Position numbers and translations under genes: made by a program
Part shown: positions 1 to 64,000 of the stretch, one piece after another
Layout: each line of letters opens with the position of its first letter
Numbering within the stretch: the first letter of the stretch is position 1
The notes under the pieces: model-generated
What the model was told of the DNA's origin: nothing
The model's database searches: none
What the model saw: only the letters and a program-made list of their open reading frames with translations
Assembly (NCBI GenBank): GCA_018396695.1
Contig: JAGTQU010000003.1
Span: forward strand, 12,899 to 76,898
Source of the DNA: Candidatus Bathyarchaeota archaeon
GTDB taxonomy: Archaea > Thermoproteota > Bathyarchaeia > TCS64
Length of the DNA stretch: 64,000 nt
Direction: 5' to 3'

Positions 1-89
1 TAGAGCCTCGTCAACTCGATATTCTAACCAGTTATCACTACTGGCCTGTTTTTCTATTCATCGCGAGCACATTTAAACTCGTAACATCA

Positions 90-1313
90 ATGCCAACCGA
101 GTTAATTTTGAAGATCTTTCCCCTGATCAATATCGGACTCTACTTGCTGTTTGCTTATCTTATTTTAAGAATAAAATTTGAATTCAGGTACGCTATTTTA
201 GGATCAGTATTTTTTTTATGTAGTTTCTTTTCTCGCCAACAATATTTTGGTCCTCCTGGCATATCTTATATTTTTTATCTTACAGGATTTCTTCTAATTT
301 CGTGGATATTTTTCACTGATAAAAGAAATAAAGGAATCTTTTCAATTTTATTTTTTTTAATATCAATTTTACTCATATTTACACATGTTTTGACATCATT
401 TTTTTTGATCATATCGCTGTTATCTATATATTTTGTTCACATAATTATAAAAAAATTATCTAATTTTGTTTTGAGTATAACAAGTTTAGGATTAATAATA
501 TGCTTTTTAATATACAATATGTATGCAGTGCCGAACTTCGGTCTTATTAGACTATTCATAAAAAACATTTATGATGGATTAAAATTTTTATCTTTTTTCC
601 GTGAAAGTAATAGAATAATTGGAACGTTTTCTAATGAAATAAGCTACTATAGTTCATGGGCTATTGTTTTCATTAATCTAATCGGATTTGCAATAACATT
701 AATCTTAGGAATTCGAAAAAAAACTAAAATCGAATTGTATAATGCCTATTTAGCAATTAACATAATTATGCTAGGAATATTTGGGGTAATAGGTAGATAT
801 GGAGCACATGAAGCCTATCAAAGAGCATTCATGTTTGGATTAGTACCTTTAGCATATTTCTCAATAAATGTGATGCGAAACAAAATATATATGTTGATTA
901 TATTAATAATTTCTTTAATGTTTCTGAACCTTCCTGCTCAATACGGATCCGATACATTCAGATTAGCTACTGAAAAACAACTTTATGGAAGCAGATTTTT
1001 CGCTTATAATACGCCGAATGAAATAAGTGTTCATGGACAATTCTCACTTTATGTTAGATATTATACTCCAGTCAAACATATTAAATTTGAAGCAATCCCA
1101 GGAACATCTTTGCCATTTACTTATATCCCTAATTCTACTGCAATAATTAATGCGATTACTACAACAGATTATACCATCTTCTCTGAGTTAACATATAACT
1201 TCATTTATTATTATTATGGAAGAAATTTATATGATGAAGTAAATCTAAATACATTAAATAGGGTTTACGATAATTCAGGTTATGAAATTTTTAAACCTCA
1301 TGCTAAAAACTGA
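90..1313 (+). CDS. Polytopic membrane protein (about 9-10 TM helices plus a C-terminal soluble domain of about 130 aa). A glycan polymerase/Wzy-like role is possible but unproven. The reading frame is open back to the window start, so the true start may lie upstream.
   Basis: The translation is extremely hydrophobic with repeated 20-25 aa helices. It has an AT-rich codon composition. The C-terminal 130 residues are hydrophilic and Tyr/Asn-rich. There is no in-frame stop upstream of position 90. Confidence 0.45.
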   Translation: MPTELILKIFPLINIGLYLLFAYLILRIKFEFRYAILGSVFFLCSFFSRQQYFGPPGISYIFYLTGFLLISWIFFTDKRNKGIFSILFFLISILLIFTHVLTSFFLIISLLSIYFVHIIIKKLSNFVLSITSLGLIICFLIYNMYAVPNFGLIRLFIKNIYDGLKFLSFFRESNRIIGTFSNEISYYSSWAIVFINLIGFAITLILGIRKKTKIELYNAYLAINIIMLGIFGVIGRYGAHEAYQRAFMFGLVPLAYFSINVMRNKIYMLIILIISLMFLNLPAQYGSDTFRLATEKQLYGSRFFAYNTPNEISVHGQFSLYVRYYTPVKHIKFEAIPGTSLPFTYIPNSTAIINAITTTDYTIFSELTYNFIYYYYGRNLYDEVNLNTLNRVYDNSGYEIFKPHAKN

Positions 1314-1611
1314 ATCCTTTAAAAAATATTCTAATATATCTCTCCAAATATTTAAGAATGGATAAGATCCATTTTTTTATATCATAGACGTTATCTAATT
1401 GTCGCGTAAATTGTGATTAATGATGATAGAGCACCATGAGGTTTTGAAAAAACCTAAATTTGCCTAACAATTGTGCAGATTAATAATGAAATTTCAGGTT
1501 ATAAATACATAGAAACAAGTTAACATATTTATCGCTATGTTATTATTTTGGCTCTATTTTTGCAGAACCCTTGCTATGAATTTAAGACAGACTAACAAGC
1601 GCCTACTCATC

Positions 1612-2721
1612 TTACTTTATCTCGTAGAAAGCTGGAAGTGGAACATAACCATTGAATAAATTATAAGGTTCTGCTCCACTGTTCTCAGGCTGCATCACCC
1701 AAACATAAACTCGGTCTATTCCCTTAGATTTTGCATAGTCGATAAAAGCTCTTATATAATTTGCTTGGTCTTGCTGATCACTATTATGCCTCCCAAATTC
1801 AGTGATCCATAACTCCTTCCCTCTGCTATGCGCTGCTTGAATCATGGCATTCATCTTAGCCTCTGTTACCCCCCAAACGGATTTATCAGGGTTACGCGGA
1901 TCCCAATAGACGTTTCTGCAAAGGAAGTCAGTAGCGTCATCTATCGCTGAGCTGTAATGCCCAGTACTAGGAGAGTATCCTCCCATAAATCGTACACTAA
2001 CAGGCATTTGGGTCCTCTCCTTAGCCGCACTGATCACGCTTAAGATAAAATTGTTCTCGGAGGTTGAAGCGGTCTGTGCCTGCGGTTCATTAAGAACCAT
2101 CCACGCCTTGACTGTATAACCATCAAATGCTGATATTGCGTTTCTAACATAATTAAGGTACTTCTCACGGTTAACGCTATTGCCTGAAGCTGAATCATCA
2201 AAATATCTGTCCCAAGTTGTGTACCATGTGTGAAGATCTATGTTCACAGCTATCCCTAATGACTGGCACAACGTGATTATTTCCTTCGCCTTTGCTACAC
2301 CACTCGAACTAGGTTGCTCGTTGCTCCATTCATACATAGCGTTTAGGCGAAGCGTTATCTCGGTAAAACCCTGTGCTTTGATTATATTCACGAAAGTTGA
2401 GACTTCGCTGGAAGTCATCGAGTAGAAGTTGATCAGCTCTGCGCTAGCTACAAACCCTGACGGGGATGGCGGTGGCTGCGGTGAAGGTGAGGGGGATGGA
2501 CTGGCAGGTGGAGAAGAACCTTCTTCTCCCTGAGATGCATAAGTGATCACCCCTACTGTTGTTATTGATTTTGTTAATGAAACGGCACCTAACCCAATGT
2601 TTACGTTTAAAGAAACATATATTAGAACAACAATGGAAAATAAATACATATTTTTTATTATACTTGATTTACCAAATATCCTACGAGGTATTAAATTTTT
2701 AATTTTACATGATCTTTTCAT
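1612..2721 (-). CDS. Glycoside hydrolase family 5 (cellulase/mannanase-like), N-terminally membrane-anchored or secreted, with a Pro/Ser-rich linker.
   Basis: N-terminal hydrophobic anchor. A PSPSPSPQPPPSP linker follows. The GH5 acid/base motif is present as LNEP and the nucleophile motif as WITEFG. Confidence 0.75.
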   Translation of the reverse strand: MKRSCKIKNLIPRRIFGKSSIIKNMYLFSIVVLIYVSLNVNIGLGAVSLTKSITTVGVITYASQGEEGSSPPASPSPSPSPQPPPSPSGFVASAELINFYSMTSSEVSTFVNIIKAQGFTEITLRLNAMYEWSNEQPSSSGVAKAKEIITLCQSLGIAVNIDLHTWYTTWDRYFDDSASGNSVNREKYLNYVRNAISAFDGYTVKAWMVLNEPQAQTASTSENNFILSVISAAKERTQMPVSVRFMGGYSPSTGHYSSAIDDATDFLCRNVYWDPRNPDKSVWGVTEAKMNAMIQAAHSRGKELWITEFGRHNSDQQDQANYIRAFIDYAKSKGIDRVYVWVMQPENSGAEPYNLFNGYVPLPAFYEIK

Positions 2722-2839
2722 GGTCTAAATATTTATTAACATAAATCTCTTATATTTGTTATAGAGTAAAAAAACTATTTTTATAATAGGTATATTAATA
2801 ATTTGGCTATAAAGTTGATTTATAATATAGATCATAATT

Positions 2840-3064
2840 ATGGTGATACTCTTGAATCTTCCTCTAGGATTTTCAGATATAAGCAAACTAATAGCTTTAT
2901 TATCAATTATATTGATAATAACATCTGTTATAATCCACCAAAATTATAGATATTCTAATTTGACTCTTGACAGACATTATCTCGAAAAGGTTGCATTATT
3001 CTTAGGCTTGATCACTCTCATACCAATAGCTATGATTGTATTCGAAATAATTATCTTTAGATAA
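2840..3064 (+). CDS. Small two-TM membrane protein, hypothetical.
   Basis: 74-aa ORF with two hydrophobic helices. AT-rich composition. Confidence 0.3.
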   Translation: MVILLNLPLGFSDISKLIALLSIILIITSVIIHQNYRYSNLTLDRHYLEKVALFLGLITLIPIAMIVFEIIIFR

Positions 3065-3545
3065 TTATTCTTTGCCCGACCTATTGCTCGGCTTTGGTCT
3101 TAAACTCGTGTGAAATCACATCTCAGGTATCCAAGGAACTATTCTCAAGGTTCCATGAAAATAATGTTGTCCTGAATCAAGGGATCTTAAGTCACAAAAA
3201 AGGATATGTGTTTCATGATCTAATTTCGAAAATATGGGGATTCTAGTATCGATGCGTGATGTTCATGCCTCTTACTGACGAATTGTAAATCCCAATGCGA
3301 ATCTATTTAGTCCTTATCGAATGTTCAATTTTATTATTGCAATAATTATGATAATTAAAATAAAAAATTACTTGTATTGCGATTTTAAAATATGAATAAT
3401 GATATTTCATAAACCCTCAGAGAAATTAGAAACATTAAATTGTTTTTTAAAGATGGATATAAAAGATAGTTAATTATATTCAATAATTGGACATTTTTCT
3501 AACCAAAAATAATCTTTTTCAATAAGTTTTTGCTTCACACGGTTA

Positions 3546-5585
3546 ATGGCAGGGTTTAACATGATTCCGATAAGGCGAGAGAGAACCAACTTGAGTTTAA
3601 TCCTAAAAATCTTGGTATTAATATCATCTATAACTATAGTTTATTGGCAAGATTTCACAATTTTGTTAAATGAGGCGCTCAACAGCGATTTAGCTACCCA
3701 CATCCTTGCTATACCCTTTCTAGTCGCCTATATTTGTTTCAGAATTCGTCACAGATTTAGAGCTTTAGCCTCCGATATTCTAGTAAACACTAATTCACCA
3801 GCTAGGAGAGCACTTACAAATATAATAGGTATACTTCTATGTGCCTTCGCATACTTCTTGAGATGGACAGGTTCATACAGTTTTATACCATTAGAATACC
3901 ATATAGCTTCATTACCCATTTTCATCTCAGGGCTAATCCTCCTAATCTTTAACTTTCATGTTCTGAGAGCCCTATTCTTTCCAGTAGTTTTTCTACTTTT
4001 CATGATTCCTCCACCAGTTGAACTCGCTCAACAAGTCGGAGGTTACCTCTCATACTATAGCTCTCATGGAGCCTATAATCTCCTAAAGGCAGTTAATCTC
4101 CCTGTGAGGCTTTCTGATCTAGATGGAAACCCTATAATCTTCGTTAAGATCCCTTCAGGAGAGGAGTACCCATTCGTAATAGATCTGGCATGCTCAGGAA
4201 TCTATTCCCTCATAGGATTCCTTATATTCGCACTTTTCTTGGCATACCTCGTCAGAGGGCCATTAATCAAAAAAACTGCTATCCTACTCTTGGGTCTTCC
4301 TTTAATATACCTACTTAACATTCTGAGAATAACGATCCTTGTAATAATCGGCTTCGCTTCGGGACCTTACGCAGCTCTAAATCTCTTTCACATTTTTGGA
4401 GGCTGGTTCCTAATTCTCATTGGAACCCTCATCATATTGCTCACTTCAGAAAAATTATTAAAAGTAAGCTTGTTTGGCTCAGAACCTATTCACTGCAACG
4501 ATTGTGAAAAATATTCAATTAACCAGTATTGTTCATCATGCGGTAAGATGCATCGATTCAAATATAATTTTTCGAGGCTTAGCCTATTAAAAATAATAAG
4601 CATTTTGGCTATTTCAATAATTCTCATCTTTATACAGGTACCAGTTTATAATCTGACAAATGGATCAGCTGAAATATTCATTAAAAAATATTCTGGAGAA
4701 GTATTCACAACTAATATCTTTCCTAAAATTAACGGCTATGAACTCAAATTTGTATATAGAGATACGTCCTTTGAAGAGATAAGTGGACAGGATGCAGCAC
4801 TAATGTACATGTACGCCCCTAGAGACCCTTCTAAACCTTTAGTATGGGTTGGTCTAGAGATTGGCCCAGCTAAGGCAAACCTCCACACCTGGGAAGTATG
4901 CTTAATTACTTATCCACAATCTCTTGGAAGAGAACCTAGCGTTATACAACTCGATTCGAGGGATATCAAACTTCTAGATAATCCTCCCCTTACAGCCCGT
5001 TACTTTGCTTTTATAGATAAGAAAAATAATTTTACAGAGACAATACTCTACTGGTATACAAAATCAGTTTTCAGATCCGAGGGAGAATATGTAGAGAAAT
5101 GGTCGAAGATCAGCGTGATCAAACTGGACGACAATCCTTCAGATTACCTAGAAGCTGAAGAAGAGATCTATCCATTCGCGAAGAGTATAGCTGAATACTG
5201 GCAGCCTGTGGTTACTTGGTCGAAATTTGCACTTGTTATAGCGTATCATGGAGTAACCCTTTTGCTTTTAACAGGGTCATTTATAATCGCCTCTACAGGG
5301 GTATATCTATATGGATTATTTTCTGAAAAAAGACATGCGAAAATAATGTTTAATAAAATAAATAATATAGAAGATAAAACTATTCTGGAGATAATTAAAA
5401 ATACTGAAAATGACGTAATAACTGAAAAGTATGTATCATTAAAATTTGTTGAACGTTTAGGAAAACAGATAGATGAAGATAATATATTAGCAAAACTTTT
5501 AGAAGCAGAGAAAAACGGTCTGATTGAAAGGAAAATCATCAGCTTAAATGACAATCCATACATAACTTGGAAGGCTAAATTCTAG
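3546..5585 (+). CDS. Exosortase/archaeosortase-family transpeptidase-like membrane protein. It is fused to a CxxC...CxxC zinc ribbon, an EpsI-like extracytoplasmic domain and a C-terminal winged-helix-like cytoplasmic tail.
   Basis: N-terminal roughly 300 aa are polytopic. They carry the motif DLACSGIYSL (putative catalytic Cys) followed by LNILRITIL (Asn-x-x-Arg) and a later His in HIFGGW, which is the pattern of the EpsH/archaeosortase family. Then comes CNDCEKY...CSSCGKM. A TM helix and a roughly 190-aa domain containing LHTWEVCL follow, which is EpsI-like. A final TM helix precedes a roughly 95-aa charged tail. Confidence 0.6.
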   Translation: MAGFNMIPIRRERTNLSLILKILVLISSITIVYWQDFTILLNEALNSDLATHILAIPFLVAYICFRIRHRFRALASDILVNTNSPARRALTNIIGILLCAFAYFLRWTGSYSFIPLEYHIASLPIFISGLILLIFNFHVLRALFFPVVFLLFMIPPPVELAQQVGGYLSYYSSHGAYNLLKAVNLPVRLSDLDGNPIIFVKIPSGEEYPFVIDLACSGIYSLIGFLIFALFLAYLVRGPLIKKTAILLLGLPLIYLLNILRITILVIIGFASGPYAALNLFHIFGGWFLILIGTLIILLTSEKLLKVSLFGSEPIHCNDCEKYSINQYCSSCGKMHRFKYNFSRLSLLKIISILAISIILIFIQVPVYNLTNGSAEIFIKKYSGEVFTTNIFPKINGYELKFVYRDTSFEEISGQDAALMYMYAPRDPSKPLVWVGLEIGPAKANLHTWEVCLITYPQSLGREPSVIQLDSRDIKLLDNPPLTARYFAFIDKKNNFTETILYWYTKSVFRSEGEYVEKWSKISVIKLDDNPSDYLEAEEEIYPFAKSIAEYWQPVVTWSKFALVIAYHGVTLLLLTGSFIIASTGVYLYGLFSEKRHAKIMFNKINNIEDKTILEIIKNTENDVITEKYVSLKFVERLGKQIDEDNILAKLLEAEKNGLIERKIISLNDNPYITWKAKF

Positions 5586-5636
5586 AAGATTTTTAAATGA
5601 ATTTCTTAATCTGATTTCTTATTTTTTTAAAAAAAG

Positions 5637-6950
5637 TTGTGCACGGAAAGACCTGAGATGAGCTTTAAACTACTTAGATATCATTATCAGCTTCAACAAT
5701 CGAAGAAATTGAATAAGGAAATACTTAAAGAGATTCAACTTCGAAGATTAAAGGAAATAATATCACATGCTTATCTCAACGTTCCATTCTATCATGAAAA
5801 GTTTGAGAAAGCAAAAATAAAGCCAGAGGATATAAAAACACTGGATGACCTCGAAAAAATCCCATTGACAACGAAAGCCGAAATACAATCCACTCCCTTG
5901 AATTATCTAGTTTCCAGATACGTAAATTTGAATAATTGCGACAGATCGTTAACCAGTGGCACTACGGGAATGCCTCTGACAATAATAATTGACAGAGATT
6001 ATATGGATTTTCAAGTTGCATTATTCGCCAGAACGTATTTTGAAGATGGAGTAAAATTATGGCATAAAATGATGAGAATAGTTGATCCTTTATATTTGCC
6101 TAAGAAAGGGGATTGGTATCAAAAAATAGGATTAATGAAAACGAAGTACGTCTCTCTATTCGAACCCATCGAGAAACAATTTTCTATAGCAAAAAAATAT
6201 AAACCCGACATATTGAGAGGTTTCAGCTCTCAAATCGCTTTGTTGGCATACCATGCTCGTGAGAATGGTGAAGTCTTGAAGCCTAAAATAATTTTCACCT
6301 CAGCAGAATACCTTGACAAAGCTTCCAGAAACCTGATAGAATCAACATTCCTAAGCCAACTATTCGACCTTTACATAAGCACAGAGTTTGGGCTAATGGC
6401 TTGGGAGTGTAAGGCCCATTCAGGGTATCATACTAACATTGAAAGCGTTATGATCGAATTCGTAAAAGATGGTGAACCTGTCACAGATGGTGAGAGTGGG
6501 GAAATAATCTGCACAAACCTCGTTAACAGAGCAATGCCTCTAATCAGATACGACTTAGGAGACGTAGGCATCCCTACGGAGGAAGAATGCACATGTGGGA
6601 GCACTCTGCCTCTCATCAGACTCGTCGAGGGTCGAACAGGAGATTTCCTCGTCACACCGGATAATCGAATAATATCGCCGACGATATTTTTCCCTTATCC
6701 CTTTAACGATGTTGAAGGGATAAAACAATTCAGAATAATACAGGAGAAAAAGGATAAGCTAATCATACAGCTAGTTGCAGATGAAGATTTTAAAAGAAAT
6801 GAACTAGCCCTAGAAAAAGCAAGAAAAGAGATCTGGAAAGTATTCGGTGAAAACATGAATGTTGAATTCCAATTTCTAGACAAAATTAAAAGGGATAATG
6901 AAAGAAAATATAGAAAGATAGTGTCGAAAATACCTATTCATCTCACTTAA
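5637..6950 (+). CDS. Adenylate-forming enzyme of the phenylacetate-CoA ligase / CapK / coenzyme F390 synthetase family.
   Basis: The AMP-binding signature SGTTGMPLTI is present. Length (about 430 aa) and overall motif order match the PaaK family. The gene lies immediately downstream of the exosortase-like gene on the same strand. Confidence 0.75.
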   Translation: MCTERPEMSFKLLRYHYQLQQSKKLNKEILKEIQLRRLKEIISHAYLNVPFYHEKFEKAKIKPEDIKTLDDLEKIPLTTKAEIQSTPLNYLVSRYVNLNNCDRSLTSGTTGMPLTIIIDRDYMDFQVALFARTYFEDGVKLWHKMMRIVDPLYLPKKGDWYQKIGLMKTKYVSLFEPIEKQFSIAKKYKPDILRGFSSQIALLAYHARENGEVLKPKIIFTSAEYLDKASRNLIESTFLSQLFDLYISTEFGLMAWECKAHSGYHTNIESVMIEFVKDGEPVTDGESGEIICTNLVNRAMPLIRYDLGDVGIPTEEECTCGSTLPLIRLVEGRTGDFLVTPDNRIISPTIFFPYPFNDVEGIKQFRIIQEKKDKLIIQLVADEDFKRNELALEKARKEIWKVFGENMNVEFQFLDKIKRDNERKYRKIVSKIPIHLT

Positions 6951-7050
6951 TGATCTTCTTCCCTTTTCTACTTATCCATAAAATAATTACGTAAAACTCT
7001 TTTCTAAAGATTTAAATAACCATATTAAACATTAACAAATAGGTGAAAGA

Positions 7051-7278
7051 TTGAATAAGAATAATAGGAGAATCCTGGCGGCTTCACTGGTGATTATAGG
7101 CTTAACGCTGATATTCATAATAAATGGAGTATTATTTGCGCCTCAACCAGAGCCTACAGTTACTCCAACAGCTGAAAACACAATGGCTCCAGGATTCCAT
7201 GTCCCTGAGATCCCTGGAACTCTAGTTGCCTTAGTATTGGGAGTTATGGGGCTGTTAGTGTTTTATTTAAAGAAGTAG
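7051..7278 (+). CDS. 75-aa protein consisting of an N-terminal signal anchor, a roughly 25-aa Pro/Thr-rich segment, and a PEP-CTERM-like C-terminal sorting signal (VPEIPGT, then a hydrophobic helix, then KK). It is the putative cognate exosortase substrate.
   Basis: The N-terminus is MNKNNRR followed by a 23-aa hydrophobic stretch. The C-terminus is VPEIPGTLVALVLGVMGLLVFYLKK, which matches the tripartite Pro-Glu-Pro / TM / basic architecture of PEP-CTERM and PGF-CTERM signals. The gene is directly downstream of the sortase-ligase pair. Confidence 0.5.
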   Translation: MNKNNRRILAASLVIIGLTLIFIINGVLFAPQPEPTVTPTAENTMAPGFHVPEIPGTLVALVLGVMGLLVFYLKK

Positions 7279-7379
7279 AAAAATAATCTAATAGTTAACG
7301 TGTCTTGATTACTGATTTTCTTAACGGTTTTTCTATATTGCCTACGACTTCGATCTTATAGGCGAATAGTGGAGGCTAT

Positions 7380-8201
7380 ATGGAAATGGTAGAGAATTCC
7401 AGCATTGAAAAGATGGAGAAGCAGATAGAGTCCCTTGAATCGGAGATTAGGAGGCTTAAGAGGAAGCCGACAGGCGCCATAGGGACTCTGATTCTGGCTT
7501 TAGGGCTGATGCTCCTAGCCTTAGCCATCATCGTTGAGCATAACATATCAGCCTTCATCGGAATAGCCTTAACCTTCTGGGGAGCCCTCCTCCTATACGT
7601 CAGGCCTACAAGCTTCGTTAGAAAAGAGATCCTCAACGTTTTATCTACTCAATCCCTTTCCGAGATGGCGGAGATTATTGATGAACTAGGTTACCGAGGG
7701 GCCCCATTCCACGTTTCGCCTCCAAGCCTTCTCGGGATGAGGAGAACGAGGCTCATAATCCCGAAAAACCCTCTCTCGAATCTAGGAGAAGATGCTTCCA
7801 TAGATGAGTTAACGATTACGCCAACACTGATTTCGGTTGATCCCCCCGGGCAGGAGCTATCAAGCCTGATTGAGGAGGAGCTGAGAACAAACTTCTCGGC
7901 GAGCAGCTTAGAGTATGTGGAAAACAATCTTGAGAAGGCTCTGGTGGAAGGGTTAGAACTAGTCGAGTCGTTCGCTATGGAGCAGGAGGGGGAGAGAGTA
8001 TCCGCTAAGTTCAAAGGTAGTGTATTCTTCGACGTTGCGGAAAGGTTAAGCGGTTTGAAGATTAATCCTGCATTTTGCGACCCGCTTACAAGCGCCTTCG
8101 CATGCATCCTCGCAAGGGTGACCCAGAAGAGGGTCACTATAGAAAAGATGGAGCTGAAGCCCGAGGAGAAGACCGTCACAAGCACATACAGGCTTATTTA
8201 A
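7380..8201 (+). CDS. Hypothetical protein with an N-terminal coiled coil, two TM helices and a C-terminal soluble domain.
   Basis: ORF translation. This is the first GC-normal gene after the AT-rich island. Confidence 0.4.
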   Translation: MEMVENSSIEKMEKQIESLESEIRRLKRKPTGAIGTLILALGLMLLALAIIVEHNISAFIGIALTFWGALLLYVRPTSFVRKEILNVLSTQSLSEMAEIIDELGYRGAPFHVSPPSLLGMRRTRLIIPKNPLSNLGEDASIDELTITPTLISVDPPGQELSSLIEEELRTNFSASSLEYVENNLEKALVEGLELVESFAMEQEGERVSAKFKGSVFFDVAERLSGLKINPAFCDPLTSAFACILARVTQKRVTIEKMELKPEEKTVTSTYRLI

Positions 8202-8220
8202 AGACGGGGATGAACCTTAA

Positions 8221-8820
8221 TTGACTGGAAAAAAGGAGCTAGAGGAGAAGCTCATAGAAATCATCGAAGCCTTCTCAACTTCTACGGTGAAGGAGCTCCT
8301 CGAAATAGCTCATCTGCAGCTTTCCATCCCAAAGAAGGAGCTGTTGGACATTATCCTCCGCCTACAAGACGAGGGGAGGATAAGCCTTAAGCTGCCGGAG
8401 AAAAGAGCCAAATACAGTTTAAGGGAATATTTCTTTAAAGGAGGGGTCTACTGGTTCTGGTGCATTATCCTTCTCTCAACCACAGCAATGTTGTCGATCT
8501 TCCTGATACCTGAAGACGCTTACCCCATAATCCTTGCAAGATACGTCCTCGGCTCACTCTTCGTCCTCTTCCTACCAGGATTCAGCCTCGTAAAAGCCCT
8601 CTTCCCTAAAAAGGAATTAGATAATGTCGAGAGGATGGTGTTGAGTTTAGGGTTGAGCCTAGCGATTGTGCCTATCTTCGGGCTACTCCTCAACTATACT
8701 CCATGGGGGATAAGGCTTACCCCTATAACCCTAGTGCTCCTTTCTTTCACCATCTTTCTCTCATTTGTGGCTATGATTAGAGAGTATAATGAAAAGTTTC
8801 CTAAACCTGAGGAAGAATAA
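8221..8820 (+). CDS. DUF1616-like archaeal membrane protein (N-terminal wHTH-like segment plus 4 TM helices). TTG start.
   Basis: N-terminal helical domain followed by four hydrophobic helices. The architecture is typical of the archaeal DUF1616 family. Confidence 0.4.
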   Translation: MTGKKELEEKLIEIIEAFSTSTVKELLEIAHLQLSIPKKELLDIILRLQDEGRISLKLPEKRAKYSLREYFFKGGVYWFWCIILLSTTAMLSIFLIPEDAYPIILARYVLGSLFVLFLPGFSLVKALFPKKELDNVERMVLSLGLSLAIVPIFGLLLNYTPWGIRLTPITLVLLSFTIFLSFVAMIREYNEKFPKPEEE

Positions 8821-9008
8821 GAATACAAGGATTTACATTCATTAACCCTCTGCATCAACTCATTAAACTGTCGAAGATAAGCTTCGACGATGGTTGATGC
8901 CTAGAGGATACTAGGAGGATCATTCTACGGAAATTAACGAGCCTTAAATCACGAGAAGAGAAATAGGTTCAGATACTCTGCTAATATTAAAAGATTGAGC
9001 AAGATCCT

Positions 9009-10034
9009 TTAACGTTGAGGTTCGACAACCACTTTTAGGGCGTCCGAGGCTTCTGAGACGAGCCTAAATCCGAGAGGGGTTTCGCATAGGCTGAGCCTAT
9101 GAGTCACCATATCCTTAACATTAACCCTGCGAGCTCTAATGAGTTCCAGAGCATCGTTTAGGTCGCTCGGCGCAGCCGCATAACTGGTTGCAAGGCTCAG
9201 CTGGCGGCTCCAGAAATCGTTAAGGTTAAGCGGGGCCTCAAACCCTGGGGCTGCAGGGGCGAAGAATAAGATTCTCCCAGCATCTTCAACGCAGTCGAAG
9301 GACTGTCTAATAGCTGAAGGGGCGTTCGTGCTCACTATCACGACGTCGGCGAGCCTGCCATGGTTCATCTCTCTCAGAACCTTAAGAACATCCTTTCCAG
9401 CATCGATCACCTCGTCTGCGCCGAACCTTTCCGCAGCCTCGAGCTTGAACCTGTGAATATCTGTGGAGATTATCCGTGATGCTCCTAACAGTCTTGCAAT
9501 TTGAATGTGCAGTATCCCTGAGACTCCGCTTCCCATGACGAGAACGGAATCTCCAACCCTAACTGGAAGCCTCCTCTGGCTCCTAAGCACACATGCAAGA
9601 GGCTCTGTGAAGACCCCTTCTTCAAACGTAACCTCCTCTGGGAGCTTGAAGACTCCTCGATCAACGTTGATGCTCGGGACCCTAGCATACTCTGAGAAGC
9701 CGCCTGGGTCGATGTTCGTCTTGTGCAGCGTCTCGCATGCAGTGTGCTCTCCTCTGAGGCAGAACCTGCAAGTGTTGCATGGGACATGATGGGAGACGAA
9801 GACCCTGTCGCCTACCTTATACTTTTCAACCCCTTCTCCAACCTCTGTGATGAAGCCTACAACCTCATGTCCTAAGACTAGGGGAGCTCTTCTCACCCTA
9901 TACCACTCCATAACGTCGCTCCCGCATATCCCACACGCCATCACTTTCAGTAGCACTTCACCATGCTTAACCTGAGGCTTAGAGACGGTTACTATTCGAA
10001 TATCATTATTGTTGTAATAGACGGCGACGCGCAT
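9009..10034 (-). CDS. Zinc-dependent medium-chain alcohol dehydrogenase family (threonine/sorbitol dehydrogenase-like).
   Basis: CGICGSD, GHEVVG and the Cys-rich structural-Zn loop (CNTCRFC) are present. A Rossmann GxGxxG motif is present. Confidence 0.8.
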   Translation of the reverse strand: MRVAVYYNNNDIRIVTVSKPQVKHGEVLLKVMACGICGSDVMEWYRVRRAPLVLGHEVVGFITEVGEGVEKYKVGDRVFVSHHVPCNTCRFCLRGEHTACETLHKTNIDPGGFSEYARVPSINVDRGVFKLPEEVTFEEGVFTEPLACVLRSQRRLPVRVGDSVLVMGSGVSGILHIQIARLLGASRIISTDIHRFKLEAAERFGADEVIDAGKDVLKVLREMNHGRLADVVIVSTNAPSAIRQSFDCVEDAGRILFFAPAAPGFEAPLNLNDFWSRQLSLATSYAAAPSDLNDALELIRARRVNVKDMVTHRLSLCETPLGFRLVSEASDALKVVVEPQR

Positions 10035-10140
10035 GGAGATGCCTCTTCTTAGTAGAGGCTTAAAGCAGTTATAAAGAATCTGATCCCAATTTTAAACATT
10101 AAAATAGGGATGCCAAACAGATACTAAGCTGTGACTCTAG

Positions 10141-10986
10141 ATGAAACAAGAAACGACTTTTCGCAGAGGTAAGTCCTCCCCTAGGGTTGATTATCACTGC
10201 CACATCTCCATGAAAGAGTACGCCGACATCGACCATCCGACCATAGTAACCGTCTCTAAGGAGGAGTTCATCTCAGACCTCGACGCCGCGGGGTTCGACA
10301 AGGCTGTCGTGCTCTCTGATTCCAGGACGACGCCTGAGAGGGTAGCAGAGTTTGTGAAGCAGGCTCCAGACCGTTTCATAGGATTCGGCTACGTGAATCC
10401 GGTTAGAAGAGACGCTGCCGAAAGCGTTCTCGAACAGAAGGATGAGCTGGGCTTATTCGGGCTCAAACTCTACCCGACTACAGATGGATACCGGCCTGAC
10501 GACTACAGAGCATTCAAAACATATGAGGCGGCAGTAAGTCTTGACATGCCCATAATGCTCCACCATGCGGGGATGCCTGAACCCCATGATCTCTTGAAAC
10601 ACTCAGACCCGGCACAGATAGATGCCGTGGCAAGTTGCTTCCCAAAGCTGAGGATCATCCTAGCCCACCTAGGATACCCTAGGGTCGACGAAACCCTCTA
10701 CGTTTTGAGGAAACATAAAAACGTCTGGGCGGACGTGAGCTGGCCCTACGGAGACGTCAACCATCCGAGTTATAGGTTTATGCTCTGGCGCGATCTCCTA
10801 ACAGCCCTAAACCTAGGAGTGATGGACAAGCTCGTCTTCGGAACAGACTATCCAGGCGTCCGCCAAAAATTCTATAAGGAATTACTGGTGTCGGTCAACA
10901 AGTATGCCCCACATGAGGATTTGAAGATACCTAAGGAGAAGCTGGAAGCAATCACGAGCGATAATATTAAACCCCTGCTGCCCTAA
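10141..10986 (+). CDS. Amidohydrolase-2 family metal-dependent hydrolase (TIM barrel).
   Basis: N-terminal HxH metal motif (DYHCHIS), internal His residues and a C-terminal Asp, in the pattern of the amidohydrolase_2 fold. Confidence 0.6.
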   Translation: MKQETTFRRGKSSPRVDYHCHISMKEYADIDHPTIVTVSKEEFISDLDAAGFDKAVVLSDSRTTPERVAEFVKQAPDRFIGFGYVNPVRRDAAESVLEQKDELGLFGLKLYPTTDGYRPDDYRAFKTYEAAVSLDMPIMLHHAGMPEPHDLLKHSDPAQIDAVASCFPKLRIILAHLGYPRVDETLYVLRKHKNVWADVSWPYGDVNHPSYRFMLWRDLLTALNLGVMDKLVFGTDYPGVRQKFYKELLVSVNKYAPHEDLKIPKEKLEAITSDNIKPLLP

Positions 10987-11003
10987 AAAATCAAAAAACT
11001 TTT

Positions 11004-11345
11004 TTATTTTCCTAGTTGCCGCCTCACTTTCTCAACCTTGTCCTCCATTCTACGCGGCTCATCCCGCCTGTCATCTATTTTTATATCTGTTACAACCCTT
11101 TTCGCCCCAGCCTTGAATACGGCTTCATGGGCTTCCAAGATCACCTTGATAGCCTCTTCGAGGGTATCTGCCTCGAGGATCGTCGACATGGGTGTCAGCT
11201 GATATCTTAAGCCCGACTTTTCAACCTCCCTTAAAGCCTCGGCCACGAACCTCGACACGCTTATACCTTCACCTAAGGGAGAGGTTGTGAACTGGACGAT
11301 GACTTTACGACCTCTGCCACTTTTCTCCATCGTATTCACCATCAT
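11004..11345 (-). CDS. MTH1187/YkoF-family (UPF0045) small protein.
   Basis: About 100 aa with the characteristic beta-alpha-beta-beta-alpha-beta pattern and a conserved STILE-like core. Confidence 0.55.
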   Translation of the reverse strand: MMVNTMEKSGRGRKVIVQFTTSPLGEGISVSRFVAEALREVEKSGLRYQLTPMSTILEADTLEEAIKVILEAHEAVFKAGAKRVVTDIKIDDRRDEPRRMEDKVEKVRRQLGK

Positions 11346-11457
11346 ATTTTGAAAAATTGTTTCAGATAACTTTACCGTAAGGATTTGTTAAGTGATGGAC
11401 ATATCGTCTACTTCTCTTCAGAATATTTCGCATCATTTCTCCGAAATTTCGAAACTA

Positions 11458-12141
11458 TCAAGCACAGTTCTTCCTAGCTTTAAGGAGGATCACTCCCGCC
11501 TTCGAAGTATCCGAAGTTAAATCTATCTCATCTGACGGCTTATCTGGAGGTGAAGTTAATGTTCCGACTATCTTCTCTATATCGTAACCAGACTCATGTA
11601 AAAATCTACAGACCTCGGCAAGCGTGTAGAGCCGAGAGAAATGGAAGATAGACTCTTCATTTTCGGCACGTTTAGAGTATAGGCTGCCCCACGCGCTCTC
11701 CCGATTGATGAAGACTGAAACCAAGGATGCATCTTCCTTGAGAACAGGATTGATAGAGTTTAATACATCTTGAGAGTTAGGAACGAATTCCAATACAGTT
11801 ACCATGTATGCAAAGTCCAGTATTCCAGATCTCAATGGAATATTCTCAGCAGTCGCTAAAATGACAACTAGACCTCTATTCGCAGCCTTTTCTATCATAT
11901 TAGAGGAAGGATCTAGACATATAATAATTCTTTCAACCGTTGAAAGATGCTCTGCGAAAATCCCGGTGCCAGCTCCGATATCCAAGCCAATGCCGGATAT
12001 AGGTAAAAGACTCCTTAACCCATTAAGTTCGGATTTAAAGGCATAAACTCCCACGGGCTTACCATACCAGTCATCGTAAGAAGAAGCAGACCTCTCGAAT
12101 GCTCTTATGATTCTCCTAAGATCTTCCATTTTTAATACCAA
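11458..12141 (-). CDS. Class I SAM-dependent methyltransferase.
   Basis: Motif I LDIGAGTG and the downstream acidic motif II pattern are present. Confidence 0.7.
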   Translation of the reverse strand: MVLKMEDLRRIIRAFERSASSYDDWYGKPVGVYAFKSELNGLRSLLPISGIGLDIGAGTGIFAEHLSTVERIIICLDPSSNMIEKAANRGLVVILATAENIPLRSGILDFAYMVTVLEFVPNSQDVLNSINPVLKEDASLVSVFINRESAWGSLYSKRAENEESIFHFSRLYTLAEVCRFLHESGYDIEKIVGTLTSPPDKPSDEIDLTSDTSKAGVILLKARKNCA

Positions 12142-12325
12142 CTATTTGTATTTGTAACTTCTAGAAGAATGTTATCAGGCTAATTATTGACATTAAAAAA
12201 AGGCCTCACTTGAACTGATATCGACAAAATTAAGCCTGAAATAATGATAACTCTTTATAATGCCATAAGAACTCTACGATTCAACCTGAAGAGACCGGAG
12301 AAGCAGCTAGAAACCCCTAACAATA

Positions 12326-12337
12326 ACTATCTATTTA
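12326..12337 (+). promoter_or_regulatory. A/T-rich TATA-like box about 30 bp upstream of the fen start (candidate archaeal promoter, leaderless or short leader).
   Basis: The sequence tttattatttaa sits 28-39 nt upstream of the TTG start at 12365. Confidence 0.3.
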
Positions 12338-12364
12338 TTATTTAATCCTTAATACTTTAACGGA

Positions 12365-13390
12365 TTGGGAGTAAACCTTACACCGATCGCCACGAGGAAG
12401 ATCGTCAATTTAGAGTTTCTAAGAGGCAGAACCATAGCCTTCGATGCCTCCATAGAGCTTCATCAGTTCCTAGCTTTAATTAGAACCCATGACGGGAGAC
12501 TACTCTCCGACGATAAGGGTGAAGTTACCTCTCATCTCGTCGGACTCGCCTTTAGAACAACGAGGCTGATATTAGATTACGACATCAGACCTGTCTTCGT
12601 CTTCGACGGTAAGCCACCCTCCTTAAAGATGATTGCGATTGAAAAACGTAGAGAGGTGCGAAGAAAGGCTGAGGAAGAATACTCGGAAGCCGTGAAGCAT
12701 GGCGACTACGCGACAGCCTTCTCCAAAGCTGTCATGACCGGGACTCTAACGAAGAGCATAATCTCTGACTCGAAGCGTCTCCTTGATCTCCTTGGAATCC
12801 CATATGTTCAGGCGCCAGGTGAAGGCGAAGCCCAAGCAGCTTACATGGCTAAGAGGGGTAGCACGTGGGGTGTTGGAAGCCGGGACTATGATTCACTATT
12901 GTTCGGGGCACCCAGACTCGTAAGGCATATTACGATACAGGGTGAAGAATACCTACCTAGCAAGGGCATATCACGCAGAATTAAGCCAGAGTATATTGAG
13001 CTGGAGGGTTTTCTGCGACACTATGGCTTGACTAGAGAGCAGCTGATAGACCTCTCTATTCTCATAGGCACAGACTTCAACAAAGGTGTAAAAGGCATCG
13101 GTCCGAAGACGGCTCTAAAACTCGTCAAGAAGCACGGGAGGCTGGAGGAGATGCCTGAGGAGATCCTTAACGAGCTTAAGGGTTTCGAAGAGGTGCGTAA
13201 ACTCTATCTGGATCCCGAAGTAACTGAGGAATATGAGATTAAATGGGGTTCTCTCGATGAGGAGGGCTTATACTCATTCCTTTGCGATGAGCATTCATTC
13301 TCAAAGAATAGGGTGGAAGTAATAGCCAAGCGGATGAGGAGCTTCCACAGTAAGAGAACCCTCGAAGGATGGCTCCCAGGAGGCGGTTAG
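12365..13390 (+). CDS. fen: Flap endonuclease 1 (FEN-1). TTG start.
   Basis: The N-terminal XPG-N region GVNLTPIA...IAFDASIELHQFL, the XPG-I domain and the H3TH motif (IGTDFNKGVKGIGPKTA) are present. Length is 341 aa. Confidence 0.9.
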   Translation: MGVNLTPIATRKIVNLEFLRGRTIAFDASIELHQFLALIRTHDGRLLSDDKGEVTSHLVGLAFRTTRLILDYDIRPVFVFDGKPPSLKMIAIEKRREVRRKAEEEYSEAVKHGDYATAFSKAVMTGTLTKSIISDSKRLLDLLGIPYVQAPGEGEAQAAYMAKRGSTWGVGSRDYDSLLFGAPRLVRHITIQGEEYLPSKGISRRIKPEYIELEGFLRHYGLTREQLIDLSILIGTDFNKGVKGIGPKTALKLVKKHGRLEEMPEEILNELKGFEEVRKLYLDPEVTEEYEIKWGSLDEEGLYSFLCDEHSFSKNRVEVIAKRMRSFHSKRTLEGWLPGGG

Positions 13391-13391
13391 A

Positions 13392-14981
13392 ATGGCTCCA
13401 ACTAGCTTCTCCGAGCTCGCTAAGCTCTGCAGGGACCTCGAATCGACGACGAAGCGTAAGGAGAAGACCAGGCTGTTAGCGGAGTTTCTGAGGAGGCTTG
13501 AACCTGATGAAGTCGCTCCAGCGGTGCTCCTCATAGTCGGCGCCGTATTCCCGGAGTTCGATACACGAACCCTTGACGTAGGATACATGACCGTTAAACG
13601 CATCTTCGAAGGAGGGAAACAAACAATGCTGATGGATAAACCTCTAACAATAAAGGAGGCTTACAGGAGCTTAGACGAGGTAGCTAAGGCTTCAGGAAAG
13701 GGGTCTAGGCGTTTGAAGGAGAGCCTCCTCAGGGGGCTGATGAGCCGAGCATCTTCGGAGGAGGTGGAGGTTCTCACACGGATAATCTTCGGAGAGATGA
13801 GGATCGGCGTAAACGAAGGGATGATGATAGAGGGGATCGCGGAAGCAGCAGGGATTGAAGACTCAATCATTCGAAGAGCTTTGATGCTGACTGGAGATAT
13901 AGGTAAAGTTGCGAAAACGGCGCTAACCGAGGGGATTGGAGAGGTCAATAGGATAAGCATGGCGATGTTCGTGCCGTTGAAGCCGATGCTAGCAGCCATG
14001 TCCTACGATATTGGAGAAGTCTTAGAGGAGCATGGAGGCGTATCAGCTTTCGAGTTCAAGTTCGACGGGGCGAGGATACAGGCTCACAAATCAGGGGGAG
14101 AAGTCAGGATATTTAGTAGACGCTTAACCGATGTGACTGAGAGCCTCCCTGACATAGTTGAGGTGATTAGGGAAAGGATTAAGCCAGATGAGGTTATTCT
14201 CGACGGTGAAGCGGTTGCAGTAGGCGCCGGAGGCAAGCCCCTCCCATTCCAAGACCTGATGAGAAGATTCACCAGAGTGCAGAAGATAGAAGAGACGGTG
14301 GAGAAGATCCCGCTAAGGCTTCACATCTTCGACATACTATACCATAATGGCAAACTCCTAATCGACGAGCCTTACGAAGAACGCTGGAGGCTACTCAAAA
14401 GCATCTGCCCGAATGAACTGATTGCAGAGAGAATCGTCTCGGGCGATGTGCACGGGATCGAGGTTTTCCTCAAGCGTGCTCTTGAAGCAGGACATGAAGG
14501 ACTCATGGCGAAGCGTCTGGACAGCAGGTATACGCCTGGTGTTCGAGGAAAAGGATGGTTCAAGATTAAGCCTGCGGAGACCCTCGACCTAGTCATAGTA
14601 GCGGCTGACTGGGGGTATGGCCGTCGGACTGGCTGGCTCAGCAACTACCATCTAGCCGCCAGAGACGGAGAAGATTATGCGATGATCGGGAAGACCTTTA
14701 AAGGGCTTACAGATGAAGAATTCAGCTGGATGACGAATAGGCTTCAGGAGCTGAAGATCGGCGAGATTGAGGCGACGGTCTACGTTAAGCCTGAGATAGT
14801 CGTCGAAGTCGACTTCAATGAGATACAGAGGAGCCCCCATTACACGTCAGGATTCGCTCTAAGATTCGCTAGAATCAAGAGGATAAGGACAGATAAGGGA
14901 CCGGGGGATGCCGACAAGCTGGAAAGTGTAAAGGAACTCTACGACAAACAGTTCGCATACAAATCCAAAATTGATTTATGA
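13392..14981 (+). CDS. lig: ATP-dependent DNA ligase.
   Basis: Adenylation motif I, EFKFDGARIQ (KxDGxR), is present together with the remaining ligase motifs and an OB domain. The gene is spaced 1 nt after the fen stop. Confidence 0.9.
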   Translation: MAPTSFSELAKLCRDLESTTKRKEKTRLLAEFLRRLEPDEVAPAVLLIVGAVFPEFDTRTLDVGYMTVKRIFEGGKQTMLMDKPLTIKEAYRSLDEVAKASGKGSRRLKESLLRGLMSRASSEEVEVLTRIIFGEMRIGVNEGMMIEGIAEAAGIEDSIIRRALMLTGDIGKVAKTALTEGIGEVNRISMAMFVPLKPMLAAMSYDIGEVLEEHGGVSAFEFKFDGARIQAHKSGGEVRIFSRRLTDVTESLPDIVEVIRERIKPDEVILDGEAVAVGAGGKPLPFQDLMRRFTRVQKIEETVEKIPLRLHIFDILYHNGKLLIDEPYEERWRLLKSICPNELIAERIVSGDVHGIEVFLKRALEAGHEGLMAKRLDSRYTPGVRGKGWFKIKPAETLDLVIVAADWGYGRRTGWLSNYHLAARDGEDYAMIGKTFKGLTDEEFSWMTNRLQELKIGEIEATVYVKPEIVVEVDFNEIQRSPHYTSGFALRFARIKRIRTDKGPGDADKLESVKELYDKQFAYKSKIDL

Positions 14982-15053
14982 ATTACCATATTCTAATCCT
15001 TTCAGGGTTTGCAGTCTTTGTTTAAAATTGCATGAAGATAGATTGAAAGGGAG

Positions 15054-15920
15054 TTAAGGATAGAATTTAGTTGGGACATTAAATGCTAATCTTGCATGCT
15101 CTAGGTCTTCGACCAACTGATCTGCAGCTTTAACAGCCTCAGGACAAGGTCCTGTACCCGAAATTCCGCACTCGATTATACCAAGGTCATGAACGATCTT
15201 CTCGAACATTGGTTTGTATACCCAAGTTAGGTTTTTGTAGGGATTCGCTCCATGAGCTACAAAGTTCAAGTAAATGCCTTCACCAAAAACCTCACAGAAT
15301 TCTCCAAGAGCGCCTATTGAGCGTCGTATATTCAACCACTCTTCAGCGTTTACCTGATTAATCCTTGAAAGAGTTTCTAACTGGATTCCAAGGCGGTTAG
15401 AATAATCAGAGACAGCAAAAAGCGTTCTGGAATCTATATAACCCTTTGTAATGCTCGTATTCAATTCCACTATTGAACTGTGTATGGAGTCTCTAGAATC
15501 AGATATAGCCCATATCAGAGTAATTCTATTGACTTCACTGACCTGCGCAAAGGAATAAAACCAGATCATATTCGATGAAAGTAGAAGAATTAAAGAGACA
15601 ATGATAATCGTTGTTGGCTTGATTCTATGACCGAATAAACGAATTTCTTCACGTCGTTTCTCAACAGGCTCTTCGACATTAGTTATGAGATTGATGGCAG
15701 CTTTTCCATACTCAGATAAGCCGTATTTATCATCGCTCTTCATTAATAGATCTCTCAAAGAATCAAGATGATAGTTTAGTACCCCGGTCTCAAGCCCTAA
15801 ACTTTTTAGTAATTCGGTATATGTTGAAGGCGATTCATTCAATATTCTCAGGATCTTTCTACGGATGGGGTGTTTGAGCGATGAGAATATTACAGTATAG
15901 GTATCTTCCTCCGGATCCAA
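15054..15920 (-). CDS. Membrane-tethered transcriptional regulator: an N-terminal ArsR-like winged HTH, one TM helix and a roughly 170-aa extracytoplasmic domain.
   Basis: HPIRRKILRILNESPSTYTELLKSL is a wHTH signature. A hydrophobic helix lies at residues about 105-125. The C-terminal domain carries conserved Cys residues. Confidence 0.45.
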   Translation of the reverse strand: MDPEEDTYTVIFSSLKHPIRRKILRILNESPSTYTELLKSLGLETGVLNYHLDSLRDLLMKSDDKYGLSEYGKAAINLITNVEEPVEKRREEIRLFGHRIKPTTIIIVSLILLLSSNMIWFYSFAQVSEVNRITLIWAISDSRDSIHSSIVELNTSITKGYIDSRTLFAVSDYSNRLGIQLETLSRINQVNAEEWLNIRRSIGALGEFCEVFGEGIYLNFVAHGANPYKNLTWVYKPMFEKIVHDLGIIECGISGTGPCPEAVKAADQLVEDLEHARLAFNVPTKFYP

Positions 15921-16062
15921 GGCAATCTAATTAACTTAGATAAAAAAGTATGAAAGGATTTTTGAATAGAAAGTTTGTCAAGGATTCAACATAGGATTTG
16001 ACAAGATTTGTATTCAAAATAAGTTAAATCTTTGCGTACCCCTACTTTCTCGGGTAAAAACC

Positions 16063-16545
16063 ATGAGAAAAAGAAAGTATGCACTGCTTGGAATCGTCCT
16101 GATGTCTCTGTTTATACCTACAATCACAATGGCCTTAGCATCGGAGAACAAGTATATCTACCGGACGGCTACACCAGAAGAGGTACAACCCTTCTTCCCC
16201 ACAATAATTGACTTAGGTCCAGTAAAAGGAGTTCGGGTGGTCAAGCCTGACTTCACCTACGAGTACGTTTATGACAACCGTACTTTAGACCAAGATGAAG
16301 GCTATCAGTATGGTTATTACTATCCATATGCGATATCAGTTCGCATTAACACACTGTCGCCTTCAGGTTATACATTGACAGTGTCAATCATATCGGGCGG
16401 GCAAACAAAATGGTCCGGCGAACTAGGCGAAGGGGAAAGCTCCCCGACAATAACTTGCAACGGTGCTCAAACTTATGTCAGGATAGTTAACCAGAACAGT
16501 GTTCAGATACACTATACATCAACAATTACTTTGATCTATAACTGA
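16063..16545 (+). CDS. Secreted hypothetical protein with a signal peptide.
   Basis: N-terminus MRKRK plus a hydrophobic core plus ALA|SE. The mature region is Tyr/Thr-rich. Confidence 0.4.
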   Translation: MRKRKYALLGIVLMSLFIPTITMALASENKYIYRTATPEEVQPFFPTIIDLGPVKGVRVVKPDFTYEYVYDNRTLDQDEGYQYGYYYPYAISVRINTLSPSGYTLTVSIISGGQTKWSGELGEGESSPTITCNGAQTYVRIVNQNSVQIHYTSTITLIYN

Positions 16546-16672
16546 TTTCCCATCTTTTTCGATTTTAATTATTATATTTTAGCAAATCCATCTCTTATTA
16601 GTATCAGGAGGGTACACTATACGAATCATTAAAATCTGGATAAAAGCGAACCTAAAATGAATCTCTATTAAA

Positions 16673-17917
16673 TTATTGATTAGAATCACGTTGAGATCGA
16701 GCTGAGAAAATTAGACAGATCTGCGCTGCCAATCCTGCGCCTACCATTGTAAGCCAGATAGCGTTGAACGAAAAGCTGTCTATGAGAGCACCTAGCAATG
16801 TTGACCATAGAGCGCTTACTCCGAAACCGAATGTGAAATAGAATCCTAAAAGAACATCTTTTTCGGCATGTGTTGCGTTTTTTACTAATTGAGCTTGGAG
16901 AAGGCTGCTCATACTGAAAGTAGTCATTGAGAGAATGAAGAGGTGAGGGATGAGAAGAATATTATATTCCTTATAAGCAGTAAGCAAGAATATAGTTACG
17001 GTTGTTATGCTAAGAGAGATTAAAGCTATTTTAAGATAGCCATGCTGGTCGCCTAATCTGCCTAGATATAATGTACCTAATACTCCTCCTATTGTTGCTA
17101 GGCTTGTTATGATCCCTGCAAATCCAACAGTCAAGTTTAGTCCTTTCGATGAGTCTCTAAGAAAGACTGGAATCCAAGTTGTCATGACACCCATGCCTGT
17201 TCCGCCTGATATGAATGCTTGAGCTATCAGTATAGGTATCGCGCCTCTCACCTTGAAAGCAGCTTTAACATCTCCCAGAAGTCTATCTCCAGACTCTTCT
17301 GAGGATATTCTATCTGCAGATGCTTCTCCTCTAAGCCCAGAGAACACTATAAGACCTGAGAAGAAAAATATCAAAGTTAATAGGAGAAAAGCATTCCTCC
17401 AACCAGAAAAGAGAGCTATGCTTGAGAGGAGAATAGGGCTTACAATGTTACCTACATAACCGAGTCCATAGAATATTGAAAGCATAGAGCCCAGTCTCTT
17501 ATCAAACTTGCTACTAATTATTGAACTGCTTACGGGATGGATCCCTGCCTGTCCTATGCCAATTACCGTTTTTCCTGCCAGCACTCCTTCGAAGCAGCTG
17601 GCTACCCCAGTTATCGCAGATCCGATCGATAATGCAAAGTTGGAGCCGACTAGAAGTAACCTTCTTGAGACCCATCTGCTAGTGACACTGTAAACTATCT
17701 GAAGGAATCCACCGAGAATGTTTACTATACCCACCATCATACCTATCTGTGTATAGTTGAGATTGAGATCCTCCATAATGTTATTATAAAGAATCGAAGA
17801 ACCTGCGTAAAGATGCTGAGCGAAATGAGATATTGTGATCCCGCTCATAGCCAGCCGATTTGACCTTCTATTATCCCCTTCACTATTCAAAACAGTCAAC
17901 CTTGGATTTGCCTTCAT
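16673..17917 (-). CDS. Major facilitator superfamily transporter.
   Basis: 12 predicted TM helices. MFS-like loop motifs between TM2 and TM3. Confidence 0.7.
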   Translation of the reverse strand: MKANPRLTVLNSEGDNRRSNRLAMSGITISHFAQHLYAGSSILYNNIMEDLNLNYTQIGMMVGIVNILGGFLQIVYSVTSRWVSRRLLLVGSNFALSIGSAITGVASCFEGVLAGKTVIGIGQAGIHPVSSSIISSKFDKRLGSMLSIFYGLGYVGNIVSPILLSSIALFSGWRNAFLLLTLIFFFSGLIVFSGLRGEASADRISSEESGDRLLGDVKAAFKVRGAIPILIAQAFISGGTGMGVMTTWIPVFLRDSSKGLNLTVGFAGIITSLATIGGVLGTLYLGRLGDQHGYLKIALISLSITTVTIFLLTAYKEYNILLIPHLFILSMTTFSMSSLLQAQLVKNATHAEKDVLLGFYFTFGFGVSALWSTLLGALIDSFSFNAIWLTMVGAGLAAQICLIFSARSQRDSNQ

Positions 17918-18013
17918 TCCTTCGAAGGAATTTATAAATCTATTTACATCTTTTAGGGTTTCTAGAAAAAGCTATATGTTGGTCGTAGTAGGATAAATCT
18001 ATCTATCAGAGGG

Positions 18014-18451
18014 GTGAGATATTTATTGGTAAAAAGAAGAATCACTGGAGTTATAGAGCGATTAAAGCCTAGAGAGGTTAGTCTCCGATCGAAAACCTCT
18101 ACTTCAATAATTCTAGCAGTTCTAATATTATTTGCAGCGTTTATTGCCTCCGGAGGTTTATATGATATTTTTGATAGCCCGCCTACAGTCATAGGACTTC
18201 AGGAAGGATATTTAGCTTTTAGAGGTTATCTAAACGAACAGACACTGTTGGAAAGTATATTTTCAATGATCTTGTTGATAATAACTTTTATAGGCTTATA
18301 CTTTTCTCATCGAAGTACACAGATAATGTACGATTCTAAGCGCGCAAGATCTATGCTAGTAATGGGAATCGCGTTGACTCTCTCAGGTGTCTCAGGGAGC
18401 TTCTATATGATGAATTTGAAGTCTTACATTCTTAGACAATTCGGAATCTAA
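18014..18451 (+). CDS. Hypothetical membrane protein (3-4 TM helices).
   Basis: ORF translation only. Confidence 0.3.
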   Translation: MRYLLVKRRITGVIERLKPREVSLRSKTSTSIILAVLILFAAFIASGGLYDIFDSPPTVIGLQEGYLAFRGYLNEQTLLESIFSMILLIITFIGLYFSHRSTQIMYDSKRARSMLVMGIALTLSGVSGSFYMMNLKSYILRQFGI

Positions 18452-18499
18452 ACCGGAAAAGTTTAGAATTCTAAGTCAGTAGTAATTCTGGGGATTAAT

Positions 18500-19393
18500 T
18501 TGAAGAAGATAGGTTTCATAGGGTTAGGACTCATGGGTAGAGGGATGTCATTAAACCTTCTCAAAGCAAACTTTCCCCTTACGGTTTGGAATAGGACAAG
18601 GTCTAAGATGAAGCCCCTTTTAGACGCTGGAGCTGAAGAGGGGCTCTCTCCAAAGAACGTTGCTGAAAGGTCAGACATCATCATAGACATTGTGACTGAT
18701 TCAAGCGATGTTGAGGAAATCATTCTCGGAGATGAAGGAGTAATCCATGGTGCAAAACCTGGCGCCGTAGTCGTTGATATGAGCACAATCTCTCCTATAA
18801 CAACTAGACAAATCGCAGAGAAGCTCTCCAAAAAAGGGATTCACATGCTTGATGCCCCTGTAAGCGGAGGCGATGTTGGAGCTCGAGAAGGGACGCTCAG
18901 CATAATGGTAGGTGGAGAGTTAGATGTGTTTCAGGATTGTCTTCCAGTATTTCAGGCGATGGGTAAAACAATAGTCCATGTTGGTGGACATGGTATGGGA
19001 CAGATTGTAAAACTTTGCAACCAGATCCTTGTAGGATTGAATATGCTAGCAGTAGCAGAGGCATTCATGTTTGCATCTAAAGCTGGAGTCGATCTACAGA
19101 AAGCTTATTCTGCGATCGTCGGAGGGGCAGCAGGAAGTTGGCAGTTGACTAATAATGGAGCAAAATTACTTAAAGGAGATTTAGAGCCAGGGTTTAAAGT
19201 TAAAGATTACATTAAAGATCTTCGGCTCATCTCCGAGACTACAGCAGAGATGAAATTACCACTTCTTGGTACGAGTCTAGTCCAGCAGATGTTTAGAATC
19301 CTCGACGCTGAAGGCCTCAGAGATAAAGGGACTCAGGCAGTAATAAAAGCAGTCGAAAAGATAGCTTGTGACAGTTTTTTAAGGGCTTTATAA
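18500..19393 (+). CDS. NAD(P)-dependent 3-hydroxyisobutyrate / 2-hydroxy-3-oxopropionate dehydrogenase family oxidoreductase. TTG start.
   Basis: The IGFIGLGLMGRGM Rossmann motif and the catalytic Lys region of the HIBADH/6PGDH NAD-binding family are present. Confidence 0.75.
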   Translation: MKKIGFIGLGLMGRGMSLNLLKANFPLTVWNRTRSKMKPLLDAGAEEGLSPKNVAERSDIIIDIVTDSSDVEEIILGDEGVIHGAKPGAVVVDMSTISPITTRQIAEKLSKKGIHMLDAPVSGGDVGAREGTLSIMVGGELDVFQDCLPVFQAMGKTIVHVGGHGMGQIVKLCNQILVGLNMLAVAEAFMFASKAGVDLQKAYSAIVGGAAGSWQLTNNGAKLLKGDLEPGFKVKDYIKDLRLISETTAEMKLPLLGTSLVQQMFRILDAEGLRDKGTQAVIKAVEKIACDSFLRAL

Positions 19394-20113
19394 CTTTTTT
19401 CTTCTATGATATTTTAAGACACTGGTTTTAGTCCCTATGTAGGCTATATCAGCCATCTCAATAAATAATCCCGTCTCTAGAACCCCTGGTATGCGTTTAA
19501 GGGCTGCCTCTAATTCTTTAACATCACCTATCTCTCCAAAATCAGCATCTACTAGAAAGTTTCCATTATCTGTAAATAATGGTCCAAGCTTCTCCTTTAC
19601 CATTCTGATGGTTGCTTTCGCCCCCATCTTTCTTATTTTCAGTAGAACTGGTTTCGCTGAGAAAGGGTGAATCTCTAAAGGTACAGGACATCTTAATCCT
19701 AAACGGTTAGAAATTTTAGTTTCATCTAGGATGAAAATATATTTTTTGGAGGCTGAGGCAACAACCTTTTCTCTAAGCAAAGCTCCCCCTTTCCCTTTTA
19801 TAGCATCCAGGTTTTCATTCATTTGGTCAACACCGTCGATACATAAATCTAGAATAGGATGTTCATCTAGAGTTGTAAGAGGGATCCCCGCCTCTATAGC
19901 TTCATACGCTGATTGGATACTTGTTGGAACACCTAAGATATTTTTCAAACTTCCTTCTCGTAGAAGTTCACCAATCATTCGAATAGCCACCGTCGCAGTG
20001 CTTCCGCTGCCTAAACCCAGAACATAGCCGTCCTTAATATGCTCTACGGATTTTTCAGCGGCCCTTTTTTTCGCCGATTCTATAAAGCCCAAAGGATTTA
20101 CCTCAAGATTCAA
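19388..20113 (-). CDS. rpiA: Ribose-5-phosphate isomerase A.
   Basis: The GLGSGSTA phosphate-binding motif and the conserved DGADE-like region (IDGVDQMN) are present. Confidence 0.8.
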   Translation of the reverse strand: MNLEVNPLGFIESAKKRAAEKSVEHIKDGYVLGLGSGSTATVAIRMIGELLREGSLKNILGVPTSIQSAYEAIEAGIPLTTLDEHPILDLCIDGVDQMNENLDAIKGKGGALLREKVVASASKKYIFILDETKISNRLGLRCPVPLEIHPFSAKPVLLKIRKMGAKATIRMVKEKLGPLFTDNGNFLVDADFGEIGDVKELEAALKRIPGVLETGLFIEMADIAYIGTKTSVLKYHRRKKL

Positions 20114-20942
20114 TCTCTAGTTTTTCAAGTTCCTCTAGCTCTTTTAGAACATCTTTTCGAAGCTGCTCTAACCGTTCTTCGACATCCGACTTTGCTTTCT
20201 TCGGAGCTGCTGCTGCCTCTTCAATTACTTCTTCTTTTTCAGGTTTCTCTTCTCCAGTCTCAGCTTCCTTTTTTATCAACTTTCTCTTAGGTAGGGCTTC
20301 AGGCTTATGTTCTTCAAGCTTAAGCTCTTTTAGAATTGAATCGATCCTAGATTGAGTTTTGTTTAAAGTTGACTCATATCTCTTAACGATCTCTTCTCTC
20401 AGCGTCTCAAGCTCGTTTAACGTGATTATTAACTCGGCTTTCTTCAAGTCTTCAGAGATCTTCTTCATTTCGTCCTCGTAATCTTTCGAAAGGCGTATCC
20501 TCTCGTCTTTAGAAATCTCTCCCGCATCTTCAGCTTCGAATAATCTTTTTATAACGGCTCCTAGAAGTTCCTTTTTTAAGGTCAAAATTTTTAGATCGCT
20601 TTTCACCTTCTCTACTTCGTTAGGAGTTAAATGTCTTGGAAAATGCTCAAGTCTCTTCGCTAGGCTCTCTTCAACCTCTTTAAGCTCCTGTTGAGGTTGA
20701 ACGTTCTCAGCTTTGATCGGTTCAGCTATCGGTTTATCTAGCTCGGTTTTCGTTTCTTTATTACCTAATCCTCCACTGGCTTTAACGAATAAGTAGACTA
20801 CTGTCACTGAGACGCCTATTGCAATGAGCGTAATTATTAGATCAGAAGAGGTGATCTCCATCTTTATTTCACATCTCAATTGAATAGTACAATATTTAAG
20901 CATGAGCCTCTTAACACATCTATTTGAATTTCCAAAAATCAT
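20103..20942 (-). CDS. Membrane-anchored coiled-coil protein, Lys/Glu-rich. The real start is probably the internal Met at MEITSS.
   Basis: One N-terminal TM helix followed by a long heptad-like charged region. Confidence 0.35.
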   Translation of the reverse strand: MIFGNSNRCVKRLMLKYCTIQLRCEIKMEITSSDLIITLIAIGVSVTVVYLFVKASGGLGNKETKTELDKPIAEPIKAENVQPQQELKEVEESLAKRLEHFPRHLTPNEVEKVKSDLKILTLKKELLGAVIKRLFEAEDAGEISKDERIRLSKDYEDEMKKISEDLKKAELIITLNELETLREEIVKRYESTLNKTQSRIDSILKELKLEEHKPEALPKRKLIKKEAETGEEKPEKEEVIEEAAAAPKKAKSDVEERLEQLRKDVLKELEELEKLEIES

Positions 20943-21040
20943 TTTAATTCTTTAGATAAATCCAAAAAATAAGTGATTTAGACGATAAAGCCATTATATA
21001 TTTAAACACCTGAGTCATGTTATAGAGGCTGAGTAGCTAA

Positions 21041-21553
21041 ATGCAAACCCCAAATACGCGTATACTGGCTGAGATTTCAGTGACTGTCGCGTTGTCTGTT
21101 ATCCTAAACATGATAAAAGTCTACTCTCTACCCCAAGGAGGATCAATAACCTTAGGAAGCATGATACCACTATTGCTTCTGTCTTATAGGAGAGGCGTGG
21201 GAGTGGGAGTATATGCTGGAGTGGTTTTCGGTCTAATACAAATGGTTATTGAAGGATACATCTACTATCCGCTGCAGATTATACTCGATTATCCATTAGC
21301 CTTTGGATGTCTAGGATTGGCAGGACTTTTTAAAAAACATCAAATAATAGGAACTGTGGTCGCCTTAACTGGAAGATTCTTAGCTCACTTCATTTCTGGC
21401 GTAGTATTCTTCGCAGAGTATGCTCCAAAAGAGATGGATCCGATACTCTATAGTGCCGTATATAATGGGAGCTACATCGTACCTGAGATGGTTATTAGCT
21501 GCATCGTCATCTACGCTTTGATGAAGAGAAACTTCATAAACCTAAATCCTTGA
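21041..21553 (+). CDS. ThiT/YuaJ-like small membrane transporter (ECF-type S-component-like, putative thiamine transporter).
   Basis: 170 aa with 6 TM helices. LPQGGSITLGSMIP and the Q...ILDYPLAF region resemble the Thia_YuaJ family. Confidence 0.4.
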   Translation: MQTPNTRILAEISVTVALSVILNMIKVYSLPQGGSITLGSMIPLLLLSYRRGVGVGVYAGVVFGLIQMVIEGYIYYPLQIILDYPLAFGCLGLAGLFKKHQIIGTVVALTGRFLAHFISGVVFFAEYAPKEMDPILYSAVYNGSYIVPEMVISCIVIYALMKRNFINLNP

Positions 21554-21564
21554 ACAGTGTAGAG

Positions 21565-21662
21565 TGGAGCCCTGGGCGGGATTCGGACCCGCGATCTTCT
21601 GCTATCTGGCTCCGTTTTGGAGATACCAAGCAGACGCTTTAGCCAGGCTAAGCCACCAGGGC
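21565..21662 (-). tRNA. tRNA-Thr(GGU) with a 20-nt intron at the canonical 37/38 position. CCA is encoded.
   Basis: Reverse complement reads GCCCTGG-TG-GCTT-AGCCTGGCTA-AAGC-G-TCTGC-TTGGTA[TCTCCAAAACGGAGCCAGAT]A-GCAGA-AGATC-GCGGG-TCCGAAT-CCCGC-CCAGGGC-T-CCA. All stems pair perfectly. Confidence 0.7.
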
Positions 21663-21936
21663 TTGGTCAACTCTAAGGATATCCACCTATGATTTTAATT
21701 TTGCTTTTCTATTCGCTAACTTTGACTTATTGTTTTAAGATTATTTGTAAAAAATTTAAGATTGCATGTTTCAACATTGTTGAAATAGTTCGCAATAAAT
21801 TGTTTTTGTATAAAATAAACTTTTTTTCGAGTTCTTTAAAACATAATAATTAACCTCTCTGTTATGTAAAAAATCCTTATGAGAAATATATTTCTCTATT
21901 TAGTATAAAACTTTATATATTTCGAAATTTTTAATT

Positions 21937-22215
21937 TTGATAGATGTAATAATGTTCAAGATGGTTCATGGTAAGCGATCTCAAATATTTAAACTGGTAT
22001 CTTACGCTAAGGAGGAGGCTAAATTAAGGCATAAGCGGATCGAGAGGATAGATCCTTTAATTCGGTATGCGAAAAATCTATTCCCATACTATAGTGATGA
22101 GAAGATCCACCAAATCTGTAGCGTAGCATTGAGGATAATACTTTTCGAGGACAAGATTAGAAAAATTGATATTCATCAGACTACTCTCACAAGCAATATA
22201 GAATTCGGAGTTTAG
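21937..22215 (+). CDS. Hypothetical small basic protein in an AT-rich stretch.
   Basis: ORF translation only. Confidence 0.25.
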   Translation: MIDVIMFKMVHGKRSQIFKLVSYAKEEAKLRHKRIERIDPLIRYAKNLFPYYSDEKIHQICSVALRIILFEDKIRKIDIHQTTLTSNIEFGV

Positions 22216-22387
22216 AACCTTTAATTATCATACAATACTAGTCTTTGCGCGGATCTAAATAGTTTCTTTAAACCTTCCAATACTATCACATTATTAAAAA
22301 TTTGTTTATGCTGTATAATACACTCTTAACAGAGTTTCAGATAAAAACCAATAACGCTTTAATCTCGGTTCTACAGCAAATACTCTG

Positions 22388-22561
22388 ATGCCTCAACAAA
22401 TCCTATGCTCAGAGTGTGGTTTCAGCCTGTATGAAGGTGATGTCCTAAAATCGCCTCAAGATATAATAAAGAAATACGATGGGAAATGTCCAAATTGTAA
22501 GAAAAAACTCGTCTTCGACCATGAAACGATGCTAGTGACTTCTACAGAAGGTTTAAGCTAA
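22388..22561 (+). CDS. 57-aa zinc-ribbon protein (CxxC-x26-CxxC). It is not in the supplied ORF track because it is shorter than 60 aa.
   Basis: ATG at 22388. Translation is MPQQILCSECGFSLYEGDVLKSPQDIIKKYDGKCPNCKKKLVFDHETMLVTSTEGLS. Confidence 0.3.
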   Translation: MPQQILCSECGFSLYEGDVLKSPQDIIKKYDGKCPNCKKKLVFDHETMLVTSTEGLS

Positions 22562-22623
22562 ACATTGCTCAGCAATGGGATAATAGTTTTTAACACCTAA
22601 ACTTTAATTAAAAGTGGTAGAGG

Positions 22624-23760
22624 ATGGGACTGAAAAGAAGTCATCTTTACGAGTACCATAAAGAGCACGGCAAGATAGTCGAATTCGCAGGATTCGAGAT
22701 GCCAGTTTGGTTTGAAGGTATAATACCTGAGCATAACGCAGTACGTAACAGCGTAGGTCTCTTCGACGTAAGCCACATGGGTAGGACGATTGCGGAAGGG
22801 AAAGACGTAGAAAAGTATGTTAACTATATTATAACTAATGACGTATCCGCTCTTGAACCTATGAGTGGGCTATACACTGTAATGTGTAATTCGAAAGGAG
22901 GAATCGTAGACGATCTTACGCTTTATAAACTTGACAACGAAAGAGTTCTAATCGTATATAATGCCTCAAATAGGGAGAAGGATTTCAACTGGTTTAAAAA
23001 CCTGTTAGAAGGCTTTGATATATCCATCAGTGATGTGAGCGATGATATCGCAATGATTGCAATACAGGGTCCTAAAGCTGAAAAGACTTTACAGGAGATC
23101 GCAACCGCAAATCTCAAAGATTTGCCACGATTCAAAATAGCTGAATCCAAGATCTTGGGTTATGACTCGTTGATTGCAAGAACAGGATACACGGGAGAAG
23201 ATGGGTTCGAGGTTTTTATTCTAGATACACCTTTAAAGAACCCAATAAAGGCTATAGAAGTCTGGAATATGCTCTTAGATGTTGGGGCTGAATATGGGAT
23301 AAAGGCTTGCGGTTTAGGTGCTAGGGATAGTCTGAGACTTGAAGCTGGTTTAAGCCTTTATGGGAATGATATTGACGAGGAGATAAACCCATTCGAAGCA
23401 AAGCTGAGATGGGTTGTGAAACTTAAAAAGGCTTCAAACTTCGTTGGAAAAGATGCCTTACTTAAGATAAGTTTTGAAGGAGTGAAAAAAACCAGGGTTG
23501 GGATCACTCTAGAGGAAAGAGGGATCCCCCGGCATGGCTATGAAATCTGGGATCAGGGAAAAATAGGAGTTATCACAAGTGGGGGATACAGTCCAACACT
23601 TGACCGAGGCATCGCTCTAGGCTATGTTCCTCTAGAATATGATAAAATAGGAACCCCTGTGAAGATTAAGATAAGAGATAAATTTGTAAAGGGAAAAATA
23701 TGTAAGTCTCATCCCTTCTATGATGAGTCTGAGTATGGTTGGAAGAGGGAAATGAAATGA
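22624..23760 (+). CDS. gcvT: Glycine cleavage system T protein (aminomethyltransferase).
   Basis: Full-length GcvT architecture. The FDVSHMG motif and the C-terminal barrel domain are present. Confidence 0.9.
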   Translation: MGLKRSHLYEYHKEHGKIVEFAGFEMPVWFEGIIPEHNAVRNSVGLFDVSHMGRTIAEGKDVEKYVNYIITNDVSALEPMSGLYTVMCNSKGGIVDDLTLYKLDNERVLIVYNASNREKDFNWFKNLLEGFDISISDVSDDIAMIAIQGPKAEKTLQEIATANLKDLPRFKIAESKILGYDSLIARTGYTGEDGFEVFILDTPLKNPIKAIEVWNMLLDVGAEYGIKACGLGARDSLRLEAGLSLYGNDIDEEINPFEAKLRWVVKLKKASNFVGKDALLKISFEGVKKTRVGITLEERGIPRHGYEIWDQGKIGVITSGGYSPTLDRGIALGYVPLEYDKIGTPVKIKIRDKFVKGKICKSHPFYDESEYGWKREMK

Positions 23761-24164
23761 GTCAAGAGTATGAGATTCCTGAAGGGCTCCATTACACAAA
23801 GGAGCATGAGTGGGCTAAGAGTCTCGAGGATGACACTGTCCTCGTTGGAGTAACTGATTATGCTCAGAAGCAGCTCCATGAAATAGTGTATGTGGAGCTT
23901 CCTGAAATAGGTAGAGAAGTCAAGTCGTCCGATTCGATTGGAGCTGTCGAGTCAGTTAAAGCAGTTAGTGACATTTTCTCCCCCGTCGCGGGAACAGTAA
24001 TAGAAGTAAATGAAACACTAATAGACAGTCCTGAACTAATAAACGAAGACCCGTATAAGAGAGGTTGGATAGTAAGAATTAAACCTAAAGACCTTAAGGC
24101 AGATCTAGCTAAGCTCTTAGATCCAGAAGCCTATAGGAGACACTTAGTAGAGCAAAGTCATTAA
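23757..24164 (+). CDS. gcvH: Glycine cleavage system H protein (lipoyl carrier). The likely start is the ATG overlapping the gcvT stop (ATGA).
   Basis: The lipoyl-Lys motif ESVKAVSD is present. HEWAK and the rest of the GcvH consensus are present. Confidence 0.85.
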   Translation: MSQEYEIPEGLHYTKEHEWAKSLEDDTVLVGVTDYAQKQLHEIVYVELPEIGREVKSSDSIGAVESVKAVSDIFSPVAGTVIEVNETLIDSPELINEDPYKRGWIVRIKPKDLKADLAKLLDPEAYRRHLVEQSH

Positions 24165-24171
24165 TAGTCAG

Positions 24172-24254
24172 GCGGGGGTTCCCGAGTGGCCAAAGGGGTC
24201 AGGTTCAGGACCTGATGGATTAGTCCTCCGTGGGTTCGAACCCCACCCCCCGCA
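24172..24254 (+). tRNA. tRNA-Leu(CAG), type II with a long variable arm. CCA is not encoded.
   Basis: GCGGGGG-TT-CCC-GAGTGGCCAAA-GGG-GTCAGG-TTCAGGA-CCTGA-TGGATTAGTCCTCCG-TGGG-TTCGAAC-CCCA-CCCCCGC-A. Confidence 0.8.
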
Positions 24255-24401
24255 CTTAATCGCAATTGAAGGTTTAAAACTGTCAACTCAGAATAAGTCG
24301 GTTAGGATGGATATTATGAGATTGTAGAATCTATACACTGAAGTCTTTTAGACAAGATTTTTCTAAGTGGTTACAATCTCTGGATTATGTGATGTGGGCA
24401 C

Positions 24402-24755
24402 ATGAAGAGCGTTTATGTTTGTGGAAGCTTCAAGTTCTTGAGCCAAATTGAAGAGTTGGAGAATATGCTTACGAAGGAAAACATCGTGTTCATGGTGTCC
24501 AAGAGTTTGGATGCTCATGGTATTTTAAGGTGTTTAGAGAGGATTGACCAAGCTGATGTTGTTTATGTAGTTAATCCTAAAGGCTATGTTGGAAAGAGCG
24601 TTAGCCTTGATATTGGATACGCGTATGCCAAAAACAAACCCATCTATGTTATGCATTCAATAGATGACCCGCCAGTAATGAGCCTAATAAAGAGTGTCTT
24701 ATCCTTCAATGAATTAATTAGGTTTCTTAAGCATGATGGCACTTTAAAAATGTGA
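24402..24755 (+). CDS. Nucleoside 2-deoxyribosyltransferase-like / DNPH1-like (SLOG-fold) small protein.
   Basis: N-terminus VYVCGSF and SVSLDIGYAYAKNKPIYVM match the NDT/Rcl pattern. Asp replaces the usual catalytic Glu. Confidence 0.4.
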   Translation: MKSVYVCGSFKFLSQIEELENMLTKENIVFMVSKSLDAHGILRCLERIDQADVVYVVNPKGYVGKSVSLDIGYAYAKNKPIYVMHSIDDPPVMSLIKSVLSFNELIRFLKHDGTLKM

Positions 24756-24768
24756 GGAGAGGAGCGAC

Positions 24769-25082
24769 TCATTTAGGAGCAACTTCAAATTCTTGCCACC
24801 TTTCTATTTCCATGTCCAATTTTCTTTCAACAGCTTTCCACAAATCAACCCCACAAACTCTAGCACAAACATAAGCGGTTATCACAACATCCGCTAACTC
24901 ACCACTCACCCTCGCCCTTATTTCCTCAACATCATATTTCTCCCTTCTAAAACCTACTAGTTTGAAAACCAAGTTTATTGCTCCCCTGCTTCCTCAGCTA
25001 TCTTTGCAGCCTAAAAGATTGGATGCTTCTCTGAAGCCTTTTCGTTAAAAAGCCTAAACAAAGTTTCAAACGTATCTTCCAT
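24769..25082 (-). pseudogene. MazG-like nucleoside-triphosphate pyrophosphohydrolase, disrupted by an in-frame TAG and by a TAA plus a -1 frameshift.
   Basis: Minus-strand translation starting at the ATG at 25082 reads MEDTFETLFRLFNEKASEKHPIF(TAG)AAKIAEEAGEQ(TAA). Then, in the -1 frame, it reads LVFKLVGFRREKYDVEEIRARVSGELADVVITAYVCARVCGVDLWKAVERKLDMEIERWQEF. Together these reconstruct the MazG EEAGEL...ELADV...GIDL...K...N..R pattern. Confidence 0.5.
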
Positions 25083-25295
25083 TTTCTCCACTCCTTGATT
25101 TAGTAATGTAAACTTCTGTCGATAAATGCCTTCTGAAAACGTCATGTGACAGTTTTAAAAGATAGTATAAACCTAACCCCCTGCACCATACAACTTTTTT
25201 TTCTCAATCTTTCAATTAAAGGCTATTGTTAAAAATTATATACCTCCCCTTTTATTTCTTTAAGACATAAATATAAGGGACTCAGGAGACTATGG

Positions 25296-26330
25296 ATGAA
25301 ACCTGCAAAAAAATTAATGAAAGAGGAACTTGGTCAATTTGTGGATCACCTATCCAAGGAATATTTAGTTTATGGTCCTGTCGCCAGACGATCCGATTTC
25401 TCTTTTCAAGAGATAGATTCAGCTGAAGATCTTAGATTCGACTATACAACCACAACCATTCCACCAAAAAAGTTTTTTCATCATAGACAGACGCTTTTAA
25501 GATACTCTGGAGAAGACTACTCTGAGCTAGAATCAACTCTTGAGAAAAGATTTCTGCTTCTTGGTGTCCACTCATGTGACCTGAACGCTATTTTACGACA
25601 TGATAGATTATTCACTAGACAGTTTCACGATCCTTACTATCTTAAGCTGAGGAGAAACTCTGCTATAGTCGCCCTAATATGCACTCACATAGGTAACAGT
25701 TGTTTCTGCGCATCCCTCGGTACCGGTCCAACTATTAGAGAAGGGTTTGATCTACTTTTAACAGATCTCGGCAACGAATATCTTATCGAGGTAGGTTCCA
25801 GCGAAGGACAAAGAATGATTGAAGAATTGAATCTTCAAAAAGCTAATTCATCCGATCTTGAAAAGAAAGAGGAGCGGGTGAAATTAGCCTTAACCCAATT
25901 TGTCAAAAGCATGAAAATGGATGGGCTCAATCAGCTGGCTCTTAAATATCTTGATCATGAAGTATGGTCCCTAATTGGGGAGAAAGGAGGCCTAGCAGGC
26001 TGTTTTGCATGTTTATCCTGCGGCAACTGTAGTCTCGTCTGCCCTACCTGTTATTGTTTTGAAGTTGCCGATATTCCTGAGCTTTCATTGAATCAAGGAG
26101 TCCGTATACGCGAACTTGATTCTTGTCAGCTTTTAGAATACGCAGAAGTGGCTTTAGGAGGCAACTTTCGTCGAGATCGAAAAGCCCGCGTCAGACAATG
26201 GATGACATGTAAGTTCGGCGGAGCGGGAGGAGGATTCGATTCGAGTTGTGTTGGGTGCGGAAGGTGTATCAACGCATGCCCATCTCACATAGACATAACA
26301 GAAGTTGCGAAAAGTCTGCGAGGCGAATGA
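25296..26330 (+). CDS. hydB: Sulfhydrogenase-type [NiFe] hydrogenase beta subunit (two [4Fe-4S] clusters; HydB/AsrA-like).
   Basis: CFACLSCGNCSLVCPTCYC and CVGCGRCINACP cluster motifs are present. This is the first gene of a beta-gamma-delta-alpha operon. Confidence 0.8.
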   Translation: MKPAKKLMKEELGQFVDHLSKEYLVYGPVARRSDFSFQEIDSAEDLRFDYTTTTIPPKKFFHHRQTLLRYSGEDYSELESTLEKRFLLLGVHSCDLNAILRHDRLFTRQFHDPYYLKLRRNSAIVALICTHIGNSCFCASLGTGPTIREGFDLLLTDLGNEYLIEVGSSEGQRMIEELNLQKANSSDLEKKEERVKLALTQFVKSMKMDGLNQLALKYLDHEVWSLIGEKGGLAGCFACLSCGNCSLVCPTCYCFEVADIPELSLNQGVRIRELDSCQLLEYAEVALGGNFRRDRKARVRQWMTCKFGGAGGGFDSSCVGCGRCINACPSHIDITEVAKSLRGE

Positions 26331-27174
26331 TTTGGAAAATCCGTATATCCCTAGAAAAGCCGTAATTACAAACATCGAAGACGAAACATACGACACAAAA
26401 ACCTTCACATTCGAGTTCAAAGATTGTCAAAAAGGTATAGAGTTCAAGCCAGGGCAGTTCGTGATGCTTTCTATATTTGGTTACGGCGAGGCAGCAATAT
26501 CTATAGCCTCTGATATGGACGATCCTTCACATCTTGAACTAACCGTCAGAAAGGTTGGAGACGTGACCGGTGCTCTCTTTAGTCTTAAAGAGGGAGACCA
26601 AGTTGGGATAAGGGGACCTTATGGAAACAGTTGGCCTGTGAGCGATGCTGAAGGTAAACAGTTGCTCCTTGTTATTGGAGGGTGCGGATGTGGAACTCTC
26701 AGACCAGTCATCCTCTATCATAGGAACAACCCTAAGAAGTTTAAAAGCATGGAGGTCCTCTACGGGGCGAGAACACCAGGGGATATCATATACAAAAAAT
26801 ATCATGAAGAGGAGTGGAGTAAGATTCCTAATACAAGGATCCTTTTATCCGTTGACAGAGTGCCTGAAAACACATATTGGAAGCACGAAGTAGGAGTTGT
26901 GACGACACTCTTCGAAGATATAAAGACTAATCCTGAGGAAGCACTCGTTTTCATCTGCGGACCAGAAATAATGATGAAGTATTCAGTGATCGGGCTTCTC
27001 AAACTCGGTTTCAACCCTGACAGAATCTTCTGCTCAATGGAGCGACGAATGAGATGCGGCCTCGGCTTATGCGGACACTGCCAACTCGGCTCAAAATACG
27101 TCTGCAAAGACGGGCCAATCTTCAGTTATACTGAGCTGAAACATCTTCCTGACCACATAGTGAGGAGTGACTGA
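26305..27174 (+). CDS. hydG: Sulfhydrogenase gamma subunit (FAD/NAD(P)-binding plus a C-terminal [2Fe-2S]; HydG/AsrB/PyrK-like). TTG start.
   Basis: FNR-like fold with GGCGCGT, plus a C-terminal CGLGLCGHC cluster motif. Confidence 0.8.
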   Translation: MRKVCEANDLENPYIPRKAVITNIEDETYDTKTFTFEFKDCQKGIEFKPGQFVMLSIFGYGEAAISIASDMDDPSHLELTVRKVGDVTGALFSLKEGDQVGIRGPYGNSWPVSDAEGKQLLLVIGGCGCGTLRPVILYHRNNPKKFKSMEVLYGARTPGDIIYKKYHEEEWSKIPNTRILLSVDRVPENTYWKHEVGVVTTLFEDIKTNPEEALVFICGPEIMMKYSVIGLLKLGFNPDRIFCSMERRMRCGLGLCGHCQLGSKYVCKDGPIFSYTELKHLPDHIVRSD

Positions 27175-27928
27175 TTTGAAACTCAGATGCGGATTCTTCA
27201 AGTTTACAGGATGCTCCGGATGCCAGATGGAGATCCTTAGGCTAGAGGATGAACTCCCCCCGCTGCTCGAGATGATTGAAATCGCATACTGGCCAATGGT
27301 TACATCGAAGCGATGGGAGGAAAATTTAGACATCGCCTTCGTAGAGGGTTCGGTCTCGACGCCAAGAGAGGTCAAGGAAATCAAAGAGATTAGAAAACGA
27401 TCGAGACACTTAGTTGCCTTTGGCGAATGTGCCATAACTGGTTGCATACCTTCTATTAGAAATTTCATGACTCAGAGTGAAGCAGAGGAAACGGTCTATG
27501 AACACACTGATTGGATTGAGTCGATAAAACCAAGCGAGATCTCCGAATATGTTCGGACAGATATTTCTCTACCAGGCTGTCCACCTCATAGGAATACTAT
27601 ACTAGAAGTGATAAAAGCAGTCGCTCTACAGAGAAAGCCTCACCTGAAGCATCACTCAGTGTGCGTGGAGTGTAAACTTAAGGATAATAACTGCCTACTT
27701 ACAACAGAGAAGAGACCATGCATGGGACCAGTTACAAATGCTGGCTGTGGTGCAATCTGCCCAAGCCTTAACCGAGAATGCGAAGGATGCTATGGACCTA
27801 TGAGTGCAGCTAATGCATCTTCTCAATCCCAGATCTTGGCAGAAATAGGGCTATCTATGGACGATGTGAAAAGGAAGTTCAGGAAGTATGCGGGGACGAC
27901 GGATGAGTATAGAAAGGAGGCCGCTTGA
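27167..27928 (+). CDS. hydD: [NiFe] hydrogenase small (delta) subunit, group 3 type. GTG start.
   Basis: N-terminal proximal-cluster motif CGFFKFTGCSGC. Further distal Cys clusters are present. Confidence 0.8.
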   Translation: MTDLKLRCGFFKFTGCSGCQMEILRLEDELPPLLEMIEIAYWPMVTSKRWEENLDIAFVEGSVSTPREVKEIKEIRKRSRHLVAFGECAITGCIPSIRNFMTQSEAEETVYEHTDWIESIKPSEISEYVRTDISLPGCPPHRNTILEVIKAVALQRKPHLKHHSVCVECKLKDNNCLLTTEKRPCMGPVTNAGCGAICPSLNRECEGCYGPMSAANASSQSQILAEIGLSMDDVKRKFRKYAGTTDEYRKEAA

Positions 27929-27950
27929 GAAGTTGGACAGAATAATAAAT

Positions 27951-29216
27951 ATGAATTACTTAACTAGAGTTGAAGGGCAGGCTGCTCTAGATATCTGGAT
28001 CTCAGGGACTAGTGAAGTTAGAGACTTGAAGCTGCGAGTTTTTGAGCCCTCCCGATTTTTTGAGTCTTTCGTGATTGGTAGAAGATACGATGAGCTGATG
28101 GAGCTTGCAGCGAGGATATGTGGGATCTGCCCGGTCAGCCACGAAATTACGGCTCTAAGGGCTGTAGAGAACGCTATGGGATTAGAAGTTAGTGAAGCAA
28201 CACGTAAGTTGCGGAAACTGATGGCTTTAAGCGCTTTTGTGAGCAGCCATGCTTTGAGCATCTATTTCCTGACGCTCCCTGACTACCTTGGCTATTCAGA
28301 TCTTGCTGAAGCTTCTAAAGAACATGGAGAACTTCTTAAATCTGCTCTCAAATTGAAGAAGCTGGGAAACGATCTTACTGAGCTTATAGGAGGCAGATCT
28401 GTTCATCCTGTCACAGCGGTGATCGGGAGATTCACCAACACAATATCGAAGGGTGAAGCTAATATAATGATAAAACGGTGTGAAGAAGCAAAAGCAGATG
28501 CTTTTGAAACGATAGAGCTCTTTAAAGAACTGGAGATTCCAAAATTCAATAGAAAATGCGAGCATATCGCTTTAAACCAACCTAACGAATACGCTATCAA
28601 CGAGGGATATGTGAAATCAACTGAGAGTCTGTATATTCCGCAAGAGGAATATAGGAACCGCGTAGAAGAGAGTCAAATACCATATTCGCACAGTAAACCC
28701 TCAACTGTTAAAGGGAGATCTTCTTATCTAGTTGGGCCTCTAGCAAGAGTTAACATAAACTTTGAACATCTATCGGAGGATGCTAGAAACGCTGCAAACA
28801 GCGTTGGTTTTAAGATTCCATCCTTCAATCCTTTCTACTCTCCCATCGCCCGTGCAGTAGAGATAGTCCACAGTCTAGATGAATGCATAGAGCTTCTTGA
28901 GACAATGCCTTACAAAGAAGATGAGAAGAGGATCAGGGTTAAAACTGGTAAAGGGTGCGCCATAACCGAGGCGCCTAGAGGGATGAACTATCACAGTTAT
29001 CTCTTAGACGATAGAGGAATAGTCGTCAAAGCAGATATTGCGCCTCCAACATGTCAGAACCATGGAAACATTGAGATGGATCTTCGAGAGCTTCTACCTC
29101 TACTGCTTGACCTCCCCGATGAGGAGATCGCTAAAAAGTGTGGAATGCTGATAAGGTCTTATGATCCCTGCATTTCATGTTCAGTTCACACAGTAAACAT
29201 CCATAGAACTAGATAG
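27951..29216 (+). CDS. hydA: [NiFe] hydrogenase large (alpha) subunit, group 3b. The start could alternatively be 27903 or 27888.
   Basis: N-terminal Ni-Fe ligand motif RICGICPVSH. The C-terminal motif DPCISCSVH is followed by a short extension (TVNIHRTR) of the kind removed by a maturation protease. Confidence 0.85.
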   Translation: MNYLTRVEGQAALDIWISGTSEVRDLKLRVFEPSRFFESFVIGRRYDELMELAARICGICPVSHEITALRAVENAMGLEVSEATRKLRKLMALSAFVSSHALSIYFLTLPDYLGYSDLAEASKEHGELLKSALKLKKLGNDLTELIGGRSVHPVTAVIGRFTNTISKGEANIMIKRCEEAKADAFETIELFKELEIPKFNRKCEHIALNQPNEYAINEGYVKSTESLYIPQEEYRNRVEESQIPYSHSKPSTVKGRSSYLVGPLARVNINFEHLSEDARNAANSVGFKIPSFNPFYSPIARAVEIVHSLDECIELLETMPYKEDEKRIRVKTGKGCAITEAPRGMNYHSYLLDDRGIVVKADIAPPTCQNHGNIEMDLRELLPLLLDLPDEEIAKKCGMLIRSYDPCISCSVHTVNIHRTR

Positions 29217-29621
29217 GGTAGGATATTATCTTCTAATCATGCTTAATTTTCTTAATTTGAATAAAAGACTCAGAACTTTATTTTAATAGATAAAAACGAT
29301 CTGATCTTACTTATATACAATAGAAAGGCCGTTTTCGGCTTTCTGCAACTTTCATAGCCTCGATTAATATCAACTCAGCATCACTGTTTAGTTTAGCGTC
29401 TTTTCTCCGTTTCTTTTCCGAACCCAGCGACATGATGATCTCTTGATCATGAACTGTTAATAATAGATTATGAATTATTGATCCATGGATAGATTAGGGA
29501 TCTTAAAGCTTCTTTATTTCCAACATATTTAGGTAAAAAATAATTGACTCATTTAAAATTTGAGCCTAATCGATCTAAACACCTTGAGTCGACGAGATTA
29601 ATTTAATTTTAATAATATGTT

Positions 29622-30212
29622 TTATTTGCGATATCTGTCGTTTTTCCAGATGTCTGCCGAGTCACTGTATATTCCGGATTCCCAGTATCCTAAACGCTTA
29701 TCTTCCATGAAGGTGATTCTTGTAATCCACATTGGGCTTTTATAGGCATATTTTTGAGGAACAACGAGTCTAACTGGACCACCTAGAGGCGGAGGCAGAT
29801 CTTCATCATTCAGTTTATGGGCTAAAATAACGTCGTCGTGGTTCAAATCTTCTATTGTTAGGGACGTCGTATAACCATCAGCGCACTCAAACCACACATA
29901 TCTTCCATCCATATTAGGCTTTACAAGAGCCATTATGGTTATGAATAATACTCCCTCCCATACACAGTCGAGAACGCTCCATCCTTCAACGCAATGGAAG
30001 TCACTTACTATCCTGGTCTGAGGCATCTTGAGAAAGTCTAACCATCTGAGTTTTAATGGATGTTTTATCTGCCCATCTATTGTAAGGACCCATTTTTCCC
30101 TATTTATTTTTGGGAGTTCTTTTACTATCCCAGGGTGATCTATACCCCACCTTAGGATGCCTTTTATGGGTTTTTGGTTTGGAGGCATCTGCCTCTCTTT
30201 TTCAACCTTCAA
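29622..30212 (-). CDS. Molybdopterin-dependent oxidoreductase of the sulfite oxidase family (YedY/MsrP-like catalytic domain).
   Basis: FHCVEGWS Mo-ligand Cys motif is present. Size is about 196 aa. Confidence 0.7.
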   Translation of the reverse strand: MKVEKERQMPPNQKPIKGILRWGIDHPGIVKELPKINREKWVLTIDGQIKHPLKLRWLDFLKMPQTRIVSDFHCVEGWSVLDCVWEGVLFITIMALVKPNMDGRYVWFECADGYTTSLTIEDLNHDDVILAHKLNDEDLPPPLGGPVRLVVPQKYAYKSPMWITRITFMEDKRLGYWESGIYSDSADIWKNDRYRK

Positions 30213-30304
30213 AACGCGTCTCTATAAAGCTTGATGAACCTTGCAATAAAAAGATAATTGAAGATCTGTGTGATGGAATACTTTATGTTATTCCTCAACC
30301 CATT

Positions 30305-30976
30305 TTGAGCGAGGAGGATGAGTTGGGCAAGGTCGATGAGCTATTGCTCAGGCTTGAGAAAAACTATCCAGAGGTAAATAGGACGGCTCTTAACTGGGAG
30401 ACTCCTCTAGACATCCTTGTGGCTACGATACTTTCTGCTCAGACGACTGACGCGAAAGTAAACGAAGTGACGAAAACGCTATTCAAAAAATACAGGACTG
30501 CTGAAGACTACGTGAAAGTCTCAAGAGAAGAGCTTGAAAAAGATATTCACTCGTTAGGTTTTTTCCGTCAGAAAGCCAAGTTCGTCCAAGAAGCTTGCAA
30601 GCAGATCATAGAAGACTATGGCGGCTCGGTTCCGAATCGGATGGAAGATTTAATAAAGCTAAAGGGCGTTGCAAGAAAGACTGCTAACATCGTGTTATCG
30701 AATGCTTTTGGAGTTGTTGAAGGAATCGCAGTAGACACTCATGTCATGCGCCTATCAAAGAGGCTTGGCTTAACTAGCAGTAATGATAGAAACAAGATAG
30801 AAGAGGATCTAATGAAGATCGTTCCAAAGGAGAGATGGTTTAGTTTCAGCAATCTGATCATTGAACATGGTAGAAGAATCTGTTCAGCTCAAAAGCCGAA
30901 ATGTGATGTATGCGTATTAAATGATCTCTGCCCGTCTGCCTTTTCTTTCACTAGTAATAATGATGTAAAGCAATAA
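30305..30976 (+). CDS. nth: Endonuclease III (HhH-GPD DNA glycosylase with a [4Fe-4S] cluster). The track ORF start at 30110 overlaps the neighbouring gene, so the likely real start is the TTG at 30305.
   Basis: ILSAQTTD, the HhH motif LKGVARKTANIV, the catalytic Lys/Asp region, and the C-terminal CxxxxxxCxxCxxxxxC cluster motif (CSAQKPKCDVCVLNDLC). Confidence 0.8.
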   Translation: MSEEDELGKVDELLLRLEKNYPEVNRTALNWETPLDILVATILSAQTTDAKVNEVTKTLFKKYRTAEDYVKVSREELEKDIHSLGFFRQKAKFVQEACKQIIEDYGGSVPNRMEDLIKLKGVARKTANIVLSNAFGVVEGIAVDTHVMRLSKRLGLTSSNDRNKIEEDLMKIVPKERWFSFSNLIIEHGRRICSAQKPKCDVCVLNDLCPSAFSFTSNNDVKQ

Positions 30977-31012
30977 TACCCTATGCATCAAAAAAGGAGG
31001 GTGGTTAAAACA

Positions 31013-31534
31013 TCAAATCTTCGCGTATATTTTTTTATATTTCTCGGCTTTGGATAAAGTTCGTTCGCGTTCCCTAGACAGCATCTCTTTATCCTCTTCT
31101 GAGACTTCCCTGATAGGCTTAGCGGGTATTCCAATAGCCAGTTGATTCGGATTTATAATGGTTTTTGGAGGCACTAATGCGCCTGATCCTATTATCACAC
31201 CGTCTCCAATCTCTGCTTTGTCGAGAACAATAGCTCCAATGCCTATTAGCACGTTCTTTCCAATCTTGGCTCCGTGAACTATCGCACCATGAGATATGAT
31301 CGTATCTTCTCCAATAATGACTGGAGAGCCTGAAGGAGCTTCTATAATAGCGTTCTCAAGGATTGTAGTTCTAGCCCCTATGACAACTCTATCATCATCG
31401 CCTCTTATAACAGCTCCATTCCAGATGTTTGCCTTCTCCCTCACTATTACTTTGCCTATTATCCATGAACCTGGGGCTTGGAAAACAGATTCATGAACCT
31501 CCGGTTTATCGCCATTGTATTCTACCTTCGACAT
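31013..31534 (-). CDS. Gamma-class carbonic anhydrase / hexapeptide-repeat (left-handed beta-helix) protein.
   Basis: Repeated hexapeptide [LIV]-G-x-x-x-x units. The His ligands are spaced as in gamma-class carbonic anhydrases. Confidence 0.75.
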   Translation of the reverse strand: MSKVEYNGDKPEVHESVFQAPGSWIIGKVIVREKANIWNGAVIRGDDDRVVIGARTTILENAIIEAPSGSPVIIGEDTIISHGAIVHGAKIGKNVLIGIGAIVLDKAEIGDGVIIGSGALVPPKTIINPNQLAIGIPAKPIREVSEEDKEMLSRERERTLSKAEKYKKIYAKI

Positions 31535-31614
31535 TTACTCCACCAACCTTGGATTATGAGTGAAACTCTAATAAACCTTAATAATGTTTTCAATTTTACA
31601 ATTGTGGCGATGGT

Positions 31615-32001
31615 TTGAACTATCAACAATATATCTTAGAGATAGGTATGGGCGTTGATCTCCATGGAGGAGATGAAACTAAGGCAGCGGAGAGGGCGGT
31701 TAGAGACGCTATAAGCCGTGTGAGTATGGTTGGTCTAGGAAGTCTATTCAAAGCTAAGAGCTTTAAAGAGGTTGAAGAAGCACTATTAGTTGATGTAACT
31801 ATAAGCACACCAAACCCTGAAAGGATTGATGGAAAAGCGGTTTTAAAAATGCTTCCAGAAGGCAGAAGAAGGATAAGAGTCGTCAAAGGCGGAGCTGTTT
31901 TTCCAACTGAGGATACACCAGAAGAATCGAAGACTCATAATGTTGTCGTCGCGGTGTGCATAATCGTAGTTCTTGTGGATCTAGACATGCTGAAAACATG
32001 A
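31615..32001 (+). CDS. Conserved hypothetical protein (Lin0512-like small family).
   Basis: N-terminus EIGMGVDLHGGDETKAA and the VKGGAVFP region. Confidence 0.3.
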   Translation: MNYQQYILEIGMGVDLHGGDETKAAERAVRDAISRVSMVGLGSLFKAKSFKEVEEALLVDVTISTPNPERIDGKAVLKMLPEGRRRIRVVKGGAVFPTEDTPEESKTHNVVVAVCIIVVLVDLDMLKT

Positions 32002-32025
32002 GACAACTATCCTTGTTTCCAATTT

Positions 32026-32961
32026 TTATTTTTTAATTATCTCTTCGAAATAGTCAATTATTTTTTTATGGATTGGGATCCCTGTTGCTTCTATTAGAGC
32101 CGTATAACCTGGAAAACAGTTCGCCTCAAGGACATAGGGTTTCCCATCCTTGCCTGGTAAGATATCGATCCCCGTGATTTTGAAACCCATCGCTTTCGTA
32201 ACCTTGACAGCCAGCTCATCATAAATATCATCTTCGAAGGGGGATGCTTGTCCACCGGCACTCACGTTATATCTGAAATCGTTCGGATTAGATCTCTTCT
32301 CTCTCCCAACTACCTTTTCACCTATAACGAAGCATCTTATGTCGTAGCCGAGGTTTGGTTTGAACTCTTGAAGATAGAAGACGCCTTCAGCGAAACTTCT
32401 ATTATACCATGTTAGAAACTGCAAGAGGTCTCCTCTACTCCTAATCCCGCTCAACATCGTGACACCTATGCCTCTACCCCTACAGAGCGGTTTAAGAACA
32501 ACTTCTTTTCCCGAGTCGAGCAGCTCAGCGGCAAAATTATACGCGTATTCTATATTCTCCGTTATTATCGTCTTAGGTGTAGGCAGGTTTAACTTCTCCA
32601 TTTGAATCGAGAGATGCTCTTTTGAATATAGTAACATGCTTTCAATGGAATTTATAACTATGGAAGCTTGATCTTCCAATTCTTTGAGCATGAGCAATCT
32701 ATGGATGAGTTCAAAGGTCGAACCCCTGTTAAGCATGTTGCTAGGTACATAGACTAGGTCGACCGAGAGCTTCTCATGTTCAAGCATGACAATATCCCAA
32801 GGAGCTTTGACCCGTGTTTCTATCCCCCTCGATCTCGCCTCCTTAATCACAAGCTGGGTCTCATTTACCGATGGGTTGTCAGTAAAGATCATAATCTTCA
32901 ACATGTATACGTGTTGGAGAACTATGCAACTCACCCTTAAATCTTTAAGGCTTAAGCACAA
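32026..32961 (-). CDS. ATP-grasp ligase of the RimK/LysX/glutamate-ligase family. The likely real start is the internal Met at MLKIMIFTD.
   Basis: ATP-grasp motifs VVLKPLCRGRGIGV and YLQEF are present, as is the C-terminal GIDILPGKDGKPYVLEAN pattern. Confidence 0.7.
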   Translation of the reverse strand: MCLSLKDLRVSCIVLQHVYMLKIMIFTDNPSVNETQLVIKEARSRGIETRVKAPWDIVMLEHEKLSVDLVYVPSNMLNRGSTFELIHRLLMLKELEDQASIVINSIESMLLYSKEHLSIQMEKLNLPTPKTIITENIEYAYNFAAELLDSGKEVVLKPLCRGRGIGVTMLSGIRSRGDLLQFLTWYNRSFAEGVFYLQEFKPNLGYDIRCFVIGEKVVGREKRSNPNDFRYNVSAGGQASPFEDDIYDELAVKVTKAMGFKITGIDILPGKDGKPYVLEANCFPGYTALIEATGIPIHKKIIDYFEEIIKK

Positions 32962-32965
32962 TTAA

Positions 32966-34420
32966 TTGATCGAATATTTGGAGGAGAACAGGTTGGAGAA
33001 CCCTTATTTAGATGTTGATAAAAAAGTCCTCTCGGAGATATATACATCGTCTGAGCCCTTAGACAACCTTACAATCTTATGCGATGTCTATGGGAGCAGA
33101 TTTGCAGGAACACCAGGAGATAAAGATTCAGTCGAATGGATGGTTAAGAAACTAAAAGAATATGGCATCGAAAACGCGCATTATGAGAATTATCAAATGC
33201 CTGGTTGGATAAGGGGTCCTGCAAAGCTTGAGATTATTTCTCCGCTTGAAAGACAGCTAGAATGCATCTCCTTACCCTTCGGGATTGGAGGCGAGGTCGA
33301 GGGAAAGCTAGTTGACCTTGGAGACGGAAACGTGGACATCTATGAAAAGCGAAGAGACGAAATAAATGAAAACATAGTTATGGTTTCGAGCAGGAACCCA
33401 ATCGGATTGAATAGACATCTCCACCGAAGGGAGAAATATATAAGGAGCGTTCTAGCGGGGGCTAAAGGCTGGATCTTCGTTAACCAATACCCTGCTTATG
33501 GACCCCAGACAGGTGGAGTGAGTCCAATAATCCCTGCTATAAGCATCTCTTACGAGGATGGATGTTTCCTTTCAAGGCTTATAGAGCGGGAGAAAATTGT
33601 GAAAGTTAGGATTACGACAACCGATAAGAATATAGACATAACAAGTTTTAACGTCGTATGCGACATCCCTGGGACGTCAGACTCTAAGGAATATGTTCTT
33701 GCAGGGTCTCACTACGATGGACATGACATATCTCAAGGAGCATTAGATCCAGCTTCAGGAGCTGTGACGATCATTGAAATGGCTCGAGTTTTAAACATGG
33801 TGAAAGATAAAATCAAAAGGCGTATCCGGCTAGTCTGCTTTGGAGCAGAAGAAGTTGGGCTTCTAGGCTCGTACAATTATGTTGAGCAGCATTCGTCTGA
33901 GATGGAGGATTTAAGGTTTATGCTCAATTTGGACTCTGCTGCACGTAGTGGCAAAAAGGGGATAATCCTACATGACCATCCTGAACTTGAAACATTTATG
34001 GACAGGATAGCTAAAGAGATGAAAGCAGATATCCCTTATTTCCAAAGAGTAAGCCCGTATAGCGACCACTGGCCATTCTTCCTTAAGGGTGTTCCATGCG
34101 GGAGCGGTGGTGATCCCGAGGAGATTCGAACAAGTACAGGTAGGGGATATGGACATACAAAGTTTGATACTGTTGATAAAGTGGAACTCTCCCACTTGAG
34201 AGAGGCTGCTGCCAACTATGCTCGATTCCTTATCAGAGTTGCTAATACCGATGAATGGCCTGCAAGGAGGAAAACACAGCAGGAGATAAATGAGTTTGTT
34301 AAAAAGCAAGGATATGACGAGACAGTTGCCTTGGAGACTCGTGTAAAGAATTACGTTAGAACTTGGGAGAAAATACCTCCAGAGACTAAGGCTTGGCTAG
34401 AAAGGAAAAGCGACTGGTAA
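32966..34420 (+). CDS. M28-family zinc aminopeptidase.
   Basis: HYDGHDISQGALDPASG and FGAEEVGLLGS metal-ligand motifs. Confidence 0.75.
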   Translation: MIEYLEENRLENPYLDVDKKVLSEIYTSSEPLDNLTILCDVYGSRFAGTPGDKDSVEWMVKKLKEYGIENAHYENYQMPGWIRGPAKLEIISPLERQLECISLPFGIGGEVEGKLVDLGDGNVDIYEKRRDEINENIVMVSSRNPIGLNRHLHRREKYIRSVLAGAKGWIFVNQYPAYGPQTGGVSPIIPAISISYEDGCFLSRLIEREKIVKVRITTTDKNIDITSFNVVCDIPGTSDSKEYVLAGSHYDGHDISQGALDPASGAVTIIEMARVLNMVKDKIKRRIRLVCFGAEEVGLLGSYNYVEQHSSEMEDLRFMLNLDSAARSGKKGIILHDHPELETFMDRIAKEMKADIPYFQRVSPYSDHWPFFLKGVPCGSGGDPEEIRTSTGRGYGHTKFDTVDKVELSHLREAAANYARFLIRVANTDEWPARRKTQQEINEFVKKQGYDETVALETRVKNYVRTWEKIPPETKAWLERKSDW

Positions 34421-34538
34421 TCCTTATCTTATCTAACTTGCACCATGCACCCTACTCGATTTCTAGGCTTCAAAACATTAAAAATTTTAGCAGATCTGAT
34501 GCCTAAACTTAAAAAAAGTTAAGCATCTTTTATCATAG

Positions 34539-35966
34539 ATGTATAGTGAAAAATTTTTCGTTTTTAATTGGATAGATGAGCATTCTCAGAGGATAATAAA
34601 CATAAGCGACTCGATCTGGAGGCTAGCCGAGCTTGGACTTATGGAATATAAATCTTCTAAGGTTTTATCAGACGAGCTTAATGAAGCTGGTTTCCAAATA
34701 GAATACGGGGTCGCTGGGCTACCTACTGCCTTCACAGCTTCTTGGGGTAAAGGAAAACCTGTGATAGGCGTTATGGGAGAGTATGATGCTCTCCCAGGAC
34801 TATCTCAAGATATTGTTCCATTCAAGAAACCTCTTGAAGGAGCTGTAAATGGTCACGGATGCGGACATAACATTCATGGAGCTTCAGGCTTAGCAGGGAT
34901 CTTGGCTGTGAAAAAACTAATGGAGAAGAACAACATAAAAGGCACACTCAAGTATTTCGGCTGTCCTGCTGAAGAGAGCGCCAGCGGAAAAGTTTGGATG
35001 GTGCGAGAAGGAGTGTTCAAAGGGGTCGACGCTGTGTTAAGCCACCATCCAAGCACCATGAACGTTGCCCCGTTGTCAAGCAGCCTTGCAAACAACTCTG
35101 TAAAATTTCATTTCTATGGGAAAACATCCCACGCTGCAAGTTCCCCTGAGCAGGGTAGAAGCGCACTAGACGCTGTAGAGCTGATGAATGTTGGAGTAAA
35201 CTTTCTAAGAGAACATGTAATCCACGATGCACGTGTTCATTATATTATTGAGGAAGGAGGAGGTCAGCCTAATGTTGTTCCCGACTATGCTCGAAGCTGG
35301 TATCTGATCAGGGCACCTGAAAGAGCTCAAGTCGAGGAGATATACAATAGGATTCTCGCGATAGCGAAAGGTGCTGAGCTGATGACAAGCACTACTCACA
35401 AAGTGGAGTTCATCAAAGGGGTCTACAATAAGATACCTAACAAAACACTCAGTGAATGTGTAACCTCAAATATGAGGATGATCGGATTACCAAATTACAA
35501 TAATGAAGAGTTGATCTTCGCTGAGAAGATTTCTGAATCCATTCCTAAAGAGGCGAAGATTGAAGAGTTACGCAAATCGAAGAGACCTGGTTGGGAAGAA
35601 ATGGTTGATTGGCTGATAGACGTGGAGGTGCCAAACGCTTGGAATGAAGGCGAAGTTAGCCACGGCTCCACAGATGTCTCAGATGTGAGCTGGCAAGCCC
35701 CGACAATGGAGTTTTCTACTGCAACTTACGTTCTCGGGACGCCCGGACACTCATGGCAGGTAGTTGCTCAATCTGGATCCAGCATGGGGCATAAGTCGCT
35801 ATTATACGCATCCAAAATAATAGCGGCCTCTATAATAGACATTCTTCTAGACAATGAGGTTTTAGAAAAGGCTTGGAAAGAGCATGAGAAGAGGATTGGA
35901 GGCAGAAAATACGTGCCTCCTATACCGGAAGAGTTGAAACCACCATTGAATCTATGGCAAAAATAA
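34539..35966 (+). CDS. M20D-family amidohydrolase (AbgB / hippurate-hydrolase-like).
   Basis: HGCGHNIHG metal motif. The overall 475-aa two-domain pattern matches. Confidence 0.8.
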   Translation: MYSEKFFVFNWIDEHSQRIINISDSIWRLAELGLMEYKSSKVLSDELNEAGFQIEYGVAGLPTAFTASWGKGKPVIGVMGEYDALPGLSQDIVPFKKPLEGAVNGHGCGHNIHGASGLAGILAVKKLMEKNNIKGTLKYFGCPAEESASGKVWMVREGVFKGVDAVLSHHPSTMNVAPLSSSLANNSVKFHFYGKTSHAASSPEQGRSALDAVELMNVGVNFLREHVIHDARVHYIIEEGGGQPNVVPDYARSWYLIRAPERAQVEEIYNRILAIAKGAELMTSTTHKVEFIKGVYNKIPNKTLSECVTSNMRMIGLPNYNNEELIFAEKISESIPKEAKIEELRKSKRPGWEEMVDWLIDVEVPNAWNEGEVSHGSTDVSDVSWQAPTMEFSTATYVLGTPGHSWQVVAQSGSSMGHKSLLYASKIIAASIIDILLDNEVLEKAWKEHEKRIGGRKYVPPIPEELKPPLNLWQK

Positions 35967-35988
35967 GTGATCCTAATCTCCGAAGAGT

Positions 35989-36447
35989 CTAGTCTTTAAG
36001 CTCGACAACCATCCAAGCCTCGACTGTGATCCATCCAGGATGATGGAGTGGGATGGCTGCGCGAGCAGGCTTGCCGTTCTCCGGACCGAACAATTCGACA
36101 AGGAGGTCTGTAAAACCGTTCAGAACCTTCGGCTGGTCGTAGAAGCCTTCAGCACTGTTAATAAAACCGATTACTTGAACAACTTGCTTAATCCTGTCGA
36201 GGTCTCCGATGACTTTTTTAAGTTGTGCAAGGCAGTTTAGGCAGGCCTCCCTCGCTGCCTGATAGCCTTCTTCTATGGTCAAATGTCCTTCTCCCACCAT
36301 TCCTCTTCTGGTGCTCCTGAAGGGGCCTTGACCAGCTGAAAATGCGAGGTTCCCCGCCTTCTTAGCTCCTAAGTATACTCCAGCCGGTTCTGGGGGTGGA
36401 GGCAAGGTTAATCCAAGCTTCCTAAGCTTATCCTCTACTATACCCAA
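35989..36447 (-). CDS. RidA/YjgF-family enamine/imine deaminase-like protein.
   Basis: The C-terminal PARAAI...VEAWMVVE signature of the RidA fold is present. Confidence 0.6.
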   Translation of the reverse strand: MGIVEDKLRKLGLTLPPPPEPAGVYLGAKKAGNLAFSAGQGPFRSTRRGMVGEGHLTIEEGYQAAREACLNCLAQLKKVIGDLDRIKQVVQVIGFINSAEGFYDQPKVLNGFTDLLVELFGPENGKPARAAIPLHHPGWITVEAWMVVELKD

Positions 36448-36579
36448 TTTTATCCCTTCTCTATTCTAGCTATTGTTCTTTTATTCCTTGTGTTATTATT
36501 TAGTCTTTTAACCTTAGTTTCACGTTGACATTTTATCTTCATCTAAACTTTTTTAACTTAGGCATAGTAGAAGAATGCT

Positions 36580-37245
36580 GTGTCGAATAAGAAAACTGGT
36601 AATCGATTCTCTAATGACTGGTCTGAAGATGAGTTAAATAAGATCTACAGCGAAATAGTCTCAGCGGTAACTATCCCGGTTGGCGTCAAGGTCGAGGGGA
36701 GCCAGAAGATCCTCGATTTCAGCCGGGTTGAGCAAATCCTAAAGAATGCCAATCTTATAGTTGTTCAAGACTGTGGATGTAGGGTTGAGCGTAACAACTG
36801 CTCATCTCCAAGAGATGTATGCATCAGTATAGATGAAGAGGCTGAGAAATCTCTTGAGATAGGTGTGAATAATCCCAGAAAAGTGAGTCTAGAAGAGGCA
36901 TTAGGGAAGATTAAAAAGGCTCATGAAGCTGGGCTTGTCTCGATGGCGTATCAACTTGAAGGGCGAGACAAAATTAGCCCAATATGTAATTGCTGCTCCT
37001 GTTGCTGCCATACTCTCTCTGGATTGGTACGTTTCGGGTTAGCAAAACATGTATTATCTTCGGATATGATTTCCAAAACAAATGAAAATCTGTGCATAAA
37101 CTGTGGAGTCTGCGCTGATAGGTGTCAATTCAATGCTAGAAGATTAGAGAAGGGGAAAATGGTTTATGACTCAGAGCAATGTTTTGGATGCGGGCTCTGT
37201 GTGAGCGCTTGCCCAGTGACCGCAATAGAATTGGTTAAGCGTTAA
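36580..37245 (+). CDS. Cys-rich protein with a C-terminal 2x[4Fe-4S] ferredoxin domain.
   Basis: CINCGVCADRC and CFGCGLCVSACP motifs. An upstream CNCCSCCCH cluster is present. Confidence 0.6.
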   Translation: MSNKKTGNRFSNDWSEDELNKIYSEIVSAVTIPVGVKVEGSQKILDFSRVEQILKNANLIVVQDCGCRVERNNCSSPRDVCISIDEEAEKSLEIGVNNPRKVSLEEALGKIKKAHEAGLVSMAYQLEGRDKISPICNCCSCCCHTLSGLVRFGLAKHVLSSDMISKTNENLCINCGVCADRCQFNARRLEKGKMVYDSEQCFGCGLCVSACPVTAIELVKR

Positions 37246-37286
37246 AAATGTTTATAAATGAGTTTATATAGTAGACCTCAACTTAG

Positions 37287-37853
37287 TTGAGGTCTACTAC
37301 TATGACTCTTGGACCCCTTAAGAGAGCTCGAATAAGCCTTTTTCAACTACTCATGTTGATACAGCTTAGTAGCGAACCTAAATATGGTTATGAAATCTTA
37401 AAAGAATTAAAGGAACATTTTGGGTCTACTTGGAACCCTAAGACTGGCACAATATATCCTGCGTTAAGAAGCTTAGAAGGGAGGGGTTTTATTAAAACCA
37501 GTCGTAAGGAAGACAAAGAATTCTATGTTTTAACAAATAAAGGCAAATCGGTAATGAATGGATTATTAAACAATATTGAAAAAGAAATCTCTTTTTCAAA
37601 TAAATATTTTGAATTTGTTAATCAGAAACTCTCAGTATCTATGAAAGAAAAAGTTATTGATATAATTAATAAAATGATTAAGGAAAACATTTTATTAATG
37701 GGAATAATGAACATTTTCTCAGATGATGAACTAGACAAAAAAATAAGACTTAATGCATTATATGGGTTAAAAAATATTCTTGAAGAAAGGTTGGATCATG
37801 TTAATAATATGATAGTGAAATTGGAAGGAGACAGCTATGAGCTACATTGTTGA
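37287..37853 (+). CDS. PadR-family transcriptional regulator with a C-terminal extension.
   Basis: YGYEILKELKE...GTIYPALRSLEGRGFI winged-helix signature. Confidence 0.7.
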   Translation: MRSTTMTLGPLKRARISLFQLLMLIQLSSEPKYGYEILKELKEHFGSTWNPKTGTIYPALRSLEGRGFIKTSRKEDKEFYVLTNKGKSVMNGLLNNIEKEISFSNKYFEFVNQKLSVSMKEKVIDIINKMIKENILLMGIMNIFSDDELDKKIRLNALYGLKNILEERLDHVNNMIVKLEGDSYELHC

Positions 37854-38529
37854 AACAGTTGACTTAGTGAAGGAGTATCAACAGGGGAAACAACCCTTTA
37901 GAGTACTCGATTCAATAAACCTGAAAATATCAAATGGAGAATTCGTATCCATAATGGGACCATCAGGGAGCGGAAAATCCACTCTGCTTCACATTATTGG
38001 TGCATTAGATAAACCGACCGATGGGAAAATCATCTTTAATGGAATTGACCTCTCTGGGCTTAACGACAACCAGCTTGCAGAGCTCAGAAATCGTGAACTA
38101 GGCTTCATTTTTCAATCGTTTAACCTAATCCACAGGATGAATGCTGTTGAAAATGTGGAGATGCCCTTGTCCATCTTTGGAGTTCCTCGCAAAGAAAGAA
38201 GGGGGAGAGCGATGAAACTTCTCGAAATGGTTGGTTTAAAAGACAGGATGAAACATAAGCCTTCAGAACTCAGTGGAGGAGAACAGCAGCGCGTAGCTAT
38301 CGCAAGGGCGCTCATCAATGATCCAAAGCTAATTTTATGTGATGAAGCTACTGGAAACCTTGATTCGAAAACGGGTCAAGAGATAATGGGTCTTCTCAGA
38401 AAACTCAACGAGGAGCAAGGTACGACTTTCATAGCTGTAACCCACGATCCGATAGTTGCACAGATGACGGATAGAATCATACGACTGAAGGATGGGAGAA
38501 TAGTTGGAGAAAAAAGGATGGCTGGTTAA
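37837..38529 (+). CDS. ABC transporter ATP-binding protein (MacB/LolD/FtsE-like).
   Basis: Walker [10 protein letters not shown], signature [15 protein letters not shown], and Walker [12 protein letters not shown]. Confidence 0.9.
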
Positions 38530-38530
38530 A

Positions 38531-40072
38531 ATGAGGATGAAAAAAGACTTGTTAGTTATCACTTTCTTATACTTAGTCTTAATGTTTAACCCAACATTTG
38601 TGACTTCCGCTAGCAGTACCCCTTATCTGAGAGTGATTACCAGAGATAATTACATCTCAGCAGGAGTCTCAAACTCTATTGAGATAGAGCTTCAGAATAC
38701 TGGTAGCTATTCTGTTTATGATGTTGAATCTATCCTCTCAGTTCCTTCTAACGTTGTAGGGATCGTAGTCATAAAAGATCAGCACATGATCTTTAACGAG
38801 ATCGAGGCGGGAGAAGCTGTAACCTATTATCCAAAAATATATGTGGATGAAAAGACTCCTTTAGGAGCCTATATCTTAAATTTGCAAGTAAAATATCTCG
38901 ATCTTCTAATTTCAGAAGTGAGAGTAGCAAGTATCCAAGTTGGAGTTGTAGTAGATAGAGTCGAAAAAGACTACACTAGGCTAAATATCGAAGTGAAGAC
39001 GACTAGTCTTAAAATAGGATGCGAAAATAATGTAACCCTCTCCTTTGAGAATATTGGGGAAAAGTCGATCTATAAAATCGATGCGATTTTATCCTCTCAA
39101 TCTCCTTATTTAGCAATCATAAAAGGGAATAGATTCATCTATGAAGAATTAGAGCCTTCCGATAACGTGTCACACCAAATCACTATTGCTGTTTCAAAGA
39201 ACGCACCTTTAGGCGCGTATACTATTACATCGTCAGTCTCCTTCGAGGATGAGAACGGGAGATCTAATGCATATACCTATACTTTAGGTTTAAACATCGA
39301 CTCTGTAAAAGTCTCTAGACAAACAACGGTTTTATTGAAAGAGTATTCAACTAATCCTATCTTTGCACAGCCTGGAAAACCAGTGGATGTTGAGTTGGAA
39401 TTGCAGTGCATTGGAGATCAGGCGCATGATGTTAGAGTCCAAGCTTCAACCGATTTATCACCTCAAATTTCACCCTTAACTCCACTATACTTCGCGCTAG
39501 GAGATATTTCCAAAAATCAGAGTGCTAATATTGCTTTCAGGGTTCTAGTCGATGGAAAAGCAAATTCTGGCTCTTATCCAATTAGGTTAACTATAACTTA
39601 CCTTGATTCTTACGGGATCCAAAAAACTTCAACAGAGACGATAACTATACGGGTTAGAAGTTTCGTTGAATTAAAGATAATAAACCTAGACGATTTAACG
39701 CTAGAGAAAGGAGTGGTTAAGACTGTCGAAGCTGACCTGCTTCTAATAGGTACTGAAAGTTTAAAGTTTGTGAATATTGAATGTTTAGATTCAGATATAA
39801 TAAAAACATATAAGAAAGAGGTTTATATAGGCGCACTTGACTTGGATAGTCCAACCCCCTTCAGTTTAGAGATCTCTACAAAGCCAAATGCCACGATCGG
39901 AGACTACAAGTTGAGGCTTATTGTAACCTATTTTGATTCTCAAAATCAAGAGCGTTCATCTTTGATTGAAATCCCCTTCAGAGTAGTTGAATCTACTCAG
40001 CCACCAAAGCCTCAACAAGAGGGTATTGAAGGGTTTTGGGTCTGGTTAAGAAGACTTCTAGGACTGATTTAG
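38531..40072 (+). CDS. Secreted surface protein with tandem beta-sandwich (CARDB/COG1361-like) repeats and a C-terminal hydrophobic anchor.
   Basis: Signal peptide. Four repeated roughly 110-aa segments sharing the pattern ...LGAY.I...V.Y.D..G... The C-terminal anchor is GFWVWLRRLLGLI. Confidence 0.5.
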   Translation: MRMKKDLLVITFLYLVLMFNPTFVTSASSTPYLRVITRDNYISAGVSNSIEIELQNTGSYSVYDVESILSVPSNVVGIVVIKDQHMIFNEIEAGEAVTYYPKIYVDEKTPLGAYILNLQVKYLDLLISEVRVASIQVGVVVDRVEKDYTRLNIEVKTTSLKIGCENNVTLSFENIGEKSIYKIDAILSSQSPYLAIIKGNRFIYEELEPSDNVSHQITIAVSKNAPLGAYTITSSVSFEDENGRSNAYTYTLGLNIDSVKVSRQTTVLLKEYSTNPIFAQPGKPVDVELELQCIGDQAHDVRVQASTDLSPQISPLTPLYFALGDISKNQSANIAFRVLVDGKANSGSYPIRLTITYLDSYGIQKTSTETITIRVRSFVELKIINLDDLTLEKGVVKTVEADLLLIGTESLKFVNIECLDSDIIKTYKKEVYIGALDLDSPTPFSLEISTKPNATIGDYKLRLIVTYFDSQNQERSSLIEIPFRVVESTQPPKPQQEGIEGFWVWLRRLLGLI

Positions 40073-40084
40073 AAGGATTGAGCC

Positions 40085-41293
40085 ATGAGGCTAATCGATA
40101 TCATATTATTCACCATAGACGGAATAAAAGAGAGGAAAGTCAGGGTTGTCTTAAACATCATTGGGATCATGATAGGCGGTGCTGCTATCATATCCTTAGT
40201 CTCCGTGGCTGAAGGTATGAATCTTGAGATAAATAGACAGGTTGAGCTTTTAGGACCGAAAACAATAATCATCACGAATATTAATCTAGGTTTATCCCGG
40301 AGAGAGCCCATAACTCTAACATACAGGGAGCTCGATACTGTCAAAAATATTCCGCATGTTTCAGTGGCGACTCCGGTGATAAGTCGTGCTACAAGGATTA
40401 AGATTAATGGGCGTTCTGCACAGGTGCAAGTCACAGGGATTATTCCTGAAGAATATCTGAAAATAAACAAGAATTTGGAGATAAGTAAAGGTAGATTCCT
40501 TCAGAAAAGTGATGTAGTTTCAACGGTTTTAGGCTCGAACATTGCTAAGCCTCAGAGCGAGAAGGAGCTTATAGCTGATATTGGTGATAGGTTGATAGTC
40601 GAAGTCTTTAGTGGAACAGAAATTAAGTCATCTACACTTAGAGTGTCTGGTATACTCACTTCGATCGGTCAATCATTAGCGTTCTCGCCAGACGATTCGG
40701 TTTATATTAATCTGAGAACTGCTCAACAGATCTTCAATATGGGTAATCGAATATCTTCGATAATTGTGGAAGCGGATGACTTAAACACAATTGATATTGT
40801 TGTTAATAAAATACGTGAGAAACTAGGTGATGGAGTTACTATAATAACTTCAGGGTTTATACGAGATACCGTCGGAAGGGTCATCGGCATAGTGCAGGCT
40901 GTCCTTGGAAGCGTCTCTGCGATCTCTTTAGTGGTTGCAGGGGTAGGAATAGTCAACACTATGACCATATCTGTGATGGAGCGCACTAGAGAGATAGGAA
41001 TTTTAAAAGCTATAGGCGCTAAGAGCAGGGATATACTTATGGCTTTTCTATCAGAGTCCCTTCTAACTGGATTCTCGGGAGGAATAGTTGGGTCGATTGT
41101 CGGCGTCTTCATGGGACAGGTAATCTCTTCTCTTGCCCAAGTTACAATTGGAATATCTCTCACTCCCTCCACTTCTTTTCAAATGATAGCCATCGTTATC
41201 CTTTTTTCCATGGTTACAGGGATTTTAGCGGGACTATATCCTGCTTGGAGAGCTTCAAACCTGAATCCTGTAGAGGCGTTGAGATATGAGTGA
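40085..41293 (+). CDS. ABC transporter permease, FtsX/MacB type, with an N-terminal periplasmic domain.
   Basis: N-terminal TM helix, a roughly 220-aa extracytoplasmic domain, then three C-terminal TM helices with FtsX-like spacing. Confidence 0.8.
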   Translation: MRLIDIILFTIDGIKERKVRVVLNIIGIMIGGAAIISLVSVAEGMNLEINRQVELLGPKTIIITNINLGLSRREPITLTYRELDTVKNIPHVSVATPVISRATRIKINGRSAQVQVTGIIPEEYLKINKNLEISKGRFLQKSDVVSTVLGSNIAKPQSEKELIADIGDRLIVEVFSGTEIKSSTLRVSGILTSIGQSLAFSPDDSVYINLRTAQQIFNMGNRISSIIVEADDLNTIDIVVNKIREKLGDGVTIITSGFIRDTVGRVIGIVQAVLGSVSAISLVVAGVGIVNTMTISVMERTREIGILKAIGAKSRDILMAFLSESLLTGFSGGIVGSIVGVFMGQVISSLAQVTIGISLTPSTSFQMIAIVILFSMVTGILAGLYPAWRASNLNPVEALRYE

Positions 41294-41939
41294 AAATAAG
41301 GGCCTCCTAAGCAACTTTACTGGGATTATTAAATCTCCGAAAAGAACGTTTAATTTAATTGAGAGCAAAGATTTTAAGAAGGGCTTTCTAATCGTTTTAA
41401 TTAATGCAGGATTATCAGTTCTAGCTGAGTTTAACTACGGCATGAAAATGGATCTCCTCAAATTCCTTCCAACTGGGAACAATTTTACTTTGATCAACCC
41501 TGAAACCTTTAGAAGAAACTTGGTCACGATAATCTCTCTCTTCAACGGTTTAGGGGTTATTGTAGGCTGGTTCATTCTCTCCATAATCGCTTATTCGATC
41601 TCCAGAAGCAGCTCTATGCATGGAGGATTTAAACGGTTAGCAACGTTGATAGGGTTCACATACCTCCCCTTAATGTTTCAACAGATTATCAGAGTAGTAG
41701 ACTCGTATATTATTCCTGAAGAGTTTTTGAATGCTTACATTCAATCTCGAAACCAGTCTTATATTGGTAGCCTAGCAAATGTAGCTGTAAGAACTTTTTC
41801 AATATTTGGAATATGGACATTTATTCTAACAGTATTGGCTATCTCGAACAACTCTAATTTGTCTATAAAAAAATCTATCCTTATCACTATTGCCATTTAT
41901 TCCTTATATATAATCCTTAGAACGTTTTTACCTATTTAA
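41286..41939 (+). CDS. Yip1-like multi-TM membrane protein.
   Basis: Five TM helices and an N-terminal soluble segment. It overlaps the permease stop. Confidence 0.4.
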   Translation: MSENKGLLSNFTGIIKSPKRTFNLIESKDFKKGFLIVLINAGLSVLAEFNYGMKMDLLKFLPTGNNFTLINPETFRRNLVTIISLFNGLGVIVGWFILSIIAYSISRSSSMHGGFKRLATLIGFTYLPLMFQQIIRVVDSYIIPEEFLNAYIQSRNQSYIGSLANVAVRTFSIFGIWTFILTVLAISNNSNLSIKKSILITIAIYSLYIILRTFLPI

Positions 41940-41952
41940 TGTTTAGACATTT

Positions 41953-42498
41953 TCATTTTTTTTGTAGCCTTATGAATGTGAAACCATCTATATTTTTGAA
42001 TATTAGGGCAGTAGGCCTCTCAGGAATGTATACTGCGAAACTGTTATGAAACCTAGATAGGAAATCGTATTGATTATTCTCGTATACGGAGAATAAAATT
42101 AGAGAATAGCTTGAATTATCTAAGAAAGAAAACTCGATGTCATATGATTCATAACCTAACTTGCTTGGCTGAGATAACCACGGTATGAAGATCCTTGAAA
42201 CTCCATTCTTCACTAAGACCTCTATTCCTTTAGGATCAATGAGGGTAAGATTATAAAAGTCGATAACAAGCCATAAATAGGTTTTCGATGCTCCACTGTT
42301 TCTAGTTTGAAGCGCGATCTTGAGGTTATCTTTTCTTGAATTTACTATTTCATTATACTTAATAGAAGTATAAACATGATAGAATACAATTGGTCTCGAC
42401 ATAAAACCATAGATAAAAGACCCTACAATAATTAAAGAAATGGATAGCATTAATGATGCTTCAAATTTACTTTGATCCATAAAATAGATCTTATTCAT
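41953..42498 (-). CDS. Hypothetical N-terminally anchored protein.
   Basis: ORF translation only. AT-rich composition. Confidence 0.3.
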   Translation of the reverse strand: MNKIYFMDQSKFEASLMLSISLIIVGSFIYGFMSRPIVFYHVYTSIKYNEIVNSRKDNLKIALQTRNSGASKTYLWLVIDFYNLTLIDPKGIEVLVKNGVSRIFIPWLSQPSKLGYESYDIEFSFLDNSSYSLILFSVYENNQYDFLSRFHNSFAVYIPERPTALIFKNIDGFTFIRLQKK

Positions 42499-42953
42499 TG
42501 GAAATTTAAATCTAGGGACAGAAAAAGTTGTATTTACGTTAACGATAAGGCAGATTTCGTTTCTATAAAGAATTTTGATAGCATGCCTAATCTGGCTGAT
42601 TATGTTTTTAGATTCGTAATCCTTTGAAGTAGCGATTTCTCTTTTTCAACTAGTTTTAATATCGAGACCCTGTTTCTGGCGGATTTGGCACGATATAAGT
42701 CTGCAAATCCTTTTCAATTGTGGTCTAATTACAATATTTGAATACTTCTCGAAGAATACTTGGTTATTTAGGAGTTCACAAAATCTTTTTTTACATCAGA
42801 AGATCTTCCATTTTTGGCGGGCGATGATAAACAAGCCCTTCTGATCCATGATGAAGATCTTGAGTTTAGAGCCCGCCTGATGAAAAATAGTGATTGAATC
42901 ATTCAACATAATTAAATAATGTAGAGAGGATAATAATATTCTTGGGTGTTTTA

Positions 42954-43133
42954 ATGCCTCTTGTAGAGATAAAATGGTGGAAGGGAAGAGATAAAGCAAC
43001 GAAGGCTAAGACTATAGAACTCGTTACGAAAGCCATATGCGAAGCAATTGGTTGTAGTCCAGAAGCAGTAGAGGTAATAATACAGGATATCGACAAAGAA
43101 TCTTGGGGCAGAGCTGGCAAACCTTTCGCTTAA
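42954..43133 (+). CDS. 4-oxalocrotonate tautomerase family protein. Start set so that Pro follows the initiator Met.
   Basis: MPLVEIKWWKGRD, with catalytic Pro1. Length is about 59 aa. Confidence 0.65.
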   Translation: MPLVEIKWWKGRDKATKAKTIELVTKAICEAIGCSPEAVEVIIQDIDKESWGRAGKPFA

Positions 43134-43134
43134 A

Positions 43135-44742
43135 CTATTTTTTTCCACTTTTTTTAACAGCCTTACGTAATTCTTTAATGACTTTATCGCTACCTAGAGC
43201 TTCAACGTATGACCCAAATCGAGGACCCTGACTAGAGCCAAGCAGAATCTTATAGAGGATTTGAAATATATTTTTAGGAGACATATTCAGGTTTTTCGCT
43301 GTTTGAAATACAGCTGACTGGTACTCATCAGCAGTCTTTACTTTTTGCAGCATCTCTGAAATAGATTCTATAGCTTCTGCCTCTTTCTCAGACATTTTTA
43401 CTTCAATTTTCGTTATTCTGCCAAAATCATTCAACCAATTTAACGCGAACCGGATTCGTTCTTCGAGTCCTTCAGCCCCCTGTTTCAAATACCCATATTT
43501 CTCAAGCTTATTTCTAATAAAATCTGTCTCAGAGCCTTTAGGAGCTACCTTTGCTAATTGGACTAGAAGATTATAGGGAATATGGACACTGGGTTTGATC
43601 GGAGGTTTCAGCATCCAGCAATATTCATAAAGTCCAGAGAGTTTTATAGACTCTAATTCGTCTATTATCCCTGATTTACCGAAGTAGATCTCCTCTAAAT
43701 GGTCAAACTCATCCATATGGGTAGGTACATCATCAACTGAGCAGCTTCTCGTACCTACAAACCTTTTTAAGATCAATAGGTTTAATGATTGCGGCGTCCC
43801 GTATCGGAACCATACTTGAGGAGTGAATACATTACCAGCTGATTTGGAAATCTTCTTTCCGCCCTTGTCAAGAAACATCTCGTATTGAACGTGCATGGGA
43901 GGCTCAAAGCCGAGGATTTCTCTGCAGATCCTGTCATTAACCCTTACAGAATCGGCTATATCTTTCCCATAGGCTTCGAATCTGATATCTAAAGCCTTCC
44001 ACCTGGCGGCAAATTCAACTTTCCAGCTGAGTTTACCTTTGCCTGATAATACATCGACTTCTCCCTCATGACCGCAACCATTGAGCCATTTTTTCTTCAC
44101 TTCCATTCCTGTGCATCTATATAGAATTTTATGCTCGTCAGGAACATATTCGTAAGCATTAGTCGTATATATTCGACCACAATTCTCGCAGATGGGGAAA
44201 TACGGTAGAGTCTCTAAATATTTCTCTTGTCCAAGCTCCTCTTTGATTATCTTACCCGCTTTTTCAACATTCTCTAGAATCGTGAGGATTTCTCGATTTA
44301 GAAGACCTAATTCATAAACTTTTGCTGCTGATTGAAATTTGTATTCTACTCCGCATTTGTCTAATGCTTCTAGGAGTAACGAAGTCATGTGGCTCCCGAA
44401 GCTTTCATGGCAGTCTCCCGCAGGATCAGGTATATCGGATACGGGGTATCCAAGCCACCTCTCATACTCTTTCGGTAGTCCCGCAGGGACCTTCCTCAAA
44501 CCGTCTTTATCGTCTGAAAACGCTACGAGTTCAGAATCGTATCCTTGTAGCTTGACCCCTAAAGCTACTGCGTAATTTCTGATAGCGTCTCCTAGGCTGC
44601 CGATGTGAGGAAACCCTGAGGCTCCTAACCCACTTTCCGTCCTAATGGGGGTTAGAGTCCTACCCAGGCTTTTCTCTCTCTCAATGAGACTTTTAGCAGC
44701 CTTGTCATACCATGTTCCTTTACCTATAATTTCCTTCGGCAT
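43135..44742 (-). CDS. lysS: Lysine-tRNA ligase, class I (archaeal type).
   Basis: The HIGS (HIGH) motif lies near the N-terminus and KISKSAGN (KMSKS) is present. Length is 535 aa. Confidence 0.9.
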   Translation of the reverse strand: MPKEIIGKGTWYDKAAKSLIEREKSLGRTLTPIRTESGLGASGFPHIGSLGDAIRNYAVALGVKLQGYDSELVAFSDDKDGLRKVPAGLPKEYERWLGYPVSDIPDPAGDCHESFGSHMTSLLLEALDKCGVEYKFQSAAKVYELGLLNREILTILENVEKAGKIIKEELGQEKYLETLPYFPICENCGRIYTTNAYEYVPDEHKILYRCTGMEVKKKWLNGCGHEGEVDVLSGKGKLSWKVEFAARWKALDIRFEAYGKDIADSVRVNDRICREILGFEPPMHVQYEMFLDKGGKKISKSAGNVFTPQVWFRYGTPQSLNLLILKRFVGTRSCSVDDVPTHMDEFDHLEEIYFGKSGIIDELESIKLSGLYEYCWMLKPPIKPSVHIPYNLLVQLAKVAPKGSETDFIRNKLEKYGYLKQGAEGLEERIRFALNWLNDFGRITKIEVKMSEKEAEAIESISEMLQKVKTADEYQSAVFQTAKNLNMSPKNIFQILYKILLGSSQGPRFGSYVEALGSDKVIKELRKAVKKSGKK

Positions 44743-44825
44743 TCGAGCGATCGAGGATTATTGATCAGAAGAGATTTATAAAAGAGATTCTTCCCTCGAT
44801 TTTACTCCATATTTTAAAGCCAAAA

Positions 44826-45746
44826 TCAGCTGAGGTTTTTAGTCTTTTTCCATTTAAAATATTCTATGAAACCTTGTAGGTTGAATAGGGACGCTGCCTC
44901 ACGACGATCAGAAGGCTCAATCCACCTTTTAGTCATAGGATCCTCTAGTTTTATCTTTGCGTATATATCTTCGATATTCTCTTCTTTTTCTAACCCTTCC
45001 TCCACTATGCGGCTCCATAGAATTACTTGTTTCTTATATAGTTTCAGCTTTTCAATTCCTCTATGAGAAAATCCGAAGTGGCTATAACATACAATTTTTG
45101 GGCTAAGTGAGATTAATCTGTCTAAACTTTCTACCGCTTTTTCAGGGTTGAACGGGGGAGGCGTTGTAGGCATAACAGTGCCAGAGAGAGGCGAGTAAAA
45201 GCCTGCCGCATCCCCCGCTATAAGGACCCCCTCTTTCGCGAGAAAATAACATTGATGATGAGAAGAGTGTCCTGGAGTCCATATAATCTCGACTTGACAA
45301 CATCCAGTCGAGAGTTTTTCATCATCTTTAGATTCTATGATTCTGTCTGCTGGAGCTCCCCTGATCTCACCGTAATCGTCTACTCTAGAGCCAAAAAATT
45401 GTCTTGCAGAAGCCTCTAAAATACTAGGATCCGCTAGATGTTTGGCTCCTCTTGGATGGACATGGACTTTAGCGTTTTGGAAAGTTTCGAGAATCTTCCA
45501 GACCCCTCCAGTATGATCTAAATGAATGTGAGTTGAACCAACGAGCAACTCGCTGTTTTTTTCAATGCCTAGCTGCTTCAATCCTTCTATAACTCCAGGG
45601 ATAGACTCTGTTGGTCCTGGATCAACGACGAAATTCGGAGCACCTATCACTACATATGTTCCTAGTATCCCTAACCTCCCATGATAAGGTGCGTCGATTA
45701 GGTAGACTCCTGCTTCGATCTCTGTAATTTTCATCACACATCTCAA
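44826..45746 (-). CDS. MBL-fold metallo-hydrolase.
   Basis: HIHLDHTGG motif plus downstream His and Asp ligands. Confidence 0.7.
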   Translation of the reverse strand: MRCVMKITEIEAGVYLIDAPYHGRLGILGTYVVIGAPNFVVDPGPTESIPGVIEGLKQLGIEKNSELLVGSTHIHLDHTGGVWKILETFQNAKVHVHPRGAKHLADPSILEASARQFFGSRVDDYGEIRGAPADRIIESKDDEKLSTGCCQVEIIWTPGHSSHHQCYFLAKEGVLIAGDAAGFYSPLSGTVMPTTPPPFNPEKAVESLDRLISLSPKIVCYSHFGFSHRGIEKLKLYKKQVILWSRIVEEGLEKEENIEDIYAKIKLEDPMTKRWIEPSDRREAASLFNLQGFIEYFKWKKTKNLS

Positions 45747-45830
45747 TTAGGGGATGATCAAAGGTTTTTAAGCCTAATGCAAGAAAACCCGAGCTAAAAA
45801 TAAAATTTCTCAATCAGTTTAAATTTACAG

Positions 45831-46790
45831 TCAGTCTTTGTTTAATATATTTCTTACAGTCTTTCTTACAGCCTCTTCACTATCGTATTTAGGAGACCAT
45901 CCTAAAGATTTTAGGCGGGAGCTATCTAAGAACATTATTTTCACATCTCCCGCCCATCCTCTGCCCTCCTCAAATTCTTCTCCGAGCCTTATAACAGCGT
46001 CAGGTAACCCCATCTCTTCTTTCACGATTTCAGCTATCTTCAGCACGTTAACTTGGTCATCCGATCCAACGTTGAAGATTTCCACCCTTTCGGTGCCTTT
46101 CTCCATACCAGTGATAAGACCTTCGATACAGTCATCTATGTAAAGGTAAGATTTAGTCTGGCTGCCGTTTCCTAAAACCTCTAACTCTTTACTATTTTTC
46201 TTCATTTTTTCAATGAAATCGAAAATAACCCCATGATTACACCTTGAGCCAACTATGTTTGCCAGCCTATAAACAACGGCTTTGAATCCATAAAGCGAAG
46301 CATATGATGAGATTAGTGCCTCCGATGCAAGCTTCGATGCCCCATATACCGAAATAGGCTTTAATGGAGCATAGTTCTCCGGAGTAGGTATAGTCTCTGG
46401 TTCGCCATATACTGTGGAAGACGATGCGAAAATAAAAGTGTTTAAAGTTCCTCTTTTCCGAATGACTTCAAGAAGGTTGAATGTTGCTTCAATATTTTGT
46501 TTAAAATGGTCTATAGGACTCGCAAGCCACCCTCTTACTTCTGGATTTGCAGCTAGGTGAAAGACTATCTGACAATCTTCGAGGGCTTTAGAAACCTGCT
46601 CTATATTAAGAAGATCCCCCTCGATTATCTTTAAACGAGGATTGCCTAAACTATTTTTCAGGTTATGATAGCTTCCTCTCGAAAAATTGTCGAAAACTAT
46701 GACTCTAAATCCATAGTCTAGTAGCCGATCCACAAGGTGGCTTCCTATGAAACCCGCTCCGCCTGTTACTAGGGCTCTCATATTTTCCAT
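45831..46790 (-). CDS. NAD-dependent epimerase/dehydratase (UDP-glucose 4-epimerase-like SDR).
   Basis: VTGGAGFIGSHL Rossmann motif and a YxxxK catalytic dyad. Confidence 0.8.
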   Translation of the reverse strand: MENMRALVTGGAGFIGSHLVDRLLDYGFRVIVFDNFSRGSYHNLKNSLGNPRLKIIEGDLLNIEQVSKALEDCQIVFHLAANPEVRGWLASPIDHFKQNIEATFNLLEVIRKRGTLNTFIFASSSTVYGEPETIPTPENYAPLKPISVYGASKLASEALISSYASLYGFKAVVYRLANIVGSRCNHGVIFDFIEKMKKNSKELEVLGNGSQTKSYLYIDDCIEGLITGMEKGTERVEIFNVGSDDQVNVLKIAEIVKEEMGLPDAVIRLGEEFEEGRGWAGDVKIMFLDSSRLKSLGWSPKYDSEEAVRKTVRNILNKD

Positions 46791-46806
46791 CCTTATTCGA
46801 AATTGT

Positions 46807-47238
46807 TTAATTATGTTTCAAGTATTTATAAGAAAGTATTGAAGATAAAACGATCAGCGTTCCCAGAGATATCAGCAGACTAGATAATAAACTTGTAAAA
46901 GATATCAAATTATAAGAATACTCTCTAAGAAAGAAGGATGATACCAGGAAGAATAAACCTCTAAACCCGTCTGAAATGCTTTTCCTTTTATTAATGTTTG
47001 TTAACAGCCTTATCCCACAAGAGGCTAGATTCCAGACACCCCCACCTATGAGAAGCCAGATTAAAGGCCAAATTAGGCTATTTGGGATTATTATGATTTT
47101 CCCAAACTCGAGACTCCTAAACCATGAGAATAGATCATTAAATACATTTGGAAAATTTATGATGATTAAAGACACTATGATGATGAAGACTCCAAAACCA
47201 AGAAGGTTTATAGGGTCTCTATTTTCATGTTTTGACAC
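46807..47238 (-). CDS. Small 4-TM membrane protein, hypothetical.
   Basis: ORF translation only. Confidence 0.3.
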   Translation of the reverse strand: MSKHENRDPINLLGFGVFIIIVSLIIINFPNVFNDLFSWFRSLEFGKIIIIPNSLIWPLIWLLIGGGVWNLASCGIRLLTNINKRKSISDGFRGLFFLVSSFFLREYSYNLISFTSLLSSLLISLGTLIVLSSILSYKYLKHN

Positions 47239-47307
47239 TAATCTCCCCTTATTCAGATATGCTTTACGCGCATAAATCTATCTATTCAATTGAAAAATTG
47301 TAAGAAT

Positions 47308-48270
47308 CTAGGATTCTGTCTTTTTTACTTTCTTCAGAACTTTGATTAAGGCTGGAAGAATAGTGTAAAGATCCCCTAATATGCCATAATCTGAGATCTC
47401 GAATATTCCTGCTGCTTCGTCTTGGTTAACTGAGACAATTATCTGAGATCCCCTAATGCCTGCGGCATGTTGAATCGTTCCAGAGATTCCAAAGGCTATA
47501 TAAAGTCTGGGTTTAACTTTTTTCCCACTTATTCCTATCCATTCATCGAGCCAGCCGTTATCAGCTGAAATAGGTCTAGTGCATCCTATTTTTGAACCTA
47601 GAATAGAGGATAATTCACGTAGCAAATCTAAATCTTCTTTTTTCTTGAACCCTCTCCCTGCTGCGACAATTATCGAAGCCTCTTCAAGACCGGTATCCGA
47701 CTTGCTTTTTTCTCGTTTTTCTAAGATTTGAACCTTGGATTTAGGATGGTCAGTGTCAAGTCTAAGCACTTCGGCTACCTTTGTTGAGGGTTCTAATCTT
47801 TTGAATATGTTTTTTGAAATAACCGCGATATGGGGTTTTCTCCTGCTTTTTTCAAGAGCTATTGAAGATCCTCCATAAATTAAACGTTCGGCTAATAGAT
47901 TTCCTTCCTTATCGATGTTCAAACTTATACACTCTGTCATGCAGCCTGCGTCTAACGCTGCTGCAGTTCTAGCTGCAAGCTCTTTTCCAAATTTCGTCGC
48001 GCCAATTAGTATAACGTCTGGGTTAACCCTTTTTACAGCCTCCACTACGCCTATTTTGTAGAGTTCAACATCATAGTGTTCAAGTGATTTGTTTTCGATT
48101 GTGATAACCGCATCAGAATAATTTAAAACAGATGCTACATGACCTTCGACATTAGACCCGATTACAAGAGCGTAGAGTTTTGCCGCCAGGTTATTGGAGA
48201 GTTCTCTGCCCTTGCTTAGAAGCTGGAGCTGTAGATCCAAATCTTCAGAATATACTAGGATCCCTGTCAC
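47308..48270 (-). CDS. etfA: Electron transfer flavoprotein alpha subunit.
   Basis: C-terminal FAD-binding signature LYIAFGISGTIQHAAGIRGSQIIVSVNQDEAAGIF. Confidence 0.85.
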   Translation of the reverse strand: MTGILVYSEDLDLQLQLLSKGRELSNNLAAKLYALVIGSNVEGHVASVLNYSDAVITIENKSLEHYDVELYKIGVVEAVKRVNPDVILIGATKFGKELAARTAAALDAGCMTECISLNIDKEGNLLAERLIYGGSSIALEKSRRKPHIAVISKNIFKRLEPSTKVAEVLRLDTDHPKSKVQILEKREKSKSDTGLEEASIIVAAGRGFKKKEDLDLLRELSSILGSKIGCTRPISADNGWLDEWIGISGKKVKPRLYIAFGISGTIQHAAGIRGSQIIVSVNQDEAAGIFEISDYGILGDLYTILPALIKVLKKVKKTES

Positions 48271-49118
48271 TGCAGATCCCTCAACACACCCTCTGATCTC
48301 AGAGCTTCTACAAGTTTTTCAGCTACTTCCTCAGGAGTCTCTCCTTTAATCATTATTCTTTTTCGCTCTACAAGAGGAGCCTTAACATCCAAGATTTCTA
48401 TCGCTGATAACTTTTTTAATTCCTCTACCGAAAGCCCAAGAGTTTTTGAATCCCATTCAATTACAGGTTTTCGTTTAGCCTTCATAATATTCATTAAGGA
48501 GGGTATTCTAGGCTCGTTTATCTCTCGAATCACCGATACGATTGCAGGAAGTTCTGCCTCTACTACCTCCTCACAATATTCAAGTTCTCTTTCCACTTTG
48601 ATCTTATTACCGACTAAATCGATGCGTCTCGCATACATTACTTGGGAGATGTTCAAGATCTCAGCTATGCGAGCCCCAATCTGAGAAGATAGAGTATCTA
48701 AACTCATCTCACCGCATAAAACTAGATCAAATGGCGCAAGTTTCTTCAGAGCAAAGGATAAAACCTTAGCGGTGGTTAAAGCATCTAGACCTATCAACTC
48801 TTTGTCATTTATTATATAAGCGGAATCTGCGCCTGAAGATAATGCATCAAGAATAGTCGTTCTGGTTTTTTCATCACCTAGAGAAAGGGTTACAACTTCT
48901 CCCCCGTATTTCTCTTTTAACTGAACTGCGGACTCTAACGCTCTTTTGTCTAGATCATTTATTTTCCTTTTCACCGAAACTAATATTGGTCTCCTGTCTT
49001 GACCTATCTTGATATCGGTAAGGTCCGGTATGTCCTTAACGAGGACGACTATCTTTACCAGATCACACAACCTCCAAATTTCATCTACATCGCGTACTTT
49101 CCAATCACTTATTATCAA
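48267..49118 (-). CDS. etfB: Electron transfer flavoprotein beta subunit.
   Basis: ETF-beta fold pattern. It overlaps the etfA start by 4 nt. Confidence 0.8.
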   Translation of the reverse strand: MIISDWKVRDVDEIWRLCDLVKIVVLVKDIPDLTDIKIGQDRRPILVSVKRKINDLDKRALESAVQLKEKYGGEVVTLSLGDEKTRTTILDALSSGADSAYIINDKELIGLDALTTAKVLSFALKKLAPFDLVLCGEMSLDTLSSQIGARIAEILNISQVMYARRIDLVGNKIKVERELEYCEEVVEAELPAIVSVIREINEPRIPSLMNIMKAKRKPVIEWDSKTLGLSVEELKKLSAIEILDVKAPLVERKRIMIKGETPEEVAEKLVEALRSEGVLRDLQ

Positions 49119-49167
49119 ACTATCTAAAAGTTTTAAGGTTTAAACGATAACATACCTCTGAGGTTTC

Positions 49168-50202
49168 ATGGAGTTAGATAGAATAAGAAAGGTTGCGGTC
49201 CTCGGCGGAGGAGTTATGGGGCATGGTATAGCTCAAGTGGCAGCCTTTTCAGGATTTTCAACAGTGATCCGAGACATCAGTAGAGAGATTTTAGAGAAAG
49301 CTATGCAGAATTTAGAAAGAAATCTGAATAGAATGGTTGAGAGAAACAGGATTACCGCTGAAATGGCAAAAGAGACTTTAAACAGAATATCAACTTCAGT
49401 TGACCTTGCTGAAGCTGTTAGAGATGCTGATTTGATAATTGAAGCTATACCAGAGGATCTCGGAATTAAAAAAAGAGTCTGGAGTGAAGTCTCTTCAATA
49501 GCAGGATCCGATGTCATCTGTGTCACAAACACATCTAGTATAAGCATCACAGCCATATCCGAAGCTATCGCAAATCCTCAAAGGTTTGCGGGGATGCATT
49601 TTTTTAACCCTCCAGCAGTCATGAGGCTTGTAGAGATAATTCCTGGTCGAGAGACGAGTTTTGATACAATAAAAACCGTAGAAGATCTTGCAAGAAAAAT
49701 GGGCAAAACACCTGTAATCGTGAAGAAGGATTCGCCGGGATTTATTGTGAACAGGATTCTAATAACTTACATAAACGAAGCTGCCAAACTTTTAGAAGAA
49801 GGATTGTGGAGCAAGGAGCAGATAGATGCTTCAATACAATATAAAGCCAAGATGCCTATGGGTCCGTTTACGCTTTCTGATCTGATCGGCTTAGACATAA
49901 TACACAGTATACTGAAAGTCTTCGAAGAAGGTTTTGGACCATACTATAAACCTGCGCCTTTAATTGAGAGGCTTGTCGCTGAAGGGAAACTTGGAAGGAA
50001 AACGGGTGAAGGCTTCTACACCTATAAAGAGACTCCCACAGTTTCTGAAGCAGCTTCCGAAGGTTTTGACACAAACCTGCTTCTAAGAATCTTCAGGGAA
50101 GAAGCAGAGAAGCTAGTTGCTGAAGAGGTAGCTGATCAGGCTTCCATAGATACGGCTATGAAACTAGGGGCAAACCTTCCTTACGGACCATTTGAGCTCT
50201 AG
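49168..50202 (+). CDS. hbd: 3-hydroxyacyl-CoA (3-hydroxybutyryl-CoA) dehydrogenase.
   Basis: VAVLGGGVMGHGIA Rossmann motif. The 3HCDH N-terminal and C-terminal domains are present, with a duplicated C-terminal helical region. Confidence 0.85.
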   Translation: MELDRIRKVAVLGGGVMGHGIAQVAAFSGFSTVIRDISREILEKAMQNLERNLNRMVERNRITAEMAKETLNRISTSVDLAEAVRDADLIIEAIPEDLGIKKRVWSEVSSIAGSDVICVTNTSSISITAISEAIANPQRFAGMHFFNPPAVMRLVEIIPGRETSFDTIKTVEDLARKMGKTPVIVKKDSPGFIVNRILITYINEAAKLLEEGLWSKEQIDASIQYKAKMPMGPFTLSDLIGLDIIHSILKVFEEGFGPYYKPAPLIERLVAEGKLGRKTGEGFYTYKETPTVSEAASEGFDTNLLLRIFREEAEKLVAEEVADQASIDTAMKLGANLPYGPFEL

Positions 50203-50216
50203 ATTGGGGGGGAAGA

Positions 50217-50999
50217 TTGACGGAAGTTGAACCTATCATCACTAGGATTGAAGACAGTGTCTATTGGATTATTTTGAATAGGCCTGACAAACTAAACTCG
50301 ATCAACCCTGAGATGCTCGAAATGCTTGAAAGAGCGTTAGATAAAGTTGAGGGAGACTCAGAAATAAGATGCGTAGTTATCACGGGCGCAGGAGATAGGG
50401 CCTTCTCTGCGGGCGCTGATATCTCTTTTTTCAGAAACTTATCTCCAGAAGAGGCGGAGAAGGTTATTTCAAGCAAGGGTCACCACGCATTTCTTCGGAT
50501 CATGAATTCAAATAAGCCAGTAATAGCCGCTGTTAATGGTCTAGCTTTAGGAGGAGGATGCGAACTGTCTCTTATGTGTGATTTTAGGATAGCGTCAGAT
50601 AAAGCCAGATTTGGTCAGACCGAGGTCAACCTTGGACTGATACCTGGTTGGGGAGCTACAAGGATCCTTCCTAAAATTGTAGGGCCCTCTCATGCAAAAT
50701 GGATGATGATGACTGGATGCATCTTAAGCGCGGAAGAGGCTTTAAAAATAGGCTTGGTTAATAGAGTAGTTCAATCTGACCAATTTTCTGAAGAAATTAA
50801 AAGATTTGCCATAAGCCTAGCTAAAGGACCAAACGTGGCATTAGCTGAAATTAAGAGACTTATAAATTCTAGTATAGTGGATGAAAGCGATTTAGCTTCT
50901 GAAGCGAAAAGCTTTGGAAGGATTTTCGAGACAGAAGATTTTAAAGAAGGGCTCACAGCATTCTTCGAAAAAAGAAAACCATGTTTTAAAGGATCATGA
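50217..50999 (+). CDS. Enoyl-CoA hydratase (crotonase family).
   Basis: Oxyanion-hole motifs AAVNGLALGGGCELSLMCD and the catalytic Glu residues are present. Confidence 0.85.
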   Translation: MTEVEPIITRIEDSVYWIILNRPDKLNSINPEMLEMLERALDKVEGDSEIRCVVITGAGDRAFSAGADISFFRNLSPEEAEKVISSKGHHAFLRIMNSNKPVIAAVNGLALGGGCELSLMCDFRIASDKARFGQTEVNLGLIPGWGATRILPKIVGPSHAKWMMMTGCILSAEEALKIGLVNRVVQSDQFSEEIKRFAISLAKGPNVALAEIKRLINSSIVDESDLASEAKSFGRIFETEDFKEGLTAFFEKRKPCFKGS

Positions 51000-51389
51000 A
51001 ATGATTTTAAAGCAAAGTTTTATCTCTTCTCCTTCTTTAACTATCTGCGCCTTAACTCTTAAGTCTATTAAGTCTCTATCTGTTTCACGAGCATTAGTTA
51101 TCAGTCCAGATATTCTGCCTCCTTCATCAAATTCTATCACACCAACAGTGTAAGGAGACTGACTCATCATTTTCGTTAACGGAACATGAATAGTTGTGTA
51201 AGCCTTAATGATCCCTTCCCCTTTCAGCTCCCGCCATTTATTCGTCTTTCCCATGCAGTTTGGGCAGATTGGACGGGGGGGAAGATGAACTTTTTTACAT
51301 GATGGACAATACGAAGCCATTATCTTGCCTTCGGAAAGGTATTCTCTAAAAGATTTTAATGAGAAAGGTTTAACTGACATTATAATCAT
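50994..51389 (-). CDS. DUF35 zinc-ribbon/OB-fold protein (thiolase partner).
   Basis: CPSCKKVHLPPRPICPNCMG rubredoxin-like ribbon, followed by an OB fold. It overlaps the thiolase stop. Confidence 0.75.
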   Translation of the reverse strand: MIIMSVKPFSLKSFREYLSEGKIMASYCPSCKKVHLPPRPICPNCMGKTNKWRELKGEGIIKAYTTIHVPLTKMMSQSPYTVGVIEFDEGGRISGLITNARETDRDLIDLRVKAQIVKEGEEIKLCFKIIS

Positions 51390-52621
51390 TTCCCGTAAAT
51401 TTGAACCGTAACTGTTGCGCCAGAAGCTCCAACGTTATGGCTTAAACCAATCTCCGCGTCAGCGATCTGATGTTTACCTGCTTCGCCCCTCAGCTGCTTA
51501 AACATCTCATAAGCCATGGCAGCTCCAGTTGCTCCCACTGGATGACCCTTGGCTTTCAAACCCCCGTCGGGGTTAACAGGCTTATCACCGTTGATAGCTG
51601 TCCGCCCCTCCTCAGCCGCTACTCCACCCTCTCCTTTAGGGAAGAAGCCTAGGTCCTCCGTTGCTAAAATTTCAGCTATTGTGAAACAATCATGGACGAC
51701 CGCTAAATCAATATCCTTCGGTTTAACCCCAGCCATTTTGTAGGCTTGCTGGGCTGCGATTTTAGTCCCTTTAAGTGAAGTCAAATCTTCTCTGTTGCTT
51801 AGACACATGGTGTCTGAAGCTTGTCCGAGACCCTTCAAAAAGATTGGGGTATCAGTGAACCTTTTAGCTTTTTTCGCCTCAGCAAGGATAACGACAGCTG
51901 CCCCGTCTGAAATCGGACAGCAGTCGAACAGCCGAAGAGGATAAGCAACAACAGGATTCAAAGGAGATCGAAGAAACTCCATCTCATCCTTGAAGGTTAA
52001 CCCTCTACTCTCTCCCATTTTTTTAGCAACATCTAAGACGCTAGTTTGAAAGTGGGCTTTCGGGTTCAGGGAACCATTGTAATGATTTTTAATGGAAACC
52101 GCTGCCAGTTGATCCCATCTCGACCCATGTTTAGCGAAGTGGGCTGTCGCTATAGATGCGTATAATCCTGGAAAAGTGAAACCTGCTGAAACCTCGAAAA
52201 GGTTATCGGCAGCCATCGCCAGAGTATCTGTGACTTTATTGGTATCTAGGCTCGTCATCTTCTCGACTCCTCCAACCATGACGATGTCGTATAATCCTGA
52301 AGCGATTGCCATAGCTCCCATGCTTATTGCCACACCTGAGCTTGCGCAAGCGTCTTCTATTCTTATAGCAGGCTTAGGGTTAATCCCAAGCCAGTCCGCC
52401 ATCAAAGCAGCCATGTGCGCTTGATTTTCAAAGGAATCTCCTGAAAAGGTTCCTAGAAAAAGGGCTTCTATATCCTTAAACTCGAAGTTTTTATCTACAG
52501 AGTTTATAGCTTCAAGGGTTGCTTCTAGGAAGATCTCTCTGCTCGTTTTGTCAGCATGAATCTTATTATGAAATCTAGTCATTCCAGCGCCTATCAAGGC
52601 GACATCTCTTGAAAGGTTCAA
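51386..52621 (-). CDS. Thiolase (acetyl-CoA acetyltransferase, archaeal SCP-x type).
   Basis: Catalytic Cys region EDACASSG, a C-terminal His/Cys region, and the thiolase fold length. Confidence 0.8.
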   Translation of the reverse strand: MNLSRDVALIGAGMTRFHNKIHADKTSREIFLEATLEAINSVDKNFEFKDIEALFLGTFSGDSFENQAHMAALMADWLGINPKPAIRIEDACASSGVAISMGAMAIASGLYDIVMVGGVEKMTSLDTNKVTDTLAMAADNLFEVSAGFTFPGLYASIATAHFAKHGSRWDQLAAVSIKNHYNGSLNPKAHFQTSVLDVAKKMGESRGLTFKDEMEFLRSPLNPVVAYPLRLFDCCPISDGAAVVILAEAKKAKRFTDTPIFLKGLGQASDTMCLSNREDLTSLKGTKIAAQQAYKMAGVKPKDIDLAVVHDCFTIAEILATEDLGFFPKGEGGVAAEEGRTAINGDKPVNPDGGLKAKGHPVGATGAAMAYEMFKQLRGEAGKHQIADAEIGLSHNVGASGATVTVQIYGK

Positions 52622-52696
52622 GTAGACATCAGCTTAGAATATTGAAAATGAAAAATAAGCATTATGTCGAAATAATTCTCGTCAAATGACGAATAT

Positions 52697-53650
52697 TCAA
52701 GTCTTTCCTTTAACAATCGCCCTGTAATAGTCTATTAACTGCGAGACGCCTTGTTCCACCGTATAATCTCTCTTATAATCAAGTTTCTCTTTTATCTTCT
52801 CGATTCTGAAACTGATTTTCTTTGCTTCTCCTATCCTCTCCGGAAGGTTAATGATTTTGACCTCGCATCCTTCGATCTTTTTCACTTGTTCAGAAACAAT
52901 AAATGCTATGTCCTTTATTCTTGCGGCTTCGCCTCCGACATTAAATTTATCACAAGATATCTCCTTAGAATCTATTGCGAGCATTATAGCTTTCGTAACA
53001 TCTTCAATATGCACGAATTCTCTGATGCTTTCACCGTCTCCGTAGAGGGTTAAAGGAACATGATCTAAGGCTTGTTTTACAAATTTAGGAATCACAGAAT
53101 TCCAGTGGGTATATAGTCCAACCCCAAATACATTTCCAAATCTGAGAATGATGCTCTCAACACCATCTGTAATGCTATATGATTCAAGTAGCTTCTCTCC
53201 AGCTAATTTAGTGATGCCATAAAGATTTAATGGTTGAACGGGATAAGTCTCATCAACCGGACTTATTTTTGGTTCACCATATACTGCAGCGCTGGAAGAG
53301 AAAACAACCTTGCTAACCCCCTTCTTTTTTGCAGCTTCAAGAATTTGAAAAGTGCCGTATATATTAACGGATACGGCTTCTTCAGGTTTTTCATAACACT
53401 TGTCAAGCGTGGAGATCGCTGCCAGATGAACAATGCAATCGGCGTTCTCAACTATTTTTTCAAGAAGCTTGAGGTTTCGAATATCTCCTTGTACAAGTTC
53501 GAGCTGATTTCCTTTATATTTCTCAAGATGCCGATAGTCTCCATTAAATAGGTTGTCAACCGATACTACAAACATTCCTTTTTCGAGCAATTTTTTAATC
53601 AAATAAGATCCAATATACCCTGCTCCACCGGTCACGACTATTTTAACCAT
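52697..53650 (-). CDS. NAD-dependent epimerase/dehydratase (SDR, GalE-like).
   Basis: VTGGAGYIGS Rossmann motif and a YxxxK dyad. Confidence 0.8.
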   Translation of the reverse strand: MVKIVVTGGAGYIGSYLIKKLLEKGMFVVSVDNLFNGDYRHLEKYKGNQLELVQGDIRNLKLLEKIVENADCIVHLAAISTLDKCYEKPEEAVSVNIYGTFQILEAAKKKGVSKVVFSSSAAVYGEPKISPVDETYPVQPLNLYGITKLAGEKLLESYSITDGVESIILRFGNVFGVGLYTHWNSVIPKFVKQALDHVPLTLYGDGESIREFVHIEDVTKAIMLAIDSKEISCDKFNVGGEAARIKDIAFIVSEQVKKIEGCEVKIINLPERIGEAKKISFRIEKIKEKLDYKRDYTVEQGVSQLIDYYRAIVKGKT

Positions 53651-53678
53651 TTTCCTAAACCTTGAAAAAAGGGATGAA

Positions 53679-54488
53679 TCAAGTTAACTTCTTTTTTACC
53701 CAATCAGCGATCTCTGCGCCAGTAGCGAACCAGACATCCTTCTTCTCTTGCATCTCACTGAGCAGCTTCTCAAGCATTTTCAACCTTGATATTCGTCCAA
53801 TAGCTTGAGGATGGCATGTAAGACAAAAATATCTACCAAGCTCGTATAAACCCTCAAACTCAGGTTTCCATATTTCATAAACTTCCGCTGGGCTTCTTCG
53901 CTCTGTGTCAAACTGTGGCCAATCGTCTAAGATCCATTCAACTGGAAGCTCAACTAATCCTGTTTCTTCTCCTCGATATTTCAGCATATATGGCATATCA
54001 TCGTCCATGAAGTTGCTTGAATATTTGAATCCTAAACGTTTAAGATGCATGATAGTTCTATCACTTACAAGCCAGTATGGTGCGCGATAACCTTGAGGTT
54101 TTACTCCGATGCGTTCCATTGAAACCATCATGCGTTCAAAAACCGATTCTTCTGCTTCATATGAGATCTCAGTCATCCTTTCATGGGCATATCCATGACC
54201 GCCTATCTCGTGACCTCTACTTCTGATCTCTTCGACAGAATCAGGATAGTTGTCAATAGTCCAACCTGGAGTAAAGAATGTGGCTTTTATATCTAATTTG
54301 TCTAATAGATCCAGGACACGTGGAATTGCGACTTTAGGAGCATATCTTCCTCTACTTTGACTAACTACATCTAGCGGGGTCCTCCACATGGTCGCGCTTG
54401 AAGAATCGTAATCAAAGGAGAGGAACACGCAACATCTATACCCGTTAGGCCAGAAACTCATCTTTATCGTGATTCGTAAACTTTTCAT
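53679..54488 (-). CDS. Polysaccharide deacetylase (NodB homology, CE4).
   Basis: LSFDYD and HEIGGHGYAHE metal-ligand motifs. The real start is probably the Met at MSFWPNG. Confidence 0.7.
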   Translation of the reverse strand: MKSLRITIKMSFWPNGYRCCVFLSFDYDSSSATMWRTPLDVVSQSRGRYAPKVAIPRVLDLLDKLDIKATFFTPGWTIDNYPDSVEEIRSRGHEIGGHGYAHERMTEISYEAEESVFERMMVSMERIGVKPQGYRAPYWLVSDRTIMHLKRLGFKYSSNFMDDDMPYMLKYRGEETGLVELPVEWILDDWPQFDTERRSPAEVYEIWKPEFEGLYELGRYFCLTCHPQAIGRISRLKMLEKLLSEMQEKKDVWFATGAEIADWVKKKLT

Positions 54489-54590
54489 CTATTTAAAAGA
54501 CTTTACTTTAATATCTCAAATTATGAAAGGATTTGCGATACTAATACTAAAAGTTAAATGGTTCCCATAACATATTAGACGGGATCCGAG

Positions 54591-55799
54591 ATGATAGACT
54601 TTTCATTTACGGACGAGCAAAACCTTTTCAGAGAATCAGTTAGAGAATGGCTTGCTAAGAATCTTCCTATCGAAAAAGTGAGAGAGAATGATGAGAAACA
54701 TAAAATACCTAAAGACATCATAAAGGGTCTAGGAGATTTAGATCTACTCTGTATGACGCTACCTGAAGAGCATGGAGGTGCCGGAGCAGATTGGGTCACT
54801 ACCGCCATAGCTGCCGAAGAGCTTGGATACGCAGACATTTCAGTTGCTATACCCGTCTTCTTTCTAGTTCAAGCGAGCTGGGGTTACGTAGTAGATGAAT
54901 ACTGCACAGACGTTGTAAGAGATATCTGTCTAAGAAAAGCAGCTAAAGGAGAATCATTCATAGGCATCGGAGTAACCGAGCCTGGAGGAGGATCAGATGT
55001 CGCAGGGTTCAAAACAATGCTGAAAAAAGAAAAAGATGGTTGGCTTATAAACGGAGAGAAGACGTACATAAGTGGGACAGAAGAATGTAAAGAGATGGGG
55101 GGAGGATACTTTGTCTCAGGATTTAGCGACAAATCCCAAGGTCACAGAGGAATGACTGCCTTCTACATGCCCATCAATGCTCCTGGAGTCGAGGTAACGA
55201 AGCGGTTCGAGAATATGGGAAGAATGGCGATTAGCACAGGAGGTTTCAAAATGACTAACGTTCACATACCTGATGAATATCAGTTAGGAGAGACAGGCAG
55301 AGGTTTCTACTTAACAATGGAGGGTTTCGATGCAGCAAGAGTTTTAGTATCTTCTAGCTGTATAGGTGCTGCTCAAAGGGCTTTAGAGTTAGGAATAGAG
55401 TATATAAAAGAAAGGAGAGCCTTCGAGCAACCCTTAGCAAAGTTTCAAGGGATACAATTTGACTTAGCAGAAATGGCTGCTGAGCATGAAGCCATAAAAT
55501 CGCTAATATATAGAACAGCTTGGATGCTCGACAAGAAATATAAAGAGGGTACATTCACTGCCTTAGAGTGCAGCAAATATATTTCAATGTGCAAACTTTT
55601 GGCTCCACATCATGCTTTAGACGTGTTAAAGAGAACTATGCTTTGGTTTGGGGCTTACGGCTACTCTAAAGAATGTCCTCTCGAAATGGGATTAAGAGGA
55701 ATCATGAGTTACTGCATAGGAGCTGAAGGCGCTTCTAACATTCAAAAGATAGTTATCTCGAGAGAGACTCTGGGAAGGGATTGGACTAGAACCAGATAA
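54591..55799 (+). CDS. Acyl-CoA dehydrogenase.
   Basis: Three-domain ACAD pattern. The catalytic Glu lies near the C-terminus in GAYGYS...E. Confidence 0.85.
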   Translation: MIDFSFTDEQNLFRESVREWLAKNLPIEKVRENDEKHKIPKDIIKGLGDLDLLCMTLPEEHGGAGADWVTTAIAAEELGYADISVAIPVFFLVQASWGYVVDEYCTDVVRDICLRKAAKGESFIGIGVTEPGGGSDVAGFKTMLKKEKDGWLINGEKTYISGTEECKEMGGGYFVSGFSDKSQGHRGMTAFYMPINAPGVEVTKRFENMGRMAISTGGFKMTNVHIPDEYQLGETGRGFYLTMEGFDAARVLVSSSCIGAAQRALELGIEYIKERRAFEQPLAKFQGIQFDLAEMAAEHEAIKSLIYRTAWMLDKKYKEGTFTALECSKYISMCKLLAPHHALDVLKRTMLWFGAYGYSKECPLEMGLRGIMSYCIGAEGASNIQKIVISRETLGRDWTRTR

Positions 55800-55807
55800 C
55801 TTTTTAT

Positions 55808-56182
55808 TTATTTTGAAAACACTTCAATCGAAATCCTATAATTTTCAGGAAAATTGAATACCTCTGTAAATATTTTCTCTATAATATTAGAGATCTTATC
55901 TACTTCTTTTACGTCAAAGAATTTCTGAATAGAAACATATTCATTAGATTGACGATCCCATGCAACGCTAGCATCAAATATACTAATCAGGTCCTCTATC
56001 TCAAGACTTGAAAGCTCTATTAAGGGTATATCCATAACAATAATTCCTCCTGATTCAAATATGGCGAATTGTATGAATTTTCCTGATTCAATCTCCCTTA
56101 CGATTACATAGTCTTCTTTTTTTTCTATCGCTAGCTTAAAGGCTCTATCGATTTCTTCAAGCCTCTCCTTTTTTAATATCAA
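55808..56182 (-). CDS. Hypothetical acidic protein.
   Basis: ORF translation only. Confidence 0.3.
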   Translation of the reverse strand: MILKKERLEEIDRAFKLAIEKKEDYVIVREIESGKFIQFAIFESGGIIVMDIPLIELSSLEIEDLISIFDASVAWDRQSNEYVSIQKFFDVKEVDKISNIIEKIFTEVFNFPENYRISIEVFSK

Positions 56183-56289
56183 TTTATCAGAAAGATGTAT
56201 CTAACAAGAAAACAAAAAGGTTATCAAATCGAAAAAATCAAAATATCAAATATAATGGTTAAATTTCTCATCTCATCAGTGGTTTTGGT

Positions 56290-58356
56290 TTGAACGAGAG
56301 AGTGCTGATAATCTGTGAAAAACCAAGTTCTGCAAAGAAGATCTCTCAAGCCTTAGATGAAAAGCGAAAACCAGAAACATGTCAAGAAAACAATACCACC
56401 TATTACATAGCGAGAAGAAAGGGATCCGAGCTTATAATTGTGTCTGCTTTAGGTCATTTATATACTCTTACGCAGAGTGGAAAAGGTTGGTCATATCCAG
56501 TTTTAAAATTTGAATGGGTTCCAATTCACGCTATAAAACCAAACATAAAAGCTAAAAACTGTATTGATGTAATTGCTAAACTCTCGAAAAAAGTAAATGC
56601 TTATGTGAGCGCTTGCGACTACGACATAGAAGGCAGTTTAATAGCATACAACATTCTCATCTACGCCTGCGGCGCCGAGAGTTTGAAGAAATCTAAACGC
56701 ATGAAATATTCCACTCTAATGGAAGCCGACTTGATAGACGCATGGGAAAACATGTCTCCTAACCTTGATTACCCTGTTATCGAGGCAGGTAAAGCGAGAC
56801 ATGAAATTGACTGGATATTCGGAATCAACCTCAGCCGAGCTCTAACGCTATCAATCAAGAATGTTTTAGGAATCTATAAGACGCTAAGTATAGGTAGGGT
56901 TCAGGGACCAACGCTTAGATTCATCGAAGAGAGGGAGACTCAAATTCAGACGCATGTTCCAGTTCCCTACTGGACTATAGAAGCAAAAGTAGAGATCGAT
57001 GGAAAGGAATACAGATTAGAATTCGAGAAAGAAACCATCGAGACTGAAAAAGAAGCTTTGGAGATTGAATCTTCCTGTAAAGGGCGGGAAGGGAGAATAA
57101 TAGAGATAAAAAAATCTGTAAGAACCTTTCCTCCTCCGCCCCCTTTTAATATAGGAGATTTACAACAGGAAGCATTCTATCAGTTTCGAATATCTCCAAA
57201 AACAGTTCTCGGAATTGCTGAAAAACTCTACTTAAACGCTTTGATAAGCTATCCAAGAACCTCTAGCCAAAAACTCCCCCCATCTTTGAACATTGGAGGG
57301 GTCCTCAGGGAATTAGGTAGAAAAAAAGATTATTATCAATATGTTGTAAAGCTTCTTAACAAACCATTCCTAGCCCCTAGAAATGGAATAAAAGAAGACC
57401 CTGCTCACCCTGCAATCTATCCAACAGGAAATATGCCACAAAACCTCAAGATCCTCGAATTTAAGATCTTTGATCTAATCTCTAGACGTTTCATGGCTAC
57501 TTTTGGAGATTCAGCGAAAAAAGAAGATATAACGGCTTTCATAGAAGTAAACGGGTATAATTTCCATCTTAAAAGTAGTAGAATATTGGAACCTAATTGG
57601 ATAGAAATCTATAAACCCTATTTCAAAATGAAAGATGAGAAACTTCCTCTATTGAGAGATGGTCAAATCTTAAAGATCAAAACATTAAAAGCTTTGAAAC
57701 AATATTCAAAACCCCCATCAAGGTTTAATCATGGCTCGCTGCTTAGGGTTATGGAAAAGGAAAATATCGGCACTAAAGCCACGAGAGCAGAGATAATCCA
57801 TACGCTCCAAAAACGAGGATACCTCGAAGATAACCCTTTTAAAATTACAGATTTAGGGTTCTCAATAGTCGAGACACTAAGCAAATACTGTCCAGAGATT
57901 TTATCTGTTGAAACTACTCGGACCTTAGAAATGGATCTTGAGAACATTCAATATGAACAAATAAACTCTTGTGAGGTAGTGAGTAAAGCAATAGAGAAAC
58001 TTGAACCAATCCTATTAGAGATCAAGAAAAATGAGAGAACGCTGGGCAGAGAACTTGGAGAAACTCTAACTAAACTAACACGGAAAGAAAAAAGTATAGG
58101 CGTTTGTCCAACTTGTAAAGCAGGGGAAATAATAATACTAAAAAACAATCGGACTGGAAAAAGATTTGCAGGTTGCAACAACTATCGGAATGGCTCATGT
58201 ACTACAAGCTATCCCTTACCCCAAAAAGGCCGTATTGAACCAACTGGGAAAATTTGTCCTGAATGTAAAGCTCCAATAATTAAAGTCTTAGTTAGAGGAA
58301 GAAAAGAATGGATATTCTGCTTAAATATGAACTGCCCTACTAAGAGGAAGTTTTAG
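56290..58356 (+). CDS. topA: Type IA DNA topoisomerase (Topo I/III-like) with two C-terminal zinc ribbons.
   Basis: Toprim LIICEKPSSAKKI. SIGRVQGPTL. Active-site Tyr context LISYPRTSSQ. Cys4 ribbons CPTCKAG...CNNY..GSC and CPECKA...CLNMNC. Confidence 0.9.
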   Translation: MNERVLIICEKPSSAKKISQALDEKRKPETCQENNTTYYIARRKGSELIIVSALGHLYTLTQSGKGWSYPVLKFEWVPIHAIKPNIKAKNCIDVIAKLSKKVNAYVSACDYDIEGSLIAYNILIYACGAESLKKSKRMKYSTLMEADLIDAWENMSPNLDYPVIEAGKARHEIDWIFGINLSRALTLSIKNVLGIYKTLSIGRVQGPTLRFIEERETQIQTHVPVPYWTIEAKVEIDGKEYRLEFEKETIETEKEALEIESSCKGREGRIIEIKKSVRTFPPPPPFNIGDLQQEAFYQFRISPKTVLGIAEKLYLNALISYPRTSSQKLPPSLNIGGVLRELGRKKDYYQYVVKLLNKPFLAPRNGIKEDPAHPAIYPTGNMPQNLKILEFKIFDLISRRFMATFGDSAKKEDITAFIEVNGYNFHLKSSRILEPNWIEIYKPYFKMKDEKLPLLRDGQILKIKTLKALKQYSKPPSRFNHGSLLRVMEKENIGTKATRAEIIHTLQKRGYLEDNPFKITDLGFSIVETLSKYCPEILSVETTRTLEMDLENIQYEQINSCEVVSKAIEKLEPILLEIKKNERTLGRELGETLTKLTRKEKSIGVCPTCKAGEIIILKNNRTGKRFAGCNNYRNGSCTTSYPLPQKGRIEPTGKICPECKAPIIKVLVRGRKEWIFCLNMNCPTKRKF

Positions 58357-58593
58357 ATGAGAAATAAATGCTCTATATGTGACCGTGAAAAAGAATCGGG
58401 TTCAGATTTATGTTATCGTCATGAAAAGGCGTATAAAAACTTAAAAAAAGTCTATATAAAATGGAAGAAAGCCGTCAATATTGATTGGAATGAATATCTG
58501 AAAGAAGTCATAGAAATACCTGAAACTGGAACTTGGGTTAAAGAGGTAGCTTTAAACTTGATTAATAATCAAAAAACACAGACTTACTTATGA
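58357..58593 (+). CDS. Small CxxC...CxxH zinc-finger protein, translationally coupled to topA.
   Basis: Its ATG directly abuts the topA stop. The translation contains CSICD...CYRH. Confidence 0.35.
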   Translation: MRNKCSICDREKESGSDLCYRHEKAYKNLKKVYIKWKKAVNIDWNEYLKEVIEIPETGTWVKEVALNLINNQKTQTYL

Positions 58594-58925
58594 ATTTCCC
58601 ACCTACTCTGCTTACCTTCTCTTATCCATACGGCGCCTAAGGTTTTAAGCATTTCATTAATTTGACTCCAAAGATCTCCTAAAAATCTCCGAGGAGTAAT
58701 GACGATTAAATCGTCTCTTTCCTCTATTTCAATAAGGGATAAATCTACTCCTAATGTTGAAAGCTTTTCAGTAATACTCTCGACAGATGAGACTATAGAT
58801 ATCTCTGATGGGCCCTGTTTCTCTGATATGATTGTTGGTTTTCCAATAGAGACGATTAAACCTATTTTTGATCCACATTCTGGACATATTATCCAATTTA
58901 TTTTAGTCTCTCCTTTTTTCTCCAA
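58584..58925 (-). CDS. Hypothetical protein with an N-terminal CPECG zinc ribbon.
   Basis: ORF translation only. Confidence 0.3.
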   Translation of the reverse strand: MEKKGETKINWIICPECGSKIGLIVSIGKPTIISEKQGPSEISIVSSVESITEKLSTLGVDLSLIEIEERDDLIVITPRRFLGDLWSQINEMLKTLGAVWIREGKQSRWEIHK

Positions 58926-59278
58926 TTAGACCCCTACGTAATTAAAAAGCCCATTAGAAGCTTAAAAATATGTGTAATTTTGAATCTATGATATCAGAAT
59001 GAGCCTATCTAAAATGCTTCCCTTATTTTTAAGACATGTTTCTAGTCTGAAATCTTGAAAGTTAATCTTCTATAAGGCATCAACAAATAAGCTTCGTATT
59101 TTTTCGAAGATCTAGAGAAAAATGTGTTGAATTGCATGAATCAATTAATTTTATCGTTCTAAAATATTATGTTCGAAGATTCGTATAGTTTCGAAGGTTA
59201 AATAAAATGTCCAAATTTTTCTACGACTCCATCAATAATTTTATTTCCTCTAACTAGTTATCATTAGGGCGATATATC

Positions 59279-59992
59279 ATGAGATTAACTGAAAAGATAT
59301 ATCTAGTAGGAGGCGCCGGTTTTGGATACTCTGCTAAAGGCGATTGCAATGTTTTTTTAGTAGATTGTGGAGAAACTTTGGCGCTGATAGATTCAGGGGC
59401 AGGAAAAGGAGTTTCCAAAATTTTTGAGAATATTGATAGAATGGGTCTAAAAAATAAAAGAATAGAGATATTATTCAACACTCATTGCCATTATGACCAT
59501 ATTGGAGGAAATTTTGATTTTAAAGCTAAGGGATGTAAAATTGCTGCTTATAGGGATGAGGCTGATGAGATTGAGAAGCTTGAAGAACTGTCGCTGTATT
59601 CTATGGCGAAGACTGAAGGACTTGAATTCAAGTCAGTAGAAGTCGATATACGCTTAAATGACGGCGAAATCATCGAAGTAGGAGATAGCCAGTTTGAAGT
59701 TATACACACTCCTGGACATACTCCAGGAGGAATGTGCTTGCTTTTCAGAAAAAATGGATGTAAAAACCTGTTTTCAGGAGACACGGCGTCAGCTCAAGGT
59801 AAACTTGGCTGGATAAATGGTCCTGGTTGTGATATTCAAGAGTGGAAAAAATCGATAAAAAAACTATTAAAATTTGAACCGGATCGTCTTTTCCCTGGGC
59901 ATGGAGTTTTTGTTTTATCGGAGGCTACTGAGCATCTTAGACTGTTAGATTTTAATATGAATATGCCTTGGACGGTTGTTATTCCTGGATAA
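59279..59992 (+). CDS. MBL-fold metallo-hydrolase.
   Basis: HCHYDHIGG and a downstream HTPGHT motif. Confidence 0.7.
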   Translation: MRLTEKIYLVGGAGFGYSAKGDCNVFLVDCGETLALIDSGAGKGVSKIFENIDRMGLKNKRIEILFNTHCHYDHIGGNFDFKAKGCKIAAYRDEADEIEKLEELSLYSMAKTEGLEFKSVEVDIRLNDGEIIEVGDSQFEVIHTPGHTPGGMCLLFRKNGCKNLFSGDTASAQGKLGWINGPGCDIQEWKKSIKKLLKFEPDRLFPGHGVFVLSEATEHLRLLDFNMNMPWTVVIPG

Positions 59993-59995
59993 TTT

Positions 59996-60784
59996 TTGGG
60001 ATCATGTTTGGACAAGAGAGATAAAATTGTTTTATCGAATCCTAGTCTCGACGAAGCATATATTGCAATTAAATCTGGGATCTCAAAACGTCTTAACCTT
60101 GTTATTATCGGTAAATGTGTTGTAGATTATGAGGGGAGAGCAAGTTCGAAATTAGAGGCAGGAGAACGTATTGTGCTATTGAAATCAGATGGATCTATTC
60201 AAATTCATAGACCAAAAGAATCTATGCCTGTAAATTGGCAACCTCCTGGTGCGCTCTTTAAAACTAAGCTTGAAAAGGATAGATTGCATATTAGAGCCTA
60301 TCGGAAAACCAAACGAGAGGTTCTAGAGGTTGAATTTATTTACATTCTTGTTGTAATCTTGATAGATCTAACTGATGATGCAGAGTTTAACCTCTACGCG
60401 AGCGAAGAGGATATGAAAAGGGCAATCCTTTATGAACCTTCGTTATTAGAAGAAGGATTCAAACCTTTAACCTCAGAGAAGAAGGTTAAGTCCGGTTTCA
60501 TAGATATTGTTGGCTTTGACAAAAATAACGTTCTAACGGTGGCTGAAATTAAGAAAGACATGGTTAACCGAGACGCAATTCTACAACTGAAGAGGTATAT
60601 AGATTCTTTTAATTTAGCAGAGAAAGGAAAAATTAGAGGAATCTTAATTGCGCCAAGATTGGGGAAAGACTCTCAAAGATTGTTATCTACTTTAGGCTTC
60701 GAGTTTAAACGTTTATCTCCTCAAATATGTGCTGAAATTTTAAAAAAGAAAAGAAGAAAATTGATGACTGAATTTCTAATCTAG
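59996..60784 (+). CDS. nucS: Endonuclease NucS (EndoMS), mismatch-specific.
   Basis: The C-terminal RecB-like nuclease motif GFIDIVGFDKNNVLTVAEIKK...QLKRY is present, together with the N-terminal DNA-binding domain pattern. Confidence 0.8.
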   Translation: MGSCLDKRDKIVLSNPSLDEAYIAIKSGISKRLNLVIIGKCVVDYEGRASSKLEAGERIVLLKSDGSIQIHRPKESMPVNWQPPGALFKTKLEKDRLHIRAYRKTKREVLEVEFIYILVVILIDLTDDAEFNLYASEEDMKRAILYEPSLLEEGFKPLTSEKKVKSGFIDIVGFDKNNVLTVAEIKKDMVNRDAILQLKRYIDSFNLAEKGKIRGILIAPRLGKDSQRLLSTLGFEFKRLSPQICAEILKKKRRKLMTEFLI

Positions 60785-61983
60785 TTTTTTTGAATTATAT
60801 CGAGTTTTTTTCCAACCTTTTCTAGAATGCTTATGACCCTATCCAAGTCCTTTAAGGATAGTTTCGAGTTCATTTGTATTCTTATTCTCGCTTTATCTTT
60901 CGAGACCATAGGATAGACTATGGGAACGACGAATATGCCTTCTTTATAAAGTTCTTCGCCGAAGCTTTTCGCCTTCTCGTTATCTCCTACAATAATTGGG
61001 ATTATCGGAGTCTGCGACATGCCTGTATCAAAACCCAGATCTTGAACCGATTTTTTGAAATACTCTGTATTTTTCCACAGTTTTTTCACATGTTCAGGCT
61101 CATTTTCAAGAACATCTATCGCAGCGATTGTAGCTGCGACTACTGGTGGGGGCTGAGAGGAGCTTAGCAGCCAAGTTCTACTTTTATTCCATGCGAATCG
61201 TATTAGGTCTAAGGATCCAGATATATGACCCCCTATTGTTCCATAGGCTTTGCTGAATGTACCCATCTCGATGTGGACCTCTCTATGAGTCAATTTAAAA
61301 TGGGAGACTATTCCTCTCCCCCCTTCTCCAAGTACCCCTTCTCCATGTGCATCATCCACATATAAAGTGGCTCCATGATTGGCTGCAAGCTTCGATATCT
61401 CTTTTATGGGAGAGATGTCTCCATCCATTGAGAAGACACCGTCGGTTACTATTAATATTCTCCTATAAGCTGGCTCGTGTTTCTCAGCTTCTTCAAGAAC
61501 ACGTTGAAGGTCTTCGACGTTATTGTGTTTATATACAATTTTTTCGGCTCGACTTAGTCTAGTACCATCTATTATACTTCCATGGTTAAGCTCGTCACTT
61601 ATTATGAGGTCATCTTTTTCAGCAATTTGTGGTATAAGTCCTGAATTAACCATGAACCCTGTTGGATAAGTTAATGATGACTCGGCTCTTTTGAATCTCG
61701 CAAGCCTCTTCTCTAATTCTACGTGGAGATCCATTGTTCCTGAAATAGATCGCACTGCTCCTGAACCTACTCCATATTTTTTAATCGCCTCGATTGCAGC
61801 TTCTTTTATTTTAGGATGAGTCGTGAGTCCTAGATAGTTGTTTGAGCAGAGGACTATGACTTCTCTTCCATCTACCATAGTCTTTGGTTCGCTGGGTCCT
61901 TGTAACATTCTAGGCGACCAATCAAGTTTATTCTCGACTAGGCTTTGATACTCTTTTTTAAAGAAGCTGGTCGGGTCTCTCAT
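60781..61983 (-). CDS. kbl: 2-amino-3-ketobutyrate CoA ligase / 8-amino-7-oxononanoate synthase family (PLP-dependent glycine C-acetyltransferase).
   Basis: PLP-Lys motif GTFSKA. SDELNHGS. The class II aminotransferase fold length. Confidence 0.8.
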   Translation of the reverse strand: MRDPTSFFKKEYQSLVENKLDWSPRMLQGPSEPKTMVDGREVIVLCSNNYLGLTTHPKIKEAAIEAIKKYGVGSGAVRSISGTMDLHVELEKRLARFKRAESSLTYPTGFMVNSGLIPQIAEKDDLIISDELNHGSIIDGTRLSRAEKIVYKHNNVEDLQRVLEEAEKHEPAYRRILIVTDGVFSMDGDISPIKEISKLAANHGATLYVDDAHGEGVLGEGGRGIVSHFKLTHREVHIEMGTFSKAYGTIGGHISGSLDLIRFAWNKSRTWLLSSSQPPPVVAATIAAIDVLENEPEHVKKLWKNTEYFKKSVQDLGFDTGMSQTPIIPIIVGDNEKAKSFGEELYKEGIFVVPIVYPMVSKDKARIRIQMNSKLSLKDLDRVISILEKVGKKLDIIQKN

Positions 61984-62074
61984 ATTCTAATCATGCTAGA
62001 GTATAGTTATTGGAAGCTATTAGACTTTCCATATACGCAATGTTTTATTTATATGAAAGTTAAGACTAAAATTT

Positions 62075-63040
62075 ATGATGACCTCTGTAAGGATGAAGAA
62101 AATCCTTGTTACTGGAGCATTGGGACAGATAGGGCTGGAGCTTACTCCAGTGTTAAGGAAAAGATATGGAAAAGACAATGTTATAGCCTCCGATATTCGT
62201 TCGCCCTCTAAAAATTTTTTGAACTCTGGACCATTTGAATCTTTAAATATACTTAATCGAACTGACCTTGAAGAAGTTATAAAAGTTTATGATATTGATA
62301 CTGTGTTTCATCTGGCAGCCATCTTATCAGCTACTGGAGAGAAGAATCCTCAAAATGCTTTAGAAGTGAATTTGTTTGGAGTTTACAATATTCTTGAAGT
62401 TTCTAGAAAGCTCAATCTAACACGGGTATTCGTTCCCAGCTCAATAGCTGTATTCGGTCCTGAAACATCTAAGATAAATGCTCCTCAAGATATTAGCCTT
62501 AGGCCTAGAACAATCTATGGAATTACCAAGGTTACCGGTGAGTTGCTGTCGAATTATTATTATTATAAATTTGGTTTGGATGTTAGAGGTTTACGATGGC
62601 CTGGAATAATAAGTACTTCTCCTCCTGGTGGTGGGACTACAGACTATGCAGTAGAAATGTTTTACTATGCTGTTGAGGGTAAGCGTTACAAATGTTTTGT
62701 AAGAGAAGATACTGTGCTCCCTATGATGTATATGCCAGACTGTTTAAAATCGGCGATAATGCTAATGGAAGCGGATCTTAGTAGATTGAAACATCACGCA
62801 GATTTTAATGTCGGTGGAATGAGTTTTTCTGCTGGAGAACTAGCCGCGGAGATTAAAAAGAGGATTCCGAGCTTCGAAGTTGATTATGAGCCAGATTTCA
62901 GGCAAGAGATAGCAGATACATGGCCTAAATCTATTGATGATTCAGATGCTAGGATTGAATGGGGCTGGTCTGCAAGTTACAATATAACCTCCATGGCGGA
63001 GGAAATGATAAATAAGCTTATGAAGGTGAGGAATACTTAA
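62075..63040 (+). CDS. tdh: SDR-type (GalE-like) NAD-dependent L-threonine 3-dehydrogenase candidate. The probable start is the Met at MKKILVTG (62093).
   Basis: ILVTGALGQIG Rossmann motif and a YxxxK dyad. The gene diverges from kbl. Confidence 0.55.
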   Translation: MMTSVRMKKILVTGALGQIGLELTPVLRKRYGKDNVIASDIRSPSKNFLNSGPFESLNILNRTDLEEVIKVYDIDTVFHLAAILSATGEKNPQNALEVNLFGVYNILEVSRKLNLTRVFVPSSIAVFGPETSKINAPQDISLRPRTIYGITKVTGELLSNYYYYKFGLDVRGLRWPGIISTSPPGGGTTDYAVEMFYYAVEGKRYKCFVREDTVLPMMYMPDCLKSAIMLMEADLSRLKHHADFNVGGMSFSAGELAAEIKKRIPSFEVDYEPDFRQEIADTWPKSIDDSDARIEWGWSASYNITSMAEEMINKLMKVRNT

Positions 63041-63051
63041 AAATAAAAAAT

Positions 63052-63996
63052 TTAGCTAGTTAATACGGGTCTTATGTCTCCGCATTTCATAATTCCTATT
63101 TTACACTTTTCACCTTGGATATGATAGGCCTTCCTTAAGGCTTCTTCAATGGCTTCTGCGTGAATAAAGCCGAGAGCTTTCTTATCCTCTTGAGTTAACC
63201 CATGAGATACACAGATGACTTTTGCATGATTCATGATCTGGGAGTGAAGCATTAAGGCCGCAGCTGCTATTTTGTCTTTTATTTTTCCTGAGTCATAGAG
63301 TTCGCATACATTCTCATAATCTAGGTTGCCGTAGGTTTTAAGTTCTGGGTGAACAGTTGAGATTCCTTCAGGACAAGGGGTAACTAATATTATTGTTCCA
63401 TTTTTCTTTACTCCTAAACAAGCATAGTCAAGGGGTTTTGAAGCCTGCCAATATTCTAAATCTGCAGGGTAGCTAGAGACTATTACAATATCTGCTAATT
63501 CAGGTATTTTAGGACAGTAAATTTTGCTTGCGGAGTTAACCCCCTCTCTGAAAGCTTGGATGGGGTCTCCTACAGCAAAGTCAACAATTCTATCCTCTTC
63601 GTTGAGAATTGTGTTTACTATAAATTTTAGCCCTACTTTGATTGCTATCTCGTCGATTAATCTTCTGACTGGATGATTTATTTTCCCTACTATGTCAAAT
63701 ATGGGCTTTGTTTTTCCTGCGATTATATGGGTTCCTTCTATTGTTTCAATCCCGCATATTCCTGGTTGGACGATTTTTCCACCCCCCGCCCAACCTGCAT
63801 AGCAATGTGGAACAATATTCCCTACCCCGAGGATTAGATCCGAGTTATAAACTCTTTTACTGACAATTATGTTGAACCCCATTGATGTTTTACCAATGTT
63901 CACCAAGTCTTTTTCATCATGTGAATTGAAATTATGTATTTTAACGCGCTCGATTACCTCTCTGCCAAGTTTCTTCAAAAGTTCTTCGCTGGTCAT
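63052..63996 (-). CDS. LarA-like (lactate racemase family, DUF2088) protein. It is partial: the N-terminus lies beyond the window end.
   Basis: VPHCYAGWAGGGKIVQPG matches the LarA cofactor-tethering Lys/His region. The ORF runs to the window edge. Confidence 0.45.
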   Translation of the reverse strand: MTSEELLKKLGREVIERVKIHNFNSHDEKDLVNIGKTSMGFNIIVSKRVYNSDLILGVGNIVPHCYAGWAGGGKIVQPGICGIETIEGTHIIAGKTKPIFDIVGKINHPVRRLIDEIAIKVGLKFIVNTILNEEDRIVDFAVGDPIQAFREGVNSASKIYCPKIPELADIVIVSSYPADLEYWQASKPLDYACLGVKKNGTIILVTPCPEGISTVHPELKTYGNLDYENVCELYDSGKIKDKIAAAALMLHSQIMNHAKVICVSHGLTQEDKKALGFIHAEAIEEALRKAYHIQGEKCKIGIMKCGDIRPVLTS

Positions 63997-64000
63997 TTTC

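Follow-up and report, generated by a model that had tools for sequence, protein, structure and literature searches.

The region described here probably encodes an archaeal exosortase-type protein-sorting module lying beside surface-polysaccharide genes. It is part of a 64-kb stretch of DNA from an archaeal genome of the Bathyarchaeia, which was analysed as a whole (the window). A first-pass annotation had placed three adjacent, co-directional genes in an archaeal genome, and both points were borne out: ORFs for an exosortase-family fusion protein, a ligase and a 75-aa protein follow one another at the coordinates given below. The module is directly supported by family membership, catalytic triad, architecture and topology of the fusion protein, by the enrichment of a sorting signal, by selection on the mini-ORF and by conserved partner genes. 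The features are as follows.

2840..3064, +: small two-TM membrane protein ("p74") upstream of the exosortase (phmmer, conserved core)
3546..5585, +: exosortase-family fusion protein, 679 aa, ~10 TM segments (PF09721, TIGR04178, homologues)
3591..4445, +: exosortase catalytic membrane domain, aa 16-300 (alignment A1, hydropathy)
4191-4193, +: Cys216, in ACSG; triad residue
4326-4328, +: Arg261; triad residue
4389-4391, +: His282; triad residue
4494..4544, +: Cys-rich linker, cytoplasmic, zinc-ribbon-like, CNDC...CSSCG (alignment, Pfam)
4635..5231, +: extracytoplasmic alpha/beta domain, aa 364-562, between TM9 and TM10 (remotely EpsI (DUF3485)-like)
5343..5582, +: winged-helix tail, cytoplasmic, aa 600-679 (confident fold resembling DNA-binding regulators)
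5637..6950, +: PaaK/CapK-type adenylate-forming ligase, CapK_C family, 437 aa (PDB 4r1l, PF27533)
7051..7278, +: 75-aa mini-substrate, TTG start (L084 ortholog, dN/dS, tail match)
7195-7275, +: sorting signal of the 75-aa ORF (FHVPEIPGT + TM + KK)
7380..8201, +: DUF7982 protein with N-terminal helix, TM hairpin and cytoplasmic V4R/YslB/BcsD-like domain
8221..8820, +: DUF1616 membrane protein with soluble N-terminal domain and 4 TM segments (PF07760, E=1.9e-29)

ORF calling in the comparison loci was naive: each ORF was taken at its longest, beginning with the first start codon. Neighbourhood partners were counted over ~78 comparison loci, while the sorting-signal survey covered 87 loci around exosortase homologues.

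The exosortase fusion protein

Assignment of the 679-aa protein to the exosortase/archaeosortase family, as proposed earlier, was confirmed by PF09721 (E=1.8e-37) and TIGR04178 (62 bits, cut-off 23). It is 100% identical to an NCBI "exosortase/archaeosortase family protein" of Ca. Bathyarchaeota archaeon. More than 120 full-length homologues with 39-88% identity were found, and the fusion architecture is kept at about 32-88% identity in more than 100 protein clusters, the hosts being almost all Bathyarchaeia plus a few MAGs labelled Hodarchaeota. Nearly all of 80 genome loci with exosortases of ~32-46% identity likewise belong to Bathyarchaeia. By sequence, the protein did not match a known exosortase structure. 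A search of models and literature returned no curated subfamily model and no paper naming the fusion family, in agreement with the earlier statement that the combination had not been described. The family is a genuine archaeal counterpart of bacterial exosortases that has yet to receive a name.

The Cys, Arg and His motifs noted in the first reading correspond to a conserved triad. In an alignment of 24 members (A1), C216 is conserved in at least 90%, and N258, R261 and H282 are invariant; one family member (P0084) carries Ser in place of the catalytic Cys. Hydropathy and the positive-inside pattern place Cys216 at the predicted outer face of the membrane. The Cys-rich linker sits within a K/R-rich loop predicted to be cytoplasmic. 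In the same 24 members, its C317 is at least 90% conserved and C329, C332 and G333 are invariant, and weak zinc-ribbon Pfam matches (DZR and others) were obtained for 8 of 23 members. The extracytoplasmic domain (aa 364-562) has a Mog1/PsbP/DcrB-like fold and is at best a remote EpsI relative. Of the claimed fusion to a zinc ribbon, an EpsI-like domain and a winged-helix tail, the architecture thus stands, with the EpsI homology remote and sub-threshold.

The winged-helix tail and the zinc-ribbon linker are unaccounted for under a pure protease model. The fusion protein could instead be mainly a membrane-tethered sensor or regulator of polysaccharide or surface-protein genes, proteolysis being secondary or lost, as might be read from the confident cytoplasmic winged-helix fold like that of DNA-binding regulators, the conserved Cys-rich linker, the member with Cys replaced by Ser, and polysaccharide clusters headed by DUF1616 together with separate HTH_45 genes. 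Against this, at least 90% of members keep the triad, substrates tagged with the cognate type of signal cluster beside the exosortase gene, sequence searches with the tail gave no significant match among DNA-binding families, and winged helices are also used as protein-protein modules. We therefore give a primarily regulatory role very little credence and retain the sorting enzyme as the preferred reading.

The sorting signal and the 75-aa mini-protein

The family signal, F-V-[VI]-P-[ED] followed by a TM segment and K/R residues, marks 82 ORFs near the exosortase, and 53 of the 87 loci have at least one of them. These 82 ORFs with P[ED] abutting a TM segment and a basic tail compare with 3-14 for control dipeptides. 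The tagged ORFs lie mostly on the exosortase strand (76/82) at a median distance of 1.2 kb. Within the family, the tail of one relative's substrate scored above the PEP-CTERM model TIGR02595 (21.7 bits, cut-off 16), and some tails read PEF or PDF, with one weak PEFG-CTERM match (12.5 bits, cut-off 25). One sub-clade uses the signal VIP[DE]-xP-x-x-GTAGA, and its substrate is encoded 50-90 nt upstream of the exosortase. Since no tagged ORF was present nearby in 14 of 45 well-flanked loci, substrates must often be located elsewhere.

The 75-aa ORF comprises a basic N-terminus, a signal anchor, a 20-aa Pro/Thr/Glu linker and FHVPEIPGT + TM + KK, giving two hydrophobic segments and a KK terminus. 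Its tail fits the family-wide F-x-[VI]-P-E + TM + basic signal, as expected from the PEP-CTERM-like signal first recognised in it. The idea of a single tiny target goes further than a 64-kb window allows: this is the only ORF in it with a P[ED] motif, TM segment and basic tail; elsewhere there are 1-4 tagged substrates near the exosortase per locus, with diverse cargo such as a multicopper oxidase or a CBM96/DNRLRE protein.

Conservation of the small ORF, a check named in the first-pass annotation, was seen in the 79%-identity relative L084, where the ortholog is of equal length and in frame, with the TTG start and the GGTGA box kept and no indels over 75 codons. The dN/dS was 0.18 overall (anchor 0.12, linker 0.41, signal 0.11) at a saturated dS of ~1.4, and because of the overall value we regard the ORF as a real gene. 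Mini-proteins of the same architecture (83-93 aa) occur in four other loci (L013, L018, L041 and L074). Family models gave no match to the 75-aa ORF, and a homology search with its family over ~78 loci yielded one weak match.

The lack of family-model matches would also fit a functionless, decaying remnant of a larger substrate, in which signal peptide and tag outlasted a lost cargo domain. A 233-aa FVIPE-tagged protein occupies the syntenic position between exosortase and DUF7982 in L086, and in the 81%-identity relative L085 the mini-ORF is a pseudogene. Decay is nevertheless highly improbable in view of the low dN/dS without indels relative to L084, the strongest constraint falling on anchor and tag, the conserved start codon and GGTGA box, and the independent occurrence of the same architecture in the four other loci. 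We thus continue to treat the 75-aa protein as a functional substrate.

We infer the following scheme for how cleavage and transfer proceed, what the acceptor is and what the accessory domains and partner proteins do. The 679-aa protein would act as an intramembrane Cys/Arg/His endopeptidase, probably a transpeptidase, recognising secreted or membrane-inserted proteins whose C-terminal F-V-[VI]-P-[ED] runs straight into a TM helix and a K/R cluster. Cutting at or near the motif on the outer face of the membrane would remove the anchor helix, and the new C-terminus would, by analogy with ArtA/PGF-CTERM, probably be passed to a lipid or glycan acceptor. The presumed local substrate in the window is the 75-aa protein, with little beyond signal anchor, Pro/Thr-rich linker and tag. 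The conserved gene neighbours DUF7982 (with a cytoplasmic V4R/BcsD-like domain tethered to the membrane), p74 and DUF1616 may work with the enzyme.

The ligase and the conserved partner genes

Three partners were left out of the first-pass annotation. DUF7982 is the most conserved, being present in 50 of ~78 loci. Matches to p74 were obtained with phmmer in 47 of ~78 loci, usually directly after DUF7982; the homologues are mostly 68-70 aa long with the conserved core FPL.F.DIS...ITSE, and L085 and L086 also have p74 ahead of the exosortase gene. DUF1616 occurs in 34 of ~78 loci and also heads archaeal polysaccharide clusters, preceding exosortase-free CapK_C/glycosyltransferase clusters. Neighbourhood comparison showed the exosortase module to be surrounded by polysaccharide genes.

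The true start of the ligase is probably ATG 5658 (M8), supported by the upstream sequence in L084. The protein matches PDB 4r1l over its full length (E=2e-29) with the SGTTG motif aligned, and the 100%-identical NCBI protein P0350 is annotated with PF27533 (CapK_C). NCBIfam matches were obtained at superfamily level, every one below its cut-off. The description as a PaaK/CapK-type adenylating enzyme is right as to the PaaK superfamily, while the PaaK and F390 equivalog cut-offs were far from reached. PaaK, F390 synthetase, FlxY and DVU_1553 family were each rejected as identities, as the curated cut-offs were not reached.

Most likely the ligase belongs to a polysaccharide pathway and is no dedicated partner of the exosortase. 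A ligase homologue was found within the exosortase locus in only 7 of ~78 comparison loci. Three of the four nearest homologues sampled lie in polysaccharide clusters without exosortase and one has an exosortase nearby; neighbours of the closest homologues include glycosyltransferases, DegT, epimerases and pyruvyl transferases. The ligase would act in the cytoplasm as an adenylating enzyme for the flanking polysaccharide/glycoconjugate pathway; at most it might contribute to synthesis of the acceptor or of a glycan decoration, and it would not act on the cleaved peptide.

The first reading had treated the three genes as a unit, with the ligase possibly acylating or otherwise modifying the processed peptide. 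Such a dedicated peptide-modification system, in which the ligase modifies the mini-peptide or makes its specific acceptor, is unlikely. L084 (79% identity) keeps the order exosortase-ligase-mini-ORF, a ligase follows 54 nt after the exosortase in the distant L002 and adjoins it in L003, and in L085 deletion of the ligase and pseudogenisation of the mini-ORF occurred in the same genome. The rarity of the ligase in exosortase loci and the single weak match to the 75-aa family argue against a unit, however. Nearby tagged substrates are absent from L002, L003 and L088, where a ligase adjoins the exosortase, the four other mini-substrate loci lack a ligase, most of the nearest ligase homologues sampled are in exosortase-free clusters, TIGR03098 (XrtA-associated ligase family) gave no match at E<=0.1, and the co-loss is one event. 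Because the ligase has no predicted TM segment or signal sequence, direct acylation of an extracytoplasmic cleavage product is topologically implausible.

The loss in L085 is the only hint of coupling. Two close relatives keep both ligase and mini-ORF and a third has lost both, which a simple reading as unrelated neighbours does not predict.

Comparison with known sorting systems

The fusion protein shares superfamily and Cys/Arg/His triad with the bacterial exosortase EpsH/XrtA and with XrtD and XrtW, which are exosortase-EpsI fusion types. The best-scoring named models were XrtD (97 bits), XrtW (91) and XrtA (79), all named-subfamily scores being far under the curated cut-offs. As in PEP-CTERM, the tag has three parts, its P-E core directly precedes the TM helix, and a substrate of one relative scores above the TIGR02595 cut-off. 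Polysaccharide genes surround the module, as described for EpsH by Haft 2006 (PMC1569441), and the extracytoplasmic domain follows an extra TM segment at the position of EpsI in bacterial fusions. Unlike in the bacterial systems, the host is an archaeon without an outer membrane, in a domain where Haft 2006 did not find PEP-CTERM (PMC1569441). The tag flavour is F-V-[VI]-P-E instead of VPEP, and the EpsI relationship is sub-threshold. The cytoplasmic zinc-ribbon-like linker, the tenth TM segment, the winged-helix tail and the partners DUF7982, p74 and DUF1616 are not noted for bacterial exosortases.

With the archaeosortases (ArtA/PGF-CTERM of Haloferax, ArtC/PEF-CTERM, PEFG-CTERM) the system shares an archaeal host, a homologous catalytic domain and a tripartite C-terminal signal. 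Helix removal together with lipid attachment has been shown for ArtA (PMC6098224; Haft 2023 preprint), making it the closest mechanistic parallel for a cell that has no outer membrane. In sequence, however, the 679-aa protein is much nearer to bacterial exosortases (ArtA 25.8 bits, cut-off 75; ArtC 19.5, cut-off 100). None of the EpsI-like, zinc-ribbon and winged-helix parts is present in archaeosortases, which belong mainly to Euryarchaeota rather than Bathyarchaeia and Hodarchaeota.

A sorting enzyme gene adjoining a single small cognate target is also known from XrtE/VPEID-CTERM and JDVT-CTERM/MrtJ; the JDVT-CTERM targets, one per genome, adjoin their enzyme (Haft 2023 preprint). The one tagged ORF in the window and the sub-clade that keeps one substrate just upstream are similar. 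The score against XrtE was 29 bits (cut-off 150), and with 1-4 nearby substrates of varied cargo per locus the family is therefore not strictly one-target.

Full-length similarity, the CapK_C domain and the polysaccharide-gene neighbours of its closest homologues relate the ligase to PaaK/CapK (COG1541, CapK_C) of polysaccharide loci, from which it differs by being wedged between an exosortase and a mini-substrate. DUF7982 has no sequence similarity (8-13% identity) to the small-ligand-binding domains of BcsD, YslB and V4R, and the TM-hairpin tether and an invariant Cys are features of its own.

Exosortase enzyme and its fused domains

The first-pass annotation had proposed a compact sorting module of three co-directional genes. 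All three ORFs are present and co-directional as follows:

3546-5585, + strand, exosortase-family protein, 679 aa
5637-6950, + strand, PaaK/CapK-type ligase, 437 aa
7051-7278, + strand, mini-substrate, 75 aa, TTG start

The 679-aa protein is an exosortase-family enzyme, since it matched both Pfam HMM PF09721 (129.5 bits, cut-off 25.7, E=1.8e-37) and the NCBIfam superfamily signature TIGR04178 (62.2 bits, cut-off 23) above their curated thresholds. As Cys216 of the ACSG motif is kept in at least 90% of 24 aligned family members, and Asn258, Arg261 and His282 are invariant among them, the Cys/Arg/His triad noted earlier withstood the alignment. One full-length member (P0084) carries GAASSG in place of DxACSG (alignment columns 250-256), i.e. 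a serine instead of the catalytic cysteine. This member may use serine as its nucleophile, may be an inactive paralogue, or may owe the change to a sequencing error.

None of the named exosortase subfamilies XrtA, B, C, D, E, J, O, S, T, V, W and X reached its NCBIfam cut-off, the top scores being those of XrtD (97 bits vs 400), XrtW (91 vs 425) and XrtA (79 vs 208). The archaeosortase models ArtA (25.8 bits vs 75) and ArtC (19.5 vs 100) also stayed below their NCBIfam cut-offs. By these profile scores, the catalytic domain of this archaeal protein resembles that of bacterial exosortases more than that of archaeosortases. No model of NCBIfam release 20 claims the family. Proteins with 100% identity to the 679-aa and 437-aa products are deposited at NCBI for a 'Candidatus Bathyarchaeota archaeon' MAG under the generic names 'exosortase/archaeosortase family protein' and 'phenylacetate--CoA ligase family protein'. 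The deposited exosortase (P0001, 640 aa) begins 39 residues past the first ATG of the ORF (window 3546-3665). This start is probably too short, because it would drop the conserved TM1 including the invariant K21 and because close relatives start with MAEINMIP.../MIPITRER.

The polytopic exosortase core (family criterion ~8 TM) was supported by hydropathy. In combination with the positive-inside rule, a self-consistent topology was predicted, with the N-terminus inside, Cys216 at the outer membrane face, a Cys-rich linker in the cytoplasm, residues 364-562 outside and a winged helix again in the cytoplasm. The Cys-rich stretch following TM8 (aa 317-333) is a putative zinc ribbon; of its two knuckles, the second (CxxCG) is invariant while the first is degenerate in several of the 24 aligned members, and weak Pfam zinc-ribbon matches (DZR/Zn_ribbon) were obtained at the linker in 8 of 23 members. 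Residues 308-679 were modelled with AlphaFold from a 23-sequence alignment (mean pLDDT 80). The linker was poorly modelled (pLDDT 42-75); the model further contains a TM helix, an alpha/beta domain at pLDDT ~90, and a second long helix with TM10 leading into a tail of three helices and a beta-hairpin. With this H-H-H-beta-beta topology, the modelled tail (aa 600-679) gave structural matches to known winged-helix domains. Longer fusions were also encountered, namely P0070 (960 aa), which additionally has the methyltransferase-type domains PF05050 and PF02475, P0134 (957 aa), P0142 (1209 aa) and L016:10001-12873, with the EpsI-like domain at residues ~630-840 in P0134 and ~890-1085 in P0142.

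For the ectodomain (364-562), which had been called EpsI-like, the profile searches gave a mixed picture. PF11984 (DUF3485) did not match the window's exosortase even at E<=10, and the NCBIfam EpsI models gave zero matches among 23 domain sequences. PF11984 was matched by 7 of the 23 members (best E 7e-4), all sub-threshold in the members read. In three members read closely, long collinear alignments covering profile positions ~3-158 of 203 start just past TM9 and score 14-18 bits (best 18.3) against the gathering cut-off of 26.1. A domain-only profile searched against 1.84 billion representatives retrieved just ~250 proteins, nearly all with the same domain position and protein length; since this is essentially the domain's own family, the search provided no bridge to bacterial EpsI. 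Bacterial exosortase-EpsI fusions have been described (Haft 2006, PMC1569441), and the ectodomain of the window's enzyme occupies the position of EpsI there. This position and the sub-threshold collinear PF11984 matches in relatives speak for the domain assignment, whereas neither PF11984 nor TIGR02914 was matched above threshold; the ectodomain is probably a remote, putative EpsI relative.

Sorting signal and substrates

A P-[ED] dipeptide followed by a hydrophobic stretch of 16-26 residues and a K/R cluster ends 82 ORFs in 87 loci, while the same pattern with six control dipeptides ended 3-14 ORFs each. The tagged ORFs lie on the exosortase strand in 76 of 82 cases, at a median distance of 1.2 kb from the exosortase, and most have a signal-peptide-like N-terminus. 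At least one was found in 53 of the 87 loci (32 with one, 15 with two, four with three and two with four). The tag has the consensus F-V-[VI]-P-E-x-P-[LT]-G and is attached to diverse cargo, including a multicopper oxidase, a CBM96/DNRLRE protein, an InlB-repeat protein and many family-less domains. One tail (L024:15035, LVVPEPAT...) clears the bacterial PEP-CTERM model TIGR02595 (21.7 bits vs 16), and another weakly resembles PEFG-CTERM. In a distant exosortase sub-clade (loci L052, L057, L062, L063, L065, L066 and L068), a single substrate of 130-230 aa is encoded 50-90 nt upstream of the exosortase and bears the tag flavour x-V-I-P-[DE]-[FL]-P-x-[IV]-G-T-A-G-A...GLGLF...KKR. Exosortase and upstream substrate look like a dedicated pair here, and the co-variation of enzyme and tag sequences is the pattern to be expected of cognate pairs.

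Within the 64-kb window, only one tagged ORF was detected, the 75-aa mini-substrate. Its tail FHVPE-IPGTLVALVLGVMGLLVFYL-KK fits the family signal and is near-identical to FVIPE-IPGTISAIV... of locus L023. The earlier comparison with PEP-CTERM applies to the tripartite architecture of P-E, TM and basic residues but not to the models, as the protein gave no match of any kind in NCBIfam and Pfam at E<=0.1, TIGR02595 and PF07589 included. The ortholog in L084, a relative with 79% identity, has identical length, the same TTG start and the same upstream GGTGA. Between the two, dN/dS is 0.18 at a dS of ~1.4, with values of 0.12 for the anchor, 0.11 for the tag as the tightest part and 0.41 for the linker as the loosest. 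On sequence grounds, the 75-aa ORF is a real gene. Proteins of 83-93 aa with the same minimal architecture, comprising a basic N-terminus, an anchor, a Pro/Thr/Glu-rich linker of 20-35 aa and the tag, occur in the four loci L013, L018, L041 and L074, so that mini-substrates are a recurring class and not peculiar to the window. Small ORFs beside the exosortase in L001 and L002 were considered as further homologues of the 75-aa protein and rejected as unrelated zinc-ribbon-type proteins.

Gene neighborhood and role of the ligase

The full 10-TM architecture was found in more than 120 protein clusters (39-88% identity) and in 80 loci of species-representative genomes (~32-46% identity). Nearly all hosts are Bathyarchaeia, with a few MAGs labelled Hodarchaeota, and some genomes carry two copies. 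The Hodarchaeota- or Hodarchaeales-labelled carriers are P0025, P0039, P0101, P0271 and P0301 and locus L003; in such Asgard-labelled MAGs, the exosortase occurs together with DUF7982 and DUF1616 at 44-49% identity to the window proteins, which could reflect real inter-lineage transfer or a binning error. To count conserved neighbors, window proteins were compared with six-frame ORFs of ~78 informative loci.

Homologues of window proteins in ~78 exosortase loci
7380-8201, DUF7982 protein, 273 aa: 50 loci
2840-3064, two-TM protein p74, ~70 aa: 47 loci
8221-8820, DUF1616 protein: 34 loci
5637-6950, ligase: 7 loci
7051-7278, 75-aa protein: 1 locus, weak match

Exosortase, ligase and mini-ORF, which the first-pass annotation had grouped together, thus do not form a conserved unit; the conserved neighbors are instead DUF7982, p74 and DUF1616. 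The usual place of DUF7982 is 2-100 nt downstream of the exosortase; in L001, a YdjM gene lies between them. Among 150 random further neighbors (ORFs up to 7 kb away from family members), polysaccharide functions were enriched, namely Wzx-type flippases, nucleotide-sugar epimerases/dehydratases, DegT and GT2. PIN-domain proteins (7/150) and YdjM-family membrane proteins (5/150) were also frequent. DUF1616 seems to mark polysaccharide loci and to be no specific partner of the exosortase, because exosortase-free archaeal polysaccharide clusters likewise open with it, following an unannotated protein of ~160-170 aa (L087:2799-5542, L089:3629-5090, L090:2437-3548; in L087 and L089 with an HTH_45 regulator further upstream). 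Its N-terminal domain was considered as a paralogous module of the exosortase's winged-helix tail and rejected for absent BLASTP similarity. In L086, a relative with 51% identity, the exosortase module is preceded at a distance of 2-4 kb by an IS200/IS605-type pair (Y1 transposase and OrfB/TnpB fragment; 2509-4360).

The ligase is, by homology, a member of the PaaK/CapK adenylate-forming group: residues 19-403 align with PDB 4r1l (E=2e-29) including the SGTTG motif, and CapK_C (PF27533) is recorded for the identical NCBI protein P0350. The earlier assignment therefore holds at superfamily level but not at that of PaaK or F390 synthetase, whose equivalog cut-offs were missed (TIGR02155, 98.7 bits vs 646; TIGR03335, 57.8 vs 459); the NCBIfam cut-offs of FlxY and DVU_1553 were likewise far from reached, and TIGR03098, the NCBIfam model of exosortase A-associated acyl-CoA ligases, did not match at E<=0.1. 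At E<=1e-20, this large family comprises at least 1,371 clusters. Four of the nearest homologues on long contigs were inspected for context, and three of them reside in DUF1616-headed clusters of glycosyltransferase, DegT, epimerase and pyruvyl-transferase genes with no exosortase nearby; the fourth has an exosortase 3.7 kb away. The first possible start of the ligase is TTG 5637, and the L084 region MSLKSLKYFYGL... matches the window from M8 (ATG 5658); gene callers differ in length, with 413 aa for the window protein and 381 aa for the L084 ortholog.

It had been suggested that the ligase acylates or otherwise modifies the processed peptide. Hydropathy revealed neither a TM segment nor a signal peptide, which places the action of the ligase in the cytoplasm. 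The exosortase product is formed at the outer membrane face, so that direct acylation of the peptide is unlikely. Synthesis of a sugar or lipid-linked precursor is the more plausible role. No tagged ORFs were found near the other ligase-adjacent loci L002, L003 and L088, and no ligase at the loci of the other mini-substrates; as far as gene content tells, this argues against a general coupling. In the small clade to which the window belongs, both the window and L084 have kept ligase and mini-ORF. The relative L085, with 81% identity, shares the GH5 and p74 genes upstream and has an almost identical DUF7982, but it lacks the ligase, and its mini-ORF is a pseudogene, which has lost the start codon and GGTGA and contains several frame-breaking indels and an in-frame stop. 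This joint loss favors the first-pass annotation, yet as it happened only once, chance or one decay process set off by a deletion could also account for it. Ligase-driven modification of the peptide has a low probability.

The remainder of the window is an ordinary archaeal chromosome with genes such as class I lysyl-tRNA synthetase, NucS and topoisomerase. Upstream of p74, a secreted GH5-like glycosidase (1612-2721, - strand) has a Pro/Ser-rich linker (SPPASPSPSPSPQPPPSPSG) and bears no sorting tag; L085 repeats this glycosidase/p74 arrangement. Further upstream lies a 407-aa polytopic membrane protein (90-1313, + strand) without family match, a possible polysaccharide polymerase or glycosyltransferase. 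GC content is 27% for this membrane protein, 28% for p74, 36% for the exosortase, 37% for the ligase and 41% for the mini-ORF, then 49% for DUF7982, 45% for DUF1616 and 49-52% for the next genes, at a window mean of 40%. Horizontal transfer of the whole module, considered because of the low GC, was set aside since the GC break lies inside the module, between mini-ORF and DUF7982; the step (window 1-15000) could stem from mosaic origin or from membrane-protein composition. No Rfam RNA elements were found in the module. Elsewhere in the window, two tRNAs were detected: tRNA-Leu(CAG) at 24172-24255, confirmed by ARAGORN, and an Rfam match at 21568-21662 (- strand), unreported by ARAGORN, whose length of 95 nt suggests an intron-containing archaeal tRNA.

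Proposed mechanism and relation to known systems

Archaea have no outer membrane, and exosortase/archaeosortase systems determine the attachment of secreted proteins to the cell surface or matrix. By analogy with sortases, ArtA/PGF-CTERM and the transpeptidation model that Haft discusses, substrates of the family would be inserted by Sec and held by the C-terminal helix, the enzyme would cut at or near the tag motif through Cys216, and the new C-terminus would probably be handed to a lipid or glycan acceptor, whereby the protein would be kept on the surface or matrix of the archaeon. The intact triad, the 10-TM fusion with its topology, the enrichment of tags beside the exosortase gene, the selection on the mini-substrate, the three partners and the polysaccharide setting are observed features of the system. 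That the EpsI-like ectodomain, the zinc-ribbon and winged-helix parts and DUF7982, p74 and DUF1616 are conserved points to a complex in which sorting would be coupled to acceptor supply or regulation.

A further-reaching claim can be made, which we consider improbable. It holds that an unclassified exosortase system of Bathyarchaeia and some Hodarchaeota-labelled MAGs would link surface-protein sorting to the cytoplasm through the zinc-ribbon/winged-helix tail and a V4R/BcsD-like DUF7982, and that the window's clade would add a dedicated cassette. Therein, the CapK-type ligase would make a cytoplasmic acceptor or decoration, and the exosortase would couple it to the Pro/Thr-rich mini-peptide of ~20 aa, yielding a small membrane-anchored lipo- or glyco-peptide instead of conventional protein sorting. 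Under this claim, the coupling would have left its mark in gene content, with ligase and mini-ORF kept together in the window and L084 and lost together in L085. On present evidence, new chemistry is not revealed, and ligase-driven peptide modification is a minority possibility.

Bathyarchaeia are among the most abundant uncultured archaeal groups in sediments, and to our knowledge, the only archaeal enzymes of this kind studied experimentally are ArtA in haloarchaea. It is a known principle that each exosortase/archaeosortase subfamily has its own tag flavour and is sometimes fused to EpsI, and such enzymes are often found among polysaccharide genes and sometimes beside a dedicated target. 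In the literature searched, exosortase or PEP-CTERM is nowhere paired with Bathyarchaeia. No system like the present one is described where exosortase is named together with Bathyarchaeota, and apparently none is contained in the parts consulted of literature naming exosortase and Asgard, including PMC6098224.

What is defined here is a family of bacterial-type exosortases that is coherent and widespread in Bathyarchaeia and comes with a recognizable tag, F-V-[VI]-P-E followed by TM and K/R, with oxidase, carbohydrate-binding proteins and mini-peptides as predicted cargo, and with three conserved partners of no assigned function. This new pair of sorting signal and enzyme can be modelled by annotators, offers a route to predicting the surface proteome, and ties protein sorting to archaeal polysaccharide synthesis in a way that can be tested. 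For comparison, Haft 2006 (PMC1569441) explicitly found no PEP-CTERM in Archaea and described bacterial EpsH in a polysaccharide-gene setting, which is the same genomic setting as that of the window's exosortase family.

Follow-up and report, generated by a model that had tools for sequence, protein, structure and literature searches.

The closest described counterparts of the system reported here are the bacterial fusions of the exosortase EpsH with EpsI, XrtD (TIGR04152, VPLPA-CTERM) and XrtW (NF038142), in which an 8-TM core with a Cys/Arg/His signature is followed by a C-terminal extension consisting of a membrane helix and an outer domain. Bacterial PEP-CTERM/EpsH systems are associated with polysaccharide genes and with C-terminal tags that contain P-E. 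The fusion of EpsI to EpsH was described by Haft et al. 2006 (PMC1569441), who also noted EpsH-CAAX fusions and did not find PEP-CTERM in Archaea. The same superfamily is represented in Archaea by the archaeosortases ArtA (PGF-CTERM) and ArtC (PEF-CTERM), which go together with a tripartite C-terminal tag. Domain gain through fusion has a precedent in exosortase E, joined to a CAAX-type protease (TIGR04162), but there the partner is another membrane protease rather than a module for metal binding or of winged-helix type in the cytoplasm. In anoxic sediments and soils Bathyarchaeia belong to the most abundant archaea, and to our knowledge their cell surface is almost wholly uncharacterised. The literature searched yielded no paper on a Bathyarchaeia exosortase/PEP-CTERM family or on an exosortase fused with a winged helix or zinc ribbon; such enzymes are of a known type, and a cytoplasmic zinc ribbon together with a winged helix is not described for them there.

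The window, a 64,000-nt stretch of the genome of a Candidatus Bathyarchaeota archaeon, contains an exosortase-family gene (3546..5585, forward strand, as are all features below) that starts with ATG and encodes, without an internal stop, a protein of 679 aa with four appended modules. As the earlier note had stated, a sortase-like core, a cysteine ribbon, an EpsI-like domain and a winged-helix-like tail follow one another in this single polypeptide. M6 (3561) is a possible alternative start, and the NCBI call of 640 aa (P0001) begins at codon 40 (TTG) and thus loses the conserved TM1. More than 330 database proteins are end-to-end homologues of the 679-aa protein, and most of 80 Bathyarchaeia loci carry the gene as one uninterrupted ORF. 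The architecture is kept end to end in 56 aligned homologues (39-88% identity), in which R261, H282, C329, C332, D669 and P671 are invariant, and a divergent paralogue clade has the same architecture. In a few MAG assemblies (L080, L082, L083) the gene is in pieces, so assembly errors do happen in it, and the long ORF might be taken for two or three genes joined through a frameshift or assembly error. The probability of such a merger, against which the earlier note had itself cautioned, is negligible: an unbroken ORF of 660-720 aa is seen in hundreds of independent assemblies from differing sources, conservation runs unbroken through every domain boundary, and the AlphaFold2 model of the entire chain is confident (pLDDT 83, pTM 0.85). 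The merged-gene explanation is rejected because the single ORF is conserved among homologues, and the 679-aa ORF is real. The protein is also longer than usual exosortases, since the curated models that it matches have 155-522 positions (XrtA 261, XrtD 486, XrtW 494, XrtE 516, XrtJ 522). Its architecture was regarded as unusual in the earlier note; within Bathyarchaeia the combination of exosortase, ribbon, outer domain and winged helix is the norm and no oddity.

Residues 14-304 (3585..4457) clearly belong to the exosortase/archaeosortase superfamily. PF09721 matches residues 29-299 with an E-value of 1.8e-37 (129.5 bits against a cut-off of 25.7) and TIGR04178 matches residues 211-300 with 62.2 bits (cut-off 23), and these superfamily models match all 56 members. 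Hydropathy and the AlphaFold2 helices outline a polytopic EpsH-type core of eight TM helices with the signature Cys, Arg and His. The candidate catalytic residue, Cys216 (codon 4191..4193), lies in the motif D-L-A-C-S-G and is Cys in 54 of the 56 aligned sequences and Ser in two; its candidate partners, Arg261 (4326-4328) and His282 (4389-4391), are found in 56/56. This region, described earlier as a sortase core, is the core of an EpsH-type exosortase and not of a sortase-fold enzyme. No solved exosortase-like structure was present among the Foldseek PDB matches listed, all of which were weak (E 0.04 or worse) and covered only a 150-200-residue alpha/beta domain, taken as the outer domain.

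None of the named exosortase/archaeosortase subfamily models reaches its curated cut-off with the 679-aa protein, those matching at E up to 1 including XrtA-E, J, O, S, T, V, W, X, ArtA and ArtC. The best-scoring curated models are XrtD (97.1 bits against a cut-off of 400) and XrtW (90.8 against 425); XrtA gives 78.8 bits (cut-off 208), ArtA 25.8 (cut-off 75) and ArtC 19.5 (cut-off 100). In a scan of each member separately, for which E-values only were available, the best match (XrtD, 2.1e-35) was in the same range as that of the window protein. The Bathyarchaeia core is thus closer to bacterial exosortase models than to those of archaeosortases, and, unlike this protein, ArtA and ArtC have models of about 270 positions in which each of the four appended modules is missing. 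From the bacterial EpsH-EpsI fusions it differs in the archaeal host and in the addition of a zinc ribbon, a second membrane helix and a winged helix, as well as in scores far below the XrtD and XrtW cut-offs and an outer domain barely recognisable as EpsI. A tblastn search of the core against PLSDB plasmids for bacterial EpsH/EpsI genes found nothing.

Downstream of the 8-TM core, hydropathy indicates a soluble loop (303-343), TM9 (about 344-367), a soluble segment (368-558), TM10 (about 559-588) and a tail of 91 aa. The loop carries the motif C317-x2-C320-x8-C329-x2-C332 (residues 314-336, 4485..4553). C329 and C332 are invariant in the 56 aligned members, 38 of which have the complete CxxC...CxxC pattern; in the other 18 the second ribbon cysteine is replaced, so that the first knuckle fits only a relaxed pattern, C-x(1-4)-[H/C/D], before the CxxC. 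A neighbouring column holds His in 16 of those sequences, which points to a Cys4/Cys3His ribbon. The Cys4 ribbon noted earlier is therefore read correctly in this protein, but does not extend to these 18 members. Pfam DZR or zinc-ribbon models gave weak matches in 24 of the 56 members. The conserved two-knuckle site, predicted to bind metal, is a putative zinc ribbon.

TM9 (4575..4646; helix 344-362 in the AlphaFold2 model) would lead the chain back to the outside and TM10 (5220..5309; part of a continuous AlphaFold2 helix, 569-604) back to the cytoplasm. The positive-inside rule holds, with median charges of +6 for the basic ribbon loop and +4 for the juxtamembrane segment; the density of N-glycosylation sequons in the 368-558 domain is about fourfold that of the tail, and in one natural variant the tail is followed by a SAM-dependent methyltransferase. 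These observations fit the location of both ribbon and tail on the cytoplasmic face, as had been supposed.

The outer domain (residues 368-558, about 190 aa, 4647..5219) is predicted to be extracytoplasmic, is acidic and rich in sequons, and was modelled by AlphaFold2 as an alpha/beta domain with a seven-stranded sheet and three helices. Its best Foldseek matches are 3lyd, Apa, MTC28, RseB and PsbP-type sandwiches (E 0.04-0.3). PF11984 aligns with it in a sub-threshold yet colinear manner in 12 of the 56 full-length members and in four of ten domain sequences (protein 23-185 to profile 3-157), the best score on an isolated outer domain being 21.1 bits against a cut-off of 26.1 (E 2.7e-4). The window protein's own outer domain had no PF11984 match, and TIGR02914 (EpsI) matched neither the consensus nor any of six outer-domain sequences. 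Membership in the EpsI family by score is rejected on these grounds. The layout, in which TM9 and an outer domain of 190 aa come immediately after the exosortase core, is nevertheless that of EpsI-type fusions, and the domain is probably a distant EpsI (DUF3485) relative, as judged from the colinear alignments. The EpsI-like domain proposed earlier is retained in this weaker form, the PF11984 alignments speaking for it and their sub-threshold scores, with the silence of TIGR02914, against it.

Candidate substrates of the enzyme were found in the neighbourhood of the gene. VPE-tagged ORFs are encoded in 46 of 84 loci (66 ORFs), as against 1 of 3693 control windows, and a hydrophobic signal at the N-terminus is present in 58 of these tagged ORFs. 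The tag follows the pattern F-V-[V/I]-P-E-x-[P/A/G]-x-G, succeeded by a membrane helix of about 19 residues rich in Ala, Leu and Gly and by a Lys/Arg cluster (KKRKK). This FVVPE-x-x-x-G tag differs from the VPEP or VPLPA of bacterial systems; several tags read VPEF, which recalls the PEF-CTERM of ArtC. In the window, a 75-aa ORF (7051..7278) encodes an N-terminal signal or anchor, a Pro/Thr linker and a C-terminal HVPEIPGT motif followed by a TM helix and KK, and it is conserved and syntenic in L084, where the VPEIPGT motif is kept. The PEP-CTERM model (TIGR02595) scored above its cut-off in one of ten tagged proteins (20.1 bits against 16) and was borderline in another (15.4), the other eight, including the window's ORF, being without a match; PF07589 gave 15.5 bits (cut-off 20.7) on one further protein, and PEF-CTERM models matched none of the ten tested. 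Going by tag, signal and position, these neighbouring VPE-tagged secreted proteins are probably the substrates of the exosortase. In the first three loci inspected no small substrate was located beside the gene; substrates emerged in a wider scan.

The most conserved neighbour is a DUF7982-like protein (7380..8201; 273 aa, with two TM helices in a hairpin), which occurs in 55 of 84 loci, mostly as the gene next downstream of the exosortase, and is labelled PF25939 by Pfam in L003, L084 and L085. In 36 loci a DUF1616 membrane protein is found (8221..8820; PF07760, 103 bits), which has a winged-helix-like N-terminal segment. A 74-aa protein with two TM helices (2840..3064), a BLAST cluster in 31 loci without a Pfam match, is usually encoded after the DUF7982-like gene, but in the window it lies upstream of the exosortase. 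Between the exosortase and the substrate gene there is an adenylate-forming enzyme of CapK/PaaK/F390-synthetase type (5637..6950); its matches to the NCBIfam models for the DVU_1553 family, PaaK and F390-related enzymes are all below cut-off, and in L002 and L084 the corresponding position holds PF27533 (CapK_C). A Wzx-type flippase, GT2 and dockerin proteins also recur in the cassette, and seven loci encode a free HTH_45 regulator.

The C-terminal tail consists of a basic juxtamembrane helix (residues 589-606, 5310-5363) and a cytoplasmic winged helix-turn-helix domain (residues 607-679, 5364..5582). It is charged and helical and not disordered, as it might have been: AlphaFold2 predicts three helices (608-619, 627-638, 644-656) and a beta-hairpin (strands 660-667 and 670-677) with a pLDDT of about 90 when the whole protein is modelled and of 93.8 when the tail is modelled alone, and the best 50 Foldseek PDB matches are all winged-helix domains (Fur/Mur/Nur, PadR, BlaI, ArsR, Orc1; probability about 1.0, TM 0.6-0.71), bearing out the wHTH-like fold recognised earlier. 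At the level of sequence, D669, P671 and W675 are conserved, the tail profile matches 363 cluster representatives, of which those inspected were all of the same family or fragments, and the 25 listed Pfam families, those with matches in the most members, include no HTH family. The best PDB sequence match of the tail profile is the C-terminal WH of archaeal MCM (2m45), a winged helix that does not read DNA sequence; the two align in register over 53 residues with E 0.16, which is not significant and may be taken as a lead only. The tail HMM found no match among the neighbour proteins, and its similarity to the winged helix at the N-terminus of the DUF1616 protein is weak (hhalign P about 0.01, probability 3-4%), so that a common origin of the two was rejected as evidence. 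Nearly all structural neighbours of the tail are regulators that bind DNA, an observation against a docking role.

The charge pattern of this domain is unfavourable for DNA binding. Across the members the median net charge of the winged helix is 0, at a pI of 6.5; for helix 3, in which E653 and E655 are conserved and the N-terminal half is variable, the median is -2, and the wing tip is formed by D669-E-P671, invariant and acidic. A cytoplasmic docking role is favoured over DNA binding because the winged helix is near-neutral while its recognition helix and wing tip are acidic. An acidic docking surface is not universal, since 23 of the 56 members have a basic extension after the winged helix (mean charge +4.4) and the divergent clade has a more basic helix 3 and N in place of D669. 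Of the nucleic-acid- or protein-binding module suggested earlier, the folded cytoplasmic winged helix stands, but nucleic-acid binding is unsupported by the charge pattern.

The protein might instead be a membrane-tethered one-component regulator, parallel to membrane regulators of ToxR/CadC type, in which the winged helix, perhaps together with the ribbon, binds the cassette promoters and the load of the sorting site or ectodomain controls the transcription of surface-protein and glycan genes. The DNA-binding winged helices among the top Foldseek matches would agree with this, as would the conserved K650, R/K662 and K676, the basic juxtamembrane helix and C-terminal extensions, and the presence in the cassette of DUF1616, a second membrane protein with a winged-helix-like end, and of HTH_45. 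We consider it unlikely, however, given that the half of helix 3 that would normally read DNA is variable and the helix bears conserved Glu, that DNA-binding wings are usually basic and that the domain begins only about 18 residues past TM10, on one continuous helix. The neutral to acidic charge and the lack of an HTH Pfam family among those listed argue in the same direction, and a search for operators turned up numerous weak inverted repeats, and no convincing palindrome, in the AT-rich stretches 2722-3600 and 6900-7400. That the exosortase is a signalling device, its winged helix (with the ribbon) binding DNA or a transcription factor and so setting the expression of the cassette, is quite doubtful; we know of no one-component membrane-tethered regulator fused to a sorting transpeptidase for any sortase-like enzyme.

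Less likely again, the ribbon and winged helix might be purely structural, bracing the two extra membrane helices and the ectodomain on the 8-TM core or mediating oligomerisation, with no external ligand. The pTM of the whole chain suggests a compact, fixed arrangement, the conserved D669, P671 and W675 lie in the hairpin and could pack against the core, and the tail is found only in this exosortase family. However, the bacterial EpsH-EpsI fusions XrtD and XrtW do without either module, and the fact that every lineage, and each of two paralogue clades, has retained a metal site and a folded domain of 80 aa suggests something more.

The reading that we regard as fairly probable is that of the sorting enzyme of a Bathyarchaeia-wide system with a cytoplasmic docking module that does not bind DNA. 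By analogy with described systems, the exosortase most likely cuts and anchors secreted surface proteins. Proteins with an N-terminal signal peptide and the C-terminal tag would be exported and held by the membrane helix of the tag; Cys216, Arg261 and His282, near the outer face, would then cut at the P-E motif via an acyl-enzyme, and the protein would be handed to a cell-surface acceptor, a lipid or glycan. Both the cleavage site and the acceptor are assumed here from what is known for sortase and ArtA. The fused outer domain, beside the active site, may have an accessory role like that of EpsI in the bacterial fusions. The zinc ribbon and the winged helix would together form the docking module, the possible partners of which are the DUF7982-like protein and the machinery of the cassette that builds and flips glycans; another possible ligand is the basic cytoplasmic end of the sorting tag.

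A conserved sorting system and its tag are thus defined for Bathyarchaeia, nearer to bacterial PEP-CTERM/exosortase than to the known archaeosortases and adjoining dockerin-bearing proteins and glycan genes. The tag allows the anchored surface proteome of Bathyarchaeia to be catalogued from sequence alone, and the two cytoplasmic additions are a first hint of an exosortase coupled to something inside the cell. Together with rarer fusions to a flippase and a methyltransferase, they may provide a handle on the coordination of exosortases with polysaccharide synthesis and on the role of EpsI. In P0206 a Wzx-type flippase is fused to the N-terminus of the exosortase, and in P0070 an FkbM methyltransferase follows the winged helix, both being metagenome gene calls that may be read-through artefacts. 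P0159, a metagenome gene call to which the same applies, is a further fusion protein.

The ORF at 3546-5585 (+) encodes a member of an unnamed exosortase subfamily, which has its own sorting tag and gene cassette and, among the loci recovered, is essentially confined to Bathyarchaeia. It starts with ATG, has no internal stop codons and encodes 679 aa, which is long for an exosortase, as the earlier note had pointed out, because the curated exosortase models matching the protein span 155-522 positions. A database search with this protein retrieved, among the candidates that were scored, at least 334 proteins with an E-value no higher than 0.001. The top 120 of these are mostly 660-720 aa long, with query coverage of 94-100% and identity of 39-88%. 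The alignment of 56 homologues shows no break at any domain boundary (R261, H282, C329, C332, D669 and P671 are invariant), and a divergent paralogue clade with 32-36% identity retains all modules. An origin of the ORF by the merging of two genes was therefore rejected, and the single polypeptide stands. In a few MAG loci (L080, L082, L083, L078 and L035) the gene is split into two or three ORFs, probably by assembly damage or frameshifts, or as pseudogenes, rather than in its natural state. The NCBI call of the same gene (P0001, 640 aa) begins at codon 40, TTG, leaving out 3546-3665 and thus the first membrane helix with the conserved K21, Q35 and D36. The longer ORF was preferred for this reason, and the start of P0001 is probably mis-called.

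Residues 29-299 match PF09721 (Exosortase_EpsH; E 1.8e-37, 129.5 bits versus a cut-off of 25.7) and residues 211-300 match TIGR04178, the exosortase/archaeosortase signature (62.2 bits versus 23), so both models place the core, by its sequence, in the exosortase/archaeosortase superfamily. According to hydropathy, the core comprises eight membrane helices and ends near residue 302. The candidate catalytic residues Arg261 and His282 are each present in 56 of 56 homologues, while the candidate Cys216 is Cys in 54 and Ser in two. The two homologues with Ser216 may use serine as the nucleophile, may be inactive or may reflect errors in sequencing. The best curated matches, XrtD and XrtW, are bacterial EpsH-EpsI fusions and were reached at about a quarter of their own cut-off scores; ArtA and ArtC scored lower still. 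The NCBIfam release used contained no model naming this subfamily. PEP-CTERM was not found in Archaea by Haft et al. 2006 (PMC1569441), and none of the papers listed by full-text searches describes an exosortase or PEP-CTERM system of Bathyarchaeia.

Residues 300-679 gave no Pfam match. Hydropathy and sequence indicate a soluble loop (303-343) carrying C317-x2-C320-x8-C329-x2-C332, followed, by hydropathy, by TM9 (about 344-367), a soluble stretch of 190 aa, TM10 (about 559-588) and a tail of 91 aa. The Cys4 ribbon noticed earlier was borne out: its four ligands are retained, with CxxC...CxxC in 38 of 56 homologues and a looser C-x(1-4)-[H/C/D] plus CxxC in the remaining 18. His occupies the column beside the second cysteine in 16 of the 56 sequences, and zinc-ribbon Pfam models matched 24 of the 56 members weakly. 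Since the core has eight helices, the ribbon loop and the tail should both be cytoplasmic, with the 368-558 domain on the outer side. Several independent observations fit this topology: the median charges over the homologues (ribbon loop +6, juxtamembrane segment +4, outer domain -5); the density of N-X-S/T sequons, 13.4 per 1000 in the outer domain and 3.5 per 1000 in the tail, roughly a fourfold difference; and the homologue P0070 (960 aa), in which the winged helix is followed by an FkbM-type SAM methyltransferase, taken to be a cytoplasmic enzyme.

The AlphaFold2 model of the whole chain, built from the 56-sequence alignment, has a mean pLDDT of 83.3 and a pTM of 0.85, and shows a seven-strand sheet with three helices at residues 398-551. 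The best PDB matches of this model were 3lyd, Apa, MTC28, RseB and PsbP-type alpha/beta sandwiches. They were weak, with E 0.04-0.3 and a probability of at most 0.99 over about 160-180 columns, and were taken to correspond to the outer domain; no solved exosortase core was among the Foldseek matches listed. The earlier note had called this domain EpsI-like. Its position after the core fits EpsI, because bacterial EpsI either is encoded next to EpsH or is fused to it (Haft et al. 2006, PMC1569441). PF11984 (DUF3485, EpsI family) had matches with E no higher than 1 in 12 of the 56 full-length homologues, with alignments colinear throughout (profile 3-157 with protein 23-185). However, the best score on isolated outer domains, 21.1 bits (E 2.7e-4), is under the 26.1-bit cut-off, TIGR02914 did not match the outer domain, and PF11984 did not match that of the window protein itself. 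The EpsI label is thus weak, and the domain is probably a distant EpsI relative with sub-threshold sequence matches.

The prediction for the isolated tail (AlphaFold, 42 sequences) reached a pLDDT of 93.8, with helices at its own positions 13-24, 32-43 and 49-61 and strands at 65-72 and 75-82. All of its 50 best Foldseek PDB matches are winged-helix domains (Mur/Fur/Nur, PadR, BlaI, ArsR, Orc1, RPC34; probability about 1.0, TM 0.6-0.71, E 0.008-0.05), in agreement with the fold proposed earlier, and the best PDB sequence match was the C-terminal winged helix of archaeal MCM, in register but with a non-significant E of 0.16. A search of 1.84 billion cluster representatives with the tail profile gave 363 proteins with an E-value no higher than 0.001; 150 of them were listed, and nearly all of those have the matching segment at the C-terminus or close to it. 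The ten sequences inspected were family members, their fragments or members with extra fusions, from which the tail appears, by sequence comparison, to be specific to this exosortase family.

The unexpected architecture described in the earlier note was thus confirmed, and its interpretation is supported; of its parts, the EpsI label is weak, and DNA binding is not the preferred reading. The structural neighbours of the tail are DNA-binding regulators, and the protein might be a membrane-tethered regulator whose winged helix would bind DNA. However, the winged helix is neutral by median net charge (0), with a pI of 6.5, and its helix 3 is acidic (median -2; E653 in 40 and E655 in 47 of 56 homologues). 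The N-terminal half of helix 3, which normally reads bases, is variable across homologues, the acidic wing tip D669-E-P671 is the most invariant winged-helix feature, and HTH families were absent from the 25 Pfam families matched by most members. The regulator reading is therefore the less likely one; it keeps a minor share of probability because 23 of 56 members carry a basic C-terminal extension and because members of the divergent clade show N at the D669 position and a helix 3 of more basic character. A docking function of ribbon and winged helix is favoured, given the charge of the winged helix, its acidic wing tip, the absence of HTH families from those 25, the apparently family-specific tail and two fusions, P0070 and P0206 (1209 aa; a Wzx-type flippase ahead of the whole protein). 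The two modules might bind cassette proteins, parts of the glycan machinery or the sorting tag through its basic end. A third homologue, P0159 (917 aa), is without the ectodomain and seems to extend into DUF7982-like sequence, and may be an artefact; each of the three could be a genuine fusion or a product of read-through in gene calling. The two modules are not found in prior descriptions of exosortases, and none of the papers listed by full-text searches reports a zinc ribbon or winged helix in such an enzyme. The core biology of the subfamily runs on known exosortase lines, and it is the system and the fusion that are of note to specialists.

Every locus was scanned for ORFs ending in a hydrophobic helix and basic residues, and then with a stricter pattern. 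A recurring tag centred on an invariant P-E was found, with the consensus F-V-[V/I]-P-E-x-[P/A/G]-x-G, about 19 Ala/Leu/Gly-rich residues and K-K-R-K-K. The strict pattern occurs in 66 ORFs, spread over 46 of the 84 sequences scanned (83 related loci and the window), versus 1 of 3693 internal control windows. The tagged ORFs have a median length of 199 aa, 58 of the 66 begin with a hydrophobic signal, and many immediately follow the exosortase gene. Among ten tagged proteins, one passed the PEP-CTERM model (20.1 bits versus 16), one was borderline and none matched the PEF-CTERM models. The candidate substrate in the window (7051-7278, 75 aa) is a minimal one: its N-terminal anchor is joined by a Pro/Thr linker to the end HVPEIPGTLVALVLGVMGLLVFYLKK (VPEIPGT-TM-KK). 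It is considered a real gene because a relative with a 79%-identical exosortase shares both the cassette and the small tagged gene (L084 4232-4459, the syntenic counterpart), in which VPEIPGT is kept although the linker has diverged. In the loci of the divergent paralogue (L055, L058, L060, L065, L067, L068, L073 and L074) the adjacent genes differ: they encode a dockerin protein, a GT2 and a secreted protein with the C-terminal end IPDFP-TM-KKK, and a flippase and a DUF7982-like gene follow further downstream. This suggests that exosortase paralogues use different tag variants.

Clustering of neighbours revealed a conserved cassette: the exosortase, a DUF7982-like protein with two membrane helices (55 loci, usually the next gene after the exosortase), a two-helix protein of about 70 aa (31 loci), DUF1616 (36 loci), GT2 (20 loci), tagged proteins, a Wzx-type flippase, dockerin-bearing proteins and an epimerase. 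The four core genes are all present in the window (2840-3064, 3546-5585, 7380-8201 and 8221-8820), as is a CapK/PaaK-type adenylating enzyme (5637-6950). The cassette DUF1616 proteins (window 8221-8820; L002 7338-7916; L003 13513-14127) start with a winged-helix-like segment of about 60 aa, weakly similar to the exosortase tail (hhalign P about 0.01), followed by membrane helices. The dockerin-bearing neighbours are small, secreted and equipped with a type I dockerin domain (loci L004-L083, e.g. L079 622-1176). With 87 genes in 47 loci they form the second most frequent cluster, a hint that Bathyarchaeia may have surface assemblies of the cohesin-dockerin type.

The scan, with one genome per species, yielded 94 exosortase relatives, some genomes having two copies, and 80 loci were retained, which all bear a Bathyarchaeia or Bathyarchaeota label save a few marked Nitrososphaerota or "uncultured archaeon". 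Homologues P0025, P0039, P0101 and P0024 carry the source labels Hodarchaeales/Hodarchaeota or Anaerolineae, and a Hodarchaeales-labelled contig (L086) has a neighbourhood of like kind (CapK-like, flippase, DUF1616); these reflect either lateral transfer or wrongly binned contigs. Just upstream of the cassette, a GH5-type glycoside hydrolase (1612-2721, -) has a long Pro/Ser linker (SPPASPSPSPSPQPPPSPSG) in addition to its signal anchor. The G+C content is 0.31-0.36 at 1-6 kb and 0.41 at 6-8 kb versus mostly 0.38-0.48 over 8001-64000, and the low-G+C cassette region (1-8000) could be a variable surface or glycan island.

Follow-up and report, generated by a model that had tools for sequence, protein, structure and literature searches.

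A 75-residue protein encoded beside a Bathyarchaeial exosortase is a likely minimal substrate carrying a PEP-CTERM-like VPE tail

The 75-aa open reading frame (ORF) at 7051..7278 on the forward strand of the window, by which we mean the whole 64-kb stretch of Candidatus Bathyarchaeota DNA that was analysed, is confirmed as a real gene and not a chance ORF. We consider it likely that the gene is functional and that its product is a minimal substrate of the neighbouring exosortase, being either a divergent member or a close architectural analogue of a Bathyarchaeial family of "stalk-only" proteins of ~75-100 aa, referred to below as mini proteins. A first-pass annotation, made from the DNA letters alone, had described the ORF as a signal anchor, ~25 Pro/Thr-rich linker residues, a VPEIPGT motif, a 16-aa hydrophobic helix, and a terminal KK, and every one of these elements is present. 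The same annotation had taken VPEIPGT for a novel signal class and had suggested that the peptide might be modified by a ligase; these two proposals fared less well, as described below.

The mini gene starts with a TTG codon at 7051, ends with a stop codon at 7276-7278, and encodes MNKNNRRILAASLVIIGLTLIFIINGVLFAPQPEPTVTPTAENTMAPGFHVPEIPGTLVALVLGVMGLLVFYLKK. An orthologue lies on contig L081, where the genes stand in the same order and the exosortase shares 79% identity with that of the window, and the comparison between the two serves as a guide to the anatomy of the protein. An n-region, MNKNNRR, and the hydrophobic segment ILAASLVIIGLTLIFIINGVLFA together occupy 7051..7140, as read from the sequence, with 71% identity to L081. 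The hydrophobic stretch after MNKNNRR is 17-23 aa long, and we regard this N-terminal segment as a probable uncleaved signal anchor, with its topology likewise predicted from the sequence. The Pro/Thr-rich linker that follows, PQPEPTVTPTAENTMAPGFH at 7141..7200, is ~21-25 aa long with 6 Pro and 5 Thr residues; at 39% identity to L081 (pN 0.33, pS 0.58), it is the least constrained part of the protein. The VPEIPGT recognition motif at residues 51-57 (7201..7221) is identical in L081. It is followed by the 16-aa hydrophobic helix LVALVLGVMGLLVFYL at 7222..7269 and by the last two residues, KK (7270..7275), a predicted cytoplasmic stop-transfer signal. All of these features lie on the forward strand, and 7051..7278 is the sole ORF within the 64-kb window that carries a tail of this kind. 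Positions 1-8000 of the window form a low-GC island.

Database searches with the protein by itself return little. The NCBI annotation of 7051..7278 is hypothetical protein KEJ47_01580 of a Candidatus Bathyarchaeota MAG. The ORF has no match in Pfam or NCBIfam, and the curated sorting-signal models match neither the whole protein nor its tail, even at E <= 10. A word-indexed search with the single 75-aa query recovered only the query itself, apart from one spurious match to a TM region (P0122), and single-sequence phmmer against 1.84 billion representative proteins found no relative. Looking up the exact product gave no further contig. At the nucleotide level, Rfam models scanned over 6500..7800 found nothing except a sub-threshold sR14 match at 7511..7562, and the repeats around the ORF are weak AT-rich inverted repeats, none of which overlaps it meaningfully.

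The evidence that the gene is real comes from comparison with two related contigs. At the same position, L081 carries a 75-aa orthologue that also starts with TTG and shares 59% amino acid and 68% nucleotide identity with the window ORF, with zero indels. The dN/dS between the two mini ORFs is 0.18, and that of four neighbouring genes is 0.09-0.11 (Nei-Gojobori); the anchor and tail are under tighter constraint than the linker. Upstream, at 7011..7046 on the forward strand, the gene has a putative promoter and ribosome-binding site of its own, both kept in L081: the TATA box TTTAAATA at 7011..7018, ~37 nt upstream of the start, and a GGTGA Shine-Dalgarno motif at 7042..7046, 4 nt before the start. 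The other intergenic DNA around the mini gene is indel-rich between the window and L081. A second contig, L082, whose exosortase is 81% identical to that of the window, lacks the ligase gene and has at the same place a decayed copy of the mini gene that has no start codon and contains four indels which break the frame or change the length, so the mini sequence erodes when selection is relaxed or not maintained. Because of the L081 orthologue, the dN/dS of 0.18, the conserved Shine-Dalgarno and TATA elements, and the decay in L082, we treat 7051..7278 as a genuine gene. The first-pass annotation had named two observations that would together count against its reading of the ORF, a motif found nowhere else and an ORF lacking ribosome-binding or promoter context in homologous loci. 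The motif was found in both L021 and L081, and the Shine-Dalgarno and TATA elements are kept in L081.

The presumed processing enzyme is a 679-aa exosortase-family fusion protein encoded at 3546..5585 on the forward strand. It scores 129.5 bits against PF09721 (cut-off 25.7) and 62.2 bits against TIGR04178 (cut-off 23), which bears out the earlier claim that this small gene stands beside an exosortase-family enzyme. More than 330 homologues of the same length were found. In 24 homologues Arg261 and His282 never vary, and Cys216 is conserved in at least 90% of them. No named Xrt or Art subfamily (XrtA-X, ArtA-E) accommodates the enzyme, whose scores stay below all of the subfamily cut-offs (XrtD, 97 bits against 400; XrtW, 91 against 425; XrtA, 79 against 208; ArtA, 25.8 against 75; ArtC, 20 against 100). 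An AlphaFold2 model (mean pLDDT 78.8) divides the protein, in order, into a TM core (residues 14-303), a poorly modelled CxxC..CxxC segment, a further TM helix, a beta-rich extracytoplasmic domain (364-528), a long helix, and a C-terminal winged-helix (wHTH) domain; Cys216, Arg261, and His282 lie in the TM core. A Foldseek search of the PDB with this model gave no match at E < 0.001. We know of no exosortase of this clade that has been studied.

The mini gene and its neighbours run on one strand in the order SMALL74, exosortase, ligase, mini, DUF7982, DUF1616. SMALL74 (2840..3064, forward) is a 74-aa two-helix membrane protein with no match to a curated family, and it is a conserved partner of the cassette, with homologues in 88 ORFs of the 169 loci described below, adjoining the exosortase or DUF7982. 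Two further partners lie downstream on the forward strand, both of them conserved in the cassette: a DUF7982 membrane protein at 7380..8201 (PF25939 in relatives; 102 ORFs in the 169 loci) and a DUF1616 membrane protein with an N-terminal wHTH-like region at 8221..8820 (PF07760, E 1.9e-29; 70 ORFs in the 169 loci). On the 5' side of the exosortase gene there are also a GH5-like glycosidase on the opposite strand and a polytopic membrane protein. From the end of the exosortase gene to the mini gene is 1.46 kb on the same strand, a stretch that holds a PaaK/CapK-like adenylate-forming ligase (5637..6950, forward). Its matches to NF045666 (1e-46) and PaaK (2e-34) all fall below the model cut-offs; CapK_C is also matched. 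In the lineage of the window the cassette is rearranged and compact, and among its products only the mini protein has a VPE tail.

To place the tail in a wider setting, we drew on 169 loci: 80 genomic and 80 metagenomic loci around exosortase homologues, plus contigs from exact protein look-up, almost all of them from Bathyarchaeia and a few labelled Hodarchaeales or Methanocella. A strict pattern, [VILTY]-P-[ED] followed by 14-24 hydrophobic residues and then K/R, ends 147 of the 11,944 ORFs in these loci and none of 12,788 ORFs called on reversed DNA. The exosortase strand holds 138 of the 147, and 84 of the 113 loci longer than 8 kb encode at least one VPE-tailed ORF. The consensus of 84 tails is F-V-V-P-E-x-[P/A]-x-G(-T), ~20 hydrophobic residues, and K-K-R-K, with the residue after PE being Y (21 tails), V (13), S (11), L (10), I (9), or P (7). 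The tail is carried by secreted proteins of 150-900 aa that are unrelated to one another and have ordinary signal peptides, and such sharing of one tail is the hallmark of a sorting signal. The PEP-CTERM model TIGR02595 matches 16 of 64 tails from neighbouring families, namely the VPEP[AG]T ones (best E 8e-7), and PF07589 matches 10. A leave-out HMM of the tail scores the window protein at 14.4 bits (E 0.008 among 6512 ORFs) and the L081 orthologue at 5.1 bits. Given the recurrent tails, the reversed-DNA null, and the matches to PEP-CTERM models, the signal is best seen as a PEP-CTERM-like "VPE" tail that occurs throughout the lineage and is relaxed at its third position; VPEIPGT is a local variant of it, shorter by one residue. 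The proposal of a novel, distinct class is accordingly given up in favour of a variant of the VPE-x-P-x-GT tail; FVIPEIPGT itself also ends an unrelated 200-aa secreted protein in L021.

The architecture of the window protein recurs as well. Nine distinct ORFs of 75-101 aa in the set of loci share it, and a profile built from these nine proteins recovered 90 clusters among 5.8 billion proteins, with E-values down to 8e-31. The clusters are 72-137 aa long (median 84) and invariant in architecture, and none has a Pfam domain or an informative name; the other mini proteins likewise have no match in Pfam or NCBIfam. The family and its cassette are thus unannotated in both collections. Members start with M-[S/K]-[R/K]-K and a hydrophobic segment of ~20 aa; the hydrophobic runs are 17-23 aa long, end in polar residues, and have no small-x-small site. 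Linkers of 19-46 aa are rich in P (19%) and E (14%) as well as N, T, S, and Q; they lack Cys and carry a net charge of about -4. The family end reads [L/F]-V-[I/V]-P-E-x-P-[L/I/V]-G-T-L-G-L-I-S-A-L-A-A-G-F-G..KKRR. We also considered N-glycosylation as a shared property of the linkers and rejected it, as only 19 of 86 family linkers, and not that of the window, contain a sequon.

Four members of the family, taken from the hits to the mini profile and not from the exosortase searches, were followed to their loci, and all four lie in an exosortase cassette. On one strand, this cassette runs from the exosortase through DUF7982, a 70-aa protein (with a ~240-aa VPE-tailed protein after it), DUF1616, and a Wzx-type flippase to the mini gene, which is the last gene of the cassette and starts 2-4.3 kb 3' of the stop of the long exosortase. 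At other loci (L107/L108, L116/L117, and L125) the mini gene is immediately upstream of the exosortase. The phrase "little more than a sorting signal" in the first-pass annotation therefore describes a recurrent category of protein, with 90 clusters and four of four traced members tied to the cassette. The flippase, the flanking glycosyltransferases, and the GH5-like glycosidase point to a surface-glycan context, and the cassette of exosortase, DUF7982, 70-aa protein, DUF1616, flippase, and mini protein likely builds part of the Bathyarchaeia cell surface.

We defined the family architecture as an anchor of ~20 aa, a linker of 19-46 aa, and an [LF]V[IV]PE-x-P-x-GT tail within a total of 72-110 aa. 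The window protein has a basic N-terminus, anchor, linker, tail, and basic end within 75 aa and differs from the family in that PE-to-GT is one residue shorter, the linker charge is -2, and the end has two basic residues only. When both the window and the L081 protein are left out of the family HMM, the model still aligns with the window protein over its full length (HMM positions 1-78 of 84), at a weak 18.8 bits (E 6.6e-4 among 11,944 ORFs); the L081 orthologue scores 17.3 bits (E 0.0026). Architecture and genomic context suggest that the window protein is a divergent member of the mini family. The sequence match is marginal and could reflect convergent architecture and composition.

These features suggest the following route for the protein. 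Its basic N-terminus and 17-23-aa hydrophobic segment would insert through Sec/SRP with the N-terminus inside and would probably be kept as an anchor, leaving the short Pro/Thr-rich linker outside the cell. The C-terminal helix is predicted, from the positive-inside rule and the shared tail, to span the membrane with KK inside, which would place VPEIPGT at the outer face of the membrane. By analogy with archaeosortase A (ArtA), the exosortase would use Cys216, Arg261, and His282 to cleave at or near VPE via a thioester, freeing a helix-KK remnant; by the same analogy, the new C-terminus would be passed to a nucleophile, either the amine of a lipid head group or a glycan. Because the N-terminal segment looks uncleaved, the mature window product may stay membrane-bound rather than become a free short peptide.

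The strongest rival, which we hold to be unlikely, is that the protein is an uncleaved two-helix hairpin that is not processed as cargo and instead serves a complex of exosortase, DUF7982, and DUF1616 as a pseudo-substrate or as a subunit with a structural or regulatory role. The window sequence taken alone is equally compatible with this. The N-terminal segment resembles a permanent anchor, with its 17-23 hydrophobic residues and no small-x-small site, and, as with SMALL74 and other small membrane partners, the mini proteins are held within narrow size limits and at a set position in the cassette. Furthermore, the post-motif helix of the core family (GTLGLISALAAGFG) is more conserved than a mere stop-transfer segment requires. 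However, the same VPE-x-P-x-GT motif, helix, and KKR tail ends dozens of unrelated secreted domain proteins, for which a sorting signal is the simplest reading, and the tail always stands at the extreme C-terminus. We retain the reading of the mini protein as an exosortase substrate.

A more specific proposal, speculative and rather improbable in our view, is that the mini proteins, instead of being cargo for display, are covalent membrane tethers: the anchor would be kept, and the exosortase would join the C-terminus at ..VPE to an exported glycan or polymer, as suggested by the Wzx flippase and glycosyltransferases, or to a lipid. If this were so, the archaeal membrane would be held to a surface layer of polysaccharide or matrix by stalks of ~25-45 residues, which in the family are acidic and rich in Pro, and the mini family would be a natural minimal substrate with which to find the attachment targets of exosortases.

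We also weighed the possibility that the ORF is what is left, in decay and with no function of its own, of a larger cassette protein with a VPE tail, whose globular domain was deleted when the ligase gene was inserted. Sister loci do encode a protein of ~216-235 aa just after the exosortase that ends in ..NPGFVVPE.. (L084 and L085 carry VPE proteins of 216 and 233 aa directly after it), the window sequence APGFHVPE resembles NPGFVVPE, and the copy in L082 is a pseudogene. Against this stand the dN/dS of 0.18 and the equal length, with no indels, over ~32% nucleotide divergence from L081, together with the conserved start codon, Shine-Dalgarno motif, and TATA box. In addition, phmmer ranks mini proteins (L079, 1e-6; L010, 1e-4) above PGF-type proteins (L005, 0.04), and mini proteins elsewhere form a size-constrained family. 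Similarity ranking and purifying selection thus both disfavour derivation by truncation from a ~220-aa "NPGFVVPE" protein, and we consider a remnant very improbable.

Least probable of all is that the ORF encodes the precursor of a short peptide modified by the PaaK/CapK-like ligase: both the window and L081 have the ligase gene immediately 5' of the mini gene and in the same orientation, L082 lacks both the ligase and an intact mini gene, and CapK_C ligases recur near the cassette, but elsewhere the mini gene follows the Wzx flippase or precedes the exosortase with no ligase adjoining, and the ligase is of a cytoplasmic type, whereas the linker is predicted to be extracellular. Only the window and L081 have ligase and mini gene side by side, CapK-like ligases in other loci do not adjoin the mini gene, and we have dropped a functional coupling of the two and give little weight to the earlier suggestion of a ligase-modified peptide. 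Homologous ligases usually belong to polysaccharide loci (COG1541/CapK annotations).

With the mini protein read as an exosortase substrate, its family has a wider use. Proteins of ~80 residues that consist of an anchor, a linker, and a tail would be ideal minimal substrates for exosortase chemistry, and their genes are linked to a Wzx flippase and to long exosortase fusion proteins of a single clade. In Bathyarchaeia, abundant sediment archaea without cultured models, they belong to a sorting system of PEP-CTERM-like type, most of which escapes the present curated models, and annotation systematically leaves such small genes as "hypothetical". Exosortase/PEP-CTERM systems are widespread and, to our knowledge, no experiment has fixed their cleavage site, their acceptor, or what becomes of the product. 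Our literature search found no paper joining Bathyarchaeota and PEP-CTERM, and none with biochemistry or proteomics on C-terminal cleavage or attachment of these substrates; one paper contains both "exosortase" and "Bathyarchaeota" and is about ANME archaea, without this system. A review states that exosortases themselves had not been analysed experimentally (PMC6098224).

Three known systems invite comparison. The small sortase substrates of Gram-positive bacteria (e.g. NF058583, LAXTG motif-containing small protein) are, like the window protein, very short secreted proteins whose main recognisable feature is a C-terminal sorting signal. The enzyme (a sortase), the motif, and the envelope are unrelated, however, and the sole likeness in sequence is a generic match of helix and basic tail.

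The PGF-CTERM/ArtA system of Euryarchaeota is closer in that it is archaeal and its enzyme belongs to the same superfamily. We take ArtA as the mechanistic template because it is the only member with experimental support for C-terminal cleavage and lipid attachment; in the ArtA model, a thioester at Cys-173 is resolved by archaetidylethanolamine (PMC7157517). In ArtA substrates, PGF lies directly before the helix, whereas the PGF of the window protein (in APGFHVPE) is upstream of VPE, and PF18204 gives no match to the window tail. We rejected a PGF-CTERM reading of "APGF", which is not conserved in L081 (GPKF) and is not positioned before the helix.

The closest relative of the window system is PEP-CTERM/exosortase sorting (EpsH, XrtA-type). 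In both, a tripartite tail with a V-P-E core, a hydrophobic helix, and a basic cluster stands at the extreme C-terminus, and a polytopic enzyme of the EpsH family is encoded nearby, a linkage seen here across 169 loci. The window enzyme also scores higher against bacterial XrtD, XrtW, and XrtA than against the archaeosortases. The two also differ. The near-invariant Pro-Glu-Pro of PEP-CTERM (TIGR02595/PF07589) is absent, with P-E-I-P in the window protein and Y, V, S, or L after PE in its relatives; the window tail gives no match to the HMM and has a basic cluster of two residues, as against KKRK in relatives. Unlike the PEP-CTERM enzymes, that of the window is a fusion of ~670 aa that includes an additional outside domain and a wHTH and scores well short of each Xrt subfamily cut-off, and its substrate has no passenger domain. 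The host, too, is archaeal, and PEP-CTERM was reported absent from Archaea in 2006 (PMC1569441). As in PEP-CTERM systems, the genes are set among those for polysaccharide export and glycosyltransfer (Wzx, GT2/GT4, GH5), and this surface-glycan context of the cassette matches the exopolysaccharide loci to which PEP-CTERM was originally linked (PMC1569441).

The exosortase cassette contains a further small, unannotated member besides the mini gene: a 74-aa membrane protein with two predicted helices, encoded at 2840..3064 (+) in the window, which falls in no family of Pfam or NCBIfam. This ORF is conserved beside the long exosortase or DUF7982, and across the 169 loci around exosortase homologues we found 88 homologous ORFs in one or the other of these positions. 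The exosortase itself (3546..5585, +) is a fusion of ∼670 aa, in which a transmembrane core is accompanied by a CxxC..CxxC segment (residues 317-332), a β-rich outside domain (364-528), and, at the C-terminus, a winged helix (608-677). This length is shared by more than 330 homologues. The window's exosortase scores under the cut-off of every named Xrt/Art subfamily, and a Foldseek search against the PDB returned no solved structural relative at E < 0.001.

Upstream, on the opposite strand, lies a gene for a GH5-like glycosidase (1612..2721, −) that has an anchor at its N-terminus and a linker rich in Pro and Ser (SPPASPSPSPSPQPPPSPS). Homologues of this glycosidase stand beside the cassette in loci L016, L020, L027, L033, L082, L134, L157, and L170. 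Membrane proteins of the YdjM family (PF04307) are also often encoded near the cassette or the mini gene (L079 12893..13612; L083 12132..12761; L169; L170).

Adenylate-forming ligases of the PaaK/CapK_C type occur near the cassette in the window (5637..6950, +) and in L036, L038, L142, L152, L156, and L172. The L172 ligase is accompanied by genes of the ATP-grasp and PGA_cap (CapA-like) types, a hint that an amide-linked or capsule-like polymer is produced beside the sorting system. In L082, whose exosortase is 81% identical to that of the window, the ligase gene has been lost, and the region 4265..4750 holds a decayed copy of the small ORF that lacks a start codon and is disrupted by indels of 5, 1, 3, and 2 nt.

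The entire surface cassette sits in a low-GC island (window 1..8000, 31-41% GC versus 44-48% at 8-16 kb) adjoined by housekeeping genes (FEN1-like, 12365..13390; ATP-dependent DNA ligase-like, 13392..14981). It may represent a surface locus that is variable or subject to horizontal exchange. Two weak inverted repeats, 6907-6940/7306-7339 and 7000-7019/7263-7282, flank the small ORF in AT-rich DNA; with complementarity of 71% and 80%, they are probably chance matches.

The VPE motif is broken in some natural variants. One "FSKST..VPE"-type protein of the cassette, 165 aa long (L010 6506..7003), carries VAD rather than VPE (..SKSVFIVADSTTFAL..), and the variants P0140 and P0142 read VILENP and PESRLGT. 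Such variants may be copies that are inactive, or may stem from errors in sequencing. Some large neighbors end in PEF-CTERM-like tails, VVPEF[PS]S or IPEFQS (L015 1422..4235; L024 872..3430, −; L023 12699..13370, −; L154 8029..8985, −), and 2 of the 64 tails compared with curated models match TIGR03024 weakly. These genomes may therefore serve more than one tail subtype.
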